From contig NC_134029.1 in NCBI RefSeq assembly GCF_964204645.1, positions 6,882,001-6,946,000 on the forward strand: a stretch of DNA of 64,000 nt. The letters run 5' to 3'. Origin of the DNA: Tubulanus polymorphus (Eukaryota; Animalia; Nemertea). Below are positions 1 through 64,000 of the stretch, piece by piece. Numbering within the stretch: position 1 is the stretch's first letter; every line of letters starts with the position of its first letter. A program made the translations under genes and the position numbers. The notes below the pieces were generated by a model. That model did not search any database. It was not told the origin of the DNA and worked only from the letters and a program-made list of their open reading frames with translations.

Positions 1-2056
1 GCCGCTGTTGTTGCTTGGAGATAGTTGATATTTTTAGATAGGAAAGCCCTGTCTATACTAGATGAAAAGCTCAGTTTCACTTGAACTATGAATTAGCGTT
101 ATGAAAAGTTTTGGAATATCTATTAGTATCCGAAAATCCGAATTAAGCGAGTTCTACTGTGGATGCAAGTATATACAGTGAAACCTCGTTTCAATGAACT
201 TCAAGGGGCCAGAAAATATGTTACTGACAACCGATCCATCCGTAATGAAATTATTGAAATTTTCCTGTGTGGGGCGAAATTCTAGGTTTTAAAGGTTATA
301 TTGAAGTTTGTGACCGAGAGGTTCCTCGGCCGTGTATTGTATGCAAAAAACCATGATTACAAATGATAAGACCACCCAACCGTGCTCTAGTATAGATAAG
401 GCTTTATATATACCAGTATAAACACTTATGCGAGTCAATGCAGTGAAATAATAGTTGTGTTCTAGTATGAATATATCATTCCAGCCAAGCACAGAGCGAT
501 AAGATAAAGGCCACTAGCGGAGATTAGCAACTCAATTCAATTATTGATTCTTCCTGTGTTGCGGTGGAGACGGCTTTCATGAGCTTTTTAGAAGTGCCTT
601 AAGACAAGAAATGACGATCAATTAGTGCCTGTGTCACGTTATGAAATTAAATTCCAAATTATTGCGATAAAATCTGATGATTATGGCTTTCTCATCATTG
701 TGATTGAAGCAGTGGTCTTCAAATATTTTTTTATAAATATTCTAGTCTATGAATACGTATACTATTAAATTTTTATTTTCATTGATTTTAGATTGCAATA
801 AACATAAGATATATGTATTTCAGTTTGAAATACTTATTCAAACGTTAGTGCTTTTATTCCCATGCAGTGGGTTTCTAAGACTCAAGGTCTATTCTGGCCC
901 CACCTTGGGATTCTCACTCATTTGACATGGAAGTGGATGCTCATCACTACAGCTAAAATAATACAGTGGAACCTCTGGATATAAAACAAGCTATCAGATT
1001 CTAAGGTCCTCACTGTAACCAGTAATCAACAGTAGATAAGGAACGAATGGTCACGCCGTCCTGCAACCCTTATACACGTTTTAAAGCATTGATAGACTTG
1101 TCAGCCCATTCCTTCTTTATATACCCCGCCTTACACCTCCTATAAATGACCCCTTTTAGAAAACCAATCAATACAGCCCACTATTAACAGAATGTAAATA
1201 AGCAAGAAGAATCTTTTTATCAGCAACTTATTATTGTTGTTCATATATTACGTAGATCCTCATGGTTACAATGGCTCTATTTTAAAATAATTTAAGAAAT
1301 GAGTCCTTCCTACATATTCAAAAACATTGATCTGCATCTTGACACATTACCAACGAAACTACGATTTCGCCATATTTTTGAAAACAAAGTTTTTAAAAAC
1401 TTTGTAAATAATGTATTGCATGATCGAAAGCGATCTTCAAGTTTAACGTGTTATGTTTGTACACGTTTTCTCAAAATGAGTCAAAAACATTCAAAATTCA
1501 AATGCCCCAGAGTTTACAATGCAGATATATTTCATAATACGTAAAGCCTAACGTTGTAAGTACCAGTATGTTAATACAGAAGTGAAATGGTTTGTCATGA
1601 TCTCGTAAGCGTGGACACGCAATGACTATAAAAATGACTACGGCACAAAAATAATCCAATAATTTCATAACAACCTCGTTAATAATATACCGGGTATTTA
1701 ACTTAACCTCGCCTAACTCGGACAACTACAAAATTATTTTCTGATTTCCTCACGTATTTTTTCCGATCGTCAACTCGGCCTTCACTGACCAATCCGAGTT
1801 ACCGGTAGGTGAGGTTTATCGTACATCATATCATTTTTAAACCTGAGCAAGTTAATAATAATGGTAATGATAATAATAATCGGAATGGCTGTAAAATCTC
1901 CGAATGATCTGGTATTGAGTCTGTCGATTGCATATTGAGTTAAGTATCGTAGTGAAGCGAATATTCTACAGGAATGATTAAAACAGCTGTATGGGTTAAA
2001 TACACGCACTGGCTGAGACAGCGAGTTCCGTTTAGGTAGATATGTTTTGTATTTGA

Positions 2057-5000
2057 TCAACTACTTCTCTCCGGAACGTGTTCATAAGTGTAGGTATCCT
2101 AGAATTAAAAAGATACATTAGTACATACAGTATGCTTCGATGAATGATTTAGTTAAACTCATGCTTCGACATAATCTCTGGCGAGAACATTCTCTCTTAG
2201 AGGGCAGTGAAATTTCCAAATAACCAAAATGCTACACCCATGTGTCCAGAACTGCATACATCAGATAAAACTGTTGACATTATACCATAAGCATCACATC
2301 AAATAATGCCGACAGAAAATATGCTACTATCGTTTTAAGCCTAACCGGGAGTGACTGCATTAACCAAGATCACAAGACTAAATCCGAGACGGATAGTACT
2401 TTATCAGTGAACTTGTTAATTAGTTAACCTTTAAAATTCTATCCGTCTTGTTGTATTCATTCTACATCAAGTTAACACCTCTACGAATCTTTTCAAGATC
2501 ACTACGTTGCTTAGACCCCAGCTAAATTGCAAACAAAGCTTGTGGCAGAATTCCAACTTACCTTGCCACCCATATTTTCTGGTAGTTGGGCTGCATCCAC
2601 AAACTCGGTGACTTTACTTTTTCCGACCATGTGAACATATTTCCTCACCTCCGCGCTCATCAGATTTTTTAGAACATTCCAGGCGGCTGTGCGTAAAAAA
2701 TGAGTCGTATAGAGTTATACTCTTGAGAATCCATGAATTCTTCTTAGATAACGAAATCAAGCGTCATATTTACCGTTGAGAATCCAGGCCATTTCAAAAA
2801 TGAGCAAGTAAGCTGAAAAATTTATACCAGAATAGTATATGTGAAAAATGTAAGTTTTGAACAAATATAATGAAATAATTTATATCCAAATCATATGCAA
2901 ATTTCTTTCATATATTATATGAAAGTAATATACCTGTATTAGGAAAATAATCAGTGGCACAGGCCAATAGATACTTGAAAAAGTCCATATCCTGAAATAA
3001 AAGATTCATTTGCAATATGATTTGGGAGTTTCATAAAGTACATTGAGCAAGAAGCCAAATATTTCTCTTCTGGTATAGCCTATATATTCATACGTACATG
3101 TCTTGAAAAGAAATAAGTTAAATTTGATGAATGAAAAAATGTTAACGTACCAGGCCCATCAAACCAACACCGGACATGTCGAAAATGAGTACCATCTTTT
3201 TGTCGAGATTATTTTTGAAATGTTTCTCAAACATGTAAGCGATGTACTTTTTAATCGTTTCGGAGCTTTTGATTTCTCTAAACTTGAAAAAAACTGAAAT
3301 GGAGTGCATTAGTGATCAACAACTACCGGTACGCTATCCTAGAATCTCTGGGAAAACTGGAAATTTTTGTTGTTGTTTCGAACACCAAACACTTACACAG
3401 ATCAACGTCATTCTTGTCTTTACCGTGAAAGTAAATATTGCCTTTTTCTAGAATTTCTTTTTCAAAGCAATCTTCTTTCAGATCTATAGAATAAATTCAC
3501 GCATATAAGAGTAATTGACAGCATTTTATGCGACGGATTTCAGGGTTCATAGAAAATTGAATAGAATGACTTTGAATACCGGTACGGTATATTTCAATTG
3601 AAGACCTTTACAACATTGCATACAACACTGTCGTTAAGAATGCACACAAGAAATCCTTATATCATCTTTTTTGGACAAATTAAAAAAAATTCAACTGATT
3701 TTCACTGAGTCCATCTAATTTCAAACACTTTCCTTGCTGGAACACTTACAATGCATGAAAAGAATGAAATTTCTTTTCACTCACTGACCATTTAATCCGA
3801 TACTTTTTCTCCACTTGAATGACACATCTAGCATATCTATCGTTTTCTTCACATCTCCTTTCAGAAACTTGAGAAACGCGTGCGTAAATTCATCATTCGT
3901 GTTCAACTTCTCTATATCTCTTTCATCGTAGTCTTCGGTGTTACCTGTAAACGATTAGCACAGCAACGAAATTATGTCACGCTGACATCCTACATGTAAC
4001 CTTGGATCGCAGGGGGATGAAGATTTCTCATCGGTAAACACTAAATTAACAATCTGTTTCTTGTTTTACTTGCCTCCATATGTTTCTTTAAAGGCAGTTC
4101 TCACTTCGGGAATAGTGTCTGTGTAATCCTATAGAAAGACATTACATTTTAGCGCTTTAGAATTAATGAATAGGTCGAGAGTGTACTGCATGGTGTCTGA
4201 ATACCACCAATCGATAAACCAAATGCTATATTAGCTGGCGGGACGGGTCGCCTCTATTGAGCTTCATTTCGTGTATGATATTAATGATGATGATAGGGCT
4301 AGACAAAGGTTGTTAGGCGGAGGCACTAAACAGCAGGTAAAGGGTAATACTTTTTAGCTTCTGAATGAATTCTGAGGCGACTAGTATAGTATAAGCCTAA
4401 GGACTATGTTATGAGATTCAAAAAATTACTATAACTTTAACAAGCTGTACTGTCATACTACATTTTTTTAATCATAGTAACCAAAATTTCTAATGTCTAT
4501 TTATTAATTGATGAGACCTGTTTTTCTGGGATATTTTGCTTACTTTTTGGGGCACATACCTCATTTATGTCTTAACAGAATGCCAAAAATCGCGGACAAC
4601 AACAGAATATCCGATATATTTCCAGTTCTGTACCAATTAGATGGATTGGCAAAAAGACTCCTTAAGTCCAATTGAATGAGAGAGAAAATCCTCCATTTTG
4701 TCAAATTTCTAATTTTTACATTGTCACCATGCCTACGAAATGAAGTTATTTTTCTTGTGGGGTCTCAACAACTAAATCAGGGTGGCGTAGGCATGGTAAC
4801 AATGTTCAAATCCAAGAAATTTGACAAAATGGAGGATTTTGTCTCTCATTCAACTGGACTTAAGGAGTCTTTTTGCCAATCCATCTAATTGGTACAGAAC
4901 TGGAAATATATCGGATATTCAGTTGTTGTCCGCGATTTTTGGCATTCTGTTAAGACATAAATGAGGTATGTACCCCAAAAAGTAAGCAAAATATCCCAGA

Positions 5001-5230
5001 AAAACAGGTCTCATCAATTAATTAATAGACATTAGCCACTGGTGCCTTTACATGTTTGTTACATTTAGTAAATGTAAATTTTGGTTAAATAGGGCCTAAG
5101 GCTTTTAAGGCTAATAAAAAGCGACTAAAAAACCACAATATTTACAAATAGTTCATGCCGTCGTGGTAGAAAAGACCCTAATTTTCAGTATAAATGTTAA
5201 ATGTAATTCATATTTGAAAAAACTTGCCAT
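2057..5230 (-). CDS. MOSPD2: MOSPD2-like CRAL-TRIO (Sec14) domain protein, ~235 aa, 9 coding exons
   Basis: Exons 5230-5228 (ATG only, tentative), 4128-4074, 3944-3789, 3483-3397, 3293-3151, 2991-2934, 2812-2774, 2686-2562 and 2098-2057 join in phase. Translation DYDERDIEKL..LDVSFKWRK..IYFHGKDK..LIFDMSGVGL..DMDFFKYL..YFP..LLIFEMAWILNAAWNVLK..LPENMGG matches the MOSPD2 CRAL-TRIO region. Head-to-head with FANCB as in human. Confidence 0.85.
4490..5035. mobile_element. Foldback/MITE-like element with ~250-bp near-perfect inverted arms
   Basis: 4490-~4737 is the reverse complement of ~4786-5035 (ctaatgtctat...caaatttct / agaaatttg...atagacattag; inner pair acattgtcaccatgcctacg / cgtaggcatggtaacaatgt), with few mismatches and a loop of about 50 nt. 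Confidence 0.85.
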
Positions 5231-5383
5231 GTTGAGAGAAATAGCCAGACAACGACGCGGCAGCTAGCAGTAGGTTTTTGGTTTTTGACACTTCCTGGCC
5301 AGTTGGTTATGTTACCTGGCTTGTGATTGGCTTAAAAGCCGCAATATTACTATTCGACTGTTTCATTGGCTCATTAATCCAAG
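5231..5383. promoter_or_regulatory. Bidirectional promoter region shared by MOSPD2 and FANCB
   Basis: About 150 bp between divergent start codons, with two ATTGG (reverse CCAAT/NF-Y) boxes near 5326 and 5366. Confidence 0.6.
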
Positions 5384-8300
5384 ATGTCCGCGCCCATGAG
5401 CGGTAAGTTTGGATTTTTTTGCTAGTCATTTCTTCGGGATTTCCTTTTAAACCAGCCAGCAACGAGTCAAAAGCTCCCGTCTCCGTTTACAAATCTGATC
5501 ACAGGAGATTGGCACAGGGGTCTGATGCAGATTTATTTTAATCCTAGGCTTACTGTCCGCTTTCCTTTTCTTGTAAAAAATAGCCTAAAATTTAAAACAC
5601 TCTGATTTTAGACCCGTGCCTAGCTATTTACCCCTAATCAAAGAATTGTTAAAAGTCTCCTTTTACTTTAAAAATAAAAATAGACATTAGGGCCTATTTG
5701 TTCGAAAATACAAGAAGGAGAGTGAGAAAGAGACTGTTGACTGATTTATTTTCAGGTGTTTGTCAGTCTATAATCGGAATGACTACCGCCGCCAGTAGAA
5801 CTCTGCTTGTTCATCGCGGTGAAGTCGTAGCCATCGATGTTTGTCCCGTCGAACGAAAACTGAAAGGGACCTGGCTGAAATACGACGTAGAGAAACACGA
5901 ATGGAAACGAGTTTGCGATCGCGTTGTCGGTTTGCCATCCCGAGCTAAACAAGATACTCAGTACTATATTCTCACGACGAACACTATACTGGAATCATCG
6001 ACTGGATTACGATTGCCGACTATATTGCTTACGGAACAACCGAAGAATTTAGAATTCAGTTTTGGATCGGCTATAAACTTTCAAGTTATTTCCGTCACTT
6101 CGCGGAGAAATTTTATCGAATTCGGCGAGTTTTTCGCCAAGAACAATAGCAACATAAACCCGCTGGATATGAAGTATTATATACTGGATGGGCCTAAAGT
6201 GCTGTTCGCTTCGGGGCATACGGTTTATTTGGCTCAAAGCGATGCGAAAAAAACGGGGAAATTTGTGGCGAACTTTCGAAAGATTTCATCCGACGTCGGC
6301 AAACTGAAGAACATCGATTATCTTTGGTGCGCGTCCGAGACGCACGAAAAAATTCGACTGCTTTGCAGCGGTCAACTTGTCACCGATCCGTCGTCGCATA
6401 AATCGTTATTAGTGACTCTAACTTGCGGTGAAAAGGCCGGAGAATTCACCTGTGTTACGACTGATGGCAATAGGGTGCTACAACACATATATGCTGGTAT
6501 TGTTTCTTGTCTACATGTATCAATGGCTCAAAGTAGCGATCGCTTTTCGGCAACTGTACTGACGAACAAAGGACAACTGTTAAATTTTGATAACGGAAAA
6601 CTTGTTACTTTCAAAAATGTTGATATTTTCACTGGAAAATGTCATATCAATCATCTAGAGACCTATGATGAAAGCTATTTTGTCATACATGATTCTAAAC
6701 AGAATGTGGGTCTATTTGATGTCAGTAGCCTGCAGAAGGTATAGCTTAAGATTTAACATTTATAAAATCAGTCACCTCTTCGTAATGTATTTGTACACAA
6801 TTAAGTGGTTCCTAGAAATACCAACTTTGGGACCCATTTCCGCAGTTGTGAGATTTGTCTTGAATTACCCGGTAGTTGATTTGAGCTTAAAGTCACAACT
6901 GTGGAACTGGGGGCAAGTAAATCTGTAAATTGTTATAACCATTCAAACTTCGGATTGAATCATTAGTTTACATTGGATATTTGCATCCATTTCTAGAGCA
7001 TCGTAGGATGGCAACCTGATTCTTATGAACACATGATAATCGGTGATTTCCTTCGACTGGGAAGTGATCAACTACTGCTATGTTCAACTGATGAAGAATC
7101 AGATGATGGGAGTATTGTATTCAACAAATTCATTTTAACCGATCTTGGACGCTTTCATATAAGTTCCCAGGTAAATTCATATTCATGTGGAATAACTTCC
7201 ACCACAGCCGACTAACAATTTCATCATAAAATGTATTTTCAATGTACATGTGTTGGATTTGAAGGCCGACACTGCTGCAGAACAGGATTCAGTAGATGAG
7301 GGAACGCATAAAGCTGTTTCTGCATTACAAGCTCGTCAGCAGGTACCATATTACATGACTTTTGATCTCTCAGTATTTCCTTACAAAGATTTGGCCAGCA
7401 ACCAAGTCAATAATCTGATCCTGGTCAGAAAACTGTTATTATGTTAACTCTGTTAATAGGTTGGGTTGAGATCTTTGAATGAGACGGAGAAATTGTGTCA
7501 GGAAAAACTTTCAGTTATCTACAAAACTTGCAAAAACATGCACAAAATGGTCCTTGGGGAAGAATTCATGGAAAAGGTCAGACCTGTGTTCATCAATAAT
7601 GTTGTTCAAAGTCATCCTCGTCGATTTAGCGAAGCAAAAATGTTTGTTTTGTTCTTGTGATTTCCAGGGTGCTACATTGGTTATTTTGGACTCTTGTCAG
7701 AAGATAATTAAGGATAAGTGGATAATAATTCTTGATATACAAAATCAGTCAAGCGGGTAAAGATTACTTGATACGCATATCATCTCAGTGAAACTTGGTT
7801 AACTCATCCTCATCAAATAAGTGGTCACATCCTTTAAGCTATCACTATTTTTTAGTTTCAATTTGTGTTCCAATTCAATTTTACTAATTGTAAGTTGTCA
7901 TTTGGATAGGGCATCAACATAATGACGGTCCCAATTGTGATGACAAGTTTGACTGTATTAGTTACTTGATCGTAAAGTACTCACCTTATTATCGTCCTCA
8001 GTGTCCATAGTTCCTATACTTGTGTACACGTATGCCGTAGGTCCTGCTAAAACGAAAATCAATTTTTCTTTTTACTTCTTTTGTGCATAAAATAGCCCAA
8101 AACTCTTATCTGAAATGATAAACTAGCTATCGTTATCTGTAAAAACAAAAATATTCCACAGACCTTCGATTTTTGCACATCCTTGAACTACAAACTGAAG
8201 TGGTATAACTGTATACGCATGTGCTTACTTCAGTACAGATAATGACAAACTGCTTTTCAACGAGGAAGTCAAATTGCAATGTGACAATGAAAAAAATTGA

Positions 8301-10273
8301 ATACTGGTATATACATACTTTTCTACCAATTCTAGCTCTGAAGCCCTTATTGCTGTCTGAAGTCAATTTGATGAATTTTTGTCTATTTTACAACCATAAG
8401 TGATGATTCAGCCACTGTTAGAGTGCTATAGTAGTACTTAAAGTCTGTATTATGTAGCGGGGTCTGTACCATGTGTTGTTTTATTTGATCTCTATCGGAC
8501 ATCTGTCGTTTTAAAACGCGAGTTTAAATCTAAACGCATAGGGCAGGCATATTGATTGATGTTTACATATGTATTTCTGTCAGTTTGATAGAATTGTAAT
8601 TGGAAAACCTATTTTCATTACGCATGAATTACGTACTACTCGCTTTTTGATGTTTTCCAATTCAAAAGAAATCAACTGGTATTGAAATGGTATTTAGATT
8701 GGGATTTTTAGTTTGCGGAGTGTTTTTGAAACAAAATTCATGCCCTCTTTTCCGATGTTTTACAGAACTGTCAGGAGTCTGAGCGTTTCGCTTGTACCAA
8801 ATCAAAGATCGGAGATAGAATCTTATTGCACAAACACCGAACAGACAGCTATGACCACTTCATATTCAGTACCAGATGCTACAGATCCAAACTATCAACC
8901 TTCAAAGAAACTTAAAACTATGACCGAAACTACAAAACGATCTTCAGACACTGTGAAAGTTGGTGAAATGACTACCGTTGTTTGTGTATCTGATTTGCCT
9001 AGTTTTATCGGTTCCGATTCAGTAAATTGTGATTTACTACTTGCGTGGACAAATGACTGCACAAATATAGCTCATAGCTCGATAGCTGGGAATGTTTGTA
9101 TCAGTGTTTCGGATATCGCGGACGAGAAAATGTTTGTTGATGTTTCACAAAAATTGATAGGTAACAAACTTGCTTCGTCCAGAACCAAATGAATACCTTA
9201 AAATACTTTCATAAAATATCAGTAAGGCTCATTCATCTACAAAGGTCAATTTGATATATATTTCATAAAAGGATTTGAAATACAGTCATGACAAAATCTG
9301 TGGTAAATTCAAGTTACAGCAAAATTGCGATATTCACCCATCATTGACTGATGCCAATAGGATTTTTGACGTACGTGTGTACATATCATTCTTTCTTCAC
9401 ACATTAGGACGAAGGAACATAGAAGCGTTAGATGCTGTGCAGATGTGCGTAACGGTCGAAGTCTCATCGACATTCACCCCCATTCAGGGCATCTCGAAAA
9501 TATCAACTCAGGACATGAATATGGTTTACAAATATCAGGAACAATGCTACGTTTATGAGAGTAAACCGGGATTAGAACTTTCACGCGTTAAAATCATCTC
9601 ATATTCGAAGCAAGCACTAGAATTATGTATTTATGTCTGGTTAGTTCAAATATGCTCAGTTATATAGACAGTAAAGCCTGTTTCAGCCCGACCTTTATGG
9701 AGCATGGATTTTTGTCTGCCCTAAAGTGAAAATGCGACTTGAGGAACAAATCTAATTGCAAATACTGGTATTGAAAATAGTCCAAAATACTATGCAGAAA
9801 TTTGGCTTTAAAAATCCAACTAAAGCAGGCTTGACTGTACAATTAACAGAAATCGAAACACAATACATCATTGACATTTACATTTCTTCCATTACAGGAA
9901 TTTACAACAGTTGACAGTCATGGTGCATTCGCTGTATAAATTTCTACCGGATAGTGTTACGATTTCGCAGAAACAATCTCCTGACCTACTGAAAAACACA
10001 GTTGAAGCAATCAGTCGGGAAGCCTCATTATTCAAGAAACTGTTGGAAAAAAATCTATCCGATCAAAACCGGCGTCACGAATCGATGGAGGTCGATGAGG
10101 AAGTAGCTGGCGATATCGTTTCGAAAACTCGAGTAGAATTCGAGAAACGGCGAAGTATGGTGAATGAAAATCGTGGCGTGTTGGAATTGAATTCGACAAA
10201 TGAAATGAACGATTATCTAAGACAAGCACAATTAGAAACGGACTCTAGTTTATCACTGCTTCTGAAGCAGTAG
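5384..10273 (+). CDS. FANCB: Fanconi anemia group B protein homolog, 9 coding exons
   Basis: Exons 5384-5402, 5756-6738, 6997-7170, 7265-7342, 7460-7576, 7668-7756, 8766-9160, 9408-9639 and 9898-10273 join in phase with GT-AG ends. Diagnostic stretches LLVHRGEV, TNKGQLLNFDNG, IGDFLRLGSDQLLL..FILTDL and AVSALQAR resemble FANCB. Adjacent to MOSPD2. Confidence 0.85.
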
Positions 10274-10790
10274 ATGAACTAACTATCCATGTATTGTATA
10301 TTTGTCAATTGCAATATGGTTTATGTGCCGAATAATAAAGATCATACTGTATAATACATTATTGTGTTATACTTACTGCATACCAAGCCGGTATGCAGTA
10401 GGTGTCCAACGATTAGTATAGGGAAATTCGGTGGGAACCATTGATGGGCTAGGGATCATACTGTTAAAACAAATGAAAAATATCCTTTCATTACTTCGAC
10501 CTCCAGCGAAAAAGGAACTATCAATGAAACAACATTAAAACCACTATTTGATTTTATCAATTAGTTTTATACATTATCCATTTATTCATTTTTCATCGTA
10601 AAGTACAAAATAACCAACACACACTTTATACAAAAAGGGCTTCAATCATATGACTAGATTTGTCTAAGTCTATCTACATACATACATGTATCATGTATAA
10701 TATTCTGTAGTATCTTATTTCAAATAAAGTACAATAAAAGGCAATTCATGTACCTGTACATATAACAATGTACATACTCTAATACGTACT

Positions 10791-11051
10791 TAAGTAAACC
10801 TCGCCTAACTCGGACATGGCCAACTGGGACTTTCGTTTAACTTGGACAAAGAGCAATTTATTTTCTGAATTCCTATAGTTTTATGCCCAATTCAGATCGG
10901 ATTCTTTCAACTTGCACTTTTGTCTTAACTCGGACAGAATTTCGAGGAATTTTTATTCTCCCCTGTAACTCAACTCAGAGCTTTCCCCGATAATCTGATA
11001 CTGATAAAGATAAGCATTATTTACTGTCTGAGTTAGGCGAGGTTTAATGTA
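10791..11051. mobile_element. Short TIR element (Tc1/mariner-like MITE); related partial copy at ~1702-1822
   Basis: Terminal inverted repeats aaacctcgcctaactcggaca / tgtctgagttaggcgaggttt, flanked by TA. The same motif occurs at 1704-1724. Confidence 0.65.
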
Positions 11052-11828
11052 TCAAGATATCATAATCAACCACTTCTACTAACTGAGTGAAATCAGGGAT
11101 GTAGAAAATTCCCAGCAGTTGAAATAATCAATTTATTATAGGAAAATCATTTGATGAAAGATCCATGAAATCTCTTCGGTATTATAAAAAGACCAAGTTA
11201 AACATTGTCATTTAAGTCATGCAGAATCAAATATAGAAAATAAAATCGTTTTTTGTAACCAGCTGCAAAACAATGTTCATAGCCTTTTGCGCACATGCAC
11301 AAGCTCTTGAAAAACTTATACTGTCCTACAATCTTACACGATGCCATCCTCCCTCTCAGGAATTCGGGTCAAATCAGAAATTCTTGCACTCAAAGAGCTA
11401 TGGAGATTTGATATGAAAGAGAGCCTAAGTGGATGAATTCAAGGACTGGATCCTTTGGGTGGCCCAGTTTCTTGGTTAAAGGGTCTTCTCTGGCCTCTAT
11501 GTCACGAAGAAATCTCCATAGGAGTCCCATAAACCCATCAGGGTTGAATCCTACCTGCCAAAGAGGATGACATTACTGACATAGAAAGATCACATTTTAG
11601 TTCCAATTACTAACCTACAGATCAATGGCACACTTTAGTAGAAATCTTTATCACATACTACATTTTTTGAAAATTTTTCTAAAATATTGATTTTCAGTGA
11701 CATCGCTTTTTCGAGTTACAAAAGGAATTTCGATTCAAATAACATGAGAATGCTGCTACGTACAGAGATTTACGTACTGGGTACCTGAAATTTTCATTAA
11801 ACCCGTTTTAAGTCTTTCGTAATGAGTA

Positions 11829-14800
11829 TCATGTATCACCGACCATACCGCGTGATGCGTCGTCACCTCGTTTGCTACGCGAATGCCTTTTTCTAAACGA
11901 CATCGATATCTGTTCGATCGTTTTGTTTTTCGTCTCAGGAAGTTGAAAGAACATGTACAACCAAAACATAGCGTTCAGTACAACGAACGGTATGAACGTG
12001 TATTTCCCCATATTGAACTGAAAAACGAACACAAAATTCATTCATCATTTCATGTATAAAATTCTCTGGAAACTTTCTAATTCATGTTAGATTAATTTTT
12101 CAAAACAAATTGATAGTTCCAAAAATTCATTTGATGTCATAAGGGGTTTGCGGAGAGAGGAAGACATTTAAAAAAAAATTTTGAACTTTTTCTAAAAAGA
12201 CAGTTTAACAGCTCATTTATTTCATGAACTGATTCTTAACAGAAAGGTGGCAGTCAGTTATAAGTTACCATGGCAACTAGCAGTACATCACGGATACACT
12301 CATCCCTTCCATAACTGATATTGATTTCAGTATTTCATAGTTAATAAACAAAACCCGCAGTTGATGATTTGACAATTTATTTTCTGACAGTTCAGAAGTT
12401 TTGACTTAACTTTCAGAAACTGTCAGAAAATTGTCAAATCATCAACTGTGGGTTTTGTCGATGAACTCATCCCTTACCTGCATTTGAGGAAAGCCTAATG
12501 CTATTATAATTTGACAAAGCCAATTAATGAGTACAGCTATACTCATTGCAGCGCCGCGTGGGCCTTGAGTGAAAAGCTCAGCTACGATAAACCATGGAAT
12601 TGACCCTAATAAATAATCATTCAAACAAATGATATTACGCAATGTACTCAAATTAATGAAATAGATGAACGATTTCTGTGGTATTGAAATGTACGCTTAC
12701 CTAATCCGATAGAAAAGAAACCAACAAATGCCATCACCGATACTATACTGATGTATGAAAGCCAACTGTAACTATCCTGGGAATCAAAGAGTAGAAATTT
12801 TCATAAGAAAAAGTTTAAAGACTTTGTCTGCTTCGAATGTAATGTTACTTATGAGCAATATTATGAAGGACTGCCAATCTTTTTAAAACTGGATGCCGCC
12901 CAGTTTTCGCAAAAATTCAGAATTTCAACTCAATTTTTCAGTACGCCGTTAGCTATTGAAAACACCACTTTTCAGTAGCAATTCATGAATGACTAAGACT
13001 TTACCTTGAATGAGAATGTTATCGTGAGAATTGTTATGAAGATCCACATTCCACCGAGTGACGCGAGTATCAATAAACGTCGACCGGCTAGATCGATTAG
13101 AAGAACCGATATCACCGTCACGAAAACGATAACACCTCCTACACCTAACGTCGCGTAAGACGCGTGATCCGGTGTCAGCCCTGAATCACGGAAAATACTC
13201 GTAGAATAGTAGATAACCTACAAATAGCACGAAATGAAATACACTTATTTTTTGTAATTTTAACATTTTGATGAGTCCACCATATGTTGCTGAGAGCAGT
13301 GAAAACTTCTGTGGTTTTATACTATTATGGCAGAAGAATTGTAATTAGTCATAAAGCATATCTTTAACTTTCAATGTGTGCATATTGCCGAATGCAGACC
13401 AAGGGTTACCTGGCCTCTGTACAGTATCTCGTAGGTTTTATTGATGACTGGGTAAATGGAAACAGCGGGTCGTACCTAAGGTACCACCCAGGAAAATCTG
13501 GAGATGGTGGACATTTTGTTGCTGCGCGTAGTACTTACTGCATTTATTCCGGACAATTGTTGCGCAATCTGCATAACAATACTCAAAATAGCTGGTGTAC
13601 GTAGATGGCTCACACGGAATAGATCACACATTGCGAACTGAAATCAATCACACAGGCTATCTGCAGTTAGAATTTTGCTAGCACAGCATTTGCCATAGAT
13701 TTAATTAGAATTATGATCTGATCAATGGACCCATGTGTCTGAAAGTGATTGCAAAAAGAATTTACCTTTGGTTCCAACCGTGCTAATTCTTGTTCGGCTT
13801 TCATTTCAATAATCTCCATATCTACATCCGGAGTACCCCTCAACTCAGTTAGAGCTGCAGAATGGATGAAATAACTTTAGTTAAGGTCATCATTTTCTAT
13901 ATATTTCTGATAGTAGATATTTTGCTGATCCCAAGTTATATAATATACATTCGTACTACTCGTTAATCTAACATATCACTTAAGAAATTGTGTTTAAAAC
14001 CGACCTTTTCTGGCCATGTATTCATCATGTTTCATCAACATCAAATAACGCGGAGATTCTGGACAAAATGGGAAAATCACTACTTGAATCAGGGACATCA
14101 GTCCACTTAAACCTGAAACAATCATGAAAATCATTTATTAAAATTCTGTATGAGAGTACTTTCAACTTGGTGAATGTATTCAGATTAGTGCCAAATCCAG
14201 GGGTTATCAGTTTAATACTGATGTTGTCAGTTACCCTCGACAAAAAGGAACTGACGATATGTGAGGTCTGAAGAACAGAAACATTCACAAATTTTTCTTA
14301 AATAAACAGTTATTAGAAACAGAATGCGAAATACCTAAAAGAAAAGGCCAACGATCGTGTGTTCCGAGACAAACTTCTAAGCCGAGTACTTGAGATACGA
14401 GCACAGCGATTGTAATAGTCAGTTGATTTACAGAACCAGAAGCCCCTCGTAGTTTAACAGGCGCAATCTCTGACAGGTACATTGGAGCTAATCCAGTATT
14501 CAACCCTAGATATAGATTTGAAAATACATGTATATTACTTCATTTTTCTTCAAAATAATCATTACATATCGACGATTGCTTTGATTTCTGATTTCAAGTC
14601 TGGTTTTTCACGATAGAATATAAAAGTATCTATGAGACAAATCCCGCAATAATTCAGCCAAAGATGTTGAAGTTCATGAGTAAATGGTTTATGTATTATT
14701 CGAGCAATGCTTTGGCTAAAGACTGTAGACTAAACATAATGTGTAAACATCACAACTTAGAAGTATCCATACCTGCATTAATTCCCATTAATAATCTTCC

Positions 14801-17085
14801 AATGATAAGCATTTCATAAGATGGTGCATATTTGCTACCAAGCATTAAACCAGCGCCGATGAATGATAAAATTGAATTTAGCAATATTGCCTTCTTCCTG
14901 AAAATATGAACAAGATATATCTTGTATATATACAAAATTGCACTAATTGACATCTGCAATAAGGAATTCTTTTGTCACACATGAAATGTTCATGAACTAA
15001 GGATTTAATCGCTGGCAGCTAGCCATTTTAAAAGACCGTTCCTGACAAAGACAGGGATAGTTGACCAGTTGTATAGAAGGCAACCCTTCAAAACAAATAA
15101 CTAACCTTCCAAAGAAATCAGCTACAACTCCGGCTGAAATTCCTCCTATCATTCCACCGAGACAAAAAATGGCTACAATGATTGACCACATCAATGTGAT
15201 TTCCGAGGCAGAGAACGGGTCACCACCAGTCTTTTTAGCATGAGTCTCATTTAGAAACTCTTCCAGCACCTAAAAGATATAAATGTTTAGCACTTTGTTT
15301 GATAAATCCGCAAATTCTTTAGGCCCGCCAGAGAAAATTATCAAATATCAGTCATCAGGCATTTGTGTTCAGGCATTTGAGTTTGTGCCAAAGAAAGAGT
15401 TAAGGTTAAAATCGGTCAGTAAAACTGCCCCCTAACATGATGCATAAACAAGAAAACTTTGAAAGGCATGTGGAAATTTTGGTAGGTAGTAATCAATTTT
15501 GCATCTAAGTTATAATGAGCAACTTTTGATTATCAATTTGGAATGACAAAATAGCATGGTTCACTGGGATCTAACTGACCAAGGAATCTTTCTTCAAACA
15601 GTCTTTTCATACGAAAGCTATGGAAAACCATGGCAGCTTTAATTATGGGTCTAAGCGTAGTTTACTTACCAATTGGGGTGCATTGACGACCCCCGTATTA
15701 TAACCGAAGTTAAACGAAGTTCCGATAACGCATGCCGATATAGAAAACAAAAGCTTCCCAGTTAGCAACTAAAAATAGAAGATAAAAGATAAACGTAAAA
15801 TAAATCAACCACTGTCTGGGTGGGGGCTATTGGCAGTAAAAGAGTAGTTGTATATACCTGGATACCTCAAACAGCGAGCACTTCTCTTGCTCTCTGTATA
15901 TAATTAAAAGATACCCACATTCAAGGCTTTTACAAAAATACCATACCATTCTCTAGTCTGGTGGCGTAGTAGGACATTTTAGCACCTTATAGGGACACCT
16001 GATAAAGGGTTCTATACGTTATACGAATGTATATGGGTATTAACGTAAAAGATGAGAATAAAATCATATCCGTCGACCTAGTTTTACATGCATTTTACTA
16101 TGATATCATCATCAAAACTAATTACCTCCTAACTAACTAATTAACCTAAAAAAACCCTATTTGAAATGAAAATACAATATCCTCTATGATATAAGGTCTA
16201 TAGTTTGAAGAATGTCATTTCAACTCAATAAATAAACTTTTTACATATACTTTTTTATTTTCACTACATTTCAGAGTGGTAATTCTCAACTGTCATCATT
16301 GTATACTCAACAGTACTACTGAGTTTTACATAACCCAATTTCCATTTTTTTTTTTTAGAGAAAAGCATACACAGCAGACTGAAATGAACATGTTAGTTAT
16401 CAACCGTAAGGTGATACAGTGACAGATCCAGGGGGTCTTCTGAGACTTCCCGAAAACCCTAAAAATGTCTACTGCTCCTTTTATACAGAGACACTTTAGA
16501 TAACAAAGCGGCGTTCGCATGTGGATAACTAACACTATGGCACTAAGTGTTCACATCTAAGCTCAGAATCTCACTCATTTTACTCTCTAATGCGTATGTC
16601 AAATGACACAATTTTATCAACAACAGAAGAACTCTTTGAAAGGGGTGGAACTTAACAAAGGGTGGGAAAAGGGCATGCCTGTCAAAAGGACCACATATTC
16701 TCAGAACTGCCATCAAATATTGGTACATTTGTAGATTTCGCCATGTGCATGTTGGGTTCCATGAATCACAAAACCAACAACCAAAAAAGTGTTTATTGCA
16801 CCCGGAGAGACATATTCATTCATATATAGTGCATATACTAAGAGAATATTCATTAAAAATCATATTAAGTTTATGGAACTACTCAGTCAGTGATCACATG
16901 CGTGCCACATGGTATGTTGCATTCGAATATGTATCACATGCTTTATTCTATACCTTTCCCCTGGGATCCTCGTTTAGATGTTCAGCTATTTCTCTAACTT
17001 CCGATATATCCGGCATATGTTCATTGTTCGATTCATTCTCGATGCATGGTTTTAATTCGACGGACTCATTCTCTTCTTCACCCAT
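11829..17085 (-). CDS. Facilitated glucose transporter (class I GLUT, SLC2A1-4-like), proximal-promoter isoform, ~530 aa, 12 exons
   Basis: Exons 17085-16954, 15768-15670, 15269-15106, 14897-14773, 14505-14335, 14112-14005, 13854-13766, 13637-13539, 13217-13005, 12776-12701, 12605-12478 and 12017-11829. Motifs [64 protein letters not shown] and PETKNKT. Confidence 0.93.
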
Positions 17086-18911
17086 TTTCTGCTATAATCC
17101 CCGCAGTCTTCGCACAATATATATATGTATATTATATTCTATTCTATAATTCCGACCGATCGATAGATTTACACAGTTATCTGAACATCTGCTACTGAAA
17201 TCAATGAATCCCACGACAGGCACAAAAATTAACAAACTGAATCGTTTTTCGTAGTTCCGACTCTCTGTATACCGCTCCCATCACAACACAACTGAAGCTA
17301 ACACCTATACCATCGCTCTGTATAGTCACAGGTTGCTGCTCTACAAGCTCGTCTTAAATATCAATATGCATCTATGCTCTCTCTCATGGCGAACGAGCCA
17401 ATAATGCTCGCTATAGTGTTTATATTTGACCCTCAGTTGACAGGTGAAAATTGGCATTAGCTAATATAATACCCCAACAAACGCTAGCGCTTAGCGTAAA
17501 ATATTCAGTTGTAAATGTCATTAGCAATGTAATGCGACCAACTATGTATAACGAAAGGGCACATAAATAGGTATCCTCATTTCAATTGAACAAAGGTCAC
17601 CTGAGGGTTTCCCAAATACCATCACAAAAAGCAAGCAGCATATTTTTGTAAGCCATTTGTCTAGCATTTCATGAAATGGATATTGTGCGCAGACATTTGA
17701 ATACAAGTTTGAATAAAAGAAAATATTCGGATATTTGTCAAATGGGCAATTAACTCAGAATTCTTACACGGAAAATAGTTTTTCCACTGTTTTTTTTTCT
17801 ATGTTTTCGACCAGAATAGACGGAATAACGAGAGTAACACGCAGTGGTTTTATCGATTCAAAGACTTGTTTTCGATATATTCCATTTTCATTAGTGTTTT
17901 CAAACTCAGTTAAAGGTCCAATTTCTTTTAAACGAACCACCCAAATATTTGGACTGGAGATGCCCTCCTCGCATATATAAAAATTCTATTCACTACACCA
18001 ACAATGACTATCACCTTGACTAACGTTCAGTTTTACGATAATAACGTTCACAACAGAAGATTGCCCGGGATCTAAAGCCATACTGATATAGGGCCTATTT
18101 CTTTGGAAAAATCTAGGGGCATTGTAAGAGCTAGATCACAGGATTCATGGTTAAGCATTTGTAGGCTAGAGCAGGGGTGGATCTAACATGAAAGAAGGTG
18201 GTTGCTCTGGGTTCGCGCATGCTAAGGCAGTTCTTGCAGAAACGTATCACTTAGTTTTTCAACCTACTTCATTCCATGTGATTAAACTAAAAGACCTCGA
18301 GATGAATATATGCATAAGATGCCTAGATGTGATTTGATAACTTGAGATTAACTAATGAATTAAAACAGTAGAGTATCATGTTAGCACATCATGTATTCAG
18401 TGTGATGGATTCATGTGATCCTACATGATAAAATGAGACACTCTCACATGATGAAACGAGATACTCCGACATTGAAACGATGTTTTGGCAACAAAAGATG
18501 AATTTATTGCACGCGTTTTATTCGCTGAAAATAGAACTAAAGTGGTATGCGAAATATGTGCGCATGAAACTAAATCATAGTCCAGTTACCTGGGCTGACT
18601 ATAGGGTGGTAGGCAACTTTTGTTTAATGAATGAGTTACTAGTCAAGTATCCTGCTGTCGTACTCGAAAAATTTTAAGGTCATCTGGTAGGTCTGTACGA
18701 ACAGGCAATGCCTTAGATCGACTGGTATTTTCTTTTTCTTTTCTATCATGTACAACATAACCAACAAACAGTCCAGACAGCTTGTCTTTTTACACCACAA
18801 TGCCTATTCTCCGCAAACTCGAATATCCGGTATTTTGGTGTCCGGTATCCGTGATACTAGAATAACCATAAAATAATCAAGTATTCAGATAGGGGTAAAA
18901 CCCTAAAACCC

Positions 18912-19019
18912 TGGGGCCAGTTGCACAGTCGTGACTTAAGTCCAAAATTGGTCTTAAATCTTAAGATTGGCTTTAGAACTGAGTTGGTCTTAGACTGGTC
19001 TTAAGTCTAAGCCATGACT
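18912..19019. repeat. Dispersed MITE-like repeat; inverted copy at ~38148-38257
   Basis: ggccagttgcacagtcgtgacttaagtccaaaa...gactggtcttaagtctaagccatgact is matched in reverse complement at 38148-38257. Confidence 0.65.
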
Positions 19020-19049
19020 ATGGAAAATTAGGTGCCCAATTTCGCGGTT

Positions 19050-19700
19050 TCGTGGTGAGCTTTTATAATCGGACAGTCTGATACCAACTTATGGTTATAA
19101 TATCCGCCCGTGAAACTAAACCACATACATGTAGTGCCCATCCGATTAAAGCTTTAAATGTTTTGCCAATTCAGCACTTTTGGTGTAAATGCTTTTTTGC
19201 CCATAGCTCATTCTGATTGGTTACTTATCTTTCACATACAGAAGGTAGGCCTACTAGACTGATGATTTAAGATCAAGACGGCATCAAAGAGAAATTGGTT
19301 AAAAATCAGGATTTGAACCCATCTCCTGTTGTACTAGAGTAGCCATCAACCTAACCCTAACCTGGTTAATTACTCAATTATTTGTGGTAAGCTTTTATAA
19401 TCAGATAGGCTTATTCCAACTATTTGGTACGTGAAAATATCAGATTGTGAAACGAAGGCAGGTGATATTTTGCCAATGCGGCATTATACTTGTTAACGCT
19501 ATTTTACCGATGGATCGTTTTGATTGGCTAATTTGCTAATTTAAACCACGCATGCACACAGAGGTGCACAACTTGGAAATTCAAGAAGAGTGTGTAGAAC
19601 AGAGTTAGAAAAAATGGGAAAATGCAGCGGACGGAGCACTATTCGAACCCGGGCCAGCAAATTGCTAGCGCAGCGTCTTTCAATGGGAGGTTCCACTGAG
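19050..19700 (-). mobile_element. Two tandem diverged copies of a putative tRNA-derived SINE
   Basis: Direct repeat with a ~330-bp period (tggtgagcttttataatcggacag..ttttgccaat..tgattggtta vs tggtaagcttttataatcagatag..ttttgccaat..tgattggcta). Each copy is followed by a minus-strand B-box (gatttgaaccc ~19310; attcgaaccc ~19641). Confidence 0.5.
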
Positions 19701-19758
19701 GTTCTTGCCAGGAAAGTGAGGAGAATAGAGGTAATTGAGAATTGCCAGTCGTCGATTT

Positions 19759-19827
19759 GCCCAGGTAGCTCAATTGGTAGGGCAGTTGTCCGGCAAACGA
19801 AAGACCCGGGTTCGAGTCTGGTCTAGG
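19759..19827 (+). pseudogene. tRNA-like sequence (tRNA pseudogene or SINE head)
   Basis: A-box TAGCTCAATTGGTAG, B-box GGTTCGAGTC and a downstream T-run. Stems are imperfect, so it is unlikely to be a functional tRNA. Confidence 0.5.
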
Positions 19828-20106
19828 TTTTTTCGAATTCCTCGAAATTGATTATTTTTCGGATTCCCCTTTACTCTTATCCTAAGCCTAAAACCTTACT
19901 CGCATGCCTATCAAAACAAATTTTCAGATCATATAATGGCAAAATAGTGTTTATAGAATAAAGGGGCACCAGCACCTGAGCAGGGCCAGTCAATGAATCA
20001 GGCCAGGCGAGCAGGCGAGGTCTGAGAGTGAGACTGACTGAGAGGTCATGATTTCATACGTTTCATGGTAAGACATGCCTAAATGACAACTATGACGAAT
20101 ACTTAC

Positions 20107-20223
20107 CGACTTTTTCGGTGAACCTAACAGTGTTTCGCTGTCTGTATTTCCTTGGCCCAATGAAGAAACAGCATTTTCTTCCAGTAAATCATCATCTTCA
20201 CGATTTACAATACACGTCGCCAT
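20107..20223 (-). CDS. Alternative (distal) first coding exon of the GLUT gene: MATCIVNREDDDLLEENAVSSLGQGNTDSETLLGSPKKS
   Basis: aaaATGG start, 39 codons, phase-0 GTAAGT donor at 20106 that matches the phase-0 acceptor of the GLUT exon at 15768. I found no other minus-strand gene body that it could join. Confidence 0.7.
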
Positions 20224-20296
20224 TTTGAAAGGTCACATGATACAAATCGGGGTGCCGGAATGTGCTGCCACCAGTGGTCGACTACAACACTAACCC
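20224..20296. promoter_or_regulatory. Very compact bidirectional promoter (GLUT distal exon / PDCD7) with M-box/CLEAR-like and ETS motifs
   Basis: 73 nt between divergent ATGs, containing GTCACATGA (20232-20240) and CCGGAA (~20255). Confidence 0.5.
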
Positions 20297-21888
20297 ATGG
20301 ATGGTTCATTATTTGATGTAAGTAAGCGAAACCAGGTTCGTTGACTTAGGCACCTACTGAACAGGCCTATACTCGTACCCCGTATGTTAAAATTAAGTAT
20401 ACACTGTTCATTCCTACTTATGCGTAGCTGAACATAAACGAAACTGATAATGCCAGCAGGTTTCTGGTTATTTTGTCTTAATCTACAGTATTTCTACACC
20501 CAGCCTTCCGCCAACTCCAAAAGGGCTCCTCCGTCCAGCAAAGGGATTCTACACGGGTTGTGTCATCAAAAAGAGAAGAAACAAAGCCAAGGCTAGCTTC
20601 AGTTCAAAAAGCTGTTCAAAGCCAAAAAAAGGCAAAATTTCGAAAATCTAGACTTATTTTGTTTAGTGACATTTCATAGCAACTGATATCATAATCTACG
20701 TTATGGCTTTGAAACTATAATTTATTTTAAAAAGAATTGGGGCCATGAAAAAACATTCAGAAAATTTTAGGGCCCCTCTGGCTCCGCCTCTGGTATAACA
20801 TGCACCCACTGTGACTGTCTGGGAGGCTTTCAACTGTCACTGGATTTAATCTTTATTGTTAACACATTCCTTTCCCCGGGGTAAAAATCAAGTTTCGGAA
20901 CTGAAATTTCTACTCTTTCAGGTACTTTGAAGTCAGCGATGAGCAAAACGAAACGATGATGATGGAACAACTTCGCGAAGGCTACAAATTACTGAATGAA
21001 TTAGAAAAACAAAAAATAACATTACAACAACAGGAATGCGTCGATGAGCCGGAGAAATGGACTCAAGTGTATCAAGCAGCGATTGAAAATAAAACGAAAT
21101 TGACTGAAGTTTTATCCGGATTTGACGAACGTTTTTTGGTCGTTACCGAAACTAAACTAAAAAAGCGTCGCAAGAAAAGGGAATTAGCGAAACGTCGACG
21201 TGAAAGAGATTATCTCGACCGCCAGGAACAGCTCAGACAGCGGGCGGAACTTCATCAGAAAATCGACCAATGGCAAGCGTCGATCAGTCACAAGATTTCC
21301 GACGCGAAACGCAAGAAAGAACTGAACGAACAGGCGGATAAAGTGCTCGCCGAGGTTCGACAGAAATTGAACGACGTCAATCGTAATATCGATTTCATAA
21401 AAACGTTGGTGAAATTGCGTAAACTTCGCAAAGAGGCGGCCGTGCGTAAGGGGTTATACACGCCGACCGACTGCGACGAGAAATTCGAATCGCGCAGCGC
21501 CGTTCTAATGTCAATGCTCGAGCTGCAAAAAAAAGACTACACCGGCGAGCAGCGCACCCTGGAGGCGATGCTCGTAAACGAACAGCTCGAAAATTTGAAA
21601 AAAGAGGAAGCCGCGGAGGAGCGTTCGCGCGTTAAAAAGGAGAAAGTCGTTCGCAGGAAGATTTTCGGTCGGTCCGATTCGCCGATGGATATGTCCGATC
21701 CGTTGTATATGTTCAAACAGTATTACTTACAAGCCGAGTTCAATCCGGCCGCGTTGGTTCAAATTCGGAAAGAATGGGATTTCTTTTTGGTGCCTCAGAA
21801 TACGCCCGGTAGCAGTACGGTTCCGATGTCGTGGGTTCTACCGGCTGAACCGTCGAGCGCCGGCTGGGCGACCGCTTTAAAGAAATGA
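20297..21888 (+). CDS. PDCD7: Programmed cell death protein 7 / U11-U12 snRNP 59-kDa protein
   Basis: Exons 20297-20317, 20504-20556 and 20922-21888 join in phase (first two tentative). The coiled-coil ORF has ADKVLAEVRQK, LRKLRKEAAVRKG, FKQYYLQAE..ALVQIRKEWDFFLVP..GSSTVPMSWVLPAEPSSAGWATAL, typical of the PDCD7 C-terminus. Confidence 0.9.
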
Positions 21889-23608
21889 GACATTTTGTAC
21901 ACTACATCTGATTGTGTGTTTTATTTGGTACAAATAGATATTTGCATTTATTTCGTAATGAATAGCTCAATTCTTACTCTTTACATGATGGTCTTGTTTA
22001 TTGAATCGTTTATCTGTTCAAGCTGAAATTCTATCAAAGGGAATGCTTTAAAGATTAGTCCAGACATTTTATCCTGAATGCATGTTACTACAGTGGATGA
22101 ATTTTTCTACCAGCCAGTTACCCCTGGAAGTATTACCAGAAAAGAACAAAATGGGGCTTTCTGAATCCCAGGGATTACGGTCCAAAGGGTAAGGGTAGGG
22201 TTACTTTAGGAATAAGTATCGAAAAAGACGTTCCAGCAGTTGGCTTGTTAGTTCAGTCGGTAAATTGGTACACTAGTACTAGCGTGTTCAAATCCCAATT
22301 TTCGCAATACCGGGCAAATTTCCAGATAAGTCCAGCGGGTTTGTGCATGCGCATTGGGGAACCTAACCTTGGGAAGTAGAAAGCTTACCTGTTACTTCAA
22401 TCTCACTTATCGTCATAGCTGGGATGATCATTATGTGGATGACTTGTCCAAATGATGACTTACACTAAATAAATTGAATTGTGACTCAATGAATAGTGAC
22501 AGCTTAACAGAGAATGAATATTGAGAATCATTTCACTGATATCCACTTGAAAATTCTGTTTCGTGAAGTTCCACTCTGCATGATGGCAAGGAAGTAATGA
22601 ATATGGTAGGCAAGTCAAGGTCCCTTATCTGTCCATCTGAAGTACCAGTTATCGAAATACAGTCCCGTCAACTAACTACTGGATAAAGCAACAACCACAA
22701 ATTATTTGAAAACTTTCTCATAATTTATTAACACTTTCAGCTGAAGAAAATCTAGTTAAAACCGGAATACTGACAGGGAATGATTTATACTGAAACATGA
22801 TTTATGGCACACAATGTTATCAAACCAAAACATTAACAAAAAATGGCAAGAATACAGCAGAAACTTTGGGACACGTCGTGAACTCAAATGTAATAAGCCA
22901 TTATTGACAAAATGCAAAATTGTTTCTGATTGTTTCTGCCAAATTAAAAATGAACTACATGTATCAGAAAGGAGATCTAAGCACTACTAGTGGTTTGTGC
23001 CATTAAAACCTTACCCTAGGGAAGTGTATATCCAATCGTGTCCTACAATGTAGGACATGATTGGACATTATGCTCATGTAACAGGTGCATCATCCGCATT
23101 CCTAATTTGCAGTGAGATGGGGAGAGAAATCCATACAAATTTGCATATTACGTAATAAAGGAAATAAATTCTAATACTGAAAGATTTCAGAAAGTAGTGA
23201 ACACATCTTAACACAAAAACTTCCGAATTATCTCTTAAACTCGTACAAACAATTATAGAACCATTGCAACATAATGTGAATTTAATACCTTCATCTAAGT
23301 TGAATTATCGCTTTACTCAAACAAAAATTACTGGTCCAAAAATAATTAGAGTTAAGAGTCTAATTCAACATGTTTAACACTACTTTTTGAAATCAAATGT
23401 CCTATTGGAGAGCTATATTTATAGCTATAGCAGTATTAGAACTATCCTTTCGTTCGAATATGTTACAGGACGGTTTATGAAACGAAGTAATCGCAATCCA
23501 TAGATTTTCTCTGTATCAGCCGTGCCGTCGTTCATCCCTGACAGAGGTTTTTGTTACTCATCACATTCAAACACGTTAAAAATCCTATTTAATCCGTTCA
23601 ACTCGATT

Positions 23609-28140
<4,532 letters not shown>

Positions 28141-31100
28141 GTTTCCTGATTTGCAGCCGGGAGGCGTAAGAGGGCAGCACTGTACGGTCTGTTTCTATTG
28201 TGTTATTAAATCTGTAAATTTTGTAAATTTTATCCATCTAAAACCTGTAATGGCTTTGAATTTAAACAAAATAGAAAAAATAAATATTCCCACATGTAGG
28301 CTATATAGCATAATTGCACATAATCCAAACAAATAACAGGGTCAATCCCTATCTTACTCAAGATCACTTTCCTATGAAAGCACTCTCCTAATAATATAGT
28401 CTATAGATGTGAAAATCTGCATGGATGATGGGAATCTGCGGCGGTGTTGTCGATGGCGGTCACAGACCAGAATACTCCTCTAGAATCAGGCTTTAAAAAA
28501 CAACACAAAAAATAAATTTGAAGCACTTTAAATTAATTTATTGCATTTTAAAGAACCATGTCCATAGATCTATATAATTTATCAGAACAAGACAGAGCAT
28601 TTTAACATTATAAACTGAGGTCACAAAATTTCCGAAACATACAGACACGTTCTTCTCCTCTCAAATTGAATTCAATTATAACGATTTTATGATAATCAGA
28701 TCACAGAATATAACTTCATAGTAGTACAGTGGTTTACACATCATAAATCAAGACGGAAAGATCATTAGCACATTAGAGAATTTAACAAAGTACGTGTTCA
28801 TCATCTAATTTTCAAAATTTAGATTTTTCCCCGTTATTACGAGTAGGCGGCGTATGGATATTTTGACGAATGACAATGTTGTTTATATAAAGTGGCTATT
28901 TTTTTGCAATGAGAAATACTCGAAACAATAAATACGTTTATAGACACCCGAAACCAAATTATAGTCAATGTCAATATGGTCGATTAGCGATAAGAAACAA
29001 AGGCAATTTCTACTCTTATGGGGCCGCATCATCGGCAATTGAGATGATTTATGATACAAAAATTTACCGTGTAAACATGGAATGCAAGAAACATTGAAAT
29101 GTTCAATAATCAACTGATATTACTTACTTTTTCACTGATTAATAATTAATTTCATTTATTAAGTAATTTTTCAATGACTCCTTTAATCGTTTGATTCATT
29201 CACAAAAATTCTCGCACAACAAAAAAAAATGCGTGTCATATATTCCTATATATAATGATAATGATATTAGTTCTCATGTTATGAGATTCCTTGTAAGTCT
29301 ATGCAAAAAAGTCCCCCGTTTTTTTTTCCGTCATTTCGCGCAAGGCACACACGGATCAAGCTTTGCCACGGAGAAGTACGATATATAGAGTATAGTTCCC
29401 ACTGAGAATGAGCGCGTCGGAGAGGATATCCTAAAGAAGCGCGGAAACCTAGAGAGAAATTTCAAGCATTCCATTTTCACAATCATATCATAGAGAGAAA
29501 GACGATTTTCAACCGCGCCTGGAATCACCTGATTTCATACGATACAGTTACCAGGTAGGTATAGCTCGTTGACAGACTGAGCAATAGTATACATATATAC
29601 AATCATCCTATCGTTATTCATCAAATAAAGTGTTCATTCATTATACGATACATTTCATTTAGGCTTCCACAATCTCTTCCAGTGGACGGTTAATCCACAG
29701 CAGTGTCTTGATTATCGATTTACGATAACGAACGTCTATTTGTTTCATATTAATATTCTTAGATATACGCATGTTGAATACCTTATTATACTGCGTTCAA
29801 CTCAAGTTTAATTCAATCGTTCTCGACTCTAGTTTATATATATATATACATATACTGTCATCTGGGGAAGATCTTCATTCACATAATATTTCCTTCATTC
29901 CTATAATAAATATATTTTCAGCTTCCAACTGTCAATTCATCATTAAACCAGTATAAATACAAGCGACACACTTCGTCACAACTTTTTGTATATATCAGTA
30001 CAAGAATCTACAATTCATCTCGATACAACTGTGAAAACATAAGCTTTTTAGAAGATTCTAAGGAGTCGGCCATTTACTACCGATACGCACAACTTCCATT
30101 ATTTGTTACCCTCCTGTCCATAAACTCGGGATTATCATTCTTCTAGAATATGACTAACTCTTTCGGTATGTAATAAAAAGTCGACTCCTTAACTAGAATT
30201 TTTGCTGAAAATACAGCCAAATTTAATATATTTTTTTTCTTCAAGAATAAAGCCATACAACATTAGACAGTGTTTGTGGGGGATATGAGAACTATTACAT
30301 TATATGTATGCGAACACTGTTTGTGAATCTGCGAGGTGATTGTCTGACAACTCTTGTGTATTGAACTCTTAGTGTACATTTAATGTATGCATATTAAGCG
30401 ATACAAGGGGCACTTCTTAGTAGTTTACAAAAGAACCAAATCCAAACTATAAGTACTGACAGAAAAGCCCCTACGAAAAATGCGCATTCAGTCCATCCTA
30501 ATTCTTAATACAGAAATAACCAAATTAACGATAACTTCATATTAGACGTTACCTGTTTTTTCGTAACATAAAAAATAATCTTTTGTAGAAAAATTCAAGA
30601 TAATTTTCTAAATGGTGATAGAGTTGTATTTGCAAAAGGATGGACTGTACGCGCTTTACCAATTTGTCCGGATGGTATTACTTTAAAAGAGCGCGTTAAA
30701 TTGGAAAGGAACATCGTGATTCTATGAACAACACTTATCTGTTTTATATACACGCGTACTACATAATAACAATAATCAAAAGCTTGGCACCTCAGTAGCT
30801 AGCATAGTCTAGAAATTGGAAAATTGTCAGCGTCGAGCTTGCGAAAAGACCGAACTAGCTACTAAAAAAGACAAGCGAGTTATTTGAATGTACGAAATAC
30901 CTCGGCGAACTGAGCACCTCTGTACACAAAGAAATACAGCGATTAAAAAAAGACGACGCGATATACGCGACCATCTTTTTTTAATTTTTCACCGTATTAT
31001 ATCATTATATCCCTTCATCACCCGTATCTGTACATTGAAATGAAATTTACAATTCTCTTTTTACCGCGAGTTAACTAATACAACACAATACACATAAATA

Positions 31101-31361
31101 AATCAACTAAAGCATTATCGTTTTTATTTCTTGTTTAGAGCAAAAGTCGAGGTTGGAAAAAAGTCTACGGCTTAATATTAAAGAAATACCACCCGGATTA
31201 TGGTCGATGACACCTTGCATATTCAATTGATAAGAACTAAGTATTATCTATGTTTTGTTGTCAAGAATTTTTGTGGCTGCAGCGATCAGTTTTAGATGTT
31301 GTTCCCGATGCTCTCGTGACGATGTTGCGGTCAATGGCAGCCGAACTCGCGCTCACACATT

Positions 31362-34300
31362 CTAACCAAACGATATCTGGGATTGTCCGCCGGGAGGAGC
31401 CATTACCTTAGTAGATGGTTTTCCGGACTGAAATACAGAAAAGAATCAATTCATTTCACTTTTATCATCGATTGAAACGTCCTTCCCCAGGCAGAGATAT
31501 AAACGTGATGGTATCGCTAGACTCAGCTACGGTACAAAACCCTGCCACACTAGACGACCGGATGTGGCACCAATCAGATTGCCCGTTGTATTATAGCTGA
31601 GGCAAATTTCACAGATAAACTGTAAATGGAAAAGGTTTGAATCCTCGCCGGTGGAGGATAAGTTTGAAAATAACTCAAAAGATTCTGGCCCCCTTTTGCA
31701 GGGGTTCGTACCAACTAAAAATGGCATCAGTACAAAGGATTACCCAGTAACTCGCCAGATACTTGAATGCGATGCAAAAACATGTACTGATTATTTTTTG
31801 ATTCAGGAGATTCGGAAAATCGAAGGTCTGAACGCATTTAAACACAGTCTGAAACATCTGCTTTTCTCTGTGAAGCGTGTGGACTGTAGATGCAGTTTTC
31901 AGTAACCATAAGGCGTGGGGGAACATCTTTTAAATGAAACAGGCAAAACATTATTATTATCGAGATCTGTACTCACCTCATGAACAGTAGTTGTATGAGT
32001 CAAGGGATTATAGGATTCTGAAAATAAGGCAATATAAAGAAATCATTGATATGCACATGATCTACAGAAAATGTATCATTATGAACATGGAGCCTCATCA
32101 TAACAAAACTGGACACGAAATCTTTGACCCAGTCATAAAACGTAACCAGCTTCAAGACTCTTATTTAGACTAAATGGACAAATTTTCCAGTATTCTGAGG
32201 TTCGCTGTAATGAAGATCCAAGGCAGTCATATATGGGACTAACAATAGAAATGAATGGGAAAACATCATATCTTGGAATTAAGGCAAAAACTGTGTAAAA
32301 CATAACTTCATTGTAAACACATTTAATTTTTAATGAATGAGAAGAAGTATTTCAGAATTCAGACCTACGAGACAATATAAATAGGATAGAGAAACTACTC
32401 AATCAATCACAGACAAGTGATAAAATACTGTACCATTCTTAAATGTTCAAGGGCAAGTTGCAAGTGCAACTTCGATCCTTGTGTGATGATTGTGATTGTG
32501 ATTGATTAGTAATAAATGAACAAAAGAGTTTCATAAGTAAACTGAAAATGAAGAAGTGTACAACACTAAATAATCTAAATATGTTTCATTTTTTATTCAG
32601 CCTCGATTAAGACATGAAAAGAAATTTTTTCAAGTAGTAGATAAGCGTTGATTGATATCATTGTGTGGAAGTCTTGAATAAATCGACAAGAAGCCCATCA
32701 ATAATTTAGTCTTATTAGTGTTTCCTCATATTTTGTTAGTAACAAGATGATTCAAGTAATAATTCAATTTGATTCATGAAATTCTAATTTGGACAGGATG
32801 TAGAACCAGAATCTAATACGTGTTATCATCTCTGATTGGTCTAGATCTGAGGAGCCTTGGTTAATTAACCAGAACAGGGTGCAGTTTTCAAGGAGTTTTA
32901 AAGGAGAAAATTTCACATTTCGAGGAAGTGTTTGTATCACGTTCGTATCCCAAAGAGCATTTTCCATTTTGAAGGGTTTTTAAGGAATCAACAAGTCGTA
33001 GGGACTCTGCAAAACTGCTGCTCTGAGATCGACAAATCAAGAGTGAGAACACGGTAAATTGACGAGGTTCTTTATTTTCACTCGATATAGATATAGTTAC
33101 ACTCGAGAACTCTGAAGTTATAGATAAATCTATCCGTAAAGTGATGCAGAAAATGAATTCGCAGTTCAACGGTGATGTGAATATAAGTGAGCAATGAATA
33201 CCGCTACCTTTCGCTTTACGATTAAAACCTCGTTCGTTATCTAAAGCGCCTACACCTACAATAGGATCGCGTTCTGTATGGAGGAAAAGTTAAGGGAAAA
33301 TCATTTAGTTTCTGCGTTATAAGTATTTCTTTGAAAGTTCTTCTAACTCCTTCGAACACACCAGTTGCTCTAACACGCAATACTGGACTTGTGAAAACGA
33401 CCCATAGACAAATTGAGTTCATAGTCTAATTCTAACTGATAGAATGGGATCCACTGTTTAGAGCGACTTTCATAGACTCAGTGAGTTGAACCACTCAGTC
33501 AGAGGCAGCTGAAATAAAACTTTCTAAATTATTCCAATATATACGAGATAATGTTTTGTACACCAGCAACCGTGGACATAAAGCCTAAAAAAGAAAAAAA
33601 TTCGATTAACTCATAGTATCTAACACTATAACCCTTAAAGGCCTACCATGTGTGTGTGTGGAGATGTGACTGTATTCCCTAATTCAACTGTGTTATTATC
33701 ATACATATCAATAAAATCTACATACACTAATACTCGTAATAATATACAAACATCTTCAGGTTTTCGAAAGAAAATACCACCACAGAAAATGAAAAGCCGT
33801 TTCCATAAAAACACAAAATAGAGAGCTAACAAATTCTATGCCTTCCAACTTTTTAACGACATGGCAATCATTTATTCATTGAAATGAAGCAGTAGAAATT
33901 GTCAGCATTATACCTTTCCATAAACCATATAAGTAGTTATACATAGGTAATTACTTTTATTACATTTTTTAAGATGAATATATATATAGGACTTCAACAT
34001 AAAACAACATAGCATACAATTTCATAATAATAGTGATTACATTTCCCAAAGCTCCGCTAACCGATCGGTGTGTATATATGGCGATTTAGAATATAAGCCC
34101 CGCTGGTGCCCGCGCTAGTTGTTTCGTGAATTCGCGCCTACCTTGCTGGCGAGGAAAAGCCTCCTCTAAGTCTCAGCGATATCGCGGTACCACTGGCATT
34201 GTCGAAAAACCTACAGCAACAAATCGTGTATTCTCGATAAGAAAAAGTGATAAGCAAACAATATTGTCACCGATACCGAAATTCTCGCCGCTATCGTCAA

Positions 34301-37300
34301 AGCCAAACTTCAACAATATCGCTCCGACTCATCCGAGTTCAAGAACTAAGGTATCGTAGATTTTACGAGAAGTTTTTTTTCTTGACGTGACAACCTCCAC
34401 ATTTAGAGAGATTTAAAAAGGTTATTTACCATCGTTTGACTTAAATTCAAGAAAACTTCTCCAGAATAAGACATTTCCCCCTAAAAATTTTTCAATGGCA
34501 AATTTCATTCAAACACTGGCGCAAATTCTCCGGCAAGTTTAGTACGAAATCGAAAACTACGTGCAATCCACAGTTACAAAGTCGAGGAAGTCAGGGGTGT
34601 GTATAGAGGATCGTTGCGTGTGGTGGTGAATATTGTAACAGTGATAGGCACAAAAAAATGAATAGAGAAATACAGCAACGAACACCACAGACAATCTCAA
34701 ATAATACCTCTTACACTATGTCTATTTAGAGCGGATGATGGACGCGGGGATTGCGAAGTATGTATGTCATATGACTGACAATCCGTGCCGGTTAACGGGT
34801 TCGACGATGATCGAGCTAAAATAACGCATTTAAAATACGATTAATTCGATACTGGTAAATAATTCGATAATTAACGCACGTCATATATCGGGAACGGGGA
34901 ACTAACGCCGCGATCGCACGGAGACGATTTGGCCCGCGCCAAGTTGCCACGGATCAGGCTGGGCTAAATTTGGCCCGTGCCTAATTAGAGAGCGCGTTCA
35001 CGCGTAAACCACTCACTCAATACTAAACAATGCTTAAACAAAGCGAAGTGAGTCACTTCCAGAACCAGTTCCAATTCACCCGCAATTATTTGCTAACATT
35101 CGGCTGGGGCCAAAAATGCTCATGCGATCGCCGCTAAAGGCACAGTTGCTCACTAGAAGAGTTCACCAGATGGCGCTAACGTGAAGTCAGGCTTAACTCC
35201 ACATTTATTATCAAGTTTATACATACAAACTCATAATGAATAAATCACAAATGAGAAATAAACTAAGGTATTCAGACAATCAGATCACATAATCTGATTA
35301 CAGTTAACTAACTTTTTATATTCAGTGGCGCCAGGTGGTTGGATAACTTGCGCTGACAGTATAGTTCCCCGTTCATCAATTTCATAATGATTTGTGTGAA
35401 GATTTAGATTATTGACATATTCATTCAATTTCATCTACCAATAGGAACCACAGCATCACAAAGACTCGAATGTCATTTACCATTTGACATCAACAGCGAG
35501 CAGGAAAGACGAAAGGATTTTGAAGATGAAGGAATAGAAACCATAGGATTCCAATACCGGAGGGTTGATGAGAAATCGCAACTCTTATAATGTACTTCAA
35601 TTTTGCAATTCAAACAATCATAATCGATACGTAAAAATATCTTTCATGAAACCAGGCCTAGGTTGAAGTTTCACAAAAGTGTAAGCTAATTAATTATTTT
35701 TTGCTAGCGATTAATTTCGAAAAATTTTAAGTTAAAATTCTCCACAAATGCCAGTCCAAGTACATAGGAATCGTGGGTAGAAAGCATATATCGGGAGAAT
35801 TCTACAAGTCCATGATTTGGAGCAAATTTGGTTGCCAGAAAACTGAGGATTGTGATACTCCCTGTGGGTAGAAGGAAAGTATACCAGCAATAGGTTATTC
35901 AGATAAAGTAGAGTGAAGACGATACAAGCAAATGTCTAAAACGCTATTTCTCACAAAATACAGAAACTATGAGAACACAAAATTTTTCACTACACATCAA
36001 AGTGCAGTGATATTAAACCACCGTCAAGTTACTGTACTGTAGTAGAAACAACACAATTCTCAGCTATAGAGTACGTAGGTGAATAAGACTGGAAACTAGT
36101 ACCACCTGATAGTGAAAACAAGCAACGCGCATGAAACGGAAAAATCTATGAATATATTTGTAGAATACCTTTTTGACGTCTGGGAGTCCGTGACCGGTTG
36201 TCATAACTGATATCAAAGGATTGGCAATTATCCCCCGTAATGGGGTTGCTAGAGCTCACTATAAAGATCAACAATTTTCCGCGATTAATAGCTCGAATAA
36301 TATTAGGAAAAAAACGAACATTTTATAAGAAAATGTTGGAAAACTTTTCATATGAATTTTGAACACGCGAATTTTATTACATTTTCGAATACAAAGGAAA
36401 ATATTGAAATAAATTTTTCATTGCCCGAATTTCAATTACAGATTTCAGATCGACTAAAGGACATCTAAACTATCACGACAGATACAGCGGTTACTACCAA
36501 GTACGACAGTAGACACATAAGTTTGTACCTTTGGACTGCTGGACGGCTACTTTAGACTTGGACTTGAATTCAGGTTTCAGCGTGTAGGCCTGGCAATTAT
36601 GGCCCGTTAACGGATTACAAACTGCGTGATAAAACAATATTTTCATCGACCGAGAGACATATTCTCTGGAGTACTCTAATGTAGAAAGCCGACAATAGAA
36701 GAATATAAACAGGGCTGCCAACCTCTAATAAGTGCATCAACAAGACACATCAAGAAATGTTCAAATCAATTGGCAATCAATGGTAATGCCATCAGTAACA
36801 CCTTTCACATTTATGAACATATGAAACATATCAAATCAGTATTTCTCGTGACAAAATACTGAGAAATCAGGGAAAGTTGGCAGCTCTGTATAAATTGAGC
36901 TCGGCAACGTCTCAATTCAGTGTTATCAAAATACATGTCATTGTTATTCTTCTATTGGAAAATTGTTTTTCGAGATAAAAAAATTCTGGACTTTTCTCTA
37001 AAACAAAACATTTACGACTACGGGTAAACGAACCCAACTAACAATTTCTTTCAGAATAAAACAAAGTCATATTTGTATGCATTCTCAAGATTACATTAAT
37101 AGGTCCGGCTTTTTTGGGGTATCATCAACAACGGAACAACGGAATAGGGAAATTGAGTTTTTCTTTTCATTTAGAAAAATTTTGAGCCCCTGATGAATTT
37201 CGATTGAACAATAATATGACGAACAAAATAACCGCTGATGAATAAAAATTAATAACAAAAAAAATGTAACAAAAAATCACTCATGTAAATGAGAATCATA

Positions 37301-40300
37301 ACGAATTTGATGAATAATGATGTCTACCTGAGTTAGCCTTCGGAGTTGGCTGTCTAGCTTTACTAGACGGTTCACGATGGATGTCCCAACAATCGCAGCC
37401 ATTCCCGGTGATCGGGTTAGAATTCGCTAAATCAAGAAATCACATGCATGATGAATGATAATAATGGCGGAAAATAATCCGAGAAAAATCCAATTAACGA
37501 ATTACTTAAACATTGAGTTGATGACAACGAAATGAAGAAACTGAATTCACTTTTAATGTATGTTGACGAAAACACTTAAAATATTGACAGAGCTTTTAGA
37601 ATATTTAATTCTAGAGGTATTTGCATTCAGGGCGAATAAAGCACATAGTCTATCTATATATTATTATGCTCACGAAAGGCAAGTAGTGAATTTACAAAAT
37701 TTTCAGAGGGAAAAACTTGATAACAATAAGCAGCAAAGTAGCAACGATTGCAAATGGTAAGCAAATATTTCAATTAACGAAACCGCATCATTATAATACA
37801 CTATAGAACCGCAACGAAACTCAAACAAACCACCGCGGAAAAATTAAGTCTCGACAACTCTTCGAAAGCGGTGAGTTCTTTTTCATAACACGGTCAGTAA
37901 ACTCAAGAGGCCCATTCCCCGTGGTACCGATCTAGGGGAACCTACGATGTCTTAGACATACACACCCGCTATTAGGTGACGATACCATTTCTAAGACAAA
38001 TTTGAAATTTGAATTAATCCGATTCCAAAATGCTCTCAAACCTTCGTATACCACCTCATCTATAAGTACCGGGTACTACTATTTTGTACTCAGGCTAAGA
38101 TAGGACTGCAACTCAGTGTAAGGCCGAGTCTACTGGACCTAGATGAACAGTCATGGCTAAGATTTAAGACCGGTCTAAGACCACCTTGGTTCTATAGCCA
38201 ATCGCAGCTAATCTAAGACCCCTTTTGGACTTAAGGCACGACTGCGCAACTGGGGCCAGTTGCTCAAAAGTTGGTTGGAGTTAACCAGTGGGTAGTTGAC
38301 ATAGTGACAATTAAAAGTTCATTGTTACTATGGTATTTATCCGCTGGTTATCTATAACCAACTTTTGAGCAACCGGCCTCTGGGCTTTTTTTATTGTTTC
38401 TCAACTGTTTCAAGAAATGACAAAAATGACGAACAGCCTTCGAAGAGTTTACTCGTTCAGTGAGAGGAAAAACAACAGCAACGTCAAGATGATTATTAAT
38501 CTACCTCGTTTCACGCCAAGCAGACGTCGTCTACTTTGTCGAGGCGGTGTATTCTCACTGATGCTACTACTCGTTCCACCCGTAATCGGATTCGAGCCGC
38601 CTGAAATAATCAATCACCGACACAAACCTCAGTGCGTGATGCATATAATTAGAAAACGTATTCGACGTTTTGCCTTTCATCTGTAACAGTCACAGTTTTA
38701 CCTTACGTGTCGCAACTCCAAAATCATGGTTTTAGACTTTCGCCTAAAATCTTAATCCAACAGTACCAGAGTTTCGCAATTCCATTTGCTTCAATATAAA
38801 TTTTAGGAAACTCCAAAATTACGATATTTTTTGTAAATCGACTAAAATTTTGCCCGCACTCAATCAAAGAAATCATGTCTCCACTTCACGACCGCAACTG
38901 GGCGCCGACCTTCATCCCTTCTTGGCACAGTGAAGACTAAAATTTGGGCCGGTCTTAAATTCTACTGGCCAAAATTAAGTCTGAAATGGCCCTCAATTAT
39001 CAGAATTATTGGTTGAAGAACAGATGAACGACAATACGTCAAATACAGCGACAAAGTGCTCTCCTTCGCTCGCCTTTGTTGTTTGCTCGGGAATTCATTT
39101 TTGGAAAATATTTGAGATCACAAAAAAGAACCTCTTTTTGCTTGAATATCAAAATACATTTAAGAAAATATTTACCATACAGATAATTAAAAAAAAGAGA
39201 GAGAGAGAAAGGTTTGAATTGATGATTTAGGATGGATTGGTACGCTATATGAAGACATTTTTAAAATAAACAAGATTAATATTATTTACAAAGACAATAT
39301 TTTTTTTTGACGAAAGGAAAAATACAATCATGACAAAACAAACATGACTAATAAAGTGAAGGGCGATTTATTGGTAGATTTTCTATCTGTTTGCCCGGGG
39401 AATCTTTATTATAACATAGATGAAGGTAAGTGATAAATAATGTGTACACGCAACAAAGATAAGTGAAGAAATCCGAAGCCTACGATTTGAAAATGAACAG
39501 GCTGATGTGAATGGATAATGGATAAAAAGCCCTTAAGATGCTCACATCAAAGCTTCGAATAAGCGATGATAACTACTCCTAGAAAGGAGGTGAATATCCT
39601 ATCTTCCGTATACCGCAACTGAATGCAATAGCCTTTTCCAGCAAAACCTTACGCCCAAACCATATGATTGAATGACATAAAAACAAATGAAAGGAACCAC
39701 ATCAAGTCTAGTAGCCACAGACTCTCACAGAAATTTTGGAAAGGTCATTATGTGGGATTGTCGAAAAATGCTGAAAAGGTTACTACTATGATCGCCTTGC
39801 TAACTTCTCACAGTACCCGTATCATATATCATGTTAACCGTAACTAAACCGCTGATGCACCCGATACCAGTAGGCCGATATGAATTTAAACCTTGGAATG
39901 CAGCGTGGAATCGAACGTCACCAGAAAGGAAACCAAGCAACACTGGCTACGCTCATGGATGAAAACATATATTAAACCATCCTCCCTCGGAATTCGAACC
40001 TTATGGCAACGCTAGGCTCAGCCATGGCACGAAACCCTGCTACACTAGACCCAGTACGAGGGTTTGCTGCAAGATAACTTGCGGCAACAATCAGATTGCC
40101 TGTTGTATAATCGCCGAGGCAAATTTCACGAATAAATCATACATGGAAAAACCCGGGCTAAAATAAAACAGGATTTCTGATCAGCTGGTGATGACAACAT
40201 CCAAGCTGCACATCTAGCTGCGCACTCGGGCTAGTGTGGCGGAATCTCATACCGTGGCGTTCCATCAGGTTCGAGGACGATATCTAACTGGCTCGTGAAT

Positions 40301-43300
40301 ACAGGTGGGATATATACGTATATTATGTACAATTTCTACTCCTGTCTCTACCTTGGCGCTGCAAGTCACGACACACGGGATTCCGTTTCAGACGCGTGTA
40401 CTCCTGACCGAGATCGCCGCGGCCGGTGATCGGATTGCGATTCTCCTGATTCGACGGGCGTCTGCTGCCCAGTCGAGTTTTCGACGGGTCTCTACGATGC
40501 GGGTACAACAGGTCGAACTCTTCGGTGCCGACGCCGGCGATCGGGTTTCGCGGCACGTTGTCTATTATCAACGGAAAGAAGAGATTTTAAAATCGGAGAG
40601 AAATCTTCGATCAAAAAGATGTCTGTCCACGTTTTAGATGAAATTTCAATCGGAAAAACAGATGAATCATGCAGGAAGTATCGTTTCGAAAAAATGTTGG
40701 ATATAGTAGACTCCGCTTGCCTCAGATCTAGTGGGACCAATTGGGGCAGTTGGAGCAGGGAATGGGAGCATGATAATTTGTGATATATTGTCCGGGGCAT
40801 GCAGGGATAATCTGAGGCAACCTTCCGGGGATTTGGATTAAAAAGAAAATTTTGTAAATCATCGAATTGTTCTTCTCTCGTCGTGGATTCGAACATTCTT
40901 GGTAAGTTTAGGAGCAATTTCGAATAGGTTGACATCAGAACTATCGAAAAAAGAAAATATGATGTACCAGGTACTAATACTGGGTATTACATTTACGGGG
41001 CCGACGCAAATGTCAACTCTTGAGCATTACGAACAAATAATCTTGAAATATTTATACGTTTATGGGCGAGTTCCAGAATATTTTTCTTTGGTTCGACTAT
41101 GGATAACTCCGGGGCAAACGGCGTCTGCTGTAGCCAAGTGATAAAGATTTCTGTTTTATGATGATATTGCTTTTTGGATAATATCATATGTCATTACCAA
41201 TCCATCTGTCGGGTGAAGTGCATTATTCGAATAAAAAAAAAAATACCAACCCCAAAACCTGACAGAGACCTTACGTTTTACCAGTAGTGCGATAAAAAAA
41301 AGCCGAAACCTGTAGAGAATTGCAATTGAACAAACCTTCGACATTCTTCAAAGCAGGGCGTCGCTTGTGCACTTTCTGTTCGTTCTCAGTACTGAAATCT
41401 CCTTTACCGACAACCGGGTCTCGTTGAGCTAGATTTATATACATACATACACAATTTAAATTCGTTTCAAAAAATTTAAAAACTCTTTGTAATTGGCGGA
41501 TACAGATTTTAGACAGAAGACGAAGAACTAGTAGATTACGAATCAGGGTTCAGAAATCGGGTGTACAAGAGATGGAGATGGAAACTTTTTAGGTGAAGGT
41601 TGGAGATATCAGGAAGGTCACCGATGAAAATAACAAATTGCCGAAGAAAATTCCGCAACCAAGAATATATAAGGATAACCGTAAACACCACGGATGATTG
41701 AACAAGCGAAATTACTGGAGAACCCTAAACTCGGTAATCAAAAAGTCGATAGTCGACTTAATTCAATTTCGACCGGCATCACGCGACGAAAAATCCAAAT
41801 TAGATCTTCTTAATTGTAAAAGTGCGCAGTTCAACAACCAAAGCGATAACCTAATATAACAGCATTTGCGTATGCAACGCGTTTCATCTTCTTAAAATCC
41901 AGAACCTAAATGCGACTATATATAAAAGTGTTTATTTCCATGCCTGCTCGAGATTGAGTTTTTCAGCTAAAAAAGATGTACCTTCTTTATGACAAAAACG
42001 CTTGCTACAACGTTTTTCCGCCGGAAAATGGCCCTTGCCTTTAATAGGGTCGCGTGTGACTGAAATTCATCATAATATATCAGTCAAAAAAAAAGAAATT
42101 ACAACGTCCTGCCTTCCCACGATGATAGAAAATCATGTACATGTACTAATCACGGGTTAAATATGTAAAGAATTTGAGATTTTTTCCAATCAAGTCGAGT
42201 AAATGAGAGCAATATATACAGTAAACTTAAGATTTCTTGTATGATAGATATGGGACAGAAAATCCTCAGCATAAATTGTTATAGCTTGGATTAAATCCAG
42301 GAGTCAGTTACTCAAACAGTTACAGTTAACCAGCGGATAGTTGACATAGTGACAATTGAAAGTTCATCGTTACTACAGTTACTACAGTATCTATCCACCG
42401 GTTGTCTGAAACAAACTCTTCGGCAACTGGCCCCAGGACCTTAAGTTTCATCATGGGTATAAGTTAGAATCGAAATCAGTTTATTTTCCAGCGATTTGAC
42501 GGATACAATCGAATTCGGATTTAACTGGAAATCTAACCCCACGGCCTATGTTGGAACTTAACGAATCCGGGCGAACTATAGTTCATAGTTAACTGTATCA
42601 TAAACCGAAGCGTGATAACGATAAAAGATAATAACAGCCCGAAACCTTCTTCTGTTCGCTGGAGACAAATTCTACCTTTTTCACCGATGAAAGAGCGACG
42701 ACACCGACGTCCGGACTCGCGTAGAGGGTCGCGCTCTCGACCGAGATCACCGACACCCATTAATGGATTACGCTGGACTGTAAGGATAGGTTACAAGCTA
42801 CCGTGTAGTACATGTTGAACAGGTGAATGGGGAGTTTAGTATAAAGATGGTCCTCGTAAAGCGGGAGAAGGCAAGGTTCTGATGACAGAAGATAGAATAA
42901 GCGCGTTTGATTGGATGGCTAGTTCGGTCCAACTGACTGTACCAGCCTTCGGAGCTGGTTATTCCAGTCTAGACCAATGGGATACCGGCACCAGCAGATG
43001 GCGCAACAAAACGCCGGGTTATTCGTTGTGAAAAACAGTTCATTTTGAATGAAATCAGAACTAAATTTACAGGCTTCCGAATACGAAAATTATCAAACAT
43101 CATTGGATGGATATAAGATTCACTTTCTCAGTCAGTGTAGTTCTGCCGGTATGCCAGTGAACATGACGGGGATACGAGGCGACTAGTCAGCTCCAGTCAG
43201 CCCAATCAAACACACCTAATATACATCCCAGAGAAAGCAGGATTCAGAGAAGCGTTAAGAAGTCAGATTTCCGAGATTTGACAAAGAACGACGGTGTGAT

Positions 43301-46300
43301 GTACTAAGGTGTACAGATAGACACAAACAATACAATTCTATCACAAAATTAGCAACAGTTTTCCACTATGTTTTAACACTTTCGAAGCTGTGAGATACAC
43401 AAGTAACGGAAGGAGTTTCAATATAGTTTAAGAGTAGTAGATACCTGATTTCGACCGCGGTGTTTTCGGTCGTTCGGGTCCTTGCCGCGCCGCGTCGTAC
43501 GAAGTCCCGAGTTCCCCGGCTCCAAGAATCGGATCGCGCACAACTGAGAAAAGTCATAGCGACCAGGAAATGAAATTCATGCGATGTTAAAAAACGGACG
43601 GCCGGTTTTATAGACTGCTATTACGTTTAACCCGGGGGCAAACTCAATTGATAATGAATTGAATTAGCCTTTGGGTTAAAGGTAATACTAGTTTATAAAA
43701 CCTGGCCCGATGATTTGAAACTTAATAAAAGACTTAACTTTAAATTATCTTTTTACATATTTTCTGAATATTAGACGGATAATTCTTTTTTTGATTTAAA
43801 ATTTTTTCATACTCATTCTTCCACCATGAAAATAACTGCACACTAGAACCCGTGAAACAATATACCAACAAGCCAAAAAAACTAAGACAGAATTTAACAC
43901 TTATAACAACACACTTGATACAAAACCATAAGTAACAAAAGGTGATATTGGATGGAAATATTACTGGGTTGTCTCAGTAATATTTCATTTGAAAAAATAA
44001 ATCCATGAAGCAAATGCTGAATTTTCTAAAACCAAATCACAAGGTTCATAGCCCCAGTGACCACGCAAACATGAAGATGACATCTTCCAAAGACTACCAG
44101 AACACAATATTATTTTGGACTTTATGGAAAGTTGTGCCAAAAAAATTGAAAATCGTGTAAATATCACTGAATTTCAACTACAATCTGAAAGCAGACCTTC
44201 ACTAGCGCGCTATGAACCCTGAACTCACCAAAGCTGCTTAATCTAAATACTGAATCATGTGAAAACACTGTAACATATCGTGTACACTATTATTATATGC
44301 ATATTATGTTTTGTATGTTTTGTACCTCGTGGTATTTTCGATTTGAACGGTGTTTGAGGAGATATACACCGGAACGGTTTAGTAGGGTGCATCTCGCCAC
44401 CGAGATCACCGGTACCGGTGACTGGATTGCGATTCACATCTAAAAACACATCGATTGCAGAATATGAGAGACATCAACGCGGATTCAAGAGTTCGAGGAG
44501 AGAGTTGTGTTCACATCGATACAAGGGACCCAAAACAAGACACCAGTGATTATACTGTAGACTTCACCTATAGTGGTAGCATCAACAAAATGTTATTGGC
44601 AAACAAATAGATTTTTGGATTTGTCTACATTGACAAACAAGAAAATCGTTTCACTATCCTATCGCTTTTAACCCAAATAGACCGGTTAGTACCACAATAG
44701 GCACTGTCTACTGTACCAGTATTTCAATGGTGTGCCGGTATCAATTTGCAGACTGGACCAACCCCTAATAAAATCTATCATCATTCGTTCAATTCTTTTA
44801 TCATAGAGGCCTCTGTGTACATAGGAACACAACAGTTGTAGCCTCAATACGAATTTCTTAACAGCCACATTTTTAACCAGATTGCATTGGTTGCATTGAT
44901 GTGAACACACCTCTGAAAATTTCAGTGTCAAAGATCGTCGTAAAAAACTACCGAAATAAGAATAAACATAAGTGCGACGAGAAAGTCAACGTTAGACCAT
45001 CGACCGTTGTTTCGAAGAATTGCTAACCCCGAAGTTCGAAAGTTCTTAATGCCCGTGGTATAAAGAGAGGAGAAAACACTCGTGAATTTGGAAACGAAAA
45101 AGTTACTTTTCCTCGAAGAGAAATGAACTGTGTATTGCCGAGATTGAGATAACGTGCTGGGAGGATGCAAAACGGTTGTTGTTTTTTTTTAAATTTCATT
45201 GAACACCACACTAATTTCTACCTTTTCTCGATTTCGGTATTTTTGAAACCCTCGGCGACCTTTGTAACGGGTCATACTCTGAACCGAGGTCGCCCAAACC
45301 GGCAAGGGGATTTCTTTCTATAAATAGCATTCAAATTATTACATTTTCATCAAATCGCGACAATATTCAAATGGTTTACGTCTCTAATTCATTTCAAAAT
45401 GTATTTATAGCAATATATCTGAAAGCTGTCTATACAATATTCGATCTCAAAGGATAACCATACTTGAGTTACTGTTTGAAAACCATTTGGCAAAGTTGAT
45501 ACCCAGCCTCCTAACGGTACTCTCCATGCAATTACTACGAGCAATTACTCAGGAGATGGGAAAGGAGAGGCTGAATCATTTGGCCCCCCCAACATAAGGA
45601 GCCAAAGGACCGGTTGGCCTCAGGGGTCTACCAGGTTCCCCGGGGGCCCAAGAGTTAGGCTTATCTTAATTGCTCGTATAGTAGACCGAGTACTTAGCTA
45701 CCAGCGCGTACAAATAACTGAATATTTGATCCACTGGGCCAAGTTTTGTACTAAGGCAGAGAAACTGGATGCCCCGCTCTATTGGTACATCACCTATGCA
45801 ACTCAAGACTAGTTAAGATTCGAACTGGGAGCATTAACTTTAGATTTCAAACTTTGCATAGATAAGCTGAGAAACTTTCTTCGTAGGAATGTTTAATATC
45901 TCGATGATAGTAGTCATACGCCCGCGCACCAACCGACTTCCGAAATAAAACTGAACATTACCTTGCACCGGGGTGACAGAACGACGACATTGCGACGTGC
46001 TGCATCTCATCATATCAGCATCGGGCTCGAACGCACCTTCCATCGTAATCGGATCTCTAATCACTATCGCGTTTATTCGAAATTTAAAAAACGAACGCGA
46101 AAAAGAAAGAGAGAGATGTTTGAAATAAAAATTCGATATGCGCTCACACCGCACGGTAATCAACTCCACGCGTGTAAAACGATATTATAACTCTTCGAGA
46201 TTTGTCGGTATAAAGCAATTTATCGGAGATTTTTGGTTCGAGTGCTGCACTCGGTACTCGATGAAAGAGGCCACCGACACACGGGAATAAATCAGTCAAC

Positions 46301-49300
46301 ATCGTTACATAGGCCTAGGTACGTTATAAGACTCGAAGTGGATCTCATTACCGATTTATAATACTTCATTATTGACGAGACATTAAAGTGGGCAGTTTTA
46401 TGTGATTAATTTTCGCATATTTCGAGAATGTATCCGTCATACTCGAAGGGGGAACTTCACTGCAATAACTTCACTCGGCCGGCAATAGAATGCTTTGTAA
46501 CTTAGTCACGATAATAATGATTTTAACACACACTCTCAGCAGCTGTTATTTCAATGTAATATGACTATTAATTTCATACGTATCGAATCGATGTTAAATT
46601 TCAATGTACAACGCCGTTTTAGAAATGGTTCATTTACTGTTCGAATTAACAACTGCAGCCCCAGCACCGTAATAAACGAGCATACCAACACCAGACTACG
46701 TAGTTAAGTATAACCGAGAAGTCAAATAATTACGCCATGTTCCAACTATAGAGACCCTTATAAAGAAGCCTGCCACCTAAATCCCTAATATGACATCATC
46801 AATTTCACCAGGGATAAAAATGAACATACTCTTTTAAATATGCTTTTGGTATTCTCACATCAAACATTCGTAAGAACAGACTTGTTTCGGTCCTTTCCTT
46901 TTAAATGGAGACCTGAATGTATGGACTTATAGCCCAGTGTGAGTGCTCCTCTTGTTCTTAATTGAAACGAACTAATTTCACACGGTTCTTAAGGATATAG
47001 TGTGAACACGGTCATGCACAGATTCGGGACTAGGCAGTGATCGTGGAAGGGTCTACGTGGTGAGGATTTGAGATTGGGAACAAATCAGCAGCGATCAATT
47101 ACTACATCTGGGCGCTGATAGAAGTTAACAAGATGTCGCCCATTCGAAAAATCAATATTCAAGTACGAAGAGTTCGATGATGACCATAAAACTCATGCAG
47201 ATTCAACAGCACTTGTAGATACTGAAATTTATAAGTTGCATTTTGCCATCTACTCAGTACTGGCGGGTCTAGAGGCCAAAATTAAATTCAGCATAAAATA
47301 GTCATAAATGTATTTTCTGGTCAGCCTTTGCACTATTAATCCGACCAAATGGCAGTCTAATATTTGCATAAAGAATGAAACCACAAAATATATTCTCATG
47401 AACTTTTCTAACAATGACTTTAATAGTTAAATGTTATGACAAAATCAGTGTTTCACTCGCATTCAACAGTTCATTGTTACGGCATAATCTTACAAGTTGT
47501 TTACCACAAAGACTTAAAAGAGTTTAATTTATCATATGGCAAGGTCCTTAAAGGATTAATTCGTGCTTCTACCATCAAGACTTACATATACGCAAAAGTA
47601 ACATACCTAGAAAAAAGGCAGGCCAGCGAAGAGCGAATGATGGATTAAGTACTACTTCTATCTACAGCGAGTGTATAAGTTCTATAGCCGGCAATGGACG
47701 CGCCTACTTCTCAGCTGAATCAGATTAACTGTCGATACATGCATGTGACAATACTATACAGTGATATCGCATCGGGAGCTGCTCAGCTCATGTTATTGAC
47801 TAATCGTTACTGTATTTCATACCTCAAACCGCTGTTGATACGTAAATAACCGAATGTGACACATGCGTCGTGTCGTGCTGCATGTGCTAGTTCGAGCTCG
47901 GACCTCCCATAAATTATCAGTCATGTAACAAGCCCCCTCCCCGGAAAAATTAGATACCGCATCGGCGTATGGCCAAAGATGGAACAATGCAAATCGGTTC
48001 ACTTGCTTTCAATTTTAATAATTTATATTAATCAATTTGATTAATTGGGCTTAACTTTCATTTTAGCCGATAAAAAAAATTTGTTCGCTGAAAAATTTTC
48101 TGCCTACTGTAATTGACAAACCCTATGTACTATCAAGATTGAGACTCAGAAGTGCTATTTTTGTACGCCGTACTATGTTTGGGGCCTTTCCCTGGATGTA
48201 AAAATCAATTTGACAGCTGTATATTGAATATTGAAAGGTCTGACTCGATGTTACGCTGATTAATTACCGTATCAATACCTCAGCATTATAACCCGGGTTA
48301 TGGTCGAAAGACTGAAGGAGCCAATGATGATAACCCGGGAGATCAGAATTGAGTCCTGGATATAGTCAAGGAAAAACAAAATAAATACGAGATTTTGACC
48401 CAACCTCTGTACGGTATACGGCTACGTAGGGTGTCATTGCATTAGACTAATACCGGTAAAAAAAATCCTTGAGCACTTAAAGAAATGTTGGATGATATAA
48501 ACATATCTTAATTCCACTTTTGAATAAATCTCTTGAAGACTGGCAGAGGGTAAGCATTCTGATTGACAATGGACTGTACAGGTCCTATACAGCGGCATCT
48601 TTTGCAAGGTGCTTTAAGTATTCTGTGTACATTATCTTCTTCTTAAGATCCAAAATCAACACCGTACCGAAATGCTAATTTAAACCCTTTGAGGAGTCCT
48701 CATCTAGTTTGGAGAGGGAAAGTGCATACGTAACACAATGACAACATTCTAAGGTCTTCATGATAGATATCACAAGAAAAAGGTGCCTTGCTTTAGCTTA
48801 CACATGCTTGTTGGGCCGCTGTTCCTCCCAATGTCAAAACTGGGATCGTCGCAGTACGAAAAAGACTTCACTATTTAAAGCGAGTAATACCGATACCAAT
48901 AAAAGCATATGGAAAGATATGAATTGAAAATGTGACGCACCAAGAATTGAAGAAATGATATGGGAAAACAAAATACTTATCACCCGAGGTATAGTCCGTG
49001 CCAAACACCATTTACACTTTTGAAAACATTTGTGCCGTACACCATCAAACAAGAAAGCAGAGATATGTGAATCGATAACAAAAAAAAACCAAAAAATAAA
49101 TTGCAATCGGTAAAATGTACCTCTCGGTTTCGAAGGAGTCCGTAATATACGAAGTTTATGGTTATAAGGAGGCCTCGTATCGACTATAAACGGGGGTGGC
49201 TCTGGTGGAGCTATATAAAAAACAATAATTTCATGCGTAATATCAAAAAGAAAAATACAAAAAAGAATTGTATTTCACAATTTCTGGCATGTTTGAATAG

Positions 49301-52300
49301 AAAATGTACTACTGCTAAAATCAAATCTGCTATATTTTTCTGTATATCGCATATGGGGAAAAAGCTATAAATTACAATATCGGACAAGTGGCCTGGGAAT
49401 AACGATTATTTGTACGCACGGTGGTACATAGGGGACGCGATTTTTAATGTACACGCGATATGAATATTTCGCAAACCGATTCGAAAATCTTTTAAATTGT
49501 GGACGATCAAAAATCTACTTCGCGTATCAACGTCGAGTGATTCCTGCGCGGAATTAAGACGGTCAGTCATGTATGAAATTAACAACATCTAAATAAGGCA
49601 ATCGATCCCTCTATCAAGAGAGAGGCGTGTACATATACATCAGTACGCTATTCGCTATTCGCAGCTGTACAATTTTCGAACGTGAAACAGCTGTTACCGG
49701 GACTTCGATCGATTCTATTATCATTCAAATATGCGTTTTACACGGAACTCCGCGCGCGTTTATAGGGAGTATACCATTGTATATAGTCATCAGCCATATC
49801 AATCTATTATAACGCCTAGACTATAGATTTCGTCGCGATAAGTTTTTTTTCCGCGACGGATTTACTCGATGCTACGAATACCCTTAGCGCGCGTATCGTA
49901 ATGACGGTAAACTCCGCCTTGTACGAATCTTATCAATAACCGGCAAAATCAACAAAACTACTTCACAAATTTGAAAATAGATTTCAGGAAGATTTCTACC
50001 ATCGGTAGCAACTTCACCGAGTCTAGGGCGGAGTTTACTGAAAATTGCTTTGAACCATAATTAAACTGTAATTTTTATGAATACAGAATATCTGAATTTT
50101 TTTTGTTCGGAAACTAAATGTTTCTTACATGCTACTACGCTATATTACGTACGGCAATTTCATATCTTCACAGATATTTTCCTGACCTCACTTTGTCAGA
50201 CATATTTAAATGACTAGAACCCCTGATAATCGAATTATTTCCTGATTTTCATGTCGACTTTCCGAGCGACAGATTGTTAAAGGACCCACGCGCTGACCGA
50301 CGTACATATTAAACATACCTTCATCGTCGAGATAACCGCCGGTCAAATCCTCAATACTGAACGCGTAACTACCGGGAAAGTGGTGCGGCGACGGTGGACT
50401 ACGACTCCTGACTCCGGGACTCTGGCGTATGACCGCCGGCGGGGGCGGCGAGTGATGCCGGTGAGGCTCGTGTTGCGACGGTATCAGCAACGGCACTTTA
50501 TCCGGTTGGTACTGCGCGCCGTGAACCGGGCAATACACTATACCATTCACCGGCCCGTACATGAGGCCTTTCGGAATCGGGATATTTTTTTTCGTCGTAT
50601 TCTGTTTTTTCTCTTGAAGGAAACAAACACAGCAAATCAAAAATGATAATACAATTGTCTGTAAGAAAAGGCAAAAATATGTTGAATCTGTTGGAAACAA
50701 AAATCCTAATATCAATTCGACCTTACCTACTGAGGTTGTAAAGTAACTATCTACCGGACAAGAGGCATTACAAGGAAACAAATAATGAAAAAGCAATTAT
50801 ATGCATTTTATGATCTATAGGGCGTGGGCCCGTATGACTCAAAGTACATACTATGCACAGCAAATTGACAGATTTCCGTGGATAACATCCAGACCCAGTC
50901 GAGGAAAAACTTGATAAAATACGTACGAAAACAGCTGTTGACACAATTGTCAGTTTAATGCAAAGCCTTTTGTTTCAAAATAGAGCTGGGCTTGCTAGGT
51001 ACATGTATGAAAGATAGAATCTAAAGACCATGTCACGATCTCTACGTAACTCACTTTTTGGATGTCCGTGCTGATGCATGTTGACTAAATTCCGCGAAAA
51101 CGATAACAGAAATACAAAACGGAGAACGCGCTCGTAAACGATGCGGACAATCCGTGAATGAAACGGGGAAATGTAATATCCGAAATATACTCAAAAGAAC
51201 GCTACGATTCAGACAAAAATCCAGGACGGTGTGACACAACGAACACTGCTGGGATGACAGTTGGTCACCGTCGTTTGAAATGATAATAATATTAATCTGG
51301 CTTGTGTCACGTTAGTCACAGCTGCCCCCTCTCGTAGCGACAACGAGCGCAACATAGAATATCTATATTGCACAGTTTCTCACTACCATCGACGCGAGCA
51401 GCATCGCTACAAAGTCAATAATGCACCTGGCATGATTATTGACATAAAAAAGGAATATCTTTAAAAATATGTCATAGCGTTCGAAAGAAAATGTTTGAAA
51501 ACCTTTTGGGGCCCAGTCGTTGAAAGGTTACTCCAGTCAGTAACCTGTCTGTGGTTTAGTTTCATGATCTGATATTTTTTCACAAACCAGTCAGGAATGT
51601 TGCTTAATCGCTGAAAGCATTCATAAAATCGCGCTTGTTGGTGAATCAAGCCATTAATTGCCAACTGAAGTCTGATAGAAAGTATGTTTTTGAAGCGTTA
51701 CTTTTTTCAACGGTGTTTCAGCCCTCGGTATAAACCCATCCGAACGCTTACCAAAACGATAAGGTAACTAACTTATTCATGTATGGTTAAGACCTAGTCG
51801 TAAAGTCGCTAGAAAGAGATCTGAAATGGAACCAGATCCCAAATCTTCGGGACCAACTGAAATCATATTTGACGACGCGCCTGCTGCAAAATAACAAAAA
51901 CATCATTAAACACCCTTTACGCTGGCGGATCCGTCCATACCTTTGTCGCATTTACAAATCTTCGGATAATCGTGTCTGTATCGGCGAACGAATTTGAATA
52001 ACATGAAGAAGAGAACACGACACGGAAGAGTCCAGCATTTGCACGAAAATCACACCACCGAATAGCGATCGGAGATTTATGTAAACACACCGGCGTACAG
52101 CGACCGTGTAGAGAACGTGCACACAATACTACAGGTAAATTCATTAATATGCTATTAATTCGACGTCGAATTCGACTGAATTGTAACAGGCTGCGCGATC
52201 GAGAGACTCGATTATATTTAAAGCCATGTATTGCACTATCTCTTTTTATGGTTGAAATATTATAAATGCAAAAACAACGCGTTCAAACCATCAACATTCT

Positions 52301-54748
52301 AAATATGCGGGCACAATTTACAAAAAGATAAAGTCATTTAGCGTCCGCGGAACCAGTTGATTCGCGCATTATCTCGCAGTAAAAGGGTCGATTCATCGGA
52401 ATTTATCGGCAAATGTTTGAAAATTCTTACGAAGAAAAAAAACTTTTGAAAATTCCACTGCTAATTGTAGGCCTACCATTGACTCACTCAAGTCACTCGA
52501 GTCAATTATTGAGTCAATTATTTCTTCACCGCTCAGAATTCTATTCCAAGACCATACTAAGAGAGAGAGTGGCCATTACACCGTACACCAAAGGCCATGG
52601 CCGCATGAAAATACGATAAAACTGTATTGTATGGGTTGGCAGCTTTATTATTGCGTGAAAATACTTAACTTGCCTTGCCTACTCAACGTGACAAACTGAT
52701 TAAAAGTAAAAGAGAACTTCAGCTTCCAGGGGTTGTCACTAAAAACCTAAATAATTCGAACCTCTTAGAAACCGGAAAAAGGATGTTAGTCATAATAATG
52801 TATATATATATATACGCTTATGTAACAGTTCAATTTGATTGATCAAGTCTATAGTGCCATAGTCCAATGGTTAAAATAATATGTCAGCATTGTGAATGAG
52901 ACAACGGCTATCCGTTATACTATGATGAAAAATGGAATGGGGTTAACATGTTGTGATGAAATAACCAAAACTGGAAAATGTGCAGAATTGACACTAAATA
53001 CTGTGCAAAATGTACCTAAAAAATACCTGAAAAATGGTTTCTAAATAGCCAAGCTATTTTACTGCAAAATGACAAAAGCCTTTGTAGCAAGAAAACGTTT
53101 TCAGGTTGGTTTGATTTACCTATCATTTATAGTCACATGTCCACACACACACACATTGATAGGAGTTCATAAAACACATGTAACAACTGAAACCGAAAAC
53201 TTGGGTCTTTATTGAATGAAACACAAGGTAGATTAAGATTCTAAAGTACGTTCAACCTCGGTTAATCCGTTATCGGATAATGAATCCATATGGCATAACG
53301 TAGATTGGTCTAGTTTTAAACTAAGTTACCCCCATGAGATTTCTGTGTTTCCATTACACTTCAAATTTGTGGTCCTATTGACCCATCACTATCAGTGAGG
53401 AAGGAACGTGCATTTGTTTTCCTCGAAATATACTGGGTAACTGTGTATAGACGGGCCACATTGTGCCTGTTAGCTAAACAAAATAACAGGTACCAAAGGA
53501 CCTCCTTCACTTGATGGTTTTTTCTTAGTTTCAGAATATTACTTACAAGTGTCTGATTGTAGGCAATTCATTCACCTGCAAACTGGATATTATAGGCCTA
53601 CAGGATAATGCGCTTAAATCATTGTTTATACCGATTATAGGCCTATCCAATATGTACAATTACAGATCTGTTTTCACTAATCCGTACTAAGAAGCTCGGT
53701 CCCGAATGATACAGATTAACACCGAGGTTGACTGTACGAGTAAAACTGTTTAATAAACTGGATCAGTTTAATCTGGCTTTTCAAACCTTCTTAAAAGTGA
53801 AACAAGAGATTTTTTAAAAAACCAGATTACCTATTTCATAGGCCAGCGGCCGGTTGCTTGAAGGTTAAACTCTTTTAACTGTTGCTTAAAGGTTAAACTC
53901 TTAAACCTTTGAGCAGCCTGCCCCTGATTATTAAGGGTTTCTCGCAATTCCTGAAAAGCGAAAAGTTGTTAGAGGTAAGGGTTCTAGCAGGTTAACACAT
54001 AACTACCATATCATCGCACCCCGAACATGATAAGTACATCTGAACTGAAAAAAAATGAAGTAAGTCCCAGTTGAAAAAAGCCATTCCTGATAGGCAAGGC
54101 CTAGAACATTTTGTTTAATACAATGAATCAGGATCCAATGATGACAAAAGTTGTTAGAATAAGCAGCATAATTCAAATAAACCGACGAAAAAAGCAAGAA
54201 ATATCTGGAAATGTCATTTTGACACCAGGCCGGGTATAATTAGAAATAGTGGCTTGGTTAGTTTCACACGCAATTTTCAACTTATTGTATTCAACTAGGG
54301 CCGATTATTTTCTCCGTTTTTGACTTACTCGGCATGTTTTTCGTCGGAGACGAGGTGCTCTCTTCACCGCCTCCGAAGATAGACGAATGAGTGTTAGATT
54401 GCTGTTGGCGAGCTGCCGGCTTATCATCGGGGGCAGGGGCGCTGCCGAACACGTTATTCTGAGGGGGTGGTGGCTTCGGTTTATTTTGAGCGGCGGGAGT
54501 CGGTTCATCGCTACCACCAAATAAGTTGATAGACGTTCGGCCGCCTGGTGGAGCCATAACCCTAAAATGAGAAATAGTACCGGAATAAAGTTCTGAATTA
54601 AATTCAGCAGGCAGGTCAGAGGAAGGGACACAGACTATATATAGACCCGGAATTTTGAAGCGAAATATTTCAGAAATACAAGACGTAATTCTTACTTAGA
54701 AGTCGGGCGACCGCAGTCGTAGCCTTGATTCGTTCCTGTCGAAGTCAT
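31362..54748 (-). CDS. Jupiter: Jupiter/HN1 (JPT) family microtubule-associated protein with a 15-cassette exon array (130 aa minimal, up to ~714 aa)
   Basis: First exons 54748-54696 and 54561-54329 (MTSTGTNQGYDCGRPTSKVMAPPGGRTSINLFGG...). Last exons 32017-31977 (ESYNPLTHTTTVHE) and 31427-31362 (SGKPSTKVMAPPGGQSQISFG*). PPGG motifs at both termini and NP[VI]TG motifs are hallmarks of Jupiter/HN1. Phase-1 cassettes: 50612-50319, 49210-49121, 46063-45962, 45317-45222, 44439-44326, 43543-43445, 42777-42676, 41428-41336, 40561-40352, 38600-38505, 37426-37328, 36621-36529, 36258-36169, 34815-34708 and 33273-33208. Confidence 0.85.
31521..31632. repeat. Dispersed repeat; second copy at ~40012-40150
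   Basis: Shared ctcagc.a.gg..c.aaaccctgc.acactagac...caatcagattgcc.gttgtat..gaggcaaatttcac..ataaa...atggaaaa in both places. Confidence 0.65.
38254..38378. mobile_element. Hairpin MITE; related copies at ~42300-42434, ~53845-53925 and ~62697-62765
   Basis: TIRs ggccagttgctcaaaagttggtt / aaccaacttttgagcaaccggcc with an internal palindrome (catagtgacaat / attgttactatg). Confidence 0.7.
43600..43707. mobile_element. Hairpin MITE
   Basis: ggccggttttatagact..tttaaccc / gggttaaa..agtttataaaacctggcc inverted pairing. Confidence 0.6.
53247..53736. mobile_element. TA-flanked TIR element (Tc1/mariner-like MITE)
   Basis: tacgttcaacctcggttaatc ... gattaacaccgaggttgactgta inverted termini. Confidence 0.55.
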
Positions 54749-57167
54749 GGTCGCTTTTAGCTCTTAACAACAATCGTAAACGAGGATTTTCTTTCTTTTT
54801 CGGTGTAATTTTCAACCCTGAGAAGTTTACTTTATCTATGTGTGCGGTATGGCGCGTGGGAGATTGTGTGCCGCACTAGATCACACCGCATAACCCAGTT
54901 GTTACTAAAATTGAAATTTAGAGTTCTAGAGCCCGGACTGAAGTTGTTCGAATTTGTCGTTTAATAAATTAATCTAATCAACCAGTATTCTTTAATTGTG
55001 TGGAACTTTTCAAGCCCTCAGAAATTGTAAGTAAATTAGATATTACATGTATTGCAAGGTATATGTTGATGATCTCAACTTTTAGCGGCAAGAAAAACAA
55101 AATTGTCATCTGTTATCTGTTTTTCTGAACAATTCAATTCAATAAATATTGAATATTTGCTTCCAATGAACATGGGGTTAGAATGAATCTCAAAATAGCA
55201 AATGAATTAATAATATAAATAGTTATCATATATGTATATTGTAGGTTTGACTCATGTGAGAAGAAACTGATGCAGCTGTAAAAATGGTTCGGTTGAAAAA
55301 TAGGTAAAATATTCCGAATTTGCCATTGTCCGGCTCGTTCTGGGTCTTTCAAATGTGTCATCACATTCAGAGATTTTCAAGTGTTCCTTATAGGGACAGT
55401 ATGGATCCAGTATCAATGACCAGCACCACTGAAGAGTCAATGATCCTTAATACTGGTCCCATTAGTTATTACAGGGGGTCTTAATCAATGTGACAAGTCC
55501 CGCCCCCCTGACTGTGAGAGATTTTCAGTACCTGATATGCGATTTGTATTTTTGCTTCGATAGGTACCTACTATGCGAGATAATCTATGAAAACGAAAAC
55601 TCAGTCAGTACATCACTTACGGCTTTCAAAATATTGAATTGTTTGAAAGATGCCGTTTTACAAATACATGGAGTGTACGGCGGATCTTTGTTAAAGGCTT
55701 CTATATCTGGTAAGTACCGTAAAACTAAAAAAAAACCAGCAACAAGAAGTATGATTAATTTCCCATTTAAGGTCCTTTAACTTGTGCTAAGATGGACCAG
55801 ACTGTGGTTTAGATTGGTATCCTATCCCATTTTACTAGCATTCAATAATCATTGCATTTTCGCCTACCAGTATTTAGCTCCCCTAAATTTTGCTTCGAAG
55901 CATTTTTTTGTTGATAACATCTCTGATAGGTGAATTATTGTTGATGATTTGCGCTATTTTCTTTTTTCAGTAAAATATTTCAATGAAAAAACGAATATTG
56001 TATTGATTCGCGCAGCGCGGGGTTCGCACAAATTACTTCAATCTGCTATGACGTTTGTACAGAAAATCGGGGACTATTCTGCATTCTTCAATACTATACA
56101 CATTGGAGGTAGGTTCATTATAAATGCGTTGACCAATTAAAAACTTCCAGTCTATAGTAGCTGTATTCTAAGTGATTAGCTTATGGATCCTTTTATAGTC
56201 TATTTCTTATTCATCCTGACTATTGGGAGTTATAGTCAGAGTTTATACATTCATTTGTCAATTTTCAAGTACCAGATTCTAAAGTAAGATATTAACTTGG
56301 AATATAATTGGGGCACCTTGGTATGTGTGGAGAAATGTCAAATTTACCGTACCGTAAAATTTTTCAGGAGAAATTCCCATGAAATCTGTTTAAAGTTCCC
56401 ATTCAGCAGAGAGTTTATTTTGGCCCTATATTGGGCCTAATCATTTTAGCTCATTTTTGGACTTAAGACCAAAGAAATATATTCATATACATATGACTCT
56501 GGTAGACTGGTATAAATCTCAGTACATGTATTCAAATTTGATAAACAAAACCCACAGTTGATGACTTCATAATTCTAATCTAACAGTTTATTTAATCTTA
56601 GGCTATGTAAATATATCATTTACGTGTTTATTTTTTTAGGAACGATCCAATCATGTCAGAAGTTTTTGATGAAATATAATAAACGACAGTTAAAAGTTCT
56701 ACTTGCTTTGGTCTCGAAAAAAGGTGTTATTGTATTCGATTAGTATTAGAAAGTTTGAAATTTTTCTTGTATGAAAGTTTTTGATATCAATCCTTTTTTC
56801 TTATTTTAGAAGAGAGAAAGAAAATCCGCGAGAATATCAAACAATGCTCGATTGTCAAACAAAATCCATATTTAGAGGAAAATGATGAAAAAATGGTTTC
56901 TGATAATGATTGATACGTGTTATTTTGTTTGTAAATAAATGCATTTAAATATTTTGAAATCTTATTTCTTCATTACCATGGAAATCTTAGCTTTTCACTC
57001 TGGAACAGGTTCTTCTACAGTCTATTTTTTCATGATGAGCGGTCTGGAGAGGCCGAACTTAACGATTCAGTAATGATTGAATTCTATATACGATTATCAC
57101 AGAAACTCGTTTCGGAGTTGTAGGTACTGCAAAAACAAGAATCAGCATACGGTACATTACTGAATTT

Positions 57168-57210
<43 letters not shown>

Positions 57211-57212
57211 TG

Positions 57213-57265
<53 letters not shown>
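57168..57265. repeat. (GTA)n microsatellite, about 32 units with two GTG interruptions
   Basis: Read directly from the sequence. Confidence 0.98.
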
Positions 57266-60002
57266 TGGTATTTGCTCAGACATTTCGTGTAAGTAGTTTG
57301 TGTTTTAGAACTACATGATGCAGTACGATCATCGTGTCCACTTGCGCTCCACGCTTCAATGTGACCAGCTGTCAAAACAAACCTCAAATGAAACTCTTTC
57401 TATATCTGGGGTAACGGTGGCTGGCCCCTCACACACGATAGCTCTGACGTGAAAGGATAATTTTGGTGAGAAGTGAATCGATTTATCATATAGCCCCTAG
57501 CCCATGAATGATACATTATTCGGGTTCAAGCGCCCCTTTTGGGTCACAAACTAATAAAAATAACATCCACCACAAGTGTCATTCCATTGTAGTATTGACG
57601 TACTAGTAGGCCTACTGTGTAAGTTTTAAGCGGGTGTAGACTAAGATTTCTTTTTATCATTTGCAACTTTTGACTTGTTAAAATGGCTGTCTGTTCACTT
57701 GTATTATTATAGGCTTACTAGTAGGCTGCTAGACGCTTTTTGTGGCCGAATCGCACCACCTACACCTGCCATTTTTGAATTGTGCAGAATTTTTATCTCG
57801 GTTGTCTGTTAGGCTATAGGCCGAATTTATCGTTAGAAGCAGTACGGCAGGTAGTCTGAATACCAGTCGTTGTTACGGTTCCGTACAACAGTTGTTTCAG
57901 GAACAACGGCTAGGTACTAGACTACTGCTGATCTTGTAGTAGTCAGTTAGGCCTACCTGTCTATGGTTGAGTTTAGTTTCCCGATCGGATATTTTCAAGC
58001 ACATCTGATTATAAAAGCTTACCACCAACCATTCTAACTAATTACCCCATAGGCTAAGCAACATTTTTGGAGGTATGGTGTCGGCTAAGGGTACGTGTTG
58101 GACTGAAACCTGAAATAAATTGTTTTTCTTATTGCACTTTCATCCTTTGGTGATAAATAATCCTAGTTATTTTTAACATCAGTTGCAGTCTTATCATTAG
58201 ATGCCATTCTGACGTAAATCAAAAAATATCAGCTATGAAGTATATTATTATTCTTTCAACGTAAGCTTATACGTATTACTTCATGCTTATTTTCTACTCA
58301 CTCAGATATTTACTTGATTTACTCCCTTAGGCCTATTTATCCCCTGTTGTTAGCTATTCCTAATATCTATTTCCACTTAGCCTTTTGCTTGAGAGAATGT
58401 CAGGTGAACTTGCTCAGTCAGTTTTCAGCCCACTTGAGACCCAGCGGGATATTGTGGTTCACTTTGTTCATTTTTCCTTTCATCCATCCATCCATGGACG
58501 GAATCTATTTTGGGCAGTTTTGAAGATGCTTCTATTACAGACTGTCTTGATTTTTGGTTTATAATGTATCTACCCAAGACACGTCTTCAGCCCAAAAACT
58601 GGTTTGGTCAGACTGGTGGCCATTGTCATTCGCCGAAATCAGCATTTTTACAGCATTTTTATGGGAAATTTTGAAGATGCTTTGATCATTTATCTTGATC
58701 ATTCAAATATTTGTGTCCTCAAGGGCCCATCAGCATAAGAAAAAGTGGATCAATCCTGCAACCTTTTTTGTTCCTAAAAAGGTCACTTTTGGCCTGAATT
58801 CTGAGACCTGTAGCTTCCTACTGGTTTGCCATTTTTCATTGAAATTTGTGATGTGTATTCCTTGGAAAGATACAGGTTTTGACTTATAGTCTTGATATTT
58901 GATTATTATTAGCACTGTCATAGGATACATCTCAATATCCAAAACGACCTCCAAAATAAAGCAATTTTTCTTTTCGAATTTGCCTCCCCAATCACTTAAT
59001 TAGTAATGAATTCAATGTCTGAAGAACAAAAACAAATTATCTTTTTTGAAACCTAATCATAGAAAAAATAGGTAATGATTATGTCACTTACATCAATGTT
59101 GTCATGTTGCTAAAAACATAAGCGTTCCCGCAATCATTAGGTTTTTCTGGTCGTTTATTTTACAAAATCAAGGTTGAACGATTAATTTGAGGCTGGGTGT
59201 GGCTATGATTAATCGTACATACATAGTTACCATGGTTGCGCCATTATATTTCATTTGAAGTGCATTCGTACGGTTTTGTTTCAATAGGTTGTTATGGTTC
59301 GTCGGACAGCTTCGATGTCGATGAAACAATGGAGCAGTCACTTGTGAAGTCAAGCAATAACAGGTGACAAAAAACTTTTTATTTGGTATCATTCAACTAC
59401 AGTAGAGTTGGCGGATCCGATCAACTCGGATGTTTGTTGAAATATTTTTTCTGACACTATTTGAGAAGTATATAGGCCTAACATCCAACTCTGAATTCGC
59501 TCGAGTCGAACGCATTTTTAAGGTCCCAAGGGATGCGACTTGAGCAGAGTCTACTGTAGTACGTACGCACCTTAAGCGGGAGGCGGGAGGTGAATTCAGC
59601 GAAAATGCACCTTCCTTTTTTGCCCAGGAGACAGTTGAGTTATGTTAAAAGTTCACATGTGAAGGCTGGGTTTGTTTTTGATGACAATTTCTTTCAATTT
59701 GGCAATATCAAGAGTCACTTAATGCATGCCTTAAGCAATTAGAAATTTATCTATTGATTTTATCACTAATCAATGACAAAAACTACAAAACCCTCGTAAA
59801 GTTTCCGATTTCGGTGGCCCACTTCACCTTATATATAAGAGCCTCGACTATTTACTACAAAATAACACAACTTGTGACACATGAAAATCAACTGTAAATG
59901 AGCTATTCTGTGTCGTGATAAATGTGGATTTTCCCTTGAATATCCAGATGAAAGTGACATTAGTGGGTGCTAATGGGTTAAATTTTGATTTTTGTATCGT
60001 AG

Positions 60003-63000
60003 GTTGTCGCGTAATGTGTCCGAAAAGAACCGACGAGATCGATTGAACTCTTTGGTGAAAGAACTCGCGAATGTTAACCCTTACATCAATGATACGAATA
60101 AACGCCTCGACAAATGCAGTATTTTACGCCTTACAGTTAGTTACCTGAAGCTGTGTCAGTGTAAGTAAAACATGAATATTTATATGTGAATTCATGAAGG
60201 TAGGTGCATTATCAATCCTCTTTGTGCATTTGATGCAAATGATGGCATCGTGGAGATTTTGCCACGGTACAGCAAAACCCAGGGCTCCAAAACCCTGTCA
60301 TGGGTTGTAGACCCCTTACACAGCTATCCAGACAATTGAATCAATCGTGGTATCTCGATACTCAAATTCTGCTCGCATTTGACTGGCGATCATCCAGTAT
60401 TCAGGCATTAGAACTTGATGTGTACAATCATTAGCTCATTTGAAAAGATCACCTTTCATTGAGACAACGATTCCACATGAGTATACGTACGACAGATAAT
60501 AACATACACAGAGTGCGCTTGCCTCAGATCTCGCGGGACAAATAGATTCCCTCTCACCATGCATTCCATGGCAGTTGGAGAAGGGATGGTTCATTTCACA
60601 TCCCGTAAGTACATTCCATCATTTATATTTATGTGCCTGCATGTACTACTATTTTCAGATTTATCTAGACGCACTAAGCAGAGGCAGAGTGGACAACCAT
60701 CCTCAGTTCCGCGAAAGTATCAACTCCAAGATTTTTTTATGGTACTAATTCAGCTTGTTTTACATTCTTCGAGCCATCGATCGTGCAAATATTACAAACC
60801 GATAATCTAACTTCATCTTTCAACAGATCTCATTTACTAAAATGATGTTTCTTTGCATTTTAGAAACTGGATTCATTTATCTTTTTGATCAACCAAACCG
60901 GTACTATCCTATTCGTATCGGACAGTCTATCGCGGATCTTAGGTCATAATACGGTGAGTGGCATCAGAAAGTTCATTTGGACCAGTTGAAAAGTGCCCTT
61001 GATAATTGATCCTTGGCACAATCGCAGCTAACCCCAACTGTTTGCGCTAATTACTGGATTCGTTTGCGGTTCCATCATAGCCATTTTACATTGCAAAACA
61101 TATAAGGGACTCGAAGCGATGCTGCTTAAACCGGGCCAAATCTTGCCGATTCTTCGAAAGATGCGAGTATGATTCCGCCGAAATAGAGCAATCGGAAGAG
61201 AAACTTTCTAATTACAGGTCGAGCTGATCGGAGGTTCGATATACTCAATTATCCATCAAAACGATCATCCGATATTATCTGCTGAACTTGAATCGTTGAA
61301 ATTTGACCAGACTGCCAAAGGTAATAAATAATATGCACGGAGAAACTGATTAGAGTCTTGGTAACGTTGAAAAAACTAGTGCTTTACATCATATCACAAT
61401 GCACTGCAGATTATAGGTCCCTCTAATGGGCCAACTGTATTGTCGAACAAAAGACTCTGCTCTTGCCAGGATTCACAACTAGACTGTCCATCACGAAAAC
61501 TTTTTTCTGGTTTATTTTCAGGTTTTTCGCACCAGAAGATATCTGTGACGTTGAGATTACTCAGTCTACTGTCTGAATCTCATTTAAGTCATTATGAGTG
61601 TGTTCAGTTCATCGCTCAAGCTCACTTTTTACCAAACGATCATCTCATCTGTAAGAATATCTCCTTCATTCTAGACTTAGCGAAACTTTCACCCTCAACT
61701 CATCGTTCTTATTCATCATTCATCTTTGCTGTACATCCCCCTTCTTTGTAAGAATGCAAACCTGATTGAGATTCTGTTGTAGTACAACTTCATGCATTGA
61801 AGAAAATTTCTGAGATAGGATGTCTGCAAATGCATTTTCTTCCTTATTTCAAGAACAAAGATATGCTGTTTCCACTTCATAATTTTCAAATACGTATTTG
61901 TGACACTTCAGTTTGATCAATTTGGCATTTTCTGAATTAATGGGGCGAAATGAAATTTGATTTAGGAGTTAAACATTATCAGGAAATTTGCATCATGTGA
62001 AGGGGAGACTCTTCACCCATTAATTCTATGGCTGATTATTGTGGCAGAATGTTGATGCAACAAAGTTTGAATCCCTGCACTTCTTTGCGAATAACTGCAA
62101 CTTGTAAATGCATGCAGTCTGTGACATTCATTTAAGGCATCGCATTTTCGATCGCTTTACTTTCAGCTTCTTTGCATGACAAATCGACTAACTTAGTGTT
62201 CGGTGTAGCTAGACTAACATGGTCATTGTCAAACATGGAACTAAGTCTTAAAAATGATGAATATACTGAATACGTATCGACTCATGCTCTTGATGGTCGT
62301 GTCATGAATCTGGACAAAAGGTTAGCATTATTCATGAATTAGAAAAAAATTGGTTCCAAACCAATTTCATTTGCAAGTCTGTACTGAAAATATTGATTTT
62401 TTAAAGCCTGATTAGACTTAGTACTACATAGCTACAGTACTGGGCTTAAGTTTTGCATAATTTCCTGTTTTCGCCCACTTTGGACTTTAATCCCACGGGG
62501 CTATTGTGTCCGCTTTCCATTCGTCTGTTGACAGAATCTACGTAGTTTTCTCGGGAAGATGTCAACCTGCTTTGATGACTAGTCTTGATATTCACATTAT
62601 TTATGTATCTACCCTAGACACATCAGTGGCACAAAATTGTAGCCTGATCAGAATCGAGATGGCCAACTTGTGGCCATTGTTGTTTTCCAAAATCAGGGGG
62701 TCATTTGCTAAAAAATAGGTTAAAGATAACCGGCGGATAAATACCATATAGTAACAATAAACTTTTTTCATAGAAATTGTTTGGCATTACCAGTTCCCTA
62801 ATGGGCATGGTGTCCCTGGACTCATAGCTTTCTTTTCCTTTATTCCGATCTTAAGAATGTTTTATACAATAGTTATTCAGAAGCTTTTTCCTTGATCACG
62901 CGAGTTCATATTTTTCAGGGCAGCTGTGATTATTGGATATCTAAATCAGGAGCTTGTTGGCACTACCCCTTACGCGAAATGTCATCCGGATGATATGATA

Positions 63001-63782
63001 TTCGTTTTGAGGAGTCACGAAAAATGTAAGATTTCAACGCAAAATTCAGTGGGTGATGTGTCATTTCGGTGTCAGCTAAGAATCATGGAAACTTTTCTTG
63101 TACGCTCGAAAGTTTGCTCAGTATTTCGAATGTTTCGAATTTTTGTGTTTCAGTATTAGAATGCGGTTTCACGAACAGTACGGTATTCAGGCTGATATCA
63201 TGGGACAACAAACAATTGTACATAAACGCTCAGTCACAAATTATTTATGATAAATGGACTAATGAGCCGAAGCACATAATGAGCTGTAATAGAATTCTAC
63301 AGTGAGTAACTATTCAAAGTCAATGATGCCATCGTGTTTCTGTAACTACGCGTATTATGACATTAAGAGCCCCAGTTTTAGCAATATTTTAGTTCTGCGC
63401 CTGAATATACTTGTGATAGGGTACCCAACATTGTTCATCCTCAGTACCTACTATAGTCGACTCCGCTTTATTCGGAGCCAAATTACTCGTATTTTCACAT
63501 ATTTCATAGACGTCGGCAAGTCTGAATTATTTCAAGAGAAACCTTTAATAGATAATTCATTTCACTCGTAGAAATAACTTGTACTATTGCTTTATCCGTA
63601 CTATATTTTTGGTTGAATGAAATTACATAGTAATCAAACTAGTTAATCTGTACTGCTGAGATCGTCGGCAGAAAACATATGTAGTCCTACAGTTAGTGTC
63701 ACTGGCTTGTTTACTAGTGAGAGCCACTTATAGTTTTATTTTCTTCAGGTTCTCAGCAGATGACCGTTCGCATTTTATGTAA
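60003..63782 (+). CDS. bHLH-PAS transcription factor, Methoprene-tolerant/Gce-like (start exon not resolved)
   Basis: Exons 60003-60160, 60659-60741, 60864-60953, 61218-61320, 61522-61650, 62167-62320, 62919-63025, 63154-63301 and 63749-63782 join in phase. bHLH SRNVSEKNRRDRLNSLVKELA..KRLDKCSILRLTVSYL; PAS-A LDSFIFLINQTGTILFVSD..LGHN..LIGGSIYSIIHQND; PAS-B EYVSTHALDGRVMNLDKR..GYLNQELVG..HPDD. Confidence 0.85.
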
Positions 63783-64000
63783 TCTATACGCCCGAAGCCA
63801 CAATGCTCAAGAAAAAGGAGCCATTCTCTGCTTCATGCTTTCGAAGATTTTTGGGTTTATTGCCAATATTCAATACAACGCAACTTATTTTCAACAACTT
63901 AGTATTCTTTAAGTCATACATGCATTATATTAAGTTTAACACCTAGGTACGAGTTTTATGACTGCTTTGGCAATCTTTGGAAAATATCAAGTCACCTTGC

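Follow-up and report, generated by a model that had tools for sequence, protein, structure and literature searches.

A Jupiter gene of the ribbon worm Tubulanus polymorphus probably encodes a separate repeat protein from exons within its intron

The window analyzed here is a stretch of 64,000 nucleotides of the Tubulanus polymorphus genome (NC_134029.1, positions 6,882,001 to 6,946,000), which matches RefSeq LOC141906064. Positions below are those of the window, and all exons lie on the minus strand. The host gene begins with coding exon J1, read from its ATG in the sequence (54696..54748; 53 nt, ending in phase 2; donor TAA/gtaaga; no RNA joint), followed by J2 (54329..54561; 233 nt, phase 2 to phase 1), which encodes an N-terminal PPGG. 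It finishes with a penultimate exon of 41 nt (31977..32017; phase 1 to 0) carrying a single NPLT motif, and with a last coding exon (31362..31427) whose translation gives a C-terminal PPGG and the stop. Each PPGG is followed by a serine and a phenylalanine, at a spacing not exactly that of the Jupiter/JPT pattern PPGGxxSxxF described in passages of PMC12803092. The host gene resembles the family of Jupiter, JPT1 (HN1) and JPT2 (HN1L), Pfam PF17054, in its two PPGG ends and its one internal NPLT motif. Further, the serine-rich IFG stretches of the host, in our reading, resemble the MASNIF motif of the family. J2 shares 26 of 59 residues with the N-terminal PPGG exon of the ribbon worm Lineus (pairwise E 1e-07). 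An earlier note, made from the letters of the window, had called the host gene Jupiter-like, and the PPGG ends and the match of J2 to Lineus bear this out.

Between J2 and the penultimate exon lies an array of 15 exons. Every one of them is flanked by an AG acceptor and a GT donor, ends in AG and reads open in phase 1. Their lengths, splice ends and phase are as the earlier note had listed them; in the following, a fraction gives the number of nine RefSeq models that contain the exon. The array opens with a Pro/His-rich leader, E1 (50319..50612; 294 nt; 9/9), and a second leader exon, E2 (49121..49210; 90 nt; 9/9), which weakly resembles the stretch ahead of the first repeat in Lineus. Repeats of class A are encoded by E3, in a variant form (45962..46063; 102 nt; 8/9), E4 (45222..45317; 96 nt; 0/9), E5 (44326..44439; 114 nt; 8/9), E6 (43445..43543; 99 nt; 9/9), E7 (42676..42777; 102 nt; 7/9), E8 (41336..41428; 93 nt; 9/9) and E9 (40352..40561; 210 nt; 8/9). 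E10 (38505..38600; 96 nt; 7/9) holds a transitional repeat and is followed by class B repeats in E11 (37328..37426; 99 nt; 9/9), E12 (36529..36621; 93 nt; 8/9), E13 (36169..36258; 90 nt; 7/9) and, in a clear form, E14 (34708..34815; 108 nt; 0/9). The last exon, E15 (33208..33273; 66 nt; 0/9), has a class A-like repeat. The earlier note had described the exons as mostly holding one repeat each; the 294-nt exon E1 and the 90-nt exon E2 have none and the 210-nt exon has two.

The list of exons in the earlier note was incomplete. Within the array range there is also a 78-nt exon with a class A repeat, Ex78 (42059-41982; 8/9), and a symmetric phase-1 exon of 69 nt (34210-34142) with an in-frame TGA at 34175-34173, hereafter the stop exon, at which 9/9 models end; E15 lies 3' of it. 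Two internal first exons, A (coding part 52004-51941; donor AAG/gtatgg) and B (coding part 51079-51055; donor AAA/gtgagt), are located just upstream of the array. All 17 symmetric exons are in phase 1 with a length divisible by three. A candidate 24-nt micro-exon at 34165-34142 was dropped, as the RefSeq models show the 69-nt exon instead.

The minus strand from 54329 to 32017 contains 14 matches to the pattern [ND]P[ILV].G. For thirteen of them an in-phase [CT]AG acceptor is no more than 17 nt away, and the remaining one is the second repeat in the 210-nt exon. When 200 Markov-resampled copies of this region were examined as a chance control, the mean number of matches was 0.5 (maximum 3), or 0.045 with an acceptor (maximum 1), and the plus strand of the same region gave one match and none with an acceptor. 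The exon array is real and far above chance. A recent origin by tandem duplication of exons together with their introns was rejected: the comparison yielded just two short matches, confined to exons, and an overlap artefact. The array introns have no sequence in common, and the duplications are therefore old.

We counted array exons in nine RefSeq isoform proteins of Tubulanus, a set that lacks X8 and one of the partners of isoform X10. These models come from automatic annotation, and short reads may have been stitched together to give the exon combinations. All nine proteins start inside the Jupiter intron (eight at first exon A, isoform X2 at B), end at the stop exon, lack J2 and carry no PPGG end. 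Each contains 9-12 repeats with a few blocks skipped, the skips comprising one or two adjacent exons. Among 16 exons, five (E1, E2, E6, E8 and E11) are in all nine models and three (E4, E14 and E15) are in none. In contigs of run X3, spliced joints connect E8 with E9 (40561/41336), the stop exon with the 41-nt exon (32017/34142) and the latter with the last exon (31427/31977); these RNA joints are from the 15 examined of 173, all of one study. Thus, the claims that the exons are spliced and that some are skipped stand, the former with one array joint in RNA and 12 of the 15 exons in RefSeq models, and the latter with the skips in those models. Since the stop exon is joined to Jupiter's last exons in a contig, these exons would be 3' UTR in such a transcript. 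The source of this contig could, however, be a J2-containing transcript.

In the annotation, the array of Tubulanus is a gene of its own with its own starts and stop, yet it has the Jupiter 3' exons in common. This comes close to the separate nested gene that the earlier note had named as a refutation of its own reading. The donors of the array are also uniform: 17/17 have AG at -2/-1, and G at +5 is present in 3/17, versus 5/5 of the remaining donors at this locus (Fisher p 0.002, with these five same-locus sites as the control). The array protein has a pI of 10.1, and its ESM Atlas model has a pLDDT of 0.39.

The array protein of Tubulanus could be aligned with Lineus LOC135494118 (34% over 461 columns, pairwise E 2e-50), and the order of the units is collinear (Spearman 0.81, permutation p 0.0004). 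The best matches of E10, E12 and E13 are Lineus units 9, 11 and 12 (score 94 for E13). E14 also matches unit 12, with a score of 75. E4 and Lineus unit 2 form the best pair in the entire Lineus table (score 97), which suggests that E4 is likely a real exon absent from the examined models. E15 is the exon with the least support; it is skipped in the single relevant joint, and its match to Lineus is weak and out of order (best score 45). By these alignments, the two repeat classes keep a fixed order across relatives, and the repeats therefore do not appear freely interchangeable. In all 14 Lineus models the exon with the N-terminal PPGG is connected with the array, none of the 14 has a C-terminal PPGG, and the models finish in a coding tail of their own; 8 of 13 unit keys are in all 14. 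The term separate gene is not valid for Lineus.

The unit resembles Jupiter's internal NPVTG-type motif, as the earlier note had proposed. The profile of the window's repeats gave 16 matches, which included two weevil proteins (Ceutorhynchus CAG9770264.1 and Dendroctonus LOC109543605) in which the array motif occurs four to five times. One weevil match scored 31.9 bits against the C-terminal part of Pfam JUPITER (cut-off 27; positions 273-324) and the other 21.3 bits, under that cut-off (positions 283-359); the pairwise E to P0027 was 2e-06. One of the two proteins retains a C-terminal PPGG and the other has none; weevil Jupiter P0023 has five such motifs ahead of the C-terminal PPGG. Unlike the array, the weevil proteins have few, near-identical copies without the order of class A and class B, which suggests that their expansion is likely independent and younger. 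On sequence grounds, the array unit is Jupiter's internal NP[ILV]TG motif, amplified. The link to Pfam JUPITER is an indirect one, via the weevil proteins and on the basis of a short motif. PF17054 matched neither nemertean array protein, including the Lineus protein with its canonical N-terminus, and Pfam searches with single Tubulanus exons gave no JUPITER match. Fly isoform data in Karpova et al. 2006 may bear on the motif.

Nine of the 16 profile matches were flatworm proteins, and PPGG was absent from the flatworm relatives of the array. The array is kept in ribbon worms, one free-living flatworm, flukes and tapeworms; the Macrostomum genes are A0A1I8H3K3 and A0A1I8HD70. Two matches, P0017 and P0024, were left out of the family because they look like unrelated repeat proteins, and P0026 was unplaced. 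A search with alignment A4 retrieved seven proteins but failed to recover several members of the alignment itself, and thus says little on absence elsewhere. Searches of PDB sequences gave one chance match for the repeat profile (E 7.7) and none for the full alignment, and the ESM Atlas gave nothing usable by features and only TM values under 0.3 by structure. The idea that class B is a degenerate PPGG in the same register is no more than a weak lead, with only one of four PPGG ends in the top 5% of the background (0.042).

Both the Jupiter family and the array protein are disordered and basic. Passages of PMC12773733 and PMC12803092 describe JPT2 as small, with four PPGG repeats. In contrast, the array amplifies the other motif 9-12-fold with one unit per exon, and its product lacks the C-terminal PPGG in both nemerteans, both ends in Tubulanus and any PPGG in the flatworm relatives. 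Two PPGG ends are found together in 0/9 array proteins of Tubulanus and 0/14 of Lineus, and the internal NP[VL]TG that belongs to the C-terminal region of the Pfam model is present. Judged by these motifs, the array protein is derived from Jupiter and is not a canonical Jupiter.

We consider it probable, with some reserve, that the locus makes a short Jupiter and a separate, intron-encoded repeat protein that is predicted to bind along microtubules. The short Jupiter, of about 130 residues, would arise when the whole 22-kb intron is skipped from J2 to the penultimate exon. The array protein would be a disordered, basic chain of about 450-550 residues, without either PPGG end in every Tubulanus model examined. 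Its transcripts would be initiated at intronic promoters, with the stop in the 69-nt exon and Jupiter's last two exons as presumed 3' UTR. The 9-12 amplified NP[ILV]TG copies are predicted to contact microtubules, class A units coming first and class B units after, and the two classes may differ in the contact that they make. A few units would be lost by exon skipping, and the uniform, exon-side-strong donors would allow joint regulation of the block.

The microtubule binding and the tissue of the array protein are predictions. The median unit spacing was 32-34 residues in all six proteins measured. This is close to the 32-residue unit of SPM1, which spans one tubulin dimer; according to passages of PMC8144581, all 32 residues of a repeat are needed to cover the 8-nm period. 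A unit of about 33 residues would similarly span one tubulin dimer along the protofilament. The array protein would likely act in cells with stable microtubules, such as sperm, multiciliated cells or flame cells. Mn-repeat lumen proteins (SPM1, SAXO1/2, MAP6 and FAP363) are likewise disordered chains of short repeats; the likeness is one of design and not of membership, as their unit, [TS]-[TS]-X4-[YF] (in passages of PMC10973386), occurs in 0/64 array units. Signatures of known lumen proteins (Mn, PYG or GFG) were likewise found in 0/64 units.

With the same anatomy, the repeats might instead bind a partner other than tubulin, for example a hub protein, actin or each other in a condensate, so that the array protein would be a multivalent scaffold. 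We regard this as rather unlikely. Consistent with it, the repeats have no likeness to those of known lumen proteins or to any solved chain, and JPT2 is disordered, basic and phase-separating, as passages of PMC12803092 report. Further, the PPGG is the part with demonstrated microtubule activity and is left out of the Tubulanus array forms: in passages of PMC12773733, JPT2 is carried to microtubules by a PPGGK*S motif, and recent work assigns it to the lumen of singlet microtubules via PPGG motifs. However, the origin in the locus of a microtubule protein, the basic linkers and the spacing of 32-34 residues across two phyla fit the tubulin lattice.

The earlier note had proposed that any subset of the array can be spliced between the two PPGG termini, in up to 2^15 combinations, giving a protein of variable valency. 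Jupiter isoforms would then range from 130 to more than 700 residues in very many combinations; the sums of 130 and 714 residues given there are arithmetically correct. The frame permits such products, as all array exons, the J2 donor and the penultimate acceptor are in phase 1 and the stop exon is symmetric, so that the frame through to the C-terminal PPGG is regained when this exon is left out. E4, E14 and E15 could belong to such forms, the Lineus models link the N-terminal PPGG to the array, and weevil P0023 offers a precedent for several motifs ahead of a C-terminal PPGG. However, both ends were joined in none of the Tubulanus or Lineus models, 5/16 exons and 8/13 unit keys are constant in the respective sets, and the flatworm relatives lack PPGG. 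Further, no J2-matching protein of 136-2000 residues was present among 98 candidates, although this is a weak test. We therefore consider free cassettes decidedly unlikely. The models vary just between 9 and 12 repeats, and the two classes stand in conserved order. Huge combinatorial diversity is not supported.

In vertebrates, a stop at such a distance above the last junction as that of the TGA, 72 nt upstream, could trigger decay, and the symmetric stop exon, within the Jupiter frame, might thus be a poison exon of mostly unproductive, degraded array transcripts, but this is very improbable because the sequence and order of the repeats are kept in two distant nemerteans and in flatworms, which needs selection on the protein, and the Lineus models end in a coding tail of their own.

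We return to the reading of a short Jupiter and a separate array protein. Parts of it are already known: the exons are in the automatic annotations of Tubulanus and Lineus, and a repeat number tuned by splicing is a known theme. In tau, MAP2 and MAP4, in-frame exon skipping sets the number of repeats, with units near 31-32 residues; the array shares with them this use of skipping and a similar unit length. Tau differs in sequence and in having three or four repeats, versus 9-12 of two classes in the array. As in the Jupiter array, the short exons of titin PEVK and similar arrays are numerous and in phase, so that the frame survives when some are skipped. In contrast to these, each exon of the Jupiter array holds a conserved motif for which Lineus has a positional counterpart. 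Jupiter's PPGG has itself been compared to the PGGG of tau (in passages of PMC12773733).

A broader proposal, possible and held tentatively, is that NP[ILV]xG represents an unrecognised class of microtubule-lattice repeat and Jupiter's second binding motif. It would form an ordered two-class ruler with one unit per tubulin dimer in nemerteans and flatworms. In ribbon worms this ruler would be made inside the Jupiter gene with co-regulated, exon-side-strong donors, and in flatworms, flukes and tapeworms among them, it would stand without PPGG ends. If this is true, the array would be a shared derived character of nemerteans and flatworms, and would serve as a scaffold in the lumen or on the lattice of microtubules in their cilia, flame cells or sperm.

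A search of the literature for the accessions, the motifs and Jupiter splicing in these animals, supplements being outside its scope, yielded no relevant paper, and the other motif of the Jupiter family, NP[ILV]TG, has no described role in the literature found. The array protein has no family name, solved relative or paper found, yet it is conserved. Its dozen-fold amplification of the motif at a spacing that fits the lattice provides a handle for testing what the motif binds. The locus illustrates a new repeat protein arising inside an old gene, in three states: with the N-terminal PPGG joined in Lineus, with internal starts in Tubulanus and without PPGG ends in flatworms.

The gene lies on the minus strand: a six-frame motif scan located PPGG at 54551 and 31397, with repeats in between. 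The 15 array exons of the earlier note (E1-E15) were all located, with the lengths, AG/GT ends, final two bases AG and open phase-1 frames claimed for them. Not all of them hold exactly one repeat: E1 and E2 have none, and E9, of 210 nt, has two. Its list had also omitted a 78-nt repeat exon (Ex78, minus strand, 42059-41982) and a symmetric 69-nt exon with an in-frame TGA (the stop exon, minus strand, 34210-34142). The pattern [ND]P[ILV].G was matched 14 times on the minus strand between 54329 and 32017, and 13 of these matches lay within 17 nt after an in-phase acceptor, versus a mean of 0.045 and a maximum of 1 in 200 Markov-resampled copies. The exon array is a real feature. Further, the exon duplications are old, because the intron flanks of the array exons have no sequence in common. 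Elsewhere in the window, long coding-looking frames of another gene on the plus strand (5653-6744, 8698-9192 and 9875-10273) had no Pfam match; they may be FAAP100-like. A plus-strand open frame of 327 aa at 20905-21888 matched Pfam PDCD7 (PF16021, E 8e-68), and a (TAC)n run was present on the minus strand at about 57165-57265.

When 64 units from nine proteins were sorted by pattern, 38 belonged to class A (R[DN]P[ILV]xGxG[DEN][LF]GxE) and 26 to class B (NP[LIV]TG[ED]NCxS[FY]D[IV]), with class A mostly first and class B after. The median spacing was 32-34 residues in all six proteins measured. The unit is tied to Jupiter because weevil proteins match Pfam JUPITER: P0027 scored 31.9 bits at positions 273-324, above the cut-off of 27, and P0023, with a C-terminal PPGG, scored 21.3 bits at 283-359, below it. 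The nemertean and flatworm array proteins had no match to this family. PDB sequence searches matched no solved chain resembling the repeat, and Mn, PYG and GFG signatures were found in none of the 64 units. The array protein of Tubulanus, the product of LOC141906064, is basic (pI 10.1) and predicted to be disordered (pLDDT 0.39). JPT2 is described as binding microtubules directly and locating to the lumen, with its last three PPGG motifs required (PMC12773733, in part), and as disordered and phase-separating (PMC12803092, in part). By analogy, the array protein probably binds microtubules, and a repeat scaffold for partners other than tubulin is unlikely.

Reads of four runs (X1-X4) from one study, none recorded as RNA, were placed as contigs on 31200-51100. 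Contigs of run X1 were continuous through introns at a depth of ~35-40, and by these unbroken contigs the run was judged to be DNA. Run X3 was judged to be spliced RNA by joints with GT..AG ends coinciding with exon borders (three among the 15 joints listed, of 173 in all). Its contigs connected E8 to E9 (41336 to 40561), the stop exon to the 41-nt penultimate Jupiter exon with E15 skipped (34142 to 32017), and the two sides of the last intron (31977 to 31427). Runs X2 and X4, whose library type is not on record, gave short unspliced contigs at common places inside the array (34166-34792, 39655-40172, 40293-40659, 45193-46055, 48034-48304 and 49471-50025). High-copy interspersed repeats lie within the introns at about 34950-35060, 38250-38370, 40020-40180 (also copied near 31550-31630) and 43640-43700; each of the four runs reached a depth of thousands there and showed numerous variant letters.

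E9 was a 100% match to three proteins, all of Tubulanus polymorphus LOC141906064 and labelled uncharacterized; the array exons are already in the automatic annotation, without a name. We counted nine isoform proteins of this locus (RefSeq X1-X7, X9 and X10, excluding X8 and a protein clustered with X10). All nine ended in the stop exon and lacked any PPGG as well as J2, the second Jupiter coding exon, which bears the N-terminal PPGG. Two first exons were used: one, with coding part 52004-51941, by eight isoforms, and the other, with coding part 51079-51055, by the ninth. E1, E2, E6, E8 and E11 were included in all nine models, E3, E5, Ex78, E9 and E12 in eight, E7, E10 and E13 in seven, and E4, E14 and E15 in none, giving 9-12 repeats and 451-553 residues per isoform; because the models are automatic, these combinations are unproven. 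The starts and stop of the isoforms, taken with the 34142-32017 joint, are most simply explained by a nested transcript: it would begin in the 22,311-nt Jupiter intron enclosing the array, have its stop in the 69-nt exon and carry the last two Jupiter exons as 3' UTR. We regard this anatomy as quite probable. A Jupiter gene that splices the array combinatorially between its two PPGG ends is quite improbable; a J2 search of proteins of 136-2000 aa returned no long J2-bearing form among 98 candidates, a weak negative. The short Jupiter of 130 aa was computed from the four outer exons, its long skip being predicted. That the array RNA is mostly unproductive, as a stop codon 72 nt upstream of the last junction might indicate, is very improbable.

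All 17 array exons have AG on the exon side of the donor. A +5G was present in 3 of the 17 array donors versus all five control donors (J1, the first Jupiter coding exon; J2; the 41-nt exon; two first exons), a set of only five sites from the same locus (Fisher p 0.002). Array donors thereby fit the 'left-handed' class that LUC7L3 is described as favouring (PMC11842720, in part), which suggests that the array exons may be under block-wise control.

The repeats of the window were made into a profile of 31 positions, and a search with it against 1.84 billion representatives (E up to 0.001) yielded 16 matches: Tubulanus, Lineus longissimus LOC135494118, nine flatworm proteins (Macrostomum, twice; Paragonimus, Heterobilharzia, Dicrocoelium, Hydatigera, Sparganum, Trichobilharzia and Echinostoma), two weevil proteins, one unplaced and two seemingly unrelated. 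No mollusc, annelid or brachiopod protein was among them, a weak negative because the follow-up search lost some of its own members. The 14 Lineus models, from one 90% cluster, each have 9-12 units, one PPGG near the N-terminus, no C-terminal PPGG and a single common tail. Eight unit keys were present in all 14; unit 11 had one form in eight models, another in two and neither in four, never both, and these alternatives may be mutually exclusive exons. Lineus proteins (P0034, P0036, P0039, P0040 and P0028) also showed three distinct first exons, of which one encodes a hydrophobic leader, and differences of a single alanine resembling tandem acceptors.

An alignment of the Tubulanus and Lineus array proteins reached 34% over 461 columns, and the exons of Tubulanus were collinear with the units of Lineus (Spearman 0.81, p 0.0004). 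The correlations were 0.42 (p 0.058) with Macrostomum and 0.40 (p 0.069) with Dicrocoelium, or 0.79 and 0.71 without E15, which was dropped knowing its place beyond the stop exon. E4 is likely a real exon since it had the highest score in the whole Lineus table, though absent from the Tubulanus models. PPGG was found in none of the nine flatworm matches; one longer Macrostomum cluster member has it within a proline run. Flatworm proteins apparently form two subtypes, P0016, P0018, P0021 and P0046 versus P0014, P0015, P0019 and P0025, which seem to contrast several class B units with DPITH units plus a single late RNPITG unit. Weevil P0023, P0027 and P0048 and the unplaced P0026 are likely separate expansions of the motif outside Spiralia, with or without a C-terminal PPGG.

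No description of the array or of Jupiter splicing in these animals was found in the literature, supplements aside, and a survey of repeats in lumen proteins does not mention Jupiter, JPT or HN1 in its main text (PMC10973386). We concluded that this is a real, conserved and undescribed Jupiter-derived repeat protein; that the nested anatomy and microtubule binding both hold is somewhat better than an even chance. By analogy with JPT2 and with SPM1, whose 32-residue repeats are described as running along one protofilament with an 8-nm period (PMC8144581, in part), the array protein would extend along a protofilament with one unit per tubulin dimer. It may thereby stabilise a special set of microtubules, and splicing would trim a few units off it.
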